A DNA stretch of 53,211 nucleotides, the filler included, from Basidiobolus ranarum (taxonomy: Eukaryota): NCBI GenBank assembly GCA_040143965.1. It is 3 parts of 3 records of this genome, joined end to end, with 100 filler letters (N's around TTAATTAATTAA, not from the genome) between each part and the next. Parts side by side here need not be neighbours in the genome. Positions count along the whole stretch, not along the records: positions 1 to 17,710 come from JASJQH010007171.1; 2 more parts are not named here. One strand, written 5' to 3'. The translations under genes and the position numbers were made by a program. Within the stretch, counting starts at the first letter, position 1; each line of letters starts with the position of its first letter. This document shows positions 1 to 53,211 of this stretch, in pieces. The notes under the pieces were generated by a model. That model did not search any database and was not told where the DNA came from. It was given only the letters and a program-made list of their open reading frames with translations.

Positions 1-44
1 CTTTGCTGTACAATGTATAAGTTTACTCAAGAATTAATGAACAG

Positions 45-266
45 ATGCCAGAGCCGCGCTGGGTTATTTCTATGGGCTCTTGTGCTAATGGTGGTGGCTA
101 CTATCATTATTCATATGCTGTTGTTCGGGGCTGTGATCGCATTGTGCCGGTTGATATTTACGTTCCAGGTTGTCCTCCTACCGCTGAAGCTTTGATGTAC
201 GGTGTCATGCAACTACAAAAGAAAATCAGACGAGGACGTGTTGCAACTATTTGGTACCGAAAGTAA
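45..266 (+). CDS. NDUFS7: NADH:ubiquinone oxidoreductase PSST/20 kDa Fe-S subunit, final exon (gene starts before the window)
   Basis: [50 protein letters not shown] is the highly conserved NuoB/PSST C-terminal half; preceded by splice acceptor acag (41-44); stop TAA 264-266. Confidence 0.97.
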
Positions 267-682
267 TACTACGGGTATTCTGTGGAGCGTTTTGTATCCC
301 ACCTCATCAACGTTGATGAATAAGAACATTTATAATGACGTTTTGGTTTGTACACTCAAGTAGCTCAAGGATAACCCATGTCTGGGTTTCAGCTTTACTA
401 TGTATTTAGTTTTGAATATAAGCCTTCATATCAAGAGTACTCATGTCGAAACGATAAACTGCGCTGAGCTTTTCAATATATAATCTCCCAATGATAATCA
501 AGATATGCTGATACTGAGATTTCAACGTTTCGAATTTATTAAAGATTTTAAATTAAAGATTCTATAAAACTAAGTATTAACGAATACTGATATTGCGTTC
601 ATCCTAGAGGCTTAGAACGTGGGTACTACATCGAATAAATGGATCAAAAATGAATTGTTCTCATACCTAACGCATCTCTTCC

Positions 683-2670
683 CTAATTACGCCTGGTGTA
701 TTTGCATGAAACAGGTGTTTGAGGAGTAACAAATAACTTGGTGTAATCAGGCTCAGGGAATTCTCTTCCAGGTACATTCTCGATTTCGAAGAGACGTACG
801 AGAGTTGCCAGAATAGTTTTGATCTGAACGTAAGCAAATGGCTCACCAATGCATCTATGACGTCCAGCTCCGAATGGAAGATAAGGATTTTTGGCGCCTT
901 TACCAGTAGTACCAAAGATCGAATCGTCGTCATCTTTCTCCGAACTGATATTGTTCCAACGACTAGCATTGAATTCCATAGGATTTTCGAAATGCTCCTC
1001 GGAGATTTGGGTAATAATAGGACTGGAGCAAAGGAAATGTCCCTTGGGTACCACTATATCGGATTTAGGATAATTGACAGCTTGGACTACTTTACGCATA
1101 ATTGCTACAATAGGTGTGTGCATACGAAGCGTTTCACGCACTAAATTATCCAGAACTTTACATTTGTTCAAATCATTGAAGTTAAGTGGCTCCAGTTCTT
1201 CTCCGAAAATCTCCTTTTGTTCAGCGTAAATTTGAGCACTAACAAATTTCAAAAATCAGTCAATTGGCTGACCATTGATAACCATTGTTTACATGTACTA
1301 ACCGAAGTTTAGGGTCGTATGCAATGTGCATCAGAGCCCAAGTTGAGGTAGCTGCACTAGTATGTTGACCAGCCATTAATAACGCAATCATCATATGAGC
1401 AACTTCCTTGTCGGTCATCTGGTGGCCATCTTTGTAGGTGGCGGTCATAAAATGCTGAAGAATGTCTTCATTGTTCTGGAAAAAAAGATTAGTAATGATT
1501 CCTACAAGCGCAAAATACCAAGAAAGTCAATTACCATATCTCCTTTTTGACGTCTATTCTCAATGATATTCAAGAAAATATTGGTTAATTTGATATGGGC
1601 CTCATCACGCTTTCTATAACTTGGAAGAGGAAGCCATTCGAAAAGGAAGTTAATGGGCTGAAAACCATTGTCCAAATCATGAAGTAGATGTGCAACTGTA
1701 GTCCAAGGATAGATTTGATACTTTTTAGAACGATCCAGAAATCTCTTATGTTAACAAAAAATATTACCTGTTTCATCGAGCTGAGAACGGATCTCTTTGC
1801 CCATTAGGCATCGGGAGGCAGTATTGATGATTAACTCAGCAAAGGCTACACTGATTTCCGCTTCGTCAGTAGTCTTATTCCAACGTCTGTTGAGGGTGAG
1901 GTTAGAAAACGAGGTGAGGAGATGGAAGGTACATATACAGATAATTACTTGAAATACTCCACAGTCTCCTCAACAATCATAGGAACGTAGGTTCTCAAAG
2001 CATCAAAAGAAAGACCCTCTTTGGCAAATCTACAACGGAAAGACTCGATTAGCCATCGCAAACTAACTAGGTGCCGTAGGAAGATGAAATACCGTTTTTG
2101 ATCCATCAGCATGTGGTTAGGACAGTCATAAACAACTCCCTCTCCGAATACGGGTTTCGTGAGAGGTCTGTATGCTTCTTCAGCATTGACATGGCTGTGC
2201 TTGGAATTTAGAACAAAGTTGTTTCCTTCAGTGCCAAGAGCATAGGTCATTTTACGTCCGAACATTAGGAAAGTGAAAACGTCGCCATACTAAATACATT
2301 AGTGGTGAATTTAATACTCTTCAATGAAATGGAAGATTCAGTCGATTAGCTTACCTTCTTACGGTTCTCAGTCAGAAAGTCCACAGGGTTCATCCCAAAG
2401 CTAATCATTGAGCCGATAAAGGGAACCCAGTATGGGACCATAGGAGGGGCATTCAGCTCTTTCTTACCGTACTAAATGTTGATAAATAGCAACAATGACG
2501 ATGACATTAATACACACTTCAGCATGTAACAAATAGGTAATGATAGTTGCCTTTTGATTGCACCAATCTGCTAGGACATAGACGATCAGCACACCAAGGG
2601 TGATGGTGAAGAAGTTGGTGAACTGGTGAACCGAGAGAAAGTTTTGAATGACATTTACTACTGCGCCCAT
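683..2670 (-). CDS. CYP51: Sterol 14-alpha-demethylase (cytochrome P450 CYP51); about 8 exons: 2551-2670, 2355-2471, ~2093-2289, ~1949-2029, ~1769-1886, ~1535-1695, ~1303-1475, 683-1238
   Basis: N-terminal TM anchor, PPMVPYWVPFIGS, AEEAY..LTKPVFGEGVVYDC (SRS1), I-helix MAGQHTS, ETLR (ExxR), heme motif FGAGRHRCIG; the predicted introns join the exons in frame. Confidence 0.97.
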
Positions 2671-4396
2671 AGTATCAGTAGTAGAGGATTAGAAAATGTG
2701 TGTGAACGCTTACCTGTCAACTCTACGTTTTTATTTTTGAAATGGTTTGCTCGTAGCTCTTACAAATTTGGAAAACACGAATTGATTGGATCGTGTCGAT
2801 GGGCCTAGTGCCTGGCCTAAGGATTCAAACTCCTATTTGGGAAGAAGCTGATAATGTATATTTTTGTTGTGTCTGATCTAATGATTCAACGGAACCAACT
2901 GTACTCTGTCAGTAAATGAGAAGTGGGCTAGATTTGGGTAATTGATTAGTTGCGTCCCTGCTCTGCCTTTTCCCCGCTTAAAAAGAATCTAGACAAAAAT
3001 AATGCATGAAGCGGAGATGCTCATGATTAACTTTATTGTGGTGGATTTGGAAGATTCTAGTATAATCAACCAGTTGATTGCAGTCTCAAATTGGGATAAA
3101 GCTAGCCAAACAGTGGAAAAACGATCAGAACTTCAATCTTAAATACTCTTGTAAGTGTTATTATTGTGAATCTAGATTCAGTTCGATCATTTCTTTTAAG
3201 TTTCCTGGAAACCCCCTAGATAAGAACATACCCCAAGCCAATTGTAAACCATTGAATATAATAGGGTATATTAAAAAGGTGTGGAGGTTGATTGTGGGGA
3301 TTAGAATGACTTCACGTTGATTATACCACAATATCGATAAAGCGTGGAATTTTACGGCCTCGACTACGTTCATGTATCAAGTCAACCTTGTGTTGGGTCA
3401 CCAAATAACCACCTAGAAGTGGCTATCGATTTCTGAGCAACATCAACCATTTAATTGTGGGTGGGGATTCTGTTGTTTCAAGCAGCTGTGAGTTCTAGAC
3501 AAACCTAATCTTCATTTTAAATATTCACATGTCAGATTGACGACTTAATATAAGAATCGGAATTTATTATCGTAAGCATGGAATATTTGGTGTAGATGGT
3601 ACAAACATGCAGAAATGTATAATAAACCTCAAGCTTGACTGGCCTTTGTGCCTAGTAATATATGGCATTTAGTACCTCTCACTTTATCTTCAGTATTTAT
3701 AGAATTTATTATTATCCTTTGATTTGAGAGCAATAGATATTCCGTTAAATACTACTCTTACTAAGCAAGCATCAAATCTTTAGAAGCTGAATAAAACGCC
3801 TTTTGTTAGACAAGTACCAACCTTTCATTTATGTATATTTCTCATCCACTGATAGACTGATTTCTAAGAATAAACGTCACTATATATTCATATGTATAGT
3901 GTCACCATCCAAGTGCATTCAGATATGTTGATGTTAGCTACTTGGAGATTGCCAGACATTACCATGTCAACAATAAAAAAATCACTTGAATGAAGTAAAG
4001 CAAGAATCGAAATAACACTTGAAATATAGGAATTGTCTGCTAGTGAAGAGTATAAGCAGGCAGATTTCAAGGTGTATGATATATCAGCTTCCGTCAGGTG
4101 CTAATTAAAAATAAGAACATTAGCAGTGGTTTTTAGCAATATTTCACTTTCTCAATGAGTACATTTCAATCAAGCTCACTTCGAGCAACAACCAATATCT
4201 CTCAAATCCATGTTCGCATCTTGTGGTGCTTGAGGCATGTATATCCCACGGGAAAGCATAAGCAAGTAGTTATCAAAGTTTGTTTATTTGATTACCAATT
4301 CCTGGTTTAATATATTTAGGGCCAGATTAATTGGGGGTCGACAATTGCATATGCATTTCATCATCAACCAAACCTCGAGAATGGTAATAATATATA

Positions 4397-4517
4397 CAGT
4401 GAAGCTGGGAAATATTGGTTAATTAACATCATTTAAATTTCTAAATTAATTGGGAAAATATTGGTTAATTAACATCATTTAAATTTCTAAATTAACCAAT
4501 ATTTCCCAGCTTCACAG
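4397..4517. mobile_element. MITE of Tc1/mariner type (121 bp, 28-bp TIRs, TA target-site duplication)
   Basis: Left TIR CAGTGAAGCTGGGAAATATTGGTTAATT (4397-4424); right TIR 4490-4517 is its reverse complement with one mismatch; TA on both sides; internal ~44-bp direct duplication; no ORF. Confidence 0.75.
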
Positions 4518-5388
4518 TATAGTATCCATATCCCACACTCAAATCATCCCGCCAACACTGCATCGTTAGCAGCTCCGAATCAATAATACTTCACGCAATC
4601 AATAGTTCACGCCCCTTCATCTGGCTGCATCTATTGGTTTAAAGACACGTCATCCGATGGACCAAATATGCTTAACTGTGTATGAAACCCTCGATGAGGC
4701 TATTTGTGCACTTCATAGTACACATTTGGTTATTGTTGATACCAACTTACCTGGATCCTGATTTGGTAATAAAGGAGTTTATTTAATAAGTCACGTTATT
4801 TCTTCTGAATTAGGATTTGTATGAGCCGTTGGCAGCTTCGCACATTCTTGTTAGCACTGACCAACAATTGGCGAGAGTATGAAATACAAGTATTCTCAAG
4901 CTAATTATTGGCATAGACAATATAAAGAAATTCGGGCGGGTGGTTGCTTAGTATCAAGCCATAGCTTCCAACTGTCAGGCACACGCTGTCTGCAACGGAG
5001 GAATTTCACTGCAGTCGCTGCGTGGCTTGTACATTTCGTGAGAGTAGAGATATCATTTGGTGAAAATCGAACACACAAATTACTGGGGAATGGATTAAGC
5101 CATGATCTACAGTGGTAATTTACCTTGAGTTCCATTAATGCTGAAACCAGTCTAGTCTTAGTCGAGCAGAGAGAGGGCGATTTACTAATCTTGGAGTCAA
5201 AATTACCAATGAAACGGTAATACTGCGAGATTAGGGAGTCAGTTGAGAGGTAAGAACCAACAAACTACTGAAATAGGAGTAATCAACATTTACAAGTTGT
5301 ATTTGGACTATCTTTGTCTTCTACTAACTACAAACACCCAACTAGTGCATAACAACTCAATACTTCAACTTTCTAGCCAGCAACAGAG

Positions 5389-6702
5389 ATGTCTGAGGTT
5401 TATTCTACCAACTTTAAGCTCAAGTGTGAGCCCAACACTATCAAGCCCTCTTCCATGGAGCAACCTTCGTTCCAAATGCCACTTACCTTGCGTCCAAATG
5501 CTTGCGTGATCTGTCTAACTTGCCTAACTTGTGCTGGAAAATACGGTTCTGACGATTGCCACTGTCCTGCTTCTGATATTCACTGGAATAAAAAAAGACT
5601 GGGATATAAAGTCGAGTTTCGCCGTCGTAGTATTTTACCTAGTAACCAAGTTTTTATGACTTGGTTTAGGGCTAACCTCTCCCAAAGATTAATCTGGGAC
5701 GAAACTTGTAAGGAGGTTAAACTTTGCATGTCTTGTAATTCGACATGTTGGAGGTGGGCTAAAGGTAGTACTTAGCTAAGTTTTATGGCATTCACCAAAT
5801 ATACTTACATTTTCCTCACTCATTCCAGTCTTCAAAAAAAGCAATCTCGCTAATGAACTGACTCCTGGAAGTAACGGGCTTCGTACCGCTCGATTCTCTC
5901 CTTTGAGAAGTATATCCACCTTTAGTTCAAGAAAAGATTCTGCCCAACGTACCCAAGGTTAAAGAGTGCTGTATATGATCATCAACCGCCCATTATTTTA
6001 ACGTGATTCGTATTAAATGTGAGTAGATTGTACTGATTTCTTTGCCGGCTCCTCTGTTTTATCCTTGAGAAATTCAAAGCCAAGGCTGTCGACAAGCATA
6101 AGGAGTTGTCCAGACCAATTTACTGCCGGGGAAAACCAGAATTTTTCGCCGATCTCAGTTCACAAATCCCTTCCTTTGGATATGGACACTCTGATGATGA
6201 CACCAACAAGAAGCACGCCCCCAGCCTTTAGCGAGAGTGACTCCGTATCCCAGTCATCCTCGCCTTCACCGCGACTGCAAACGCCTCCAAATGGAGAAAG
6301 TACCTTCTTAGTAACGTATGACCTAGCTCAATTGACAGCATCCGCTTCTCCTAAAGGTAGATATCTCATGACTTAAATTGAGCATCTATTGTGTAGTTTC
6401 TGACATAGTTTCACTCAGGAAAAACTCCACTGAAAACGGTTACTCTGCGTATGACGAAGAAAATCGTCAAAGATCGAATAGTAGTATCTCCGAAAATGAC
6501 ATTCAACCACCTAATACGACATGCAATACAATCCAACCTTCCCGAAGGAAAGCGCTATGTGATCAAGAGTATGGATGGACAATATGAATATGTACCAGAT
6601 GACTTTGTATCTGAAACGTTCTACGGACAGGAGCATGTAGACCTTAGTCTTGATGATGAAGCAGTACCTTCCATTAGCTTGGATGACTTCGATATGTGTT
6701 AA
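5389..6702 (+). CDS. Hypothetical protein: Cys-rich putative zinc-binding N-terminal domain, Ser/Pro-rich linker, small globular C-terminal domain; predicted exons 5389-5764, 5829-5958, 6027-6356, 6419-6702
   Basis: CVICLTCLTC..CHC and CMSC motifs in exon 1; three phase-1 GT-AG introns of ~60-70 nt link the ORF-track fragments into one frame. Confidence 0.7.
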
Positions 6703-9700
6703 GTAATACTATGGCTTGGTATGTAGTATGATAAACCCAGGAGTTGTATATCGTTCTGTATATATGTTTTGCCACTTGTCCTCTCCAATTTCGCGATTCC
6801 CTTTACGAATCTTTACTCCGAAAAATCATCTGCAGATAAATGTACATAAATTGTCTTGGTCTCGCTAATACGGTGTATTTTTATGAGGTTGGCTATTTTG
6901 ACGATAATTTTATTGTAGGAAGGAAATTCGATTGTTTTTCTTCTAAATTTGTACTCGAAGTCATCATTTGCTGTAGCGTTAATTCAAGAAACTTCATCGA
7001 TTATATCGATATGTTCTATATTTTCATTGATGCCAATAAAGCCCTGATTAATCGACTAATATATGTAATATAGTAAGCTTGTAACATTCTATTTCCTGTC
7101 TGGAGATGGTCTCAAGTGAGGGTTGTTTTATCAAATCGAATGATTGAAATCTTCGTACATACACCAGGTGCATTGCTGCCATAATAATGAATTGCTTAGT
7201 ATCCAAAGGGGATATTTTCAATTATTGGGTCAGCAAACAATTGTCATCGATACAGGTTTTCTTTTACGTCTTTGCATATGGTGTGAATCTTATTGACTTT
7301 GTCCTTGCTTCTTGTGGATTCTATCAGGGAATAGAAATAATGCATTCAAAAAATTCACAAGCTGTGCGCAAACTCTACATTTGCTTGGTACCCAAAGAGG
7401 CCCTGATGCCCAAGTTTTAGATGGTTCAGGAGTATATATCCATAGATTTGATCAGTGTGGTAAGCGGCCAGTAATGACTCCAGTAGTGTTAGACGTTGTA
7501 TAGTCTGAAAGGGAAAATCATTAGTGTTATAAGTGTTTCACACCTAACTCCTAATATTCTCCTAAATAACTTGCTTTTTGTGATAGATTGTGCTTGGTAA
7601 GGCCGATATCCATTAGCCACCCCTTATTACATAGCGGATTTTTATATTGCTGATTTGGAATCTGCTGTTCAATGTGATACTCTGAGGCTGATTGTCTTAC
7701 AGGTTCAAAAGTTGGTCATTATTCACAAGGGATGGCAAGTTTCTAGCGGGTTCTCTCATTACTAATATGTTGTGAAGCAACTGCAGAATATCTTATGATA
7801 AATTATTTAGTATGATTGATATTGTGAAGTCATCCATAAAAAAGCTATGATATAGCGGTGGGAAAAACTGAGTCAAAGCGCCAAAAGGCCAGAGTAAACA
7901 ACCATTGACACTTGGTTACATCGTGAAGGAATAAATTTATAGGATAGTGCTAATACGGTGGTATATTTTGAGTAATATTTAAACATATCTGCGAAATTTA
8001 GAATATAAACAATATGGAAATACTAATATTACTATGCTGCTTGACCTACAAACCTACAAATAAGTAATCAGAGGCTATAATTAACAGTCTTCACTAATGA
8101 GAATCTGTTGCTTTATAGGTATAGAGGCTTTATGTGAGCAGTAATCGACCTGACTGGGTTGCGGCAACAGTGGTGGGTATCAGTTCATGTTAGAACCGGA
8201 ATATATGCCGACTTACTTATGTTGTGATTAACTAGCCTGAAAGTGAGTGACAAATTTCAATCTAAGAACTCTCTAGTAAGCAATAGGTAATAGACACAGG
8301 TTAACCAAAAACAGTCAAACGTAGTTTCAAAATGCTAATGACTATTAAACCGTTAAATGCTATCAATAACTGTAGTTTTATTCGAGTTTTCATTGATATA
8401 TAGTACAGAATATAATACCTATATTGATTTGGGTGGCTGAATTCAACACCGTGTGGCACCACACATAAAGATAGCTAAATATCTCGGGTATATATCAGGT
8501 AGGAGTCGCAAATGACGAGTATCGTTCCCATTGAGCTAAATCAATACTTCCTCTAAAACACTCGCAGATAAATATTACCAGTAATAGTAGCTAACAAGTG
8601 TCACTAAAACCAGCCATCAGACTAAGAGTTGTTGAATTTTTTAGATTACTATATTCGATATCATATATCCAGTTGTACTTGACTCAGTAAACGGAAAAAG
8701 TTTAGTGAACTCCAAGCTTCATCAAATTTGACATATAATACTGTGATCTATATGTATTCTAAAGTCACATATGGTAACTGAGGATACAATTTAACTTTTA
8801 CTGTGTTGTTACTAATAAATAAATGCTGTTGTTCTCGAATTCTCCGCGACTCTCCACATTCATATGGCGAGTGAGTCTTGGTTAGGAGGTAGACTAGATT
8901 GATTGATATATAACAGAATATTTACCTCAGCGGAAAGAGCCATTTATGTAGAAACAACCAGTAGCGAAGAGGTATATCTAATTCTCTGGTTAGATATGAA
9001 TAATCAAATGAGTCAGCCTGAGATATCAAGCACTGTATAAGCATTCGTGAGGTGAAAGATAGGGAACAATTAAGTAAAATGCTGAACATCCAAGTGCACC
9101 TATTTGAAACAATACATGGGCAGTTTCATGTTGGTTGATGAGAACGAAAATATGGTCTTATAAACATAGGATTATGATACTATGAGTATTATGAAACCGG
9201 TTAGACCAGTTCTGCCACTTCTGACGATCAAGGATGGAGTGCCATTAATATGGGGGGAGCAGCTATAATTAGATATACTGCAATATAGCTGGAAAAGTCG
9301 AGTTGAATTAGGCCAAAAATGGTGATTTATAACATAACTCCACCGGAAAGACGAAGTTGACAGGCGCATAGTGAAGTGAATGAATCAGAAGATGTTTCAC
9401 CAAGAATGGAAGAAGTAGTCCATATTCTCATCACAGAAAACTACTTAGGGTTAGGCTTCAGTGTGCTTATCCAGAATTCTCGCAATTGCCAAGTAATCCA
9501 GAGGGTCAGAATTTACGCTCATTGAATTGAATTAGTATCTACACGCTCCAACTGGTATTGATGTAAACTAGAGTGTGAAATCCGGTGGTTGGTCATGATT
9601 GAATCAGACCCACCGGACTATCTCACATTGAAGAAATATATTCACTAAAACTGAAGGGCTGTACGTCTTTCATTTGACCGCATATTGCACTTCCTCTTTC

Positions 9701-10736
9701 GCCCTTAAAACGAAGCCAAGGCTGAATGAAGCCTTTGGCAGATGCATTTATATGAATTGGTCATACTTGCTACTGTAAAGAGTCACTACATCGTTATATT
9801 ACTACCTGCAGTAGTTCATAACGAATAGTTGGACAACGCTTAAAATGGCCTCATAAGGCTTCACATTCATTTAAAATCATCTGGTGACTCCACTTACAAT
9901 ACCGATAAGCCACCATAATTCTATAATGTCGAAGTTTTCTCAACTATTGGAAGTTGCATTCTGAGGTCTCACATATTAATAAGAAGCCTAGTAAGTGGGG
10001 TATATCCTTACTTGGCATATTATGATGGCTCAAGTTTCACTACGTTGATGTTGGCATACTTTGTAGGGTTCCATTCTATACACTTTAATATGCAAAATAT
10101 GAAGATGGCCCTATGGCATCGGATGCCTCCTCCTATCAAATGTAGGTTAAATAGAGTGTCTACTGCTTCATCAATAGGATTTTCTTGTGGAGTATGATAT
10201 CAGTGATCCTCTTACTCCTGAGATTAAATTGAGACGTTTTGTTGAGTATCTTTATTGCTACTATTAGGGGCAGTGGGACGAGAGCAGTCTAGGCATGCGA
10301 ACTAAATGAGAATTAGGCAGATTACTGACAATATGAGGATGATATTAAGATTTCCAATGTTTTGCCCTCAAAGTGTATTTGTAAATTTTGCAATGCTACG
10401 ATCAATTCTAATCAAGCAAGTTTCTTTATCTTCATAGTTCAATTAAGCCTTGAATGTGCACTTCCTCAGGGGTGTATAATTGAGTGAAATTCACTAGTTG
10501 AGTCGCTTATATAACGTAGACATGCTACCTTTTAGCTTTCAACTCAGGGCAGTTACTCTGGATCTTTAAAAGTTCCAAGTTTGCAAGTTAATAATCACAT
10601 TCATTATCTGTCCAACTCTCCAAGGAATCATAACTCTTGGTACCGCTTATTGTGTAGATTAGAATGTCAGGTATGATTGGCAAATTAAATGAATATACTA
10701 CCTTGTAAAAGATGTAAAGTTAATATTTTGTCTGTT

Positions 10737-11852
10737 ATGTTTGCTTTAGATCAAACTTCGATTGCCTGGGTGACGATGGTTGCCGATGTTTTCATCTCCA
10801 TGTCCTACATGGCCATCCCGATCGAGATCTTCTTCTTCCAACGTACCCTCACCTTACCTCTTCCTATGCTATACAAGAGTGTCTTACTTCTCTTCGAAGC
10901 ATTCATCACCGCATGTGGTGCTACTCACTTTGTAACCATGTGGAATCCTTTCTCGAACACTGATCTCGCTTTGTGCATTGTGAAGGTGATCACTGCAGTG
11001 GTCTCCACACTCACTGCTGCCCTCTTGATCCGAGTCTTTCCTAAAGCTTTCTCTTTGCCGGCAAAGGCAGCTTGGTTGGAAGAAGAGTTGGGATCTCACA
11101 TGCGACATGAACAATCGCTTCGCATGGCCAATGACCTTCTCCTCAAGTTTCGCAAAGTTACCCAACATATCCGTAAGACGCTCGATACGACCTCGGTATG
11201 TCAAACGGCAGTGTTTGAACTCTCAGTTGCATTGGGAGTTGGATGTGCCATTTATATGAAAGAAGGTGATATATATACCTGTATTCGCGAGGATTATAGG
11301 CACCTCAACGATCAATCACTGCGTCACTCAGATAAAGATATTTTTTGGCAGAAGATTGATATTTCGACGGAGAATAAAGTGATCAACAGAATGACCACCC
11401 TATCGTATGCCTGCTGTCTAAACAAACGCGACCTCTGTGATATGGTCGGAGACGGTGTGAACATACCATTCAAGGCAGCAATGGGAGCTCGCTTTCAACT
11501 TGGCGAGGCCAATTCCGGATTTGTGATGATTTATTCAAGTGACGAGACTTGGAGTTTACCTGAACAAGAAGTGGAGCTGTTTGAGGATATCGTAGGTCAA
11601 ATCGAAATCGCCTTACAGCAATCCGCTCAATTAAAACATGAACTTGACGGGAAATTCAATGAGACCAAGTCCTCTGAGCTTACTAAGGTTGAGGAAGATA
11701 ATGCGGTATTTAGGCTATCAACGCTACGACAAAATACCACTCTTTCCTTGCCACCACCACCTCCATTTTCACAAAACGAAGAAAAAGACGATGAGGTTTA
11801 TAATATGGAACCTCTGAATGGTGTCGTGGATCGAAATTCCCCGTTTCATTGA
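10737..11852 (+). CDS. ETR1-like ethylene receptor homolog: 3-TM ethylene-binding domain + GAF domain + poly-Pro tail, no histidine kinase/receiver (intronless; alternative in-frame ATG at 10689)
   Basis: DVFISMSYMAIPIEIFFF, LLLFEAFITACGATHFVTMW and KVITAVVSTLTAALL parallel plant ETR1 TM1-3 (DFFIAIAYFSIPLELIYF, FGAFIVLCGATHLINLW, KVLTAVVSCATALML); TQHIRKTLD...EVELFEDIVGQIEIALQQS are the GAF boundary helices. Confidence 0.92.
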   Translation: MFALDQTSIAWVTMVADVFISMSYMAIPIEIFFFQRTLTLPLPMLYKSVLLLFEAFITACGATHFVTMWNPFSNTDLALCIVKVITAVVSTLTAALLIRVFPKAFSLPAKAAWLEEELGSHMRHEQSLRMANDLLLKFRKVTQHIRKTLDTTSVCQTAVFELSVALGVGCAIYMKEGDIYTCIREDYRHLNDQSLRHSDKDIFWQKIDISTENKVINRMTTLSYACCLNKRDLCDMVGDGVNIPFKAAMGARFQLGEANSGFVMIYSSDETWSLPEQEVELFEDIVGQIEIALQQSAQLKHELDGKFNETKSSELTKVEEDNAVFRLSTLRQNTTLSLPPPPPFSQNEEKDDEVYNMEPLNGVVDRNSPFH

Positions 11853-12527
11853 TATTTTTCTCTCACCGACTATTGTGAGTTCTAGTAGTCTATAATTTAA
11901 TTTGCTTCATCATTCTGTAACAAAGTAATAAGGTAAAATTCATTTTAGCAATAGATTCCCGAAATTAGTATATTCATATCGAGATTTCATTGCTCCACCA
12001 GAAGCGGTTTGGATTCCCGCACCAAGAACCCTTGTACCCTTTACCCTATCATAGTTGCTAGTCAATGTGAATCAAGTAAGCTTACCAAAGTGATGATGTT
12101 CTGGTCCAATCCATTGATTTGTTATTATCTCCGATCAAGCTGATATTTTTGATGAAGTGTGTGCTATTCAAGTTATTAAATATTTTAAAAGATTTATTTT
12201 ACTTGATAGTAGATAGACAATGTTCTTCAAAAATGGACAATCTGAACCAAGTACCACGCTCTTCTCAAATTGTGAATCTGTTTTGGGTTGAGAGTTCTCT
12301 AATGTACAGAACCATTGTTGTAAATGAAGGTTGGATGCATTGGCATGAGGCCTTTTGATATGCACAAAAAATCCGATATTTACATGAATCTCGAAATTAT
12401 GATACATTTTTATATATGCAGAAAGTGAAAATGCGTCAAGAATCGTCTGAAAAAGGGAGGTTAGAGGTCTTCTCAAAGTGTTGTGGTACATTCATCTCTC
12501 TAATCGTATGGAGGATCAAGCCTCATC

Positions 12528-15500
12528 TTAAGACTTGGATTTTTTAAATCTAAACTGATCCAGCTTACTTTTGCTTTTCAATGGTAATGCGTCTGTAGGC
12601 ACATTTGTCGAGGGATTACTGATGCGTGTAGTTTCTGTGGTAGGTGGCCTGTGTTTTTCGGTTTGGTTTAGCTCTTGGACCTCTTCGGTGGGATGACCTC
12701 CGGTTGATTTACGCGATGACAAGATCTTGGCCACCTCACGCCAATTACCAAATTTGACATTTTTTGGAAACGAAGGGATCTCCTGTATTACCGATTTCTT
12801 TCGCACATTCGAATCATACCGCATGGTCTGATGGCTGGCCAGTTTCGACAAATGTAACTCTTCAGTTGGTGAAGAATTATGGAAGTCCAAGGTAATGTCA
12901 TCTGAAATATCAGAAACTTCTATATTTGGATGCCTCTTTTCCGATATCGTGCTCTGGCCCAAGCGTTGTGGAGAATGCTGATATTTGGATCTCAATAGAG
13001 ATATACTGGTCGACGAGTCCAAATGTTTTCGGCTCTCGGATAAATCATGTCCGATAGACGAACTTTTCTTGCCTGGTAAGTTGACAGATTGTTGTCCATT
13101 CATAGGCTCAAGGTTTTCCTGGAGCTGGTGTGGATCTCCAAGGGCCGCCATCTCCTGTTCTATGGTATCATCGATAAAGATGTCATCATCAGATTGGGAT
13201 ACGTTAATAGTTACGGCGGCATGAGGGGTAGAAGTATAGCTGATCTCGGGGCTTTGAGGAATGACAGGATACTTTTCATTGAACTCTATATCTTCCAGAT
13301 CTATCTCTATTGGGGCCGTCGTACTCGAATTGGGACGACCTCTCACTTTGATATCATATCGGTCATTTACGGGGCCACCATCATAGCCTTGCAAAGCTGT
13401 TGATGAAGATGAATGTGAAGTGGATGGTTTAGCGCAAGTACCATCATCAAAGATACCCTCTATACCTTGCATAATCATGAAATCATCTGCGTCGTCTTCA
13501 AGGTCCATCAACTGCGGGAAATTTTCTTCGATAAGAATTGACTGCGTTTTAGTTGATTTCGATTGAGCAGGCTTACTGTTTCCTTTTAATACTCTTGGTT
13601 TTTTCAGTGGGAGGTGGTGAGTTTTTAACGGAATAACGTCACTCATATTGAGATGCTCTTGTAATTGTAACCCATACAGATCTTCTTCATCATTGATAAA
13701 TCCAAGTGTTTCCATTCCACTCATTATATTAACGAAATCGATGGTTCGCTGAGAATGGGGAACTGTGTATGTCGAGGTAAGCGTGGTTTGATATTTGGCA
13801 AACTTGGAGAGGGACACATTTGAACTCTCGATCCTACTAAGGAAACGAATGTATTGTCCCTCAATGTCATCGTCCATATCTTTGATCATATGTACATCTT
13901 GCTCAATTGTTTTTCGACGTGACTTTTTAGCCACTTTGACTTGATATTCGGGGATAGTCAGGGTTTCTTTAACGCACACTGGACTAACATCCGCAGGCAA
14001 TAACTTCGGATTCCCGTTAAAGAGAGTAATCTTAGCACCAGAAGCGATGGCACGTTGGATCAACTTGTAGGAATTTTGAGATTGCTTGTACATCTGTTCT
14101 TCTTTCCCTTCCGACAATAACATACAAATTCTGCCTTGGCGCTTACGACCAGTACGCCCCATTCGTTGTAAAAGTCGAATTGGTGAGTTGTGAGAATCGT
14201 AGCATATGATTAGATCCACTTCTCCAATATCTAAACCTTCTTCGCCGATCGAGGTGGAGACGATTACATTATACCCGCCTTCTTTAAACTGTGCCAACAC
14301 TGCTAGTTGTTCCTTTTGCGAAAACCCTTTCTTGGCTTTTTTGGAGGCTTGACCTATAAAAGACATGGGTCTTATCATAGGTGAATGGGTATCCAATGCT
14401 TTAACGATCTCCTCCACGGATTCACGATATTCAGCAAATATCATGACACGAGTTTGTCTTTGGGCATGAACTTCCAAGCCATCATTATCTGCCTCATGAT
14501 TCACAAAATAATTCACGATATAAGAGACCAGTTTCTCCAATTTCGGATGACCAATGAATGTCGGCTCATTTAGCATTTTTTCGATACGAGTCATAAGATC
14601 CACAAAAGTGGGATTTTTGAGTAAATCCTGACGGGCACGAGATATCTTTTTTCCATCCTTAGCTTCTTGAACAATCCCATAAAGTGCGTTGTAAAACGGA
14701 CGAATCCCATGTTGACGTAAAAGGCTATAAGCATGGGAGAGCGCGAGACAAATACCAAAATCAGCTTCGCCAATAGCGTTTTGATCAGGGGGAGCAGCTG
14801 CGGAGCCGCTACGGAATTTGTTGCGCGCCAAGATAAGCATATATTTCGACACCTTTGACGGGTCTTTTTCCCAAATCGCCTGCATTCTGCAGAGACGAGA
14901 TGTGTAAACCTCCATACAGCTGCAGAACTGTTTACAAATCTCGTTGATCTTACTTGTTAAAGGGACCACGATGACATCGATTTTTCTACCATGAGTATAT
15001 TTTTGAATATCAAGCGATTCTTCTGATCTAAGCTCAATATGAGAGATCATTAAATTGTTGACAACATCTTGTACTGTAGCCGTATCTGTCCCTGGTGTAG
15101 CAGAAAGGGCCAACACTCGAAATAGGGGATTTTTGGCGGAAAGTTCCCTGATAACCACACAATTTGCTTGTTCACCGCGGGCTCTATGTGCTTCATCTAC
15201 CACCAAACATACAATATCTTGAGCAGGGCATGTTCCACGTATCAAATCATTTTGTAGAACATGCGGTGTTAAGAAAAAGATTCTTTTCTTGAGCCAAGCG
15301 ACTTTTCTATTTTCAGGTGATATAGCTCCGGTGATTTCGACAGTATCCTCTTGAGAGATTCCGCATATATTATGACACGCTTCAATTTGTTGAGCCACTA
15401 AGGGTCTCGTGGGCGCCATAAATACAATCTTCGATTTAGGAAACCAGCGATAATGATTATACATCACCACGGCGGCGATAAATGTTTTTCCCAAACCAGT

Positions 15501-16251
15501 TGGAAGAGATACTAAGGTGTTTTGAAATAATGCTTTGGATACAATATTAAATTGATACTCACGAAGTGGATAATTCATAGGATACACCCATGTATTAATT
15601 GTATCTGGATCACAGTTGGAAGGGTCCAAAGAAGAGTCCGGTGTATACTTTATAATGGAATTCGATCCACCTGACATTTTCTGTTTAAATGATACAATCT
15701 TAGTAAAATGTGATAGACAATTATCAGAAAGTTATACGTACAAGTGGTTTTTTGCTCGCTTTGATAGAAGTGGGGGAGTTCTCCTTTTCCATGGCAAACA
15801 TATTCCAAAGAGTTTTTTGGTTTCCAGTACTAGTAGTGGTGTTTGTACTCTTTTTCTTATTATTAGTTGGTTTGGGTATCGTTCTATTACGTGAAGTTGG
15901 TGGATTGTGTGACATTCCCTAAAAAGCAATTTAATATAAAAAGTTTAAGGACAGTACAACATCCATAGGTAAGTAGAATAAATTTATAAATACAGGAAAG
16001 GATGTTGAATTGCTGAAATCCGAATCAAAATTGTTGGACCCATTCTTAGGATAAGAAGGTTTGGAAGCGGTTTGATGCGAATGCTGGGGAAATGTTGTTC
16101 TCTGAGGCTGTACTTCATTATCATACGCTGTGCCGTTTGAATAGTCTTTTCCTGGATTAGAGGAGACCGCCTGCTTCTCCATTTGGTCAACAGCAGCTAA
16201 GAAAGCATCATCCAAGGGTAGATCATCAAAGTCGTCAAATTCATCTGCCAT
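12528..16251 (-). CDS. MPH1: ATP-dependent DNA helicase Mph1/FANCM/Fml1 family; 3 exons approx 15994-16251, 15743-15918, 12528-15680
   Basis: WVYPMNYPLREYQFNIV, Walker A LPTGLGKT, DEAH box VVDEAHRA, LSATPG, TSIGEEGLDIGEVD, QRMGRTGR; two phase-0 GT-AG introns connect the upstream acidic exon (MADEFDDFDD); low-complexity C-terminus with no ERCC4-like domain recognised. Confidence 0.95.
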
Positions 16252-17325
16252 GACCAGAGTGTATCAATTTCGAAATACGTCAAGAAGAAAAACTTGGGAA
16301 AAGTTAAAAAAAGAAGAGTGACAAACAGGTGTGTTTACTTGGTTAAAAGCACAGAAATCATGTTATGGTCGCATAAAGCTCGTCGAATTGTTTATTTTTT
16401 ACATTTACAGTCACTATTGTGGATATTTGAATTTGATCACACTTGTAGAGGTAGTTTAGTGAATGTTTTGTAATTTAGTGCAGCTATTTAACCAAATGAA
16501 ATTTCATGCTAATTTCTTAACGTATCGATTGGCTTAAAAGAAATATTTTTGAAAAATCAATATGACAGAATTCTACTTTACTGCGGTTGAATGGGCAATT
16601 TGAATTGATACGAAACTTGATGGCAAGAAGGATCAAAATTAATATTCCAGTGCCTAGTGATGAGCTAGGCCACACTTTATGTTGTTTCTTCTCAAGATTG
16701 TATATGCTTTAAAGAATACATGTTGGCGGTAGCATTTACAGGCTAAATACCACATCCAGAATTCAGCCATGAATCATGCTAGTCACCTCCGTTTAAGCAA
16801 AAGAGTGTCCAGTTAAACTAGCACCAACAATTATGTGAGAAGTCACTTTAGATGCACATAGACTGGTATCACCAAAACTGATAGAACAAATGAATACATA
16901 GCTTACGACTGTGCCTAAAGTGAATCTCAAGTCAGATCATTAGTCTACAACAATGCCTCTCCCCAGAGACTACGAGGACTCCAGAATCGATTCAATGAAA
17001 TCTCAAGACATTCCTACCCTTGTCGCTCTAATCACTTCCATGTGGAATCATTGCGTGATAGATTGTGAGCGCATAATTATTCTTATGATTGGAATTCATC
17101 ATCTTAATCTGCTGTTACAATGGCATATTCCTAGATAGAATTTATTTGAAATAAGCTATTTTCGAGGTGTGTGAACGACATCGAGATGATTGAAGTGTTC
17201 ACTTAAGATCATTAAATAATTATATATCGATTTGTACAGAAAATTGTAGGAACTTACTCCACCCTCAGAGTTTATGTCACAGATTTAAAGATGTCCACCT
17301 TCTCCAGGAGATCAAAACGAGATAA

Positions 17326-17710
17326 TCAGTTCCAATACTTTGGTTCCATGTCGTATTCTTCGTAATCTTGTATATCTTCACTTGAAAACGGAGGCGGTGG
17401 TGGAGGTGGCGGTGAGGAAGATTTAATGACCGGATGTACTGCACTTTGTCTTAAGGATGATAATCCTTGATCACTGAGATATCTTTGATTTCTCACATTA
17501 TGTGTATAACTTGACATTGGTAATTTCTTGGAGTATTCGTTTTGAAGTTGAGCGGATTGTTGTAATGCAATCTCAATTTGACCTACGATATCCTCAAACA
17601 GCTCCACTTCTTGTTCAGGTAAACTCCAAGTCTCGTCACTTGAATAAATCATCACAAATCCAGAATCAACCTCTTCAAGTTGAAATCGAGCTCCCATTGC
17701 TGCCTTGAAT
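17326..17710 (-). CDS. Second ETR1-like paralog, 3' part only (end of GAF + poly-Pro tail); 5' part lost at contig end
   Basis: FKAAMGARFQL..SGFVMIYSSDETWSLPEQEVELFEDIVGQIEIALQQSAQL is nearly identical to the protein at 10737-11852; ends PPPPPPPPFSSEDIQDYEEYDMEPKYWN-stop. Confidence 0.9.
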
Positions 17711-17810
17711 NNNNNNNNNNNNNNNNNNNNNNNNNNNNNNNNNNNNNNNNNNNNTTAATTAATTAANNNNNNNNNNNNNNNNNNNNNNNNNNNNNNNNNN
17801 NNNNNNNNNN
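17711..17810. other. Artificial contig-joining spacer
   Basis: 44 N + TTAATTAATTAA (stops in all six frames) + 44 N, exactly 100 nt, identical to the spacer at 35483-35582. Confidence 0.97.
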
Positions 17811-18317
17811 ACAGTGGAGCCTAACGAGACTTTCAGAGCTGCCGGTTGGGGACAAACCGAAAAGGTAGTGAACTCAAAGCAATTACGTGAGGTTCAAGTT
17901 CAAACCACTCCGTTCTCCGTATGTGCACAGTATGTAACTAACTTCAAGGATTACAACGGTTCTCAAATTTGCACTGGAATGACTCCTGGTCGAGACACTT
18001 GTGGTGGGGACAGCGGGGGTCCGCTATTTCGGTCCGAGGATGGTGTGTTGAAATTAGTAGGACTAACCAGCTATGGTGCCTTTAATCCTAATGATCGGTT
18101 AAAATGTGGAGGAAAGGGTTCGGTTGGTGTTTACACTCATGTGCTATCTTATATGGAATACATTGAGGGTGTAACCGGACTGAGCTTCAACGAACTCACC
18201 TCTTCAGAGTTTCGCCATCAAGCAGGGTACGTGGTGTCAGCTTTATCCACGAATTCACTCGCAAAGTCCATGGTTCCTCTTCTAGTAGCTTCAGCAATAT
18301 TCATGTTCAAAGTATAG
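17811..18317 (+). CDS. Trypsin-like serine protease (S1A), C-terminal part; 5' end cut by contig boundary
   Basis: AAGWG, QICTG, DTCGGDSGGP (catalytic Ser; Asp at the S1-pocket position), LVGLTSYG, GVYTHV; hydrophobic C-terminal tail. Confidence 0.93.
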   Translation, partial: TVEPNETFRAAGWGQTEKVVNSKQLREVQVQTTPFSVCAQYVTNFKDYNGSQICTGMTPGRDTCGGDSGGPLFRSEDGVLKLVGLTSYGAFNPNDRLKCGGKGSVGVYTHVLSYMEYIEGVTGLSFNELTSSEFRHQAGYVVSALSTNSLAKSMVPLLVASAIFMFKV

Positions 18318-19683
18318 ATATAGGGGTTGTTCGTAATATAATATAGATATAGACATTAATCCCATACCTTGTGAATCTAGATGCATCACCTCTGATGAAC
18401 TCCCAATGTATTTCTAAATAGACCATCAAATAAATAACATAAAATGAAATTTCTTTCCTATTCGCAAAGCTCACTAGTTTTTCCATATTACCAATGCCAA
18501 ACTAAGAAAATGTGATAAAAGGTTGCCGAGGGAAGCAGACCAATGGCAAGAGTACCAAATGTAATCGAAATTTAGCGTGGTTTCTTTTCCATTGGTATAA
18601 TGTAGATGAGGTGAGATGATTTGATATCAAACGGATTGCATCTCAAAGCTTCACCTTGAACATCTGCTTCATCTGTCTTTTATTGGTGCTTGTTAAGGTA
18701 ACACATTAACCAAGCTATAGTTATCCTCCACGCATGGTCTTGAATCTAGTTGAACAGAAAACACTACGTCTAGGATTAATCTACTTTTGGAATTGTACCA
18801 AAGCTCTTCTAAGATCTAACTGGCTACTATTATCTAAATCAAATCTGTTAGTGGCTGCGCTTTACATGTTGAGAAGAATATCCAAGAAATCAAGCAACTC
18901 CCAATATCTCTCTCCAATCATCGTAATCCTATAGAATTTGAGAACATACAATACATATGACACCCAGTTCCATTACAACTTACGCGTTCCGAAATAGGAT
19001 GAATTCCAAATCTTCCTTAATCATTTATGGAATTTTGCATTCAACCTCCTTCGTCACTAATTCGGGTTTGTTCCGATTGATTGATGCCGGTATATCTCTA
19101 CAAGGGTTAGACATACTATATATAATTTACTTTTGCTCTTTATAGTCCTCATTACTGGCAAGTCTGGCTTTTTGGACCGAATATAACCGGATTTTGTGAT
19201 GCATCTAGTGTTGAATGAAGCCCTTCATACCGTGATTGCTGACTTTAAACTTAATGGTATGCCTCAAAGGATTGTAAATATAAATGGCTAATTCCTAGGC
19301 CATTCAAAATACCAGTGAGATATACACGCATTCAAGCTGTAGTGGTGATTTTGAATTCTGCTTTTCTTATGAATATCTTTATTGGTTTGAATTTCCTACC
19401 ATGCTTTACTTTTACCACCAACATTACATATCTCTAAGAACTCACACTTGAGAAAACCCATCTTTTATCAAGAAAATTGAGCAACCATTAGGGTTAACAT
19501 TCATATTACTCCTCAAATTCTTTAAGATTAGGAACTCCAAGTGCCAAAATCAAAATCAGAATGACTCATCATATTATGGAGTGGTGATATCACTCTAATT
19601 AAGTTGTAAACATACTATGCTATGGAATCAAACACAGCCCTTGCATTTCTGCGAGCTCTTGTTGCTAATGTACTTTGAGAGCC

Positions 19684-19885
19684 TGTTGGAAGTGGTTTGG
19701 AGAATTAGAAAAATAGGTGGTTTCACTTATCGATTTATTGAGTAGAAAGTTGACATTTATAGTTTTGTCAAGATGTAGGCAAACTAACGTGTAGAAGGTG
19801 TTAAGGAAGTTCCAGAAACATGCGTGCAAAGTTTGGGGCTTCTAGCATAAGTTTGAAAAATCTATATATCTGAGAACCTCTAAGT
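19684..19885 (+). repeat. Degenerate interspersed repeat, copy A (homologous to 34343-34546, inverted)
   Basis: For example CTTCTAGCATAAGTTTGAAAAATCTATATATCTGAGAACCTCTAAGT here versus CTTCTAGGATAAGTTTGAGAAATCTATGTATCTGAGAACTTCTAAGT on the minus strand near 34343-34390. Confidence 0.75.
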
Positions 19886-19909
19886 AAATTCCTTATGAGA
19901 ATAATGGGT

Positions 19910-20141
19910 AATATCATAGTGAAATATGAGATAACTATGTACTAAGCTATATATGATTATATAGGTGTTTAGGCAATGCTAATTTCAACAATATCTTAGT
20001 GAAATATAAGATAGTGAAGTACTAAGCTATATATGACTATATAATAGTGGGTGATATCTTGGTTCAATATAGACTAACTAAATACTAAGCTATATATGGT
20101 TATATAGGTGCTTAGGCAATGCTAATTTTCACAATAATATC
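19910..20141. repeat. Imperfect tandem repeat, ~75-80 bp period, about 3 copies
   Basis: Three copies of TACTAAGCTATATATG(A/G)(T/C)TATATA and two of GGTG(T/C)TTAGGCAATGCTAATTT. Confidence 0.85.
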
Positions 20142-21886
20142 GTACAAACGTTGAATGACTTGTTAGAATGGCACATCTCCAAGTTAGACAGCAACCTATT
20201 TAGCATGTGCAATTGGAGTAAGAATATACATTTTATCTTGTGCTATCTAATCTGACAACATCTACTTAATGAAACATATTGCTAGGAGGCAATTCATATG
20301 CATTGATATGGCCCAAGAATATTGCTGGTTGGTGGAGAAATATTGGCAGAGTTCAGCTAACCCATTGACTAAAAATTTCAATAATCCTGATATAAGTGAT
20401 TCAGTACTCAAAAATTGTCTACATGAGGCTTTAGCAATGGTGTTGAGTAGCAAGATGGGAAAATCAGTGGCATAGGTTAGCTTTGTTTATGTAATACATT
20501 GAGAGTTTGATAATAAGCTTTAATATGAGTACCACGCATAACCCGTATCACAATTAAGTAATCAAGAGGCCTATATTTTTTGTCTAAAGGTTGTTGACGA
20601 ACTCTGAAAGCAGTTAAATGTGTGCAAGAAACCATCCACAACGACTATTGATATGTATTATGCACTACAAGCGAGTATAGATTCACCCCAAAAGTGAACA
20701 CTTGATTGGACTCATCAATAAGGAGTAAATATATTTGCATATATCAATCCAATAATTGGATGTAATACGACCGATTCAATCTGGTGATAGATTATGCTAA
20801 AAATGTTGTAACTGCCTACTCTTGTATATATACTTTTAGATATGCCCAATTTACTGAAAGTATCAAAGCTAGATCAAACTATCGTGCTTTGGAGTATTCT
20901 CCAACCTTTAAAACATGGTTGAGCCAAAACAATGGGTTGTGATCGCAATAGCAATGCGTTGTTTCGTATCCTGCCGCAAGAACACACATTCTTTTGAAAT
21001 TGACGAGTGGAGTTCCAGTATTATCCGAGAGTATTCTAATGTACACACTCACTGCACCAATTCATAGTGTCTGGGGCTTAATTTGCTGCGTATTGAGTTG
21101 TACATCTTACGATATTGGAAGATTTGTCTCGATTTACTCCATTGTATGATATCACTCCAGCGGATCATACCTAACCCATATTAGCTTGTTGGAATAACCA
21201 TTCCATAGTCAAAATGAAACTAGCAGGTTGTGACTAGCACACATAAGAAATCTAAAATGGGCATCGAATTATTTCTACCAAACTCGTTTTAATTGTCTTG
21301 GTAGATAAGTACCTACAGGTTTAGTAGTAAGCCATAGAATAATCATTGATCATCAATCTCATACTCATTATTCTATTTAATCTCCAAGAAATAAGTATTA
21401 CTACAGATAAGTAATAATAGTATAGGGTTGTAGCGAAATATATTGAAAGATGTCTAACATTGAATCCATTTTATTGGGCTTTAGAAGAGTTTGGAGGTAT
21501 GGGGGGACGTTTAAATTGTTCTTGATATTCGAATGAATGATATATTGAAGCCAATGATTTACAATGTGATGTGTGCCTTTTTCGATCCATGATTCTGAGT
21601 AAGTGGGTATTTGAAACCAAATGAGTCTCTCACCTAAAAGCAAGGTGAAGAATATCAACCCGCACTTCTGCAATCCGGAAACTGTTACGGAATGAATGAT
21701 GGAAAGTAGGAGGGTGCGGGAAAGTTCTGTCAAAAAGTAACCAACAAAGAGAAGGGTGGTATGAATGAAGGGAGTGTATTTATAACAACAGATGGGGTGA
21801 GGTTTAGGTGTATCAAATAAATATGGATGAAGATTTGGTTATTTAAGCAGCGCAATTGTGGGGAGACGTAGTATGGCTGGTCGGCA

Positions 21887-23485
21887 TTATAATTGATTTA
21901 ATTTCTTGACTATTAACTCGTAGGTTAAAATAGTCAACGCACTTGCAGGGACTGTTCGAAATAAGTTAGTCGGCATTCCCTTGTAAAAAGCAGTCCATCC
22001 TTCCTCACGGTTAATGGTACTAACAGTATGCGTAACTCCATAATATTTAAACGGGGGAACACATTGATTTTGAAGTCTAGTGCGAATTACCTGGTCAATG
22101 TTTAGGATCAATTACTTTCTTCTAACTGATTTCACACCCAGTACTCACCTCGTGGGGATAAGTAACCACACTAGCGGCCATTTTCGATAAAGAAGAAGCA
22201 ATCAAAATAGCGAATGTTCCCAAAGACTCCCCATTCTCTGGCCCTAAGAAAGTCAAATTTAATCAGCTCTGACCTTTAATATAAGTTTTAAAAACCCCCA
22301 CCATAGGAACTTACGAAGCATGATCTTCAACTTTTCATAGAGGGGGAACTGAACTGCCACATGCACGATCCCTAGCAAACTTGGTGTCAGACCCTTGTAG
22401 AATCCATTTAATCCCTCCTGCCTCCAGATCGTAGCAAATGCGTCCAGGGTGTTTCGATAATGATAAGTAGTTCTTTCTGACTGAGTCTAAAGGTCGATTG
22501 TGTTTAAGATACACCTCACATGCTCACTTTCGAGATTAACTTAACTTTCACATACCATAAATCGAGTTTTAATCACCCACAGTGGATTCGTCATGATAGA
22601 GCTAGCAGCACCCGCCCCCATGGCCGAAGCAATGTGTACAAGAACATCGTCATGAGATCTTCCTATACATATCATAATTAACCTGATTAGCAAGGGTGAT
22701 GCTATCGCTCTACTTGTACGTTATCAAGTGATCACAAGAGAAGAAACAAATGATCAGTACACCTACTAGACTTGTCAGCGACCGCTATCTTCAAGTAATC
22801 ATAGACACTAAAGTAGATAGCCCAAGTGGGAAGATAGCCGTATATTGTTGGTCCCAAGCCACGATATAGTCCACGAATGCCTTCCTCGGCCCAAATACGT
22901 GTGAGAGTTCCTATAGATTAACAAACATAATTCCACCGATTAGTTCGAATTTCACGGATTCGATTCCAGCAACAAGTACACTCAACAAGAAGAAATATAT
23001 ATGTTTACATGATACACCAATATTTTGGAAATTCTTAGAAGAGAAAAAAAAACTATCTTGTTGAGGTTCAAGTTCAAATTTTCTTTACAACCTGCTGTTC
23101 CTTTATAATTTTTATGTCCTGGAAGGGGTTCACTTATTAGGTGTCCTTGATTTTGTAACCTTGTTTTCACTACGTCTAATGGACACGTTAAAACCGAAGT
23201 TACACAGCCAGCACCAGCTCCGGCAACGGTGTTTTTAAGGTTATCCGATTTTCTGTATATACCATAAAAAAGTTATGAACAATATCTAATAGTGGTGTTG
23301 AAATGGACGAACAATGGAGAGCGGTGAGGTGTGAAAGGAGTTCGTTATATTCACTGGATCTCCTGCCCAAGTGTGGTTGTCTCCAACAATGATCGGATGT
23401 AATAGAACGAACTTATGATAACGAGTAAAGTAAAAGTCTTGGGTACATACCGTAAGTGATTCCGAAAATTATCTAATGTCTCCAT
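21887..23485 (-). CDS. NDT1: Mitochondrial carrier (SLC25), NAD+ transporter Ndt1/Yia6-like; multi-exon
   Basis: Three carrier repeats with signature motifs (CPLDVVKTRLQ, NPLWVIKTRFM, YPHEVIRTRLQ); GYLPTWAIYFSVY resembles yeast Ndt1; likely ATG at 23483-23485; GT-AG introns. Confidence 0.85.
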
Positions 23486-25366
23486 TCCACGACTTCCCCG
23501 AGGAAAGTAAATATCCCAGTTGTTCTTACGGTTAGAGTGAGGTGGCTTGGTTTCAATAGAATGCTCAATAGGCCGAGTGGTTGACGTAAACTACGTCAAG
23601 TGAGTAAGCCCAAGGAAATATTGGTTGGTAACCCAAAGTGGAGTGAAAGAGTTGGGGAGGGGAAGGTTGGTTGTGGGTGAACTAATAAAAAAAGGAATTC
23701 TAGAGGCACGAGACTATCTTGGTATCTTCACTAGCGCGAACTGTAGAAAAGAAAACTTACACCGAGAATGGACAGTTATCGATGAGATGAAAGTTGCCTA
23801 GGAAATAATTCGTGTTAAGACTTGGAGTAGAAATTTGGTGATTTATGTTTTCATACAAAAATGGATGTAATGGGGAATAGGAGAGATGATCATATTTTCC
23901 AACCGAGATGGACTGCCTATATTTGATGGGTGATTCGTAAAGGGGATTAATTCATACTTGCCGATTGCATCAAATCACCGTGTTACTACGGCCACTTCCG
24001 GGTGGATGGTTAGATCCCTCCAACAACTAGAAGAGAAAATCACTGGAGATTCTTGACAGGGTGTTGGATTTACCCAGAGGAGAGGAGAATGATCATCAGA
24101 TCCCACTCCCATGGCCCTCATTCGTGGGCAGGTCTGGCCAAACAGAATGCTTGGAGGACAGCCATCGTGGGTAAAGTGGAGGTGTAGCTTCTCGAGTCAG
24201 GTGTATCGAGAATGAAAAGTGCAGATGTCATTAGGATAGACTTGCTCGGTCTCAGAGTCTATGTGGCCTAAACCCAACTTTTGTCAGGCTCATTGATTTT
24301 CGCATTCGCATTCGAGTTTGGCGGATAAAGCAGATTTGATACAGATCATAAGAATGAATTTGACTCGTGGGGTTTCATCGATGCTGTAGAGTGGATATGG
24401 AAATCTCACACTAGCCTATCGATTTGCTATCTTCTTTGGACAAAGTCTCAATTACAGATGCTGCAAGTAAAGTCACATGGCTTACTCGGTGGAGACAAAG
24501 GTGATTTCATAGCACATGGTGGTCAGAGTAAGCGCTTACTTGGATGCGGGTTTTACAAGGGTTTCCATTGTCAGTCCAGATTGCAGACGGCATTTCATCC
24601 AAAAGACATGGATTCCCGACAGGGATGGGAAGAATGTTCTACGACGATTTGAACAGGATGGCTGCCGATACAGGCTCCTGCAAAAGGGAGGCATTTCAAG
24701 CGTAATCAAGATGACGGCCCACCTGACCCAACCACATCGAACTCAACTGAAGTAAGCAAAGCTAAGAAATCCCCGCTTCAAAATAAGCAAATCCCCCAAT
24801 CGACAATAAATGGTGGCATAGATTTGCTTCCAATAAATCTAATCTGCTGAAACCTCTGCACGAGAGTGCTATCATCCAAATCATGAGATCTAGACCATTG
24901 ACGATCAGACTTCAACTGGTATTCTAAATTGAATGACTCTCCAAGAGTGTCAGATACCTTCCACCTAGCTTATAGGACAAGGCAATTTATTTTTATGGCG
25001 GTGGCAGCCATTACAACCGTTCAAGCCATTTCAGGGAGAAACCAGAAATGGGCAGGAACGGTTAAATGAAACAAACGTGATCTCATCTCCAAACAATGGA
25101 AGGTATAGAGTAAATAAATAAAAATCATTTGCAGAAAGTAAAGAATAAGGGTGAAGTGGATGGAGGAATAATAGGAGTGGTTCATGTATTGATTGGAATT
25201 AATTGGATCGACTCAAAACTGAAGGATATTTTGCAAACAAAAACATGGTGACTGTATGGTTAGGTGCAAAGATCTAAGAGTCAATAAGGATTTTCTTGAC
25301 CAAACCAGCCTCAATTCACTTCATGCCTCTACATAGTCTCTGCACAGATATAGAATAAGACAAAGT

Positions 25367-26749
25367 TCAACTATCTCGATCCGCTGACATACTCTTTCGC
25401 AAAACCTCATCTTCAGGAGTAACTACAATCGCAGGCCCAGTGGAAACCTGTTTCACACCACAACCTTCAGCCTCCAGCTCACGACGGAGCAATTCGTCGC
25501 TGTAGCTATTTTGTGCACCAAGCTCTTCGAGGTCAGAGCTATTCCAACTGGGTTTTCGGAGTAATCGGCGATATGTATCGGCAATCATCTGAGCATCTTT
25601 TACCGTGAGTCTTAGCGAACTACGACTAGCTTCTTCCATATTACAAATGGAATGCTTCGAAGGTTGAGTACCGTCTCCAATGGTGGTGGTGCTATGATTA
25701 TAGCAGTCAGAAAATGGGGCGAGAGTCGGCATCAGAGGTTTCTCATTTAGAGATTTTCGCTTCATAGTTTCACGCCTTTTACGCACTACGAAGAAAAGAG
25801 TAGATTTAAGCAGTTAAGGAAATAATAATGATATAAGCATGACTTCAAGGGTAAAGTGATGGCTATTGTACTAAAGGATATGCAGCAGCAACTATGCCAG
25901 CAATGACGCAGCCTGTTGATATGCCCGCGATGACTCCGGGTGAGAGCTTTCCATTAGATGATTCCGCTTGCCCTGTAGACGGTATACTTTGAGGAGCGTC
26001 TGGCAGGCTCACTTGGCTACTGGGATTGGGAATTTCAGAATTTGAACCGGAGGCTGAAGCTGGAGTGATTATATCTGTAGATGGTGGATCTATAGAAGCA
26101 ACAATAATGGTTATTAAATCCCGGCTATTATAGATATCCATTGGAAAATATCGTAAACGCACCAATAATCTTAAATATAGGACTTCTTTGCTGCCCTACA
26201 ATATCGTATCCATGAGCAACCACTACATACTGATACTTTCTTTCAGCCGCAGTATTAGGCTGTCTATTCGGAACGGGAGGGAAAATTTTCGAGCTATTGA
26301 GGTTAATGGTTAGGTACCCTTCACTATTAGGGATATTCAGCCATTCCAATACAGGGTTGCGGACATCGCTCATTTCGAAAAGTCGTACATCTACATTGCC
26401 CTGGACAAGGAACGTAGTATACTTCTGATACCAGCGTAGCGTCCCTGTTTCACCCATTGTCCAAGTGTCGTTAGCCTTGGGTAAACAGTATATATCGGGT
26501 CCACAGACGTCAGAGGCTTCTGTAAATGACAGATCAAGTTAGCAAAGAGAGTTCACGAGAAAATAGAGTCATGTCTCTATGATGCTGACATGGAGAGTGG
26601 GTGAAAATGGAAATTCGTTTACCGTCTCTAATGACTAAGTTGGATACTTTGGACACAGCACTGTCTGCCCACATCAAGGTTTTTAAGAAAAACAACATGA
26701 AGTATATTAGGTGGTTAAGGGGGCTTTTTTTTGAATGTTTTAGCCTCAT
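25367..26749 (-). CDS. Type I single-pass cell-surface protein (signal peptide, small ectodomain, Ser/Thr/Pro stalk, TM, cytoplasmic tail); about 4 exons; start at 26749 or 26698
   Basis: Hydrophobic N-terminus, ectodomain YCLPKANDTWTMGETGTLRW, S/T/P-rich stalk, TM LSPGVIAGISTGCVIAGIVAAA followed by basic RKRR; first intron (phase 1, GAC G|GTAAAC) restores frame. Confidence 0.75.
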
Positions 26750-29700
26750 GGTAAGCTATTTTGAGTGGTAAGGATGTATATTTAGATTACAAAGTTTAGC
26801 TTCGAAGAAGTCCACTGTGATGATTTGTGCTGTGAAGTTCGGGGTTTCTAATAAACTTTCCAAGATTAAATCATATATCAGAATAGATTGGCAACTGAGG
26901 GAATCGAGTGATGGAGCGTGTTCACTTGCGGGAGGGGGGATGTGAAGTAAAAATGAAGAGTCCAATTCAAAAGAACAAAAGAGCCAGCTAAAGAAGAAAA
27001 GGGTCAGTAAGTAAGAGAGAGAGAGTGGGTGAGAGAGAGAGAAAGCAAAGTGATATGATAACTCTAATTAAGAAAACGTGTGATGTGAAAATATCAGAAA
27101 TGTCGGGAGGGGTACAAGCAGCTTGCTTACAGCTTAAGGATGGGATCAAGCGAGAACCTTATTTCCTATACATATTACTTTGACATCTATCGTTGCCAAA
27201 AACAGCACTGAAGTACTCAACATCTACTTAAAAAGTGAAATCAATAATTGGTATATCCATTTTTAGATATCTTCATGCCCAATACGCATACGAGCATATA
27301 GTAGAAGCTCCATCTCGTCCTCTTAGCCATTGCTCTATTTTAGGTCATGTTATACGGAACTTTTGGTGCAACCCCTTTGATGGCATACTTACGCGGGTCT
27401 TTTCTTTTTGGATCCGAATTATTCTGATTCGTACGTTCCATTTGGGTGGAGCTGGTTCACTATCTTCGATATTGTACGGCTTATCTCCTCTGGACTCCGA
27501 TAATCCTAAAAATCATACAAGCGTTGTACGAAGCTTCTTGGTCATCCAATTGCATTTCAACCAAGGCAGCCGGAAGTGCGTCATTGATACTCGCTAATAT
27601 GAAAACTATTTTTGTTATGCCTCTCAAACGAAGAGTATATTGATTATCAAGATACACAAATAAATTTCTAATCGACCACTGCTTGGCGTGTAACAATACC
27701 GTTTCTCAAAACAAATCAGTTGGTACGACAGGTAGATGTTGTTGCCGCACTCGATCTCCGTGAATCGAACCTCATTAATAGTAATAGGCTACGAATGTAA
27801 TAAGACACTTAGTACAAGGCATACTCACATCATGCTTTGATCAGTGTGGAGAAGGTTCGCTGTTGCTCCTGCATTCATACCAGTATTAAAGCTAGGTAAA
27901 CATTAATTTACATTTTATCCGATCACTCCTGCTTTCAGTTCCATTTGAATATATCCTGTGTAAGTTGTGTAGAATCAAAATTAAGGAATATGCTGTGCCA
28001 GCCGAGTGAAGTCAATGCTAAGGAATATCTTTCTATTCGGATCGGCACATTTGTTTTACTACTTTTCTGTCGCAGTCAGGTAGAAATAGTCAATCTTCAT
28101 GTTTCACTATAATGAGAATATTATACAGCAACATATGCAGCATTTAGTTAGAGATATGCAGCGTGGATGGAAATGGGTTAGATCTACCCAACAGTAAACA
28201 GGGTTTGCCCCCGCATATTCACCTACAGTTTATTCCTTAGGGTAATTACACTTGCAGGGATAGTTCTAGTAGCAATTGTCTAAGCGCTACACAGAGTTTT
28301 GCACTGTTGGAGTAAAAAGCCGTTTCTCGCATCACTAATGTAAATACTGTGTTCAGAATAGGCGCTGCGTAATACCATGCAAAGGAGCTTACAATTCGAA
28401 ACATTGCCAGCATACCATTCTCAAAATACTGATGGTTATAATAAATGCTGAGTCTTCAAGACGTTTCTATCTCAAATATAGGATTTCAATAGGGCTACAC
28501 AGCATTCTCAATCTCGATAAATAATTTGAAGCGATGATCAGCTAATGGCTTCCTTATGTAGATATTCATCATTGCTTAACTCTAAGCTTAAAGTTGCGTG
28601 GTACTTCTGTCGACTGTAAAGAAACCCGTCTAAGCATATGCCCGTTTTTATCTGTGGTGTTGCTTGAATGGAAACCAACGAGATTCGTGTTGCCAAATCT
28701 ATAGATAGAATGCTATTTTGGATTGCTAAAATTAACACATTGATTTGTTGCTGTTAATATCCTCAAATTCAGTATTAACTCAGCACACAAATATAGTGAA
28801 GGCATATTACCCCAAAGAATAGTGATTTTCTGTAACTAATCACGAAACAAAAGCTACAAAAAAATGATTGAAGGGTCATAACATAATGTGAGTCTGTGAA
28901 TATATTTCGCTCCCGGATTTGAACTTAACGCTGATATGGAAAACTCTCCAAAAATAGATTTCTATTGGTCTCATACTAGCTATCCTAGCTGCACTAAATT
29001 TCCATTCAATAAGGTGTCTCGCCTCTTGTAAGATAGTTCATAGCTGTCACACTGTTGTTCTCTTTGTATTTTACCGAACTTTTTGAAGAGCTGCCAGTAG
29101 CTGGCTTGATTTCTTTTGATTGTGTTGACATTTCGAGGAATCAGTTATGGCCTCTTAGCAGGGTATGCGACATACCAGAGTCATTTACTTGCTTCTTATG
29201 GTTAATCTACGCCGCTTGGCATTCTGTATGGAGTTGAAGAGAGATGACCTACCCTACCAGGTTCTGTAGTGCCCTCAGCCCAAAGAAGTTTAGGAGTCAA
29301 TGGAACGTCCCAATATAGGTGGGTTGCTAAGTCGTGGGTACTGATGGAAAATCGTTAGATGGGTTGGGTTTATAAAGATTTCAGATTATTCTATTATACA
29401 TTGATTTTGAATGAGATTCCAGAATAAAGATGCAGATAAGAGAAATCCGGTATTTGCTAGATCATTTCTGGATATTATGTCAATTACGTCTCCTCCAAAT
29501 CCCACATTTGAAATTAATAAACTAATGCATAGTCACTAATGCGTTGCATATCATTGAATTATTAGTCATAGGCTTTCAGCAAAGTCCTGAGATGGTTATT
29601 GGTGGTGCCCGCACTCCAGTGTAACATTACAGTGAGGTCTAAGGAGCCAGAAGTGTGTAAAAGGTGTTATTTATTTTGAACACCACTGATGGGTACCGTC

Positions 29701-29973
29701 CTCATGACTACCAAATGTGGAAGTGAATTAATTATAGATCACTCAGCCAATGAGCTCCCCATTAATTGTGGCGTATATAACAATGACGAGGGGCATGATT
29801 CGGATGTCTTTTTTCTCACACAACCTAGCTTGAATTTTTGCTTCTACTTGCTTGTTTACTCAAGTACTCATCGTAACTAACTTCACTTCAAACCTCAAGG
29901 GTGTGTGTACCCCCCATCGTATCAAATATCGATTCTTTCTTCAAGTAGTCTTTAAATATTGCAAACGAAAAGC

Positions 29974-32664
29974 ATGAATTTTCGGCATTTGTTGTTATTT
30001 TGGATATTTAAAATCTCATTAGTATGGTGTCAAATTACAGAAATTGTTAGGGAGAATGCTTATTCCTTGGATGATGGCCGGACCATCTGGAATGTCGCCA
30101 AAAGAGATCCCACTATCTGGGCAGCTGGCATCGACATAACCCAACCTGCTGTCACAGACCGACTTAATGCTGCAAGTCAAAATGATACAGTTTTTGTATT
30201 TGACCAAAACCGTACAGCCATCTTCTCAAAGGACGTTCCCAAAGTCGTTGAGGACAGGGATTCTCAATGGGTCTCCCTACCTAACGGAGACTTGGGGTAT
30301 TTTTACGTCGGTTTTGGTACTCGTACTCTTTATCTTCAAATTTTCACTGCTAAAGGTGATCTCAAGGCCGGCCCTATTGCATACCAGGATGTCTTTTGTT
30401 TTTCTGCCGTTGCCAGCACTCAACCAGTGGATGGAAGTAACTACATTACTGTAGCTCTTGTGGCTAATCAGATTGCAAACCCTACACTTCACGTGATGGT
30501 TTTAAACCCTGATGGAAGTCAAGTCAGTGATACCACTTTAGATACCGCATCGTTTGACGTTACTTCGTTGAATCATAAGATATATATAACCTCGGCCGCT
30601 GATGGTAGTTTCTTGTTAACCTGGCCTGATAAGACTCGTGACAATTACAAGGCGATTCGTGCCGCGTATTATAAACCAGGTCAACTGGTATCGAAACCCT
30701 TCATTGTTGTTTCTGCGTCAGTGAACAGTCTTAGCTTCCTATCCATTACGAAGTGCGATTCAATGAAAATTGGTGATGGTTATTATTGTATATACGACGA
30801 AGTTACACAAGTTGCAAATTCTTATGCACGCACTCCCTATATCGCTGTATTTACAACCTCTGGATCTATGTATATTCCTCCCAATGCTCTTGCCACTAAT
30901 GCTACCACTGTTGCAACTTTTCAGGGAACTATAGGAACTGGGCTTCCATATGGTGGACTTTTGCTAGCACCAAGTGGGACGACCTTGCTATATAATGCTA
31001 ATTGGAAACTTCAGACATTTGATAACCAAGGATTTATACTCTCCAATCCAAATATTGTGTTACCAAATAACACCGTAATATCAGTAGTTAAGCAAACCAA
31101 TGCTCAACCTGGTGATTGGATGATTGGAAGTGCGTGGAAAGCTACTACTCTCAACCCTACCAAGTTATTTACTGAGTCGAAGTATGGCAATAACCCAGCC
31201 ATTTTGTCAGCATCTCCTGCTCTTGCTGGTCAGGTTCCGGTCAATACAGATTCCATCAAAATTAATTTTAGCAAAGAGAATTTCCGTAATGGCTTTGGTA
31301 ATATTACAATTTACGACGCTGATTATCCACAGTATCCACGCCAGTTTATTACCATTGTACCAGGTACCGCCAATATTGGAAACACCTATACAACCAAAGT
31401 AGCCAGATACGCCTTTAATACCCCAAATACTAACTACTATATAACTGTGGATGGTGGTGCTTTCCAGAGCAACATCGAGGAACCTCTCATGGGCATCAGA
31501 AAAGGGATTTGGGCGTTTAAGACTGGTGCTGCCACCGACACCAGTGATAAATCTGATATTGTACTTCAAATCCGTATTTTAAATGCAATAGTTGCAACTA
31601 GTGATACTGGTGCTGTGTCTAGGCAGCTCGCAACCGAGCTTGCTCAAATTCTTCCCATCGAAAGTGAGCGTATCTCAGTGCGTCATTTGCGTAGTGATGG
31701 TAGTAGCGGCGACATTTACCAAATTACCTTGAAGCGTCTGCGTGGTAGTGGGAAGCAAACCGCATCTAGCTTGGCTCAGGATCTTCAATCCATGGTGAGC
31801 GATCAATCAGCATCCTCAGGTCTACTTGTTGGGACTACAACTCTAGCCATTGATCGTGGATTTGGTGCAGTTGTGGAAGAAAATGTGTTTTCGTCCAACA
31901 AATGGGCTCTTATTGGCATTCTTTGTGGTATCGTTGTGATTATTGTGGCGTACATTGTTATGTGCCGTCGTTTCCCAGATAGTGACAATATCATGTTAAT
32001 TGTGTTGGCCATTTCGTTGTTCGATTTTTTCTCGGATCTGTTCTTCATCGTCATGAACTCCGGAGATGTACCATCACTTCGTGTCCCAAGCATTATCTTC
32101 TTTATTGTACCATTTGCATTCAACATGGTTGCTTCCACCGCAATTATCGTCAAAGAGGTATCTACCAACTCATCATTCCATGAGTGGTTCTCTCGTAGAA
32201 CGTTAGTAACCAGTGCTGTCTCCGTGCTAAGTGCCACCAACCCTTATCTCCTACACCTACTAAAGAGTAAATTCGCTGCTATCAGCGATTTGGATGCACC
32301 TATGTCAGAGAACGTCTCCAAATGGATTCTTTATTGCACTGCTGTTGATATTATTGTTGAAGACATCCCACAACTTGTTATTCAGGTAAGAGTATTGATT
32401 GTTTCTTGAATGAGGAATGTGGGCACTAATTTGAACTATCTGTAGACTATGTACAAAACGCACAATGGATTTTTCAAGCTGGCACCATTCTTGTCGCTAG
32501 TCTCTAGTTGTTTGGGGATTGTAATTTCCATCATTTCTCATGTGTATACTCATTTAGCACACAAGAACGGCCCTAAGAACATCGCCCGTAAGGGTACCGA
32601 CTTCTCGGGATCTCACTTCCAGATCAATGATACCGTAGAGCATAAAAGATCCGTTCACCAATAA
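29974..32664 (+). CDS. Large membrane protein: signal peptide, ~620-aa ectodomain with a Big_5/SbsA-type Ig-like domain, multi-TM C-terminus with XK-like motifs; exons 29974-32385 and 32446-32664
   Basis: Long ORF; MNFRHLLLFWIFKISLVWC signal; SPALAGQVPVNTDSIKINFS...GNITIY...NTNYYITVDGGAF...WAFKT Ig-like pattern; several hydrophobic helices with DFFSD and EDIPQLVIQ; phase-0 intron gtaaga...tgtag. Confidence 0.85.
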
Positions 32665-34342
32665 ATCATTGAGTGAAGTAAATGTAGGATTTATTCAGAG
32701 ACGTTCCTTCGCGCCCTATTCTTCATTCACTATGTAGCTTCATTCTATTTGCACTTTTCCATTCCCGAATTTTTCTTTACCACCCACATACACCGTCAAT
32801 ATTCTGCAATAGCTATTTGCGGTCGATTCCAATTCTCCTCTTCCATATAAGATGGATGGATTCGGTGGAAACGTCATACTGTTTCAAATTCATATTGTTC
32901 TATGAAACCGATGGTTTAGTCACTTGGATTTATTAATGAATCCGGTCCCTCTCCCCCCGAATACAGTCCACTGAATTCTTATCACTTCACAATCCCCCCA
33001 GAATTTCTCCACTTTTGAAGTTGACAATATAATATATTATCCTTAGTAATTATTAATTATTCCAACCTGATCTATCGCTTGATTTTCATTGGTCTCATTC
33101 TAGATTCTTTTCGACATCCAAATCTTCTCATCATTAATTGAAAGTTATTTTGTTACCAGGAATACATTTCCCATCCACAACGAGTCGAAGCAGGAATATG
33201 ATGCTGTAAGATGGTATGAGTGTCTTAAGTTAATACCACCACTAAGGCAGCTCTCACGATACTCATGAATTGGTTAAATTTTCAAAAACTTCCATGAAAC
33301 CGACTCCTATCAGTTTTCTTTGGCTTACCGGTATGTACATTACTTATCTTTGCCGTAAGCAACTTTATCATGGTGAAAGTTATTCTAATTCCCTCCATAT
33401 TACCCCAAGTATAGAGAACTATAGACAAGTTCTAGATATCATTTATACTGAAGTACCATTATCTGGGTAACTTGACAGATGAAAAGCATAGTAAAACTAT
33501 ATTTAAAGTAGGCCATACTATCGTTGGATACTACTAGTATTTATATAATTACTTCCATTATTAATTGTTGAAGTGACTATTCATCAATTGATGGTTTCAA
33601 TAAAATTTTCTTTACATTTCTAACACAATTACAAATACCTTGTTTCGATTCAATAAATCTGTTAATATACGTAGTATAATTCTCATAAGTGATATGTATG
33701 TTTATTACATGTAACAGTATATAAGCCTGTGCTCAACAACAGCCTACGTTCACACTAGTGCTGGTATAGGTGCACCTATTTTCTAATGTTAAAAGTAATG
33801 CTTAAAAGTTACGCTTAGAAAGTACACTCACTGTTACTTTGCCTCCAAATATGAAATGGAGCCTGAAAATTCTGAAAAAAGCATTGTAGGGCATTTAATG
33901 GAAACTCTCGGCATAAACTTTGGCTGGTGGCAGAAATATTGTAAAATTTTGGTAGTAAAATATGTAAACGTATGAAATATAGGAGTGTTTATATAATAAG
34001 ATAAAATCAATACATCTGGAAAATAAGATATATTGGCCATACATATATAGTGTAACACCTAATTATAATATAGCAGCTACTGATTCTGGGCTTTCCTGTA
34101 TCTAATATTTGTATCATAGCCAAAGTAAACAAAGGTGCTAAGTAATGACAAAAAGTCCATCACCATCCAGTAATTACAATTTAGCGTTATATTTATGTTT
34201 ACTAATGTTGAGTTTAGAATAGTCTAAACGTATATATACATATATATATATTGTAGTGGATAGCTTACTACTTAGTTAATCCATACTTCCCTAAGATAGC
34301 ACTTACTATTCACAATTCCAACCCACTCAGATTATTTTTACC

Positions 34343-34546
34343 ACTTAGAAGTTCTCAGATACATAGATTTCTCAAACTTATCCTAGAAGTCATAGGCATT
34401 GGACACATGTTCTTTGTACCTTCCTTAGCACATTCTATATTTTTGCTTGTATATATTCTGAAAAAACTATAGTTCTCAACATTTAACTCAATGTATCATT
34501 AAGTGCAAAGCAGTAATTCTTCTAGTTTCATAAACAACTTCCAACA
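34343..34546 (-). repeat. Degenerate interspersed repeat, copy B (homologous to 19684-19885)
   Basis: Reverse complement aligns colinearly with 19684-19885 by eye; lies in an AT-rich, ORF-poor stretch next to a (TA)n run at ~34231-34250. Confidence 0.75.
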
Positions 34547-35482
34547 AATACCTAGAGCTCTACAACATGTTGTGGGCCTTAAGATTATATTCTCTGTAAT
34601 ATCTGCTTCTTAAATATCAAGAATTCTACCTTGTTCCAAAAAAATTACATGGAATATGTTATAGAGTTTGGGAAATCAAGATGAAAGTTCTGAAGCAGGA
34701 AAGAAGGCTTTAGGATTTTATTGTATGAAAAGAGATAATGTAAAAATGTCTGAAACCAAAGTTTTTCCTGCTCAAGAAAGCATAAAGTTTCTTTAATATT
34801 CAACATTTGACTATTTCTTTGGCTCAGTAAAGCTCAAATGTTTTAACACTTTTTTCTTGGAGGCACTTAGATCAAGTCTGTTAAATTAAGACAAACTGTA
34901 TTAAGGATGTTTAAGCTGGAGATATTTGCAGAGCTAATCTAACTAATAAGAGTCTTGAGATTGACAGCAAGTAGCTAAGTAGTGACAGAGAGTTGATTTA
35001 CTATGTGGTTAGTCATTGTGATATGTATATACTAGCAAATCCTATGGTCATCAATGGAAAATGGAATGAGTATATGACAATATATAAATTACAGTAGCCA
35101 GGTGGTATGAAACTAGTATGTGTGCAGACACTGACTAAACCAATAGGTTCAGTTGTCTCTAGTTATAACTTCTCATTGAAAGCAACTAATTTCAGATGAG
35201 CTGATGTCAGATCCAGCTCAAGTTGATGAAAAACTATCTAAGTACCAGAAAATTCAATCAGCTTGGATTGTGGTAGCTTTTGCATAGATTAACCAATGGT
35301 ATTCTTACAGGATTGCAATGACATTTTTGAAGCAAGCTTACTAGCAGCAATTCAATCCCATTGCTAAACCACATATTTATTGGGAAAATATGGGCTGTTT
35401 GGAGGAACTTTAGAAAAGTGGAGTTGTGAATAGCTTTGTGAGATAATTATTTATTGACCAGAAATTAAGCATTTATACATTT

Positions 35483-35582
35483 NNNNNNNNNNNNNNNNNN
35501 NNNNNNNNNNNNNNNNNNNNNNNNNNTTAATTAATTAANNNNNNNNNNNNNNNNNNNNNNNNNNNNNNNNNNNNNNNNNNNN
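35483..35582. other. Artificial contig-joining spacer
   Basis: 44 N + TTAATTAATTAA + 44 N, identical to 17711-17810. Confidence 0.97.
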
Positions 35583-36367
35583 CAATCACAGTAACTATAC
35601 CCGTTAAACCCATTCCCTTGCCAATCACAGTCCAGACCTAACCTTTAACCGTCTGTTAGGTCGAATCAGGTTATCGCTATGTTAGGGCTTTGATTATGTT
35701 AACACCCCAAAGAAAGGAATTTCTTAGGGTTAGGGCTCCACTACCTCTCATAACTATGAAAGACACGTATAACTGAATCAGAAATAGGCATGTATGAGCA
35801 CTATGCAAGATTTCCACTTTGTGGCAAGTTTAATGCGTATTTGTATATAGTATAAAGAACTTTCTTTGGACCAGTCATCATACGCACAACCATACGCGCA
35901 TCAATATACCTAATCAATTGTCTGAGTCAAAGTCTGTAGTACACTTGGCTACAAGCTTATTTAGTCATTAGTGCCATTGAAATTGAGGGTTAGGGCAAAA
36001 GTAAACACTGAATCGTTTATGCTTAAATTATATAATAATGGTTTCAACTTCCAACCAATCAAGCAACGCTGTAGTGTATCATCTATAGCCTCTCATCGTC
36101 CACTAAGGATTGAAATCACTCTGAGATCCTCTTCACTTTCCTCATAGTATTCTTCACTTTTTGACTCTATATTGGCGGAGAACAATAGTAGTGTATTGAA
36201 AGTGAGAATTTCATTCTGCATCATTTGAGCTGCGTTATTTTTGTCACTGTGTCTAGTTGTTACTAGCGTTTTTCTACCACAAAAATCGTACTTGGCAGGT
36301 CCTGGTTCGATATCACTCACCACTTCCAACTCACGTATATCACCCACCTTTCTTTCTATAAGTTCAG

Positions 36368-37282
36368 ATGAGTTCCATCTATTCTTCAGACTGCTCTACG
36401 GCGACAGTTTCTCAAGAGAGCTTAGTCTATATTTCACAAACTCTCAAGAGAGGTTACCTCACAGTTCGCGGAGCTGGTATCCGAAACTGGATGTGGACCA
36501 AAAGGCTGATTATTTTGAAAAACCTAGCCATCACCATTCACAAACATGAGGTAAAGAGAAATTATCTTTAGTGTGTAAAAGCTCATATTAACTGATATAT
36601 TTTATGAAGAATGATATCAAAGCATCCGATGTAATATGTCTGGAAAATATTGTGGATATAGAACGCTCTGATGCTCGACCTTATTGCTTTAAACTCGCCA
36701 CCACGACTAAGACCTATTACCTGTGTTGTCGAAATGAAGTGGAGTTAAGCTCGTGGATGGATGATATATATAAGGTGATTTTTTTAATCATATCGTGTGT
36801 ATAGTCAAATGAACATTTTATTTATTTCTCCACTTCTTTATCCAGAAAACTTCCATGAAAGGAGTTTCTAATCCCACTAACTTTCAACACGATTCCCATT
36901 TGGGATTCAACCAAGAAACGGGTACCCTAGAGTGTGCTGGTAAAGAATTCGAGTCTGTTCAAGCCAGTAGCTTAACAAGAGAGGATTACGCAGCGAACCC
37001 TCACGTGATGCTATCCTTGATGAGCTTATGTACTGGCCAAGAAAAACTTTACTCTGACGAAGAATCTAAAGATAAAAATAACAGATATCGATACTCCATA
37101 AAACCTACCTCTAACTTGAGAAAGAGTCGATACCAATTGCCAGAAATCCCCAAAAAATTATCGGTTTTATTCGACGATTTTGATGTAAGTTAATTCAATT
37201 TAATTTCGCATGAGTTTAACGAATTTTAATATCTTCATTTATATAGACCTCCTCATTTTTAACCAAAACCCAAGTAAACTGA
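36368..37282 (+). CDS. Cla4/PAK-like PH + CRIB (PBD) protein lacking the kinase domain; exons 36368-36550, 36610-36774, 36846-37184, 37247-37282
   Basis: KRGYLTVRGAGIRNWMWTKRLIIL...YYLCCRNEVELSSWMDDIY is a Cla4-type PH domain; GVSNPTNFQHDSHLGFNQETG...LTREDYAANPHVM is a CRIB/PBD; three phase-0 introns; stop TGA 37280-37282. Confidence 0.85.
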
Positions 37283-39777
37283 AGTTTACGTCTTTTAGAA
37301 GATGCGTGTATTTTTGAACTTGTCCACCTCCAGTAATTCATTGTTAACCCTACTTTATAAGCGGATGACATTAAGCGAGGCAAAATTCAGTTAAATCAAT
37401 TTTTTTCTATTGAATTATATTTATTATTGTTTAAATGAATGTATGTCCCAGATTTTGGTATCAACATTCCTTTTATTAGGCTCATTATAAGCCATCCTTA
37501 ATGTGAAAATATAACTTTGTTGTTTACATCTTTAAGTTGAATTCCACTTTAAATTTTCCCTCAAACGTGCATATATATATAAATCCCTAATATCATCATT
37601 CATAGTTAACAAATTTGATGACTAGAATAACATTTAATATATCCAAAGGCGATGTTAACTGAATTTCTGTACCATGGGCGTGTTTCACAAAGCGACGGTG
37701 GTAATTAACGAATCTTCTTGTGACTGTTCTATGGTCAAGGGATTCTATTATTACTTGTTTGACTTGAGCGTTTAAACCACAAGTATCCTTAAATTGTATT
37801 GCATAGATAGAGATGAGAATCAATATGCTTATGTAGTGATAAATTTTGTCGCAATCAATTTTGTAAGAATTCCATTTACATCATAATTATAGATTCCTAA
37901 TTTCTCATGCCATAAGCGGGTCTTACACTAAATGAATCTGAAACAGCCGAAAGACTATTTTTATCTTTTGAATACAGATCATATGAATGGGTGATTTATT
38001 TGATGGAGTATGTAGATCATAAAACATGGACTGTTTTCATGAAATTAATCTCTGACACCTTATTCCTATATATAGGTGATCTTGAACTTTACGCCATTTG
38101 ATTTGAAATATATTGAATTTGTAAATGGTATTCTTAATTGGTCTAGCTTGGACATCTATCTACGATGAGGTGTTCGTATATTATATTCTGATTACCTAGT
38201 TACGTTTGTGATACTGAGAGGTTTCCCTTCAGTGTAGAAGTTTTCTTCGTGTTTTGGAGATGAGTGGCCTCCACTTACCGCCATATTGACATGTTTAGAT
38301 ATATTATCGGTGGTCAGTATTTAGAGTAGCAATATCATAAAAAGGAAGTTGTACTCCCTCTGCTTCACCTAGCCGTATCTTATTTAGAAGTAACATTTGA
38401 ATTTTATTTAAAATGTTGGTATTCTTTTAATTGATGAAATTCAATAAAATTACCATGCATTAATCATTTAGTTATATAGTAGAGATTGAATTAGCATATG
38501 AATGAGGTTCTTCACTATATTGGTGTATTCAATGTCCACTTTTGTAGATTCAGAGATGGCTTTTTGTACTATAGAAAACTATCTCTAGATTGAGGATATT
38601 AGATACGTATCTATGACCAATGTATTCCACTTCCCCAGTGGTTATCATTTGCAAAGCATAATGACATTTATTTGTGCAATACAAGTTCTTTCAATATTCA
38701 TTGTAAAAATAGAGGGTAATAATTGTGGAGTCTATAATTAAAGTACGCCGGCTTTTCTTAAAGCTCCAGTCGTGAGAGGCATAATAGAGATTGTTCAAGT
38801 ATTTATCATAAGCGGGGTTTTTGTGTGATTATCAGCAAATGTAACAAGGCAGATAGATAAGTTCAAGATAAACTGATAATCAACATCATTGTATAGAAAG
38901 GATTAGTTCACAGATAAATTGAATTAGTTGGCATTATGCAACGCGATGCGAAGGTTGAATGAGTCCGGAGGGGAGCTGTTTAGAGTGATCCATAAGGGAC
39001 CTTGAGTGTTCCAGCACAGTTAAGGTAGATTTCCAAAATCCAATGTAGTTCTATGTGGGTGTACAGATGGAAGTACATATGATTTGTTTGACTCCCTAGC
39101 TCCATTGATCGCATCTGAGGACTTGGAATAATTGACCATTGTCACTCGCCAATCGTAGGAAAAGCAATTTTATGCTCTACCCCGGTGGTTATCATTCGCA
39201 TGTCATCTTCATTATGATTTTAATGAGCGCAAGATGTTCATCACGAGAGCATTCATTTAAGTGGGATACACGAATCAGCATTTTTTGTTTGGGATACTCG
39301 TGATTTCCAAGTTTCACAATAGGTTTTGTTGATCCACTTGCATCCTATTTTTGTGCCTATGCTTAAAGGGAAATATAATTTATAGGTGCGCGTTGACAAC
39401 TCAATCTTCTATTTGCTTCTTTCTCTCTCATTCTTTCTTGGCTCTTCGCTTCATCATAGAAGCATTCTTTATCATACCCAAACACCTAGTAAACTCTAAA
39501 TAACCACCCTCATCTCTTTCGCTTCGGTTCTTAAATAATTGATAATTGTGAATGCCTGTTGGAATATAAAAGAGAATAGAATGAAGTGGAATCAAAGCTT
39601 GGACGAACATCTGACTAATTATGGTTGGCTTTACCTGACTAAGTGAACCTCTTCCTCTATACGACCGACCCACTAACTCATATATGCACTTATCTAGGAT
39701 GCCTATACACACTTCAGTTACTCTTCAATCTTTTCTCTCGGGAGGAAAGCAAACTAAGACTTCAAAAGGCCGAAGTA

Positions 39778-41331
39778 ATGTGTTGGGGCTCACAGCCTCA
39801 AGAGGAAGTAGATTACTGGGATCCACGTAAATCCAAGTACAAGGTAGTTAAACTTGACGATAAAGAGATAAACTTGCCATGAATAAGACCGATATTAATT
39901 CCATTTCGACGGTGGCTTAGTCATTTTTATATAGAGAGATAGTCACACCACGTGAATATATCAAAAGATTGGTAGATGAGTGTTGGCAAGGAATCTTTTC
40001 AATTGGACATGCTGATGCAAAATCAAGTCGGAGACAAGGATTGTGGTTTCTGCGACAATTCTGTGTGATCTACGGATTCTCTAGTATTATGTTAGAATTG
40101 GTAATGGTTTGATGATTCAATATTACCCTAGTGACTATTACTAATGGAGGCCTGATCAACATAGCGAAATCCTCAGATGCTAGAACAACTGCTACAGATC
40201 TCTTTAATCGACGAACTCAAGAACATTCTACCCAAGAATCGTGACACATTCACGCAACTTTTGAAATATCATGATCAGCAACAGCAGCATTCTCATACTG
40301 CAGATTCGGGAACCCATGAGTGGATAGACGAAGAGGAAGATTTGGATAGTGTGAAATCTGGATCAACAGAGACCGAATTATTTAAAACTTTAAATTTCTT
40401 AAACGACGAATATCACATATCTGCAAAACCAAGAGAAGAGGATTTTTTTATGAACTTGATGGATCATATAACAAGGTAAGTGGCCCGTGAAGAGACCTGA
40501 TTTCTTATCGAAATCCAATTGACAGGTGCTATTTTCAGAGTTTCGGCACCGGTGTTCCCAGTTCAGGTTTTCTCACGGATATTGAAAAGCTTGCCAGAGA
40601 TTGCTCAAGATGAGATCAATTTCGAGCCCCAACTGGAGATACTTGGATGTATCGAATATCTACTCCACGAAGTAGCCAGCGACCCAGGCATGTAATTGGT
40701 TTAATTTACGTCATGGACCATCCATTGGATATTTAGTAACTTGCTTTAAAACAGTTTTTGGGAGCACTTCATCGCCAAAAACATGGTTTAGAGAGAGTCC
40801 GCCACGGACAGATATGGTCAAAATCGTCAACAAAGGAATACGTGGATATTCGGAACGATACAGAGAAAATGGTATTGATCCAAGACTGATAGCCGCTTAT
40901 CTCAAACATCAGATCAATGAATCCAATGTCCCACTAGTGCCGATTGAATTTGTCGATGTACTGAACGAATTGATCCCTGCGACAGAAGAGGACACCGGAT
41001 GTAAGTGATTGATTCGATTTCTTTGTGGCGAGTTTAAAGCAACTGACTTGATCAATTCACAGATGTTTGGCATCCAAGCGTCACTGTAATGGATCTACTA
41101 CGGAGTATGCTTCGTTTAAGTGCTTGGCGATGGGAGATATTTGTACGCATAATGGATCTGGTGGATGTCTTAATGAAAGATGGCATGTCAACATTTGCCA
41201 TTGCCATAATATTCCCATTGCAAAATCCATCAACATTTAATGATTGGGATGAATTCAAACGATGGAATTGGTGTTGGGGATGTTTACTTCAAAGAAGAGT
41301 GGAACTTTTCAAGCAATTTTCTAATTGCTAA
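39778..41331 (+). CDS. Hypothetical protein, about 6 exons, probably alpha-helical; start and first intron uncertain
   Basis: Chain of open exons separated by ~60-90 nt GT-AG introns (approx 39778-39843, 39935-40100, 40164-40475, 40539-40691, 40755-41000, 41063-41331); no family motif recognised. Confidence 0.65.
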
Positions 41332-42920
41332 ATAGTCCATTGATACATGACCAATTTTGATACTTTCCTTTTTCTCCTTTGAATTCCTTGGTCTCTCAAG
41401 TTCTTTTGATTCTTTTTATTCTTCAAAATCTAACTAAAGTTCGAAAGTTCCTTACTGTAAAACTAGCTAATGACTGGATCATGAATAAATAAATGTATGT
41501 ATGTGGTAATATTAACTGATATCTTGGCATCACTCACTATGAGTCTAATACGCCATGCAAATCCAATACACCGTATCGCAATACAGGGTGCTAACTTCCA
41601 GAGTTACCACCGGTAAAGTGGTTAAGAAGGGGCATGGTGCACAGGACCATAAAGGCACAGTTGAAGAGCATCGATCCACAAGAAAATATCCCCATTCAAG
41701 GAAGCAATGAGATGAGAGGGCTAATGATGTAGACCAGTATCAACAATTAATAAAATCCCAGTATAGGAGCAGGTGTTTAGGTGAAGTAGTAAATTGGGCC
41801 TTAAGATCAGACCTTCACCTAGTGAGTTTGAGAAACCTAGGCCATTCTTAGCACGCCAATTCACACCAGATAAAGGTTCATATCCCTCTCCCCTTAGTCT
41901 TTGTATGATGAGATTGAAGAAAACATCGAACGGTGGAACAAGATACATCGTCGATTTAAGATGAGCCTACAAAATATACCATATTTGATGCCGATTCGAT
42001 AGATCCCATAAAATACTTCTTTCTTCAGCTTTCACTTTCCTGATTGGATTTCAATGATGGGAATCTTGTTAGGTATTTGATGCGAAAGCATGGTCCATTT
42101 GAAGATCAGGTAGCATCTCAGTCAGTATCCCCTAAAATAGTACTAACAGATGGCCAAGCTCATTAGTTTCGAAGGTATCCTGCCATAAGCGTTAGCCGCA
42201 ATCCACGAGCCAATTCCTATTCCAGTTCCAGTTCATAAGGTAAATGAATAAAGCAATGGTATTGAGTGGATAAGCAGATAATTCTTCCTTCATTCACTTG
42301 ACCAAAAAATTCTTGTACTCAGGCCAGTTTAGTTGGTTCGAGATGAAAAAAGAAGTGGTTACATTAATCCATAGATATCTATACTTGTTTCAGTAGTAAG
42401 AGGTATAGGTGTGAATGAGAATGGGAACAAGAGCGGGAACAGAATAGTGACTAAAACGGCAACAGAAACGTGAACGGTGATTATAATTGGCAAAGCAGAG
42501 TGGCTCGATGTTTCCGAGACTTTATTCTGTATGAAGTAAAAGTAGAATAGTTGCGAAACTAAGGCTTTGATATCATTAACTTCATTATTACTATTACTAT
42601 TTGCTCTTACTATAACCAATTCATCCGCCATCTCATTGATTCGCTTGGAGGTTCGACCACCTTTTAAATGGGTCTGACCTCTCACAGTCTAGTCATACAA
42701 TCATACTTGTAATGCTTACTTTAGTGAGTATCTTGTATGGCGATACGAAAGTGCAATTAGGGTGCCCAAGCGGAATTTTAGGCTGATCAGGTTGTGTCGA
42801 AGAGGGTGAGGGTGAGGGTGAAAGGGTGAGAATGATTGGCAATCACTGAGAGTGAAGTAGGATATTTCTTTGACCAGCACAGACTTGAAATGTAAATTTA
42901 TCCCGGAATATAGGAGAGTA

Positions 42921-43202
42921 GATCCCATATTCAATTCTTCTATGGAGGATGCTACTCTAGGATCAATTTATTTAGTAAGTTCGATCGATGTGACTAGATC
43001 CCCTTGAATTCCACTTAACTCAAGATCGATGGCTGGTCACAGAAGAAGTACAGTCATCGGATCACAGATGAGATTCCCTTTTGCAGTAGTTCAAGGATAC
43101 TTGGTTTAATCAACGATTCATTCTCCACTGGTTTTCAGATATGTACCGCTCACCAACCACTCGTTGTTCCCTGCGCACCATTCACCTGAATCTTCTATAT
43201 AA
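42921..43202 (+). promoter_or_regulatory. Putative promoter of the C2H2 gene: cluster of six GATC motifs followed by a TATA box
   Basis: GATC at 42921, 42961, 42983, 42997, 43024, 43060 (two as GATCGA); TATATAA at ~43196-43202, ~65 nt before the ATG at 43266. Confidence 0.5.
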
Positions 43203-43265
43203 GATCTGCCTAGTTGTCCTATTGAGGAGTAAATCACCTCGATTCTTCCATCATCATCCACTTTC

Positions 43266-43766
43266 ATGAATTTATCTTTTCTTCTCAATCCCAGCTCACT
43301 TTGTACCATGGACTCTGGTGAGGACAGAATGAGCGCTTATGATGGTATCAAGATATGTAACTGTCCTTGGGTTGGTTGTCATAAATCCTTTAAAAGGAAT
43401 TCCGAGCTTATTCGACACGAGCGTATACACACTGGGGAAAGACCCTATGAATGTATGAAATGTCGTAAAAGGTTTATACAACGTTCCGCACTTACCGTAC
43501 ACGCACGTACACATACGGGGGAAAAGCCACATCATTGTCCGTATCCAAGTTGTGGTCATTCATTTACCGATTCCTCCTCTCTAGCTCGACACAAGAAGAG
43601 TCATTATGGATTAAGGCCATTCAATTGTCAATATTTAGGCTGTGATAAAGCATTCACACGTAGACCTGCTTTACTAAAGCATCAAAGGAAGCATTTCAAT
43701 AATCCCACTATTAATGCTTCTCGAGAATTATCGATTCCATTTCAAATGAAGATACCGGTTGATTAA
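43266..43766 (+). CDS. Small four-finger C2H2 transcription factor, paralog 1
   Basis: Four C2H2 fingers with TGERP/TGEKP linkers; helices [32 protein letters not shown]; intronless. Confidence 0.93.
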   Translation: MNLSFLLNPSSLCTMDSGEDRMSAYDGIKICNCPWVGCHKSFKRNSELIRHERIHTGERPYECMKCRKRFIQRSALTVHARTHTGEKPHHCPYPSCGHSFTDSSSLARHKKSHYGLRPFNCQYLGCDKAFTRRPALLKHQRKHFNNPTINASRELSIPFQMKIPVD

Positions 43767-44865
43767 TGCATTCTCAACCACACTCTCACCCATCACCCTC
43801 ACCTCTACCCCCGCCCTGGCCTGTACTTCCTACCTACACTTGCACACCTGTATTATAGTAGTATTAAAATACTTTCATATGGATTTTTATCACCATTCTT
43901 CACGTTCCGTCTCATCTTACCTCGCATGTAAAATAACTCCGCCCATTTTAGCATGGAATTTTTTTATGAAACCGTAACGTCATCCTATGTATACTTTATT
44001 CTAATGTATTTTATTATCCAAGAGTCTGATTTAATTCAATGAAACTATTACCAATATAAACGAATTCAATTCCATCCCATTCAAATCCATTCAATTCAAT
44101 TGATTCAACTCCATCTTCGAAATGATATAACAACCTTGAAAGTGGAATATAGTGTAGATCACTTTTCAATTTCTAGTTTCTATTTTATCATTAAATAAGA
44201 ATTTATTGATGATTTTTCTTTTGGGGAGGGGAGGGGGAGGTTTGATAATGTATGAACTCTATTCATATAATATTATTTCCATGTAAAAGCAAAGAATAGT
44301 TGGATGATGAATTCTCAATATTAATGTGTTGATTTTTCAAATATGTACATCGATTTGTAACCAATTTTAAACTCCCCCTCGAGACAAGTGGTATATATAG
44401 GAAATGATGTTCTGACATAGATGGAAAGAGAAGACGAGACAAGCCGTGACTTGAGGGAGAGATGATAGGATGAAATGCATAAAGGTGAATAGAATATTGG
44501 AAAACTTCTACTACGTACCACTTTATGTGTACCAAAGAATAGTGAAGAACAGAAGCGAAAGGGGAAGGGGAGGGGGAGGGGGAAGAGAGATGACGGGAAG
44601 GTGGAATTTTTTTGTGACAATCTATATACAAAAAAAATCGAAAGTGTACATGGAATTTTCGCTCATTACGAACATCACAATGAAACCCCACATTTACATA
44701 GAACGTTCACATCCATGAGAATCCAAAAATGATTATGTACCACTTCAGCCAACACACAACAAATTGATGGTGAAGATTTCTTTTCAATAATTAAGAATAA
44801 CTAATATGCGTTAAGCAATGTGACCGGTGAATGCAATTTATCTCCTTCCTATTAGATATGTATTC

Positions 44866-47800
44866 TCATTCGACTTTGTTCGCGTGTAATGTTTTGGCAT
44901 ATTCTATTTTAGAAGTGTTGCGTTAATATAATGGACTATAAAACTCACCCATTGGAGGATGCGAGCGAATAGAAAATGTTCACTTACTTAGACCGCATGA
45001 ATTACATAGTGTTCTTGGTCCCAATGGGCCACGTCGCCATTCAGGGGAGTCTTTCCGTTGGCACATGGTGCAGCAGTTGTTGGTTGGTGCAGATCTCTTT
45101 CTCTAAATGGAGAATTAATAAAGATTCCACATTAACTCTTTCTGTAAAATAACTTACCCGACGCTTGTTCGAGTTCTCAAGAGTGTCCAGCTCTTCTCGT
45201 AGATTACGGTTCGCCATTTTCAGTTGATGTAACTCATACTGCCAATTGGTTTTGTGATCAAGATTCAGTAGTGAAAACACATTGTCTTCACTCGTAGAGA
45301 CTTTATTGGTCTGTGGTGATGGCGCGGATGAGTCATTCGAGCTATCAGAGTTTTCGTCAGAACGATCGTGCTCTCGGGTTTGCGATAAAATAAATGAAGG
45401 TTTTCCATCTTGCCCAACATTTCCTGGGTAAAAAGTGCTAATGACTCCCACATATTGCCCTTTCTTGTTTTGGATGCTGTGCGTTAGCTTCACAGTGATT
45501 CCTTGTTCTGCTTGTTGAAATGCACGAGTAAGCGCTGTGGTTCGATCGGATTGTACTAGCTGATAAAGCGATGTCCCCTCCAATTCAGATGGTATGTGTC
45601 CAAGCACGTCTTGGCATGCATTAGTCACGAACAGGATCATACCATCCAAATAGAGTTTACACCAAAACTCTCGATCGTTGAAGCCACCACAGGTTTCTAT
45701 AATCTCCCGGGATAGTTTATACACTGGTCTAGGTCGTCCAGTAAGGATAGCGTACTTCCTACTTTTACTTTTATCCAGATGCAGACGGCCTTGTGCCTCA
45801 AACCACATATAGCCAGAATTCTTGCGTTTAATTCGATAAATCATACTAATGGTGTCATGAGAGGCCTCTTTCAGCTCTCTTAAGACTGGGACTAGATCAC
45901 TTGGTTCGCAAATGTCTGAAAGTGAGGTTCCGACTAGCTCTCCTGGTCGATATTCCAAAATATTTTCACAAGATGGTGAGCAGTACAGGAAAATCCCTTT
46001 CAACGAGAGAACATGGACGAAATCATCGGATTCTTCCAGCAGCATCGTATTCCACATTCTTGTAGCAACGTCCTGATCTACAGACTCAGAGACTCCGAGA
46101 ATTTTGTAAATCTCATTCGAGATTGGGCATTCATCAGTGTTAGGACGAGTCAATGACTGACCAAACTCCTGCGGGGATGATTGGAGAAACCCTACATAAA
46201 TATTAACACATGCCTCATGATTGTGAAAAATGAACAATCATGACGTACCTGAATTAAGAATTGAGCTAATTGGATGCGATCTAGAAGGGAAATTCTCAAT
46301 ATAAGTTCCGTCTAATAAAATCCAAATTAGCATAAGGGATTGCCTTCAAAACTCAACAGTAGAAATATACCTCGGATTTTCCCAAGAATTTCATGAGGCT
46401 GTTCGACCAAGTCCTGAGGGAAATAAGTGATTAGTTGTATATCCAGGTTGTTGTTTTATCCAAGCTCACGCTTACCACTTGGAAGCCGACGAAATGTGTA
46501 ACTTCTTCGCCATGCATGGATATTGGGATGATGGTCAACAAATTAACAAATGGCTACATCGTAATATCAGCGTTAGTATGCTTTGAACCACATGGGGCTG
46601 TCAATAATCGAAATAAACTCTATCTACCTGACCCCCTTTCTTGTAGTTCACAATAGAAACTTGGATTTCTTTGCCTTGGAGTATATAGTTTTTCATATTG
46701 TACACTGTGGTGTTGTCGGTGTGGCGTCTTCGTGATCCGAGAGTAACTTGACCATCCGGCGCTTGAAGAAACCGACAATTACGTCCGATAGTTTCGTGGT
46801 ACTGATACCCTGTCAACCTTTCGAAGGATTGTGTCGCATATACGATAGGAAAGTCATATTGACGAGCATCGGCTTTAGGAAGCAATGTGTAAGTATGGAT
46901 GATCGTCGGTATTGGATCCAATACGAGATAACTTACAAACAACAAAAGCACAGCTCATATCTACGGGGCCAATGTTGATTTGTGGATTAGACCTGAGGAA
47001 AGAGGAAATTCATACGATTAGTAGTGGACCAAAGTCAGTGTTTACATAGCATATACTAACCTATTGGCAATTTTCGACTACAAAAATAGAATAACATTAA
47101 AATGACCTATTAGTGAATATAATTCGAGAAGCAGCGCAACGTAAAATATCGAAAAGGGCCCATTTGGTGGTGAGATCGGTGGAATATGAACTTTCGTAAA
47201 AGCAATCCTTACCAGTATAGTGATCATGTCAAATCCGGTTGTAGAATACAATCCAGAAAACCCCAAGGAGTCGCCTCCGCAAAGCGTATCTGAAATAAGT
47301 GACGTTAGTGATGTTGCCTCCCACTGTCTGTTTCCTATGAGTAACCAACCTGAATGTGGATCTCGATCAGAATATCCTATTGGATCCACTATATCCAGAT
47401 TGAGGAGACCCAATTCGCCTCCTACACCGTGATCGGCACTCTCAGTGAAGTGCGTGGTCTGGATAGGGCTGAACATGATATTTGGGATATTCATGACGTT
47501 ATTATGTGTTTCGGTAGGAAAGTCACCTCTCGATGTTTCCGACGAGATTCCAGAGCCACTACAATTTTGAAAAGATATTAGAATCAAAAAACCGATGCCA
47601 AGAATTTGGGAAATTAAGAAATAGGGTACAAAAGATAAAATATATGGGATAGGATTCTTGCAAGGCCATTCTCTCTATTTCAAACTCTAACCTTTGGCGA
47701 GGCTAATCATGTCAACTGAATCATACTTTCTAGTGACCGAGCGAAACAAACAGAACGAAAGCTTTGCTAAAATTAAAAAACAGTTATAAACCGAGTACTT

Positions 47801-47996
47801 ACTAATCTAATGGCCTCATGGAGAAGTCTATCGATGACATTGGAGATAGTTCCTCACTAGTGCCAGAACTACCATGTTCCTCGAATTTTCTTTTTTGAGG
47901 AATACTCTCGTGTGTTGTCATGTTGGGATTTGTTGACGAACTTTGAGATATATTTGAAAACATAAATCCATTGAATTGTTGAGAGTTATTGGACAT
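44866..47996 (-). CDS. wc-1: White Collar-1 type blue-light photoreceptor/transcription factor (LOV + two PAS + GATA zinc finger); many exons
   Basis: [41 protein letters not shown] motif [67 protein letters not shown] finger CTMC-X18-CNSC; stop TGA at 44866-44868; the 5'-most exons are less certain. Confidence 0.95.
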
Positions 47997-50900
47997 AACA
48001 ACTCAGGGTTGAAAGCAAATAGTTGCTTGTTGTGTCGTTTACGTAGGGGTGTGTTCTCAGCGTACTACTTCTCACTTGGTATGGGAAGTGTGGTATGTTG
48101 TTTTCGATAGGGCTATCTTCTGTGGCTCTCACTACGTCTGTTCGAAGCTGAGCGATAAAGGATTTCTGTAATCGAATACTATTCAAAAATGTTGACTCTG
48201 CAAACGGTTCTTTACTTATTACAGGTGTAGGTACAATTTGAGTATTGACTGTAGCTAAAGGAAGAAAGTATATTTCAATTCAATGAGACAGTAAAGGGAA
48301 GATAGGTCTGATAGTGAAAGAGCAGCTCTTGCACAGATGATGCCTCATATATCTACTGAGTTTAAGATTTGGTGACAACAAAATCAAGGGTTTAAGCCAG
48401 TAAGATCAGTATACATAAATCCAAGATGGTCTAATATTTAGGGTAGTCATTCAGATGTTTATATTGTAGTCAATATCAGGAGCAATGAAATAGGAGATAT
48501 GGATTTGGATGTGGATATGGATGTTAAAAGGCCCCATATATTACTCGATCGATTCTCACGTAGAATCCTACTCTAAGAATTTCGTTTCTTGTTACCAAAT
48601 TTGGCAGATCAACCCTAACCCATCCGATTAGAAAACTACCAGGAATCGATCGGCTACTGCTAACTAACTGATGCCTCGCCCACCATATTGACACCCTCCC
48701 TGGCCATATATATCTGTACCCTGGCCCCGGCATGCGATCATACTAAATGCTGGGAAGTGAGAGCCGATGTGCCCTGAAGTCGATATTTTAGCCAATGGTT
48801 TCTAATAGGAAAGATGAAACTAAGCATTAACAAGTTCCAATTGTTTGAATATCTCCAGTTGGGTATTATTATGAGGTTTGAGTCTTCGCTCACTACAGGG
48901 ATCATCTGTAGCATAGATGCCGATTCACGACACTTTCAGCCTACCAATGTGATAATGTGTAAGCGCAGTCAGAATCACCAGATCATTGGTAGGCTCATAG
49001 TGAATCGATTTCGACCCATCTACACCCTACGATCGATGTCCGTAACTACATCGGCACCATCCACTTCTGAACCCCGATCTTATATTTGAATTAAAGACTA
49101 TTCTATAAATGCTCAGCTTCTCAGCAGATCGAAGTTATGAGTATCGGCATCGGCGGCATCTTAGCACTAATCTTTCTGTCAACGTACATAGGGGAAATTG
49201 ATTATGAACGACTGAAATTCGAAATTGGTTACATATCTCTTATGGTCCAATGGGTGCCTCTCCATAGTGCTGACGATGAATACATTAGCACTAATATGGT
49301 TCATTATATATTGTACAATTGATAGCATTAAAGAAAGGCGATGCTTGACGAAATTTGATGGGGAATTTATCTAATGATCTACGGTGTTTTGGATGGGTGC
49401 TCAAGCAGTATTAAACCAATATTCACTTTGTACACGTAGGATTTATTATTTGGTAAGAATGAGTAAGAGGGACCACCTTTGATGCCCAAAAGAAGATTCT
49501 CCTATCATGTATGGATGCTTATCCAAAATCATTACCAGAATGTTTTCATATTATGATGAAACTCTCCTATAGCTTGGTTGAAGTAACTTTACTGAACTGC
49601 ACAATATGGGTGTGACTGGCTCAAACTCAACAAAGAATCACTCAGATAATCATCTACTTGTACGAGAAATAAGTGAGACTTGGCCAGAGCAATGTAGTAT
49701 CACAGAAACGTGAAAATCTGGTTTTTTTGCAAGTGGTACCAAGATGAGTTGCCATCTTAAAATGTGTTTGCACTTTGTCCTCTATTCTGTCTCAGATAGG
49801 CCAGAATGATAACAAAAATAGTCTTTAATTAGAGTAGAGAGCATTTACCCTAACCTTTAACCTAACTTTTACTCTAGCATTGAGAACTTCCCTAACCCTA
49901 AGGGAATGGGCAACTGATTTTGAAGGAATCGCCAAGCTGAAAAATAATAATAATATTAATGGCGTCTTAGACATCTCCATAATTTCCGAGTGAGATTCTT
50001 GACTACGTGGCTCCCATATCAATCTGGATTGTACAAGTCATCTAATGATTGATTTGGTTGAGAATATGAGACCTAATAGGTAATTCTAATGCGCATAGAG
50101 GCCAGTGTTACGCTCATGGTGCAAAGGGTACAGTTGAAGCGCAGCACTGAAACACATGTACACAACAAATTCATTCAATCCATCTACTAAATTATACTAA
50201 GATGTTCGAAACATATTCATGAATTTATCATTGAATGGAGGCAGCGATTACGATTAGAATTCACAACTTTTCTACTGATTATCCGCGAAATCGGCGCTCG
50301 AAATACCCGAAGTTTTCTTGCTGTTTGTATGTAATCAGGTAAAGCCCATTATGGGTTTCAGGTACATTGGGTTTTTTTTCAACCTCAAACAAGTAGCCAT
50401 ATCTATAAGAGCACAGCAAAAAAAGTGGATCCATCAAAACTTCCGAGCACAGGCGGCGTTTATCGTAGCGATGTAAGCGAATCTCGATGAAAATCTTTTT
50501 AGTTCATGAGCGTGCATATAGTGACTTTTCATATAGCCAATCATATGGCATCAGGGCTAATCGGCAGAACACTATTCTATCGACATGGTTAATCCATCAT
50601 CCTAGGGAAAGTTGGTTAAATACACAATGTTTCGTAAAGTTAATCGGACATTGAAAAATAGACCATAGGAAAATAGTTGCTGAAAAGTGACAGTAATAAC
50701 CGCTAAATCGATAGATGTTTAGGAATCTAGAGATGCTTATATTTTGAAACTACACAGCATCAAACATACGAATTTAATTTGAAACCAAGGTCAATAACAT
50801 ATTTATTCTTAATTATATAAAGTTCCTTAAGTGATAATGAACTATCTACACTGAAGTTGATGCGTGTACACCTTCTCGGAAGCTGGCTAGTAGTATTTAC

Positions 50901-51007
50901 AATTATTCATGTATAAAGTATGAGCCATGCAAAAGGAGTTTACTCTACAATATACTTAACACTCAGATGTATCGGCCATGTGACATCACCGATATTAGAG
51001 GTATCGC

Positions 51008-51547
51008 CTACTCCACGAGGATTCTTGAGGATCTCGCTGATAGATACACATCCGTAGGCCTTAGGTTCCGCACACGAGAATGCTCCACATGCTTGTGCTG
51101 ATGTCTAACGAGTGTGGTGCGACGGGTGAATGATCTGTCACATCCATCAAACTGACAAATATATGGTCGAATACCAAAGTGGCTTCTCTTGTGGCGGGCA
51201 AGAGAAGAGGAGTCACCGAATGAGCGAGTACATTTAGGGTAGTCACAGTGGTGCGGCTTCTCTCCTGTATGGATGCGGAAGTGAACAGTCAAAGCAGAGC
51301 GTTGAATGAATCCTTTCCCACACTCTTGGCAGGTGAATGGGCGTTCGCCAGTATGTATTCTCTGGTGGCGAAGCAGGTCAGACTTACGTCGAAAATGTTT
51401 CTGACAATCACTCCAAGAACAAATAAAACTCTTATTTGTTGATGAAGAGTCATTACTATCGGAGCTACAAGTGGCACTCGCACTACGTATAGAATTCAAT
51501 GAAAAGATGGCATTAGGTGTAGGGTTGAGAATAAAGTCAAGATCCAT
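51008..51547 (-). CDS. Small four-finger C2H2 transcription factor, paralog 2
   Basis: Helices [33 protein letters not shown]-terminus MDLDFILNP; intronless. Confidence 0.93.
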
Positions 51548-52353
51548 TTGTGTTGGGAAATATTTGTTTTTTTGATATGAGAGAAGTATTTTTAATGATG
51601 TCGTTGGAGAAGACTTATGGTAGTTTTAGGTGGTCGATTGTCTCTTTATACTTTTTTCAGGGCCGCGATGAGCTTGGACTCCATACGCCGATGTACAAAT
51701 TGAATCGAGATATGAAGTGTTTATCACGTAATATCCCATTTTAATACATAAAGTGAATATCAAATCAAGCGATACAGTATTGAGTGGCCGATCTGCTCCT
51801 TTACCAACTATGCGAGGGCCAAAACCCACGATTTGCGTTGAGCACTGGGTACTCATCAGGACCAATGAGAGATGACCTTGTGCTTCATCGGCACACGTGA
51901 CCTGATATTTTCATCGCAATCTGCCGATCATGATGGATTCGTTTGGGTATCTATAACATTGTCTGAACAGTGCTTCATTAACTCAAGGTAACTCGGTGCT
52001 CGTCAAATGAGGTTACTAGTTTGTCTTCTCCCACCTCAATTCCTACATAGAGCATTGATAAGTGGAAGTATGTTGCTACAGATAGTGAAACAGTATCCAA
52101 CTCTCATATAGCATGACTTGAGAGTCAACAGTCTGATTATTTTGGCAAGAGGCAAATCCTCATTCCGACCAATAGATATTTTTTGATTGCATCAACTTAC
52201 GGGATGGTTGGTGCACCGACCTTTTTATCAAAATTCTTTTGCTGACACTGAAACGATTTTTGAATATCCACATTTTATTACACAAAAAAGAATTTTCTAT
52301 TCATATATCTACAGTAAGATGACCAACTATGCATACTTTCAGTTAAGAGTTCC

Positions 52354-52926
52354 CTATTTGGTACGAATCAAGTGTGACTTGTGTGTTGAATCAGTTGTCT
52401 GGACCTGTGCTTGTGCTAATGGCAAGAACTGATGGTATGTTCGGCCACTATGCTTTCTCTCATGTTTCATCAGGGCACTGCGCCGTGTGAAAGCTTTCTC
52501 ACATCCAGGATGCAAGCAGGTATACGGCCTCAATCCAAGGTGACTCTTTGTGTGCCGAGCTAGTGAGGAGGAATCGCCAAATGAGTGAGTGCATCCTGCA
52601 TGCTGGCATTGATAAGGCTTCTCGCCAGTATGTGTTCGAAGGTGAACAGTCAAAGCAGATCGCTGAATAAATCCTTTCCCACAACTGGAGCACACGTATG
52701 GTCGCTCACCAGTATGGGTTCTCCTGTGGCGGACTAATTCCGAGTTTCGCTTGAATTGCCGTTTACATGCTTGCCATTCACAGGTGAAAGGTGTACGATC
52801 TCTAGAATCATTGGAATCGGAGCTGGAATAGGTGTCATGTGACGATGAGTCGTAGGGAACAAGTGTTGGTTGTTGTGATGGTGATGAGTTGAGTATAAAG
52901 TACAAGTCCATTTTATTACTCTGCAT
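52354..52926 (-). CDS. Small four-finger C2H2 transcription factor, paralog 3 (likely start at 52911, MDLYFILNS)
   Basis: Helices [32 protein letters not shown]; tandem with paralog 2; intronless. Confidence 0.93.
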   Translation of the reverse strand: MQSNKMDLYFILNSSPSQQPTLVPYDSSSHDTYSSSDSNDSRDRTPFTCEWQACKRQFKRNSELVRHRRTHTGERPYVCSSCGKGFIQRSALTVHLRTHTGEKPYQCQHAGCTHSFGDSSSLARHTKSHLGLRPYTCLHPGCEKAFTRRSALMKHERKHSGRTYHQFLPLAQAQVQTTDSTHKSHLIRTK

Positions 52927-53211
52927 GTCTGTAAGCGTGTAGTGGTGACAAACGAATCTTGGTATGTATATGTGCTATGATAAGTGTGCTAGGACGAATG
53001 ATGAGCTTGTCTGTGCGCCAATGGAAACTGATGGAGTGGTAGATTTGATAGCTTTGGGCTACAATGGATGGTCAGTGAGCTTCGATTTATACTGCCCTAA
53101 AAAGAATCATTCAGTTTAATGGGAAATTGAGAAAATAGGGGATTAGATTAGGAGTGATTGAAATATACAATAGCAACTCAGTCGTATCCATCACATTAAT
53201 TGTAGAGTGCG

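Follow-up and report, generated by a model that had tools for sequence, protein, structure and literature searches.

Conserved ethylene-receptor homologs without a kinase half flank MPH1-type helicase genes in Basidiobolus ranarum

The receptor locus

The stretch of DNA analysed here, a window of 53,211 nucleotides from Basidiobolus ranarum, includes a gene for a short ethylene-receptor homolog (copy A) that lies beside a helicase gene. The window joins separate contigs, with spacers of 44 N, 12 bases and 44 N at 17711-17810 and 35483-35582, and contig C7171 accounts for positions 1-17710 only, so genes located past 17810 are not necessarily close to the receptor in the genome. The reading frame of copy A is open at 10737-11852 on the plus strand, and its start is probably the ATG at 10664, which opens a 7-nt first exon (10664-10670, +) followed by a 79-nt GT-AG intron (10671-10749, +). 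The spliced product of 369 aa is identical to P0002 (KAK9716904.1), a record labelled Basidiobolus ranarum, and a 7-nt first exon with an intron of 70-79 nt recurs, splice sites intact, in all three N-termini seen in the genome.

Copy A comprises an ethylene-binding domain of three helices (residues 7-105; 10761-11057, +), a GAF domain with flanking helices (residues 127-299; 11121-11639, +) and a tail of 73 residues, here called type A, that runs to the stop codon (11631-11852, +) and is delimited by alignments and low pLDDT. A gap of 675 nt (11853-12527), in which a profile search found no kinase or receiver remnant, separates this stop from that of an MPH1/FANCM-type helicase gene on the other strand (12528-16251, -), recognized by its Pfam DEAD, Helicase_C and FANCM-MHF_bd domains, with an upstream exon read from the sequence. 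On the far side of the helicase gene lies receptor copy B, inverted and cut by the contig end, of which the end of the GAF domain from residue 243, a type-B tail and a stop are present (17326-17710, -). A first-pass annotation of this DNA had described three helices with the ethylene-site residues, a GAF domain, a tail of about 70 residues and a stop some 680 nt from a convergent MPH1 stop, and each of these elements was borne out.

Several other genes lie in the window. Cytochrome P450 exons, presumably CYP51-like, occupy 683-2289 (-), and a fragment of a trypsin-family protease lies at 17811-18317 (+). An 817-aa open reading frame at 29956-32409 (+) is hydrophobic at its N-terminus and in several C-terminal segments; it has no Pfam match at E 0.001. 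A multi-PAS gene with a LOV-like motif (45041-46954, -), which we take to resemble white-collar-1, has three C2H2 zinc-finger genes close by, at 43233, 51008 and 52354.

The N-terminal helices match Pfam ETR1_N with 76.7 bits (cut-off 27; E 1.8e-21), and the ESM Atlas gave an ETR1_N+GAF cluster (0.97), which contributes nothing further. In a residue alignment all eight site residues match, namely D15, Y22, I25, P26, I55, C58, H62 and K81, encoded at 10785, 10806, 10815, 10818, 10905, 10914, 10926 and 10983, respectively. They correspond to Asp25, Tyr32, Ile35, Pro36, Ile62, Cys65, His69 and Lys91 in ETR1 numbering, for which the reference was a plant ETR1-like protein, P0037, rather than Arabidopsis ETR1 itself. 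Tyr32, Ile35, Pro36 and Ile62 are counted among the ETR1 site residues with known roles. The functions of Asp25, Cys65, His69 and Lys91 are treated in PMC10266040, the available text of which describes the ETR1 counterpart of Lys81 as a proposed signal transmitter and not a copper ligand. The same eight residues are intact in 58 of 70 aligned relatives, and keeping them is ordinary for the ethylene-receptor family. Cys4 and Cys6 of the plant receptors are absent, there being no cysteine before residue 58 in the alignment with P0037. Conserved site residues do not prove the identity of a ligand; ethylene is probably the ligand of copy A.

Structure prediction fills in the remainder of the protein. 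The AlphaFold2 model (mean pLDDT 87.6) places helices at residues 2-35, 42-65 and 74-145; a sequence search of solved structures with copy A gave no match at E up to 1. The GAF domain falls under its Pfam cut-off (13.5 bits against 22.4), yet in the model it is unambiguous by predicted fold: the best fold match is a GAF domain (Z 16.3, rmsd 3.0, 159 aligned, residues 127-299), and the best Foldseek rows are GAF-containing proteins. The type-A tail contains a run of prolines and a Y-x-x-E/K-P motif. It stands where the signalling helix and the phospho-His box used to be, and pLDDT drops to about 50 past residue 331. By eye the tail could plausibly pass for what is left of the signalling helix of the kinase, an idea that was rejected as unproven: similarity was not detectable, only one of nine tails beat all 200 shuffles and the best score was 1.5 bits.

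A two-copy model covering residues 1-332 scored 0.45 as a homodimer, whereas the best of three controls scored 0.00. Of the solved homodimers from microbes, 21 of 30 reached the mark, as did none of 23 single chains and 17 of 29 eukaryotic homodimers, but only 1 of 7 eukaryotic homodimers without an older solved relative reached it, so the score may reflect solved relatives already known to the predictor. Contacts agree between runs to at least 77%, with pLDDT of at least 69, and the predicted interface is made by the helices and the linker, with Cys58-Cys58 at its centre and among the tightest pairs.

Copy number, selection and origin

A protein query of the B. ranarum contigs returned six matching stretches, which amount to four receptor copies. 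Copies A (10664-11852, +) and B (17326-17710, -) make up an inverted pair around MPH1 in the window, and two further copies surround a second MPH1 on contig C8155. The N-termini of this second pair are probably those at the ends of contigs C424 and C7017, to judge from the contig ends and from the presence on C7017 of a homolog (76% identity) of the gene at window position 5377. Reading frames are open in all four copies, as far as assembled, and each of the four C-termini ends in a tail of about 68-73 residues before its stop. In the related species B. meristosporus five receptor proteins were found, all of 338-363 aa. The assembly contains residues 46-136 a single time, so C58, H62 and K81 are seen in one of the four genomic copies, and copy A may be a collapsed consensus over this segment.

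The copies show a mosaic of relationships. Sensors are closer within a locus than across loci (92.6% versus 75% nucleotide identity over codons 243-296), and the N-termini on C424 and C7017 are 98.4% identical in nucleotides, whereas the tails group by type, A or B, regardless of locus and species (SH-aLRT 100 in a tree of nine rows). Homogenised sensors combined with two persistent tails are the pattern of gene conversion, which on this sequence evidence would have acted in the sensor.

The whole block from 5377 to 16251 is duplicated (on C7017 and C8155), with synonymous sites saturated, as in many kinase genes of this genome, and the duplication of block and kinase genes is consistent with an old genome duplication or a hybrid origin. 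Between the duplicated genes C7017 carries an uninterrupted 501-aa open reading frame (L014:4769-6274), with no such frame at that place in the window. It reads, we presume, like a bacterial-type alpha-amylase, and horizontal acquisition is possible.

Between duplicates, the GAF codons 137-296 differ with pN 0.098 and pS 0.85, a ratio of 0.115 (95% 0.075-0.162), and helix 1 with pN 0.069 at pS 0.77 over 38 codons; a codon model on three sequences gave an omega of 0.049. The MPH1 core, as a benchmark, has pN 0.113, intact kinase duplicates have pN 0.036-0.265 (8 rows), and the GAF of an intact GAF-kinase has 0.172. The receptor sensor is under strong purifying selection, as tight as that on intact kinases, the values being long-term averages within one genome at saturated pS rather than measures of present constraint. 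Same-type tails are conserved to the stop more weakly, with pN/pS of 0.34 and 0.27. Neutral decay, which the first-pass annotation had proposed to check by dN/dS, is thus argued against by an omega of about 0.05 among genomic duplicates, and copy A is very probably a maintained functional gene.

That said, sensor constraint does not name a ligand. The protein might use a copper centre to sense a gas or alkene other than ethylene, or serve as a copper or redox sensor or as a passive ethylene sink, readings that taken together are rather unlikely. Five cysteines in the GAF region, kept in all six Basidiobolus proteins checked but only partly in relatives, would suit a role of this kind, but all eight site residues are kept, including Lys81 with its proposed transmitting counterpart in ETR1 (PMC10266040, in the text available), and a constrained GAF domain would be superfluous in a sink. 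It is quite improbable that the receptor conducts cations (Ca2+), as a channel or part of one, and could for that reason dispense with a kinase. Rice OsERS1/2 are reported to pass Ca2+ in an ethylene-enhanced manner (PMC13261662, in the part available), and the predicted dimer has six helices; however, this is a single report, and the activity it describes required Cys4/Cys6, absent from copy A. Binding of ethylene by a maintained receptor remains the preferred reading.

The relatives of the Basidiobolus proteins bear on how the short form arose. In a sensor tree of 22 rows picked from the 70 of alignment A4, they are sister to proteins of Conidiobolus, Neoconidiobolus and Entomophthora with 92/95, just under the starred mark; deeper branches are weak, and the grouping is the same in a second tree. 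All three Entomophthoromycotina proteins have a His-less kinase remnant and no receiver, and full hybrid kinases are retained in Rozella, Blastocladiomycota, Entrophospora and Amoeboaphelidium, so that the short Basidiobolus form is best read, from these sequences, as a derived loss of output domains. Entomophthora muscae itself has two 576-aa homologs, P0013 and P0160 (KAJ9061474.1 and KAJ9082166.1), with all eight site residues in P0013; this species is said to lack ethylene-receptor homologs in the available part of bioRxiv 10.1101/2023.12.22.573025, and strict insect parasitism is linked to ethylene-receptor loss in that of PMC5285503.

Stepwise loss of this kind, from full hybrid kinases in Rozella and Blastocladiomycota through His-less remnants to none in Basidiobolus, could also be taken for gene erosion, in which the short gene is a relic on its way to disappearance, as read in the accessible portion of PMC5285503, and the B. 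meristosporus copy P0005 does have a degraded tail. An omega of 0.049, frames open in four of four genomic copies as far as assembled, splice sites intact in three of three N-termini and the retention of four and five copies in two species make erosion very improbable, and the selection data argue against that published reading.

Absence of a kinase half and of a full-length receptor

A kinase-receiver profile was built from 12 relatives, and scores a control kinase at E 2.5e-95. It found no match in six frames of window positions 1-17710, of C8155 or of the fetched parts of C424 and C7017, in agreement with the earlier claim that no spliced kinase or receiver exons lie beyond the stop. At the duplicate the receptor stop is 294 nt from MPH1. 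HisKA with its phospho-His, HATPase_c and receiver were matched by none of six full Basidiobolus proteins and were absent from the flanking DNA; the domain search that the first pass had suggested accordingly gives ETR1_N above its cut-off, GAF below it and the three output domains missing. These observations support copy A as a real kinase-less receptor homolog, neither pseudogene nor missed-exon artefact.

The search for a full-length receptor covered an assembly of 13,754 contigs. An ETR1_N family search and four protein queries matched the short copies only. HisKA gave 25 matches in the genome, spread over 20 contigs other than those of the receptors; receptor helices were found at none of these 20 loci in the stretches fetched (best E 0.64), and none of 13 open reading frames from them matches ETR1_N. 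Two weak ETR1_N matches, each with E of about 0.9, were treated as noise: that on C729 is off-frame among short open reading frames with no receptor frame, and that on C192 has E 0.33 or worse by local profile. Several kinase genes are cut by contig ends before their N-terminus (C1943 and C1241, for example), and absence of a full-length receptor is therefore likely, not proven.

Protein databases gave a similar picture. A profile search, in which 20 of 147 newly returned proteins were identified, including all 18 with E up to 1e-30, returned no long protein named Basidiobolus among those 18, and one long match among them, P0025, falls outside the clade in the sensor tree. A search of longer proteins with a single-protein query gave one match, from Allomyces, and is weak because it missed Rozella and others; one with alignment A3, which spanned proteins of 1557-4445 aa, told nothing.

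The first-pass annotation had offered, as one possibility, a modulator or decoy of full-length receptors in the same cell, together with a genome survey for such receptors. In that survey only the short copies carry the helices, so that a decoy would be left without a target. A fragmented assembly, with kinase genes such as those on C1943 and C1241 truncated before the N-terminus, could hide one, but ETR1_N and the four queries find short copies only, 0 of 20 kinase loci have the helices and the 18 strongest protein matches add no long Basidiobolus protein; the decoy is hardly tenable. Least probable of all from the sequence, to a nearly negligible degree, is an annotation artefact whose transcript splices onward to kinase exons, given the profile-negative contigs, the 294-nt gap at the duplicate and same-type tails conserved to their stops.

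Possible signalling and comparison with known systems

A maintained kinase-less receptor that binds ethylene would have to act through something else. We give roughly even chances to a dimer that binds Cu(I) and ethylene and passes its signal in trans, by way of GAF domain or tail, to a candidate separate partner. In the lineage of Basidiobolus, an ancestral fungal ethylene-receptor histidine kinase would have been stripped of kinase and receiver, leaving a maintained, membrane-embedded dimer; Cu(I) would be loaded at Asp15, Cys58 and His62, ethylene bound, and the change relayed by Lys81 and then helix 3 to the GAF domain, which, the tail, or both would control another protein. The likeliest kind of partner would be a hybrid histidine kinase encoded in the same genome, much as the GAF domain of rice OsERS2 binds the soluble kinase MHZ1 and inhibits it (PMC6981129, in the portion available). 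Of the earlier proposal, signalling by protein interaction survives as the best guess; its decoy component lacks support.

Possible outputs encoded in the genome include the 25 HisKA matches on 20 contigs and two Hpt matches, and there are four P1B-ATPase matches over cut-off, of whatever metal. C422 (L015:4204-5901) and C1209 (L016:3306-4973) carry a pair of compact soluble GAF-HisKA-HATPase-receiver kinases, which would be the first to screen as putative receptor partners. They lend no support to the idea of a split gene with its kinase half elsewhere: each has its own GAF, with no match to the receptor GAF profile. RTE1 is needed for N-terminal signalling in Arabidopsis. A search for it gave no match here, and the same search matched none of 14 controls, so it shows nothing.

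The kinase-less architecture in this genus is already published (PMC5285503 and bioRxiv 10.1101/2023.12.22.573025, as far as their text was available). In 2017 Herivaux et al. reported Bm|388937| of B. meristosporus as a truncated ethylene receptor homolog and spoke of 'gene erosion'; the 363-aa sequence given there is, as read, identical to P0011. This protein (ORX82043.1, 363 aa) has the architecture and length of copy A, with 90% identity over residues 12-136 and 82% over the GAF, but a type-B tail only 32% identical to that of copy A. The accessible text of PMC5285503 names one B. meristosporus copy and holds no discussion of copy number, selection or paired layout. From the 2023 preprint (in part) come two Ancylistes genes without any kinase region; by their description the A. 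closterii homologs have, like copy A, helices with the essential residues and one GAF domain. Its authors propose an OsERS2-like role in which the GAF would control another kinase; Basidiobolus copies may figure in its Tables S4/S5. The accessible portion of PMC6324907 has no mention of Basidiobolus, and in the literature searched, with most subscription journals outside it, no paper dealt with how many copies these Basidiobolus genes have, with selection on them or with their function. With architecture and GAF hypothesis both in print, the surprise is capped. New here are the finding that all four copies found in B. ranarum and all five found in B. meristosporus are short, with no full-length receptor found, and the sensor constraint, the inverted pairs around MPH1, the homogenised sensors and the two tail types.

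Among fungal relatives, the Entomophthoromycotina ETR pseudokinases (the Conidiobolus CcHHK3 type, Neoconidiobolus and Entomophthora) are 33-44% identical to the Basidiobolus proteins but, at 576-626 aa, include a dimerisation helix lacking the His and a remnant that resembles an ATPase; group XVIII hybrid kinases, unlike copy A, have HisKA with phospho-His, HATPase_c and a receiver. The plant ETR1/ERS receptors share the ethylene-binding domain and GAF with copy A, whereas natural ones keep a kinase-like domain and Cys4/Cys6. Engineered etr1(1-349) signals in Arabidopsis, and the components of such N-terminal signalling remain to be identified in plants, where signalling by this half without the kinase is still an open problem (PMC4238421, in the text available). 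The plant precedents are less apt, and plant tests confounded, because full-length family members are present in the same cells. A bolder reading, and an unlikely one, is that all ethylene perception in Basidiobolus is kinase-less, as if etr1(1-349) occurred in nature and full-length receptors were missing. Two alternative proline-rich docking tails, on one sensor kept uniform through gene conversion, would then replace the kinase and direct the gas signal to different non-kinase partners. In comparison with plants, a culturable soil-and-gut fungus in which only sensor+GAF receptors are detected would be a clean test system for signalling by the N-terminal half.

What the first reader, a model, noticed from the sequence alone, without database searches (positions are those of the whole stretch)
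11750..11815. Conserved PPPPPFS...acidic-Y-x-MEP tail motif in place of the kinase in both ETR-like paralogs
Seen: after the GAF the two paralogs diverge strongly, yet both keep LS(T/S)LRQ, a poly-Pro run ending PFS, and an acidic (E)xY(N/D)MEP element (PPPPPFSQNEEKDDEVYNMEP vs PPPPPPPPFSSEDIQDYEEYDMEP at ~17338-17412, minus). Known: poly-Pro tracts bind SH3/WW/EVH1/profilin domains and YxxPhi-like motifs mediate sorting. Inference: this short linear motif is the candidate output or trafficking module, and its retention argues against simple truncation.
Basis: partly seen in the sequence, partly recalled or inferred. Interest (0 to 1): 0.7.

Follow-up and report, generated by a model that had tools for sequence, protein, structure and literature searches.

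The report
Conserved tail motif on kinase-less ethylene sensor
A fungal (Basidiobolus) ethylene-receptor-like membrane protein that has lost its kinase ends in a short disordered tail with two small sequence islands kept across paralogs and species, which suggests a docking site of unknown partner.

Summary
Gene A (10664-11852, +) encodes an ETR1-type ethylene-binding domain, a GAF fold, a long helix and a roughly 40-residue disordered tail with PPPPPFS...YNMEP (11751-11813). Copy B (17329-17709, -) has the same elements, but a contig end cuts off its 5' part. The organism is Basidiobolus ranarum. No kinase-coding sequence is in the window, and the stop-codon position is shared with homologs.

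Of 8 Basidiobolus tails found, 7 keep the motif and 1 (P0006) has lost it. Between the two old tail subtypes the linker is 18% identical, PPPFS 100% and the Y-box 55%. Eight of the 10 invariant tail columns fall within 20 columns (simulated p about 0.002). Six of 13 conserved motif codons differ synonymously, so recent gene conversion is unlikely to explain the match.

Only PFS-x-x-[DE] is kept in 7 of 7, and a penultimate Trp in 6 of 7. LSxLRQ may be a relic of the kinase H-box; the evidence is weak and comes from type B only.

Kinase-less Basidiobolus ETR homologs are already published; I found no description of the tail motif. It is most likely a docking motif with an unknown partner. Interest is moderate.

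The parts
10664..10670 (+). Exon 1 of gene A (ATG TCA G)
   Evidence: The deposited 100%-identical protein P0003 starts MSDQTS. The DNA gives ATGTCAG followed by GTATGA.
10671..10749 (+). Intron (79 nt, GT..AG with a pyrimidine tract). The open frame through it (MNILPCKRCK...) is probably not translated.
   Evidence: sequence compared with the P0003 N-terminus; inference from the deposited model.
10750..11852 (+). Exon 2 of gene A, through the stop codon at 11850-11852
   Evidence: ORF; translation; 100% match to P0003.
10761..11057 (+). Three-helix ethylene-binding domain (Pfam ETR1_N), residues 25-123 of P0001, including Cys76 and His80
   Evidence: E 1.9e-21, 76.6 bits against a cut-off of 27. 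D33, Y40, I43, P44, C76, G77, T79, H80 and others are at least 90% conserved in 63 relatives.
11190..11615 (+). GAF-fold domain, residues ~168-309
   Evidence: Pfam GAF is sub-threshold (E 0.12). The AlphaFold2 model is confident here. Foldseek top hits are GAF domains (6ozb, 3ci6, 4g3v; prob 1.00, TM-score by target 0.65-0.74).
11562..11735 (+). Long C-terminal helix, residues 292-349. It runs from the last GAF helix through the variable linker and LSTLRQ and stops just before the poly-Pro run.
   Evidence: DSSP H292-349. pLDDT falls from 95 to about 52 along it.
11715..11732 (+). LSTLRQ element; possible relic of the HisKA H-box helix
   Evidence: Coordinates. Conserved L and S. MAFFT places it on the H-box of kinase relatives. 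The window scan supports this for type B only; hhalign does not.
11751..11771 (+). PPPPPFS: a poly-Pro run of variable length in the family, plus the invariant PPPFS core. The Ser is always followed by an acidic residue at +3.
   Evidence: Mixed Pro codons (CCA/CCT/CCG).
11772..11798 (+). Acidic spacer of 9-10 residues; its sequence is variable and its net negative charge is kept
11799..11813 (+). YNMEP: the Y-(D/N)-(M/T)-(E/K)-P island
11814..11849 (+). Divergent end of copy A (LNGVVDRNSPFH). It lacks the penultimate Trp that the other 6 intact tails keep.
17329..17709 (-). Copy B, last 127 codons only (end of GAF plus tail); stop codon at 17326-17328. The 5' part is cut off by the contig end.
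   Evidence: P0019 is the deposited fragment.
17446..17463 (-). LSSLRQ element of copy B
   Evidence: Best match in the Conidiobolus and Entomophthora pseudo-kinases is their degenerate H-box.
17341..17412 (-). PPPPPPPPFSSEDIQDYEEYDMEP of copy B, followed by KYWN and the stop
17711..17810 (.). Artificial contig joiner (N44, TTAATTAATTAA, N44); not biological sequence

Best explanation
Gene A and the partial copy B encode kinase-less ethylene-receptor-like membrane proteins of Basidiobolus ranarum. Each has a three-helix copper/ethylene-binding domain, a GAF domain and a long helical stalk of about 58 residues. The stalk ends at a proline run and is followed by an acidic, disordered tail of about 40 residues, presumably cytosolic.

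The tail carries two islands kept by purifying selection:
- PPPFS, with an acidic residue at +3 of the Ser;
- (E)-x-Y-(D/N)-(M/T)-(E/K)-P-x-x-W close to the C-terminus.

My reading is that these islands form a lineage-specific short linear docking motif. It would tie the sensor to a cytosolic partner, or control its turnover or sorting. The variable proline run would act as a helix stop and a stiff spacer rather than as the binding site itself. Signal output would then come from protein-protein contacts (GAF, stalk and tail) and not from phosphotransfer, as reported for the Arabidopsis ETR1(1-349) fragment and the rice OsERS2 GAF domain.

Shown here: the domain content, the absence of a kinase, disorder of the tail in the model, and conservation of the islands above the rest of the tail.

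Inferred: cytosolic topology (by analogy with ETR1), selection as the cause of the conservation, and docking as the function. The partner is unknown.
For: Domains:
- ETR1_N E 1.9e-21.
- GAF fold by Foldseek on a model with mean pLDDT 85.
- Cys76 and His80 at least 90% conserved among 63 relatives.

No kinase:
- No HisKA or HATPase_c hit on the protein or on the tails, even at E up to 10.
- tblastn of five relatives' kinase parts against the whole window gives only noise (best E 1.4).
- The stop position is shared: KYWN* in 3 of 3 type-B tails, and NWP*/NWH* in 3 of 4 intact type-A tails.

Conservation:
- 7 of 8 tails keep the motif.
- A-versus-B identity over 12 pairs: linker 18%, post-element 13%, spacer 21%, PPPFS 100%, Y-box 55%.
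- 8 of 10 invariant tail columns lie within 20 of 85 columns, reached in 441 of 200,000 simulations.

Not recent gene conversion: between the two window copies the linker is 35% identical in DNA. In the 21 motif codons, 13 encode the same residue and 6 of those 13 differ synonymously. In LSxLRQ, 3 of the 5 conserved codons differ synonymously.

Disorder: residues 350-387 have pLDDT of about 50 and no secondary structure, and the helix 292-349 ends before the proline run.

Precedent for kinase-independent output (passages read): ETR1 residues 1-349 signal without the kinase domain and without CTR1 (PMC3933193). The OsERS2 GAF domain binds and inhibits the histidine kinase MHZ1/OsHK1 (PMC6981129).
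Against: - Only 8 tails from 2 species are known. They fall into two subtypes, so the number of independent lineages is small.
- The segments were cut at the motifs themselves, which biases those identities upward. One search is the unanchored control.
- One paralog (P0006) has lost the motif, and copy A itself has replaced the penultimate Trp by GVVDRNSPF. The tail is therefore dispensable, or decaying, in some copies.
- No canonical ligand class fits all tails: SH3 class I/II 0 of 7, WW 0 of 7, YxxPhi 0 of 7, LIR 0 of 7, EVH1 class I 4 of 7, PP..F 6 of 7, five or more Pro 5 of 7 (recalled patterns).
- The tail was not found on any other protein: one search returned only the query among 25 candidates, and one search gave no usable hit.
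- There is no expression or 3'-end evidence.
Confidence: 0.55

Rival explanations
1. The tail is a decaying leftover of the lost histidine-kinase region with no present function of its own. LSxLRQ would be the old H-box helix. The Pro/Ser-rich part and the terminal aromatic residues would be leftovers of the catalytic domain's insert loop and of the strand before the G1 box. The islands would simply be the slowest-decaying pieces.
For: - A global MAFFT alignment lays LSxLRQ on the H-box of kinase relatives, (I/S)SL..PP on the [IV]SL..PP segment after the N-box, and P-F-S on P-[AIF]-[SE] just before the G1 strand.
- The type-B element's best ungapped match is the degenerate H-box in Conidiobolus (rank 1 of 299 windows) and Entomophthora (rank 1 of 271).
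- That stretch of the Entomophthora protein matches Pfam HisKA just below threshold (26.3 bits against 26.9).
- Type-B PPPFS+8 best matches SLPASSKDVQDSL in Conidiobolus, at a collinear position, reached by 0 of 100 shuffles.
- P0006 has lost the motif and copy A has lost the Trp.
- The literature reads these proteins as 'gene erosion' (PMC5285503, passages).
Against: - hhalign gives no support: E 0.25 and 0.69, and at a different place.
- The type-A element ranks only 20-35 in all five relatives. Type B ranks 5, 11 and 11 in the other three.
- 19 of the 20 motif scans are matched or beaten by 10 or more of 100 shuffles.
- A collinear alignment with cheap long deletions gives z from -1.3 to 2.7. 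Only 4 of 35 pairs were reached by at most 3 of 100 shuffles, and none of the 20 pairs involving P0001, P0004, P0007 or P0005 was.
- Neutral decay does not explain why the islands survive while the adjoining linker fell to 18% protein and 35% DNA identity.
- A relic origin and a present function are not exclusive.
Confidence: 0.25
2. The similarity of the islands reflects sequence homogenisation (gene conversion) between paralogs, not selection on the peptide.
For: The end of the GAF domain in the two window copies is 92% identical in DNA, with 28 consecutive identical codons (11517-11600 in copy A). This looks like conversion. Contigs also break inside these genes.
Against: Conversion tracts would carry synonymous sites along. 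In the motif, 6 of 13 same-residue codons differ synonymously. The Pro codons are mixed. The flanks on both sides are unalignable at 35% DNA identity. The islands are also shared between species and subtypes.
Confidence: 0.07
3. The gene models are incomplete: the tail is followed by further exons (a kinase or another module), so the 'tail' is really an inter-domain linker.
For: This is a eukaryote with introns, and no transcript data could be consulted.
Against: - tblastn finds no kinase-like sequence anywhere in the window.
- Only 675 bp separate the stop of gene A from the end of the convergent FANCM-like helicase frame.
- Similarity to homologs runs up to the stop codon and ends there (KYWN* in 3 of 3 type B).
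- Independent JGI and NCBI gene models in two species end at the same place.
Confidence: 0.05

Closest known systems
Truncated ethylene-receptor homologs of Entomophthoromycotina (Basidiobolus Bm|388937|, Conidiobolus CcHHK3; kinase-less ETRs of Ancylistes)
   Same: Same family and, for Basidiobolus, the same set of proteins: three-helix ethylene-binding domain plus a single GAF, no receiver, and a kinase that is incomplete or absent (PMC5285503, passages; bioRxiv 10.1101/2023.12.22.573025, passages). The B. meristosporus homologs are 75-82% identical.
   Different: The passages I read treat the truncation as erosion and do not mention a conserved tail. The Conidiobolus, Neoconidiobolus and Entomophthora relatives (576-626 aa) still carry a degenerate HisKA/HATPase_c without the H-box His, and they have no PPPFS...YxMxP tail. 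Figures and supplements of both papers were not seen.
Arabidopsis ETR1 and its ETR1(1-349) fragment
   Same: The ethylene-binding domain with the Cys/His pair, then GAF, then a helix. The Basidiobolus proteins (338-369 aa) are natural counterparts in length and content of the 1-349 fragment, which signals without the kinase domain and without CTR1 (PMC3933193, passages).
   Different: ETR1 has HisKA, HATPase_c and a receiver. The Basidiobolus N-terminus, as modelled (MSDQTS...), lacks the N-terminal Cys pair that ETR1 uses for disulfide dimers (recalled). The tail motif has no counterpart in the plant-like relatives retrieved.
Rice OsERS2 GAF domain acting on histidine kinase MHZ1/OsHK1
   Same: A precedent for an ethylene receptor whose output runs through its GAF domain binding another kinase (PMC6981129, passages).
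   Different: No partner kinase has been identified here, and OsERS2 keeps its own kinase domain.
Proline-rich ligands of SH3, WW, EVH1 and profilin, and CK2-type acidic Ser sites (ELM classes, recalled)
   Same: A proline run in a disordered acidic tail. Minimal PxxP is present in 7 of 7 tails, PFS-x-x-[DE] in 7 of 7, and PP..F in 6 of 7.
   Different: The canonical class-defining residues are missing: SH3 class I/II 0 of 7 and WW 0 of 7. The run length varies from 3 to 9 Pro, so a profilin-type run is not conserved.

Membership tests
Ethylene receptor family (ETR1-like) | N-terminal three-helix ethylene-binding domain (Pfam ETR1_N, PF25487) | tested here: met
   residues 25-123, E 1.9e-21, 76.6 bits against a cut-off of 27. 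The homologs P0004 and P0005 also match.
Ethylene receptor family (ETR1-like) | Copper-ligand Cys and His in helix 2 (ETR1 Cys65/His69; numbering recalled) | tested here: met
   C76 and H80 of P0001 lie in columns at least 90% conserved among 63 relatives. The motif ACGATH is visible.
Ethylene receptor family (ETR1-like) | GAF domain after the membrane domain | tested here: met
   Pfam is only sub-threshold (E 0.12). The predicted fold matches solved GAF domains (6ozb, 3ci6, 4g3v, prob 1.00).
Ethylene receptor family (ETR1-like) | Histidine-kinase core (HisKA with phospho-acceptor His, HATPase_c) | tested here: not met
   No hit. tblastn of relatives' kinase parts against the window gives only noise. 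The protein ends about 75 residues after the GAF domain.
Ethylene receptor family (ETR1-like) | Ethylene and copper binding | not testable with these tools
   Needs a labelled-ethylene binding assay on expressed protein.
HisKA H-box relic | The LSxLRQ element is homologous to the F-L-A-x-x-S-H-E-x-R-T-P helix | tested here: inconclusive
   For: MAFFT placement; type B ranks 1 of 299 and 1 of 271 windows in two pseudo-kinases. Against: type A ranks 20-35; hhalign E 0.25-0.69 at a different place; collinear alignment z at most 2.7.
SH3 / WW ligand motifs (ELM, recalled patterns) | [RK]xxPxxP or PxxPx[RK]; PPxY | tested here: not met
   0 of 7, 0 of 7 and 0 of 7 intact tails.
EVH1 / profilin ligands (recalled patterns) | [FYWL]PxPP; a run of at least 5 Pro | tested here: not met
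   4 of 7 (type A only) and 5 of 7. P0010 has only 3 Pro and P0007 only 4.
Tyrosine-based sorting signal YxxPhi (recalled pattern) | Y-x-x-[LMVIF] | tested here: not met
   0 of 7 intact tails.
CK2-type phosphorylation site (recalled pattern) | S-x-x-[DE] at the invariant Ser of PFS | tested here: met
   7 of 7 tails fit the pattern. This is a loose pattern in an acidic tail, and actual phosphorylation was not tested.
Short linear motif in a disordered region | Conserved island flanked by unconserved, disordered sequence | tested here: met
   conservation; pLDDT about 50, no secondary structure after residue 349.

The most novel reading that the evidence does not exclude
A gas sensor whose output is a peptide motif and not an enzyme. 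In this reading, ethylene (or another small ligand) binding in the membrane domain is passed through the GAF domain and stalk, and changes how a pair of disordered C-terminal tails is presented. Their PPPFS(phospho-Ser?) and YxMxPxxW islands would recruit a Basidiobolus-specific cytosolic partner. This would be a natural, evolved version of the 'N-terminal signalling' seen with the engineered Arabidopsis ETR1(1-349). The type-A and type-B genes are kept as linked convergent pairs and might work as heteromers.
Probability: 0.2. Interest if true: 0.65.

Novelty: new variant of a known kind. Interest (0 to 1): 0.4.

Why it matters
How ethylene receptors signal without kinase activity is still an open question in plants. 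Fungal homologs have so far been read only as eroded leftovers. A selectively kept tail motif on naturally kinase-less receptors gives a concrete handle: a peptide of about 25 residues for pull-downs and mutagenesis. With it one can ask whether these proteins still signal, and through what. If the motif turns out to be inert, the 'gene erosion' reading stands, and the case is ordinary.

Tried and rejected
- Whole-genome search: no genome is held for this window.
No transcript evidence was therefore obtained.
- Homodimer prediction for residues 125-387, two copies: the verdict was 'no answer', because a control scored higher than the pair. It is not used as evidence either way.
- Tail-only searches. 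Pfam at E up to 10 gave nothing meaningful (one search was a frame slip, corrected). The protein database searched with P0005 residues 312-357 returned only the query among 25 candidates of 196-625 aa; longer and shorter proteins were not searched with the tail. The ESM Atlas gave no usable hit.
- Relic-of-kinase tests. hhalign aligned only the 15 columns after the GAF domain and then gave E 0.25-0.69 at a non-H-box place. The collinear long-deletion alignment was mostly at shuffle level. Motif scans of the PPPFS and terminal parts gave one hit in 20 scans that no shuffle reached (one search was the same script and timed out).
- An idea I dropped: the in-frame N-terminal extension MNILPCKRCK looked as if it might supply an ETR1-like Cys pair. 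It lies in a canonical GT..AG intron of the deposited model.
- Short EBD-GAF hits from the representatives search (P0137, P0025, P0115, P0027) look like partial models or plant-like sequences. They have no similar tail.
- Earlier findings of this scan: three look-ups, nothing returned.
- Literature: searches found no description of the tail motif. The figures and supplements of the two fungal ETR papers were not seen.
Full report
**What is there**

The window is not one molecule. It consists of three contigs joined by artificial linkers (N44, TTAATTAATTAA, N44) at 17711-17810 and 35483-35582.

Contig 1 (1-17710) comes from Basidiobolus ranarum. The ORF product P0001 is 100% identical over 95% of its length to a deposited B. 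ranarum protein (P0003, 369 aa) recorded on a 17,710-base contig.

Gene A:
- The open frame 10689-11852 (+) gives 387 residues.
- Its first ~20 codons are probably intron. P0003 starts MSDQTS, which fits exon 10664-10670, a GT..AG intron at 10671-10749, and exon 2 from 10750.

Copy B runs on the minus strand from 17709 to a stop at 17326-17328. It is cut off by the contig end, so only 127 codons are visible.

**The observation**

- Copy A reads ...FRLSTLRQNTTLSLPPPPPFSQNEEKDDEVYNMEPLNGVVDRNSPFH*.
- Copy B reads ...LSSLRQSAVHPVIKSSSPPPPPPPPFSSEDIQDYEEYDMEPKYWN*.
- The motif lies at 11751-11813 in copy A and at 17341-17412 in copy B.

**Domains**

- Pfam finds the ethylene-binding domain ETR1_N at residues 25-123 (E 1.9e-21). 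GAF is only sub-threshold (E 0.12).
- An AlphaFold2 model built on a 63-sequence alignment has mean pLDDT 85.
- The GAF part of that model matches solved GAF domains in Foldseek with probability 1.00.
- Cys76 and His80 sit in columns at least 90% conserved among the 63 relatives. By recall these correspond to the copper ligands Cys65/His69 of ETR1.
- The model shows one long helix, residues 292-349, running from the last GAF helix through the variable linker and LSTLRQ. It stops just before the proline run. Residues 350-387 have pLDDT of about 50 and no secondary structure.

**No kinase**

- Neither the protein nor the isolated tails hit HisKA or HATPase_c, even at E up to 10.
- tblastn with the kinase parts of five relatives finds only noise in the whole window (best E 1.4).
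- Downstream of gene A there are 675 bases before the end of a convergent FANCM-like helicase frame.
- Similarity to homologs runs to the stop codon: KYWN* in 3 of 3 type-B tails, and NWP* or NWH* in 3 of 4 intact type-A tails.

**Homologs**

The word-indexed search over 212-678 aa gave 7 hits: the deposited protein itself, four B. meristosporus proteins (338-357 aa, 75-82% identical), and two distant metagenomic kinases.

The exhaustive search of representatives gave 4,420 hits at E up to 0.001. Close relatives were only P0005, P0010 and P0019. Next came:
- 576-626-aa proteins of Neoconidiobolus, Conidiobolus and Entomophthora;
- full hybrid kinases of Paraphysoderma and Rozella.

A search among shorter proteins added P0162.

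That makes 8 Basidiobolus tails:
- Type A: P0001, P0162, P0004, P0007, and the degraded P0006.
- Type B: P0002, P0005, P0010.

Both types occur in both species, so the A/B split is older than the species split. Seven of the 8 tails keep the motif. P0006 reads ...SIQSSYPSQEKQCDTTPM instead.

**Is the motif more conserved than the rest of the tail?**

A-versus-B identity over the 12 pairs:

| Segment | Identity |
|---|---|
| End of GAF | 88% |
| Linker | 18% |
| First six residues of LSxLRQ | 49% |
| Stretch after LSxLRQ | 13% |
| PPPFS | 100% |
| Acidic spacer | 21% |
| Y-box (8 residues) | 55% |

Those segments were cut at the motifs, which favours them, so I repeated the test on an unanchored MAFFT alignment. 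Ten of 85 tail columns are identical in all 12 pairs, and 8 of the 10 lie within a 20-column stretch (PPPFS, E, Y, P). Random placement reached this clustering in 441 of 200,000 trials.

At the DNA level, between the two window copies:
- The linker is 35% identical.
- In the 21 motif codons, 13 encode the same residue, and 6 of those 13 differ synonymously.
- In LSxLRQ, 3 of the 5 conserved codons differ synonymously.
- The Pro codons are mixed.

This argues for constraint on the peptide, not recent gene conversion or slippage.

By contrast, the end of the GAF domain is 92% identical in DNA, with 28 identical codons in a row. That does look like conversion, and it may be why the assembly breaks inside these genes.

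**What the conserved core is**

- The proline run varies from 3 to 9 residues, so the run itself is not the conserved unit.
- Kept in 7 of 7 intact tails: PPPFS with an acidic residue at +3 of the Ser, a net acidic spacer of 9-10 residues, and Y-(D/N)-(M/T)-(E/K)-P.
- A Trp at the penultimate position is kept in 6 of 7. Copy A is the exception: GVVDRNSPF stands where the Trp should be.

Patterns recalled from ELM, as matches among the 7 intact tails:

| Pattern | Matches |
|---|---|
| YxxPhi | 0 of 7 |
| Dileucine | 0 of 7 |
| LIR | 0 of 7 |
| SH3 class I | 0 of 7 |
| SH3 class II | 0 of 7 |
| WW PPxY | 0 of 7 |
| EVH1 class I | 4 of 7 |
| PP..F | 6 of 7 |
| Five or more Pro | 5 of 7 |

**Origin**

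A global alignment with kinase-bearing relatives places LSxLRQ on the H-box (FLAxxSHExRTP). In the Conidiobolus, Neoconidiobolus and Entomophthora proteins the H-box has already lost its His.

In support of a relic origin:
- An ungapped scan puts the type-B element first at exactly that degenerate H-box in Conidiobolus (1 of 299 windows) and Entomophthora (1 of 271).
- The Entomophthora stretch scores just under the HisKA threshold.
- Type-B PPPFS+8 has one notable match in Conidiobolus, reached by 0 of 100 shuffles.

Against it:
- Type B ranks only 5, 11 and 11 in the other three relatives.
- Type A ranks 20-35 everywhere.
- hhalign does not support the match.
- The other 19 scans are at shuffle level.
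- A collinear alignment allowing long deletions is mostly at shuffle level (z -1.3 to 2.7; 4 of 35 pairs reached by at most 3 of 100 shuffles).

I therefore treat 'LSxLRQ is an H-box relic' as a plausible lead for type B, not as a result.

**Mechanism**

The best reading, at 0.55, is a lineage-specific short linear docking motif on a disordered, probably cytosolic tail. The proline run would serve as a helix stop and spacer. Output would go through protein contacts rather than phosphotransfer.

Precedents (passages read):
- Arabidopsis ETR1(1-349) signals without its kinase domain and without CTR1 (PMC3933193).
- The OsERS2 GAF domain binds and inhibits the kinase MHZ1/OsHK1 (PMC6981129).

Rivals:
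- A functionless, slowly decaying kinase relic (0.25).
- Homogenisation by gene conversion (0.07).
- Incomplete gene models (0.05).

**Comparison with what is known**

Truncated ETR homologs of Basidiobolus and Conidiobolus were reported in 2017 and read as gene erosion (PMC5285503, passages). A 2023 preprint reports that Entomophthoromycotina ETRs keep the ethylene-binding residues and one GAF, lack the receiver, and have an incomplete or absent kinase (10.1101/2023.12.22.573025, passages).

The kinase-less architecture is therefore known. A conserved tail motif is not mentioned in the passages I read, nor in searches. PMC6324907 does not mention Basidiobolus at all. I did not see figures or supplements.

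**Verdict**

- The specific functional readings (YxxPhi, SH3, WW) are not met.
- This is a new detail on a known kind of protein. It is of moderate interest and testable with peptides.

Noticed in passing
window 17711-17810 and 35483-35582: The window is three contigs joined by artificial N44-TTAATTAATTAA-N44 linkers. Features that run into these points (copy B, the trypsin-like frame) are cut by the assembly, not by biology.
   Followed up: yes
window 11517-11600 (+) versus 17578-17661 (-): 28 consecutive identical codons, and 92% DNA identity over the last 55 GAF codons, between the two copies, while their tails are unalignable in DNA. This suggests gene conversion confined to the domain part and may explain why contigs break inside these genes.
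   Followed up: partly
window 10664-17709; also P0162/P0010 and P0005/P0006: Type-A and type-B genes sit as a convergent pair around a FANCM-like helicase. In all 3 cases the type-B gene has a type-A gene recorded on a contig of the same length: 17,710; 6,638 (locus tags ..271 and ..273); and 169,885. The 6,638-base contig is about the distance from mid-gene A to mid-gene B in the window, so the whole block seems to be duplicated in B. ranarum.
   Followed up: partly
window 10671-10749: The long ORF's first codons (MNILPCKRCK..., with two Cys) lie in a canonical GT..AG intron of the deposited model. The ETR1-like N-terminal Cys pair is therefore probably absent from the protein.
   Followed up: partly
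window 11814-11849: Copy A ends LNGVVDRNSPFH, where its closest paralog P0162 ends LNWH. Nine residues stand in place of the otherwise conserved Trp.
   Followed up: partly
window 12528-15731 (-): 1,067-codon open frame with DEAD, Helicase_C and FANCM-MHF-binding domains: a FANCM/Mph1-like DNA helicase, convergent with gene A.
   Followed up: partly
window 17811-18317 (+): C-terminal half of a trypsin-family serine protease (Pfam Trypsin, E 1.8e-17). It starts at the beginning of contig 2, so it is cut by the assembly.
   Followed up: partly
window 45041-46237 (-): 398-codon frame with PAS_3, PAS and a weak PAS_2 match. It may be part of a PAS-bearing sensor kinase of the kind the 2023 preprint calls Entomophthoromycotina-specific.
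   Followed up: no
window 29956-32409 (+): 817-codon open frame with no Pfam match at E up to 0.001.
   Followed up: no
P0010 and P0162 (not in the window): Both deposited B. ranarum models are 193 aa and start at the same Met in the middle of the GAF domain. They are most likely cut by the ends of their 6,638-base contig and are not real short isoforms.
   Followed up: no
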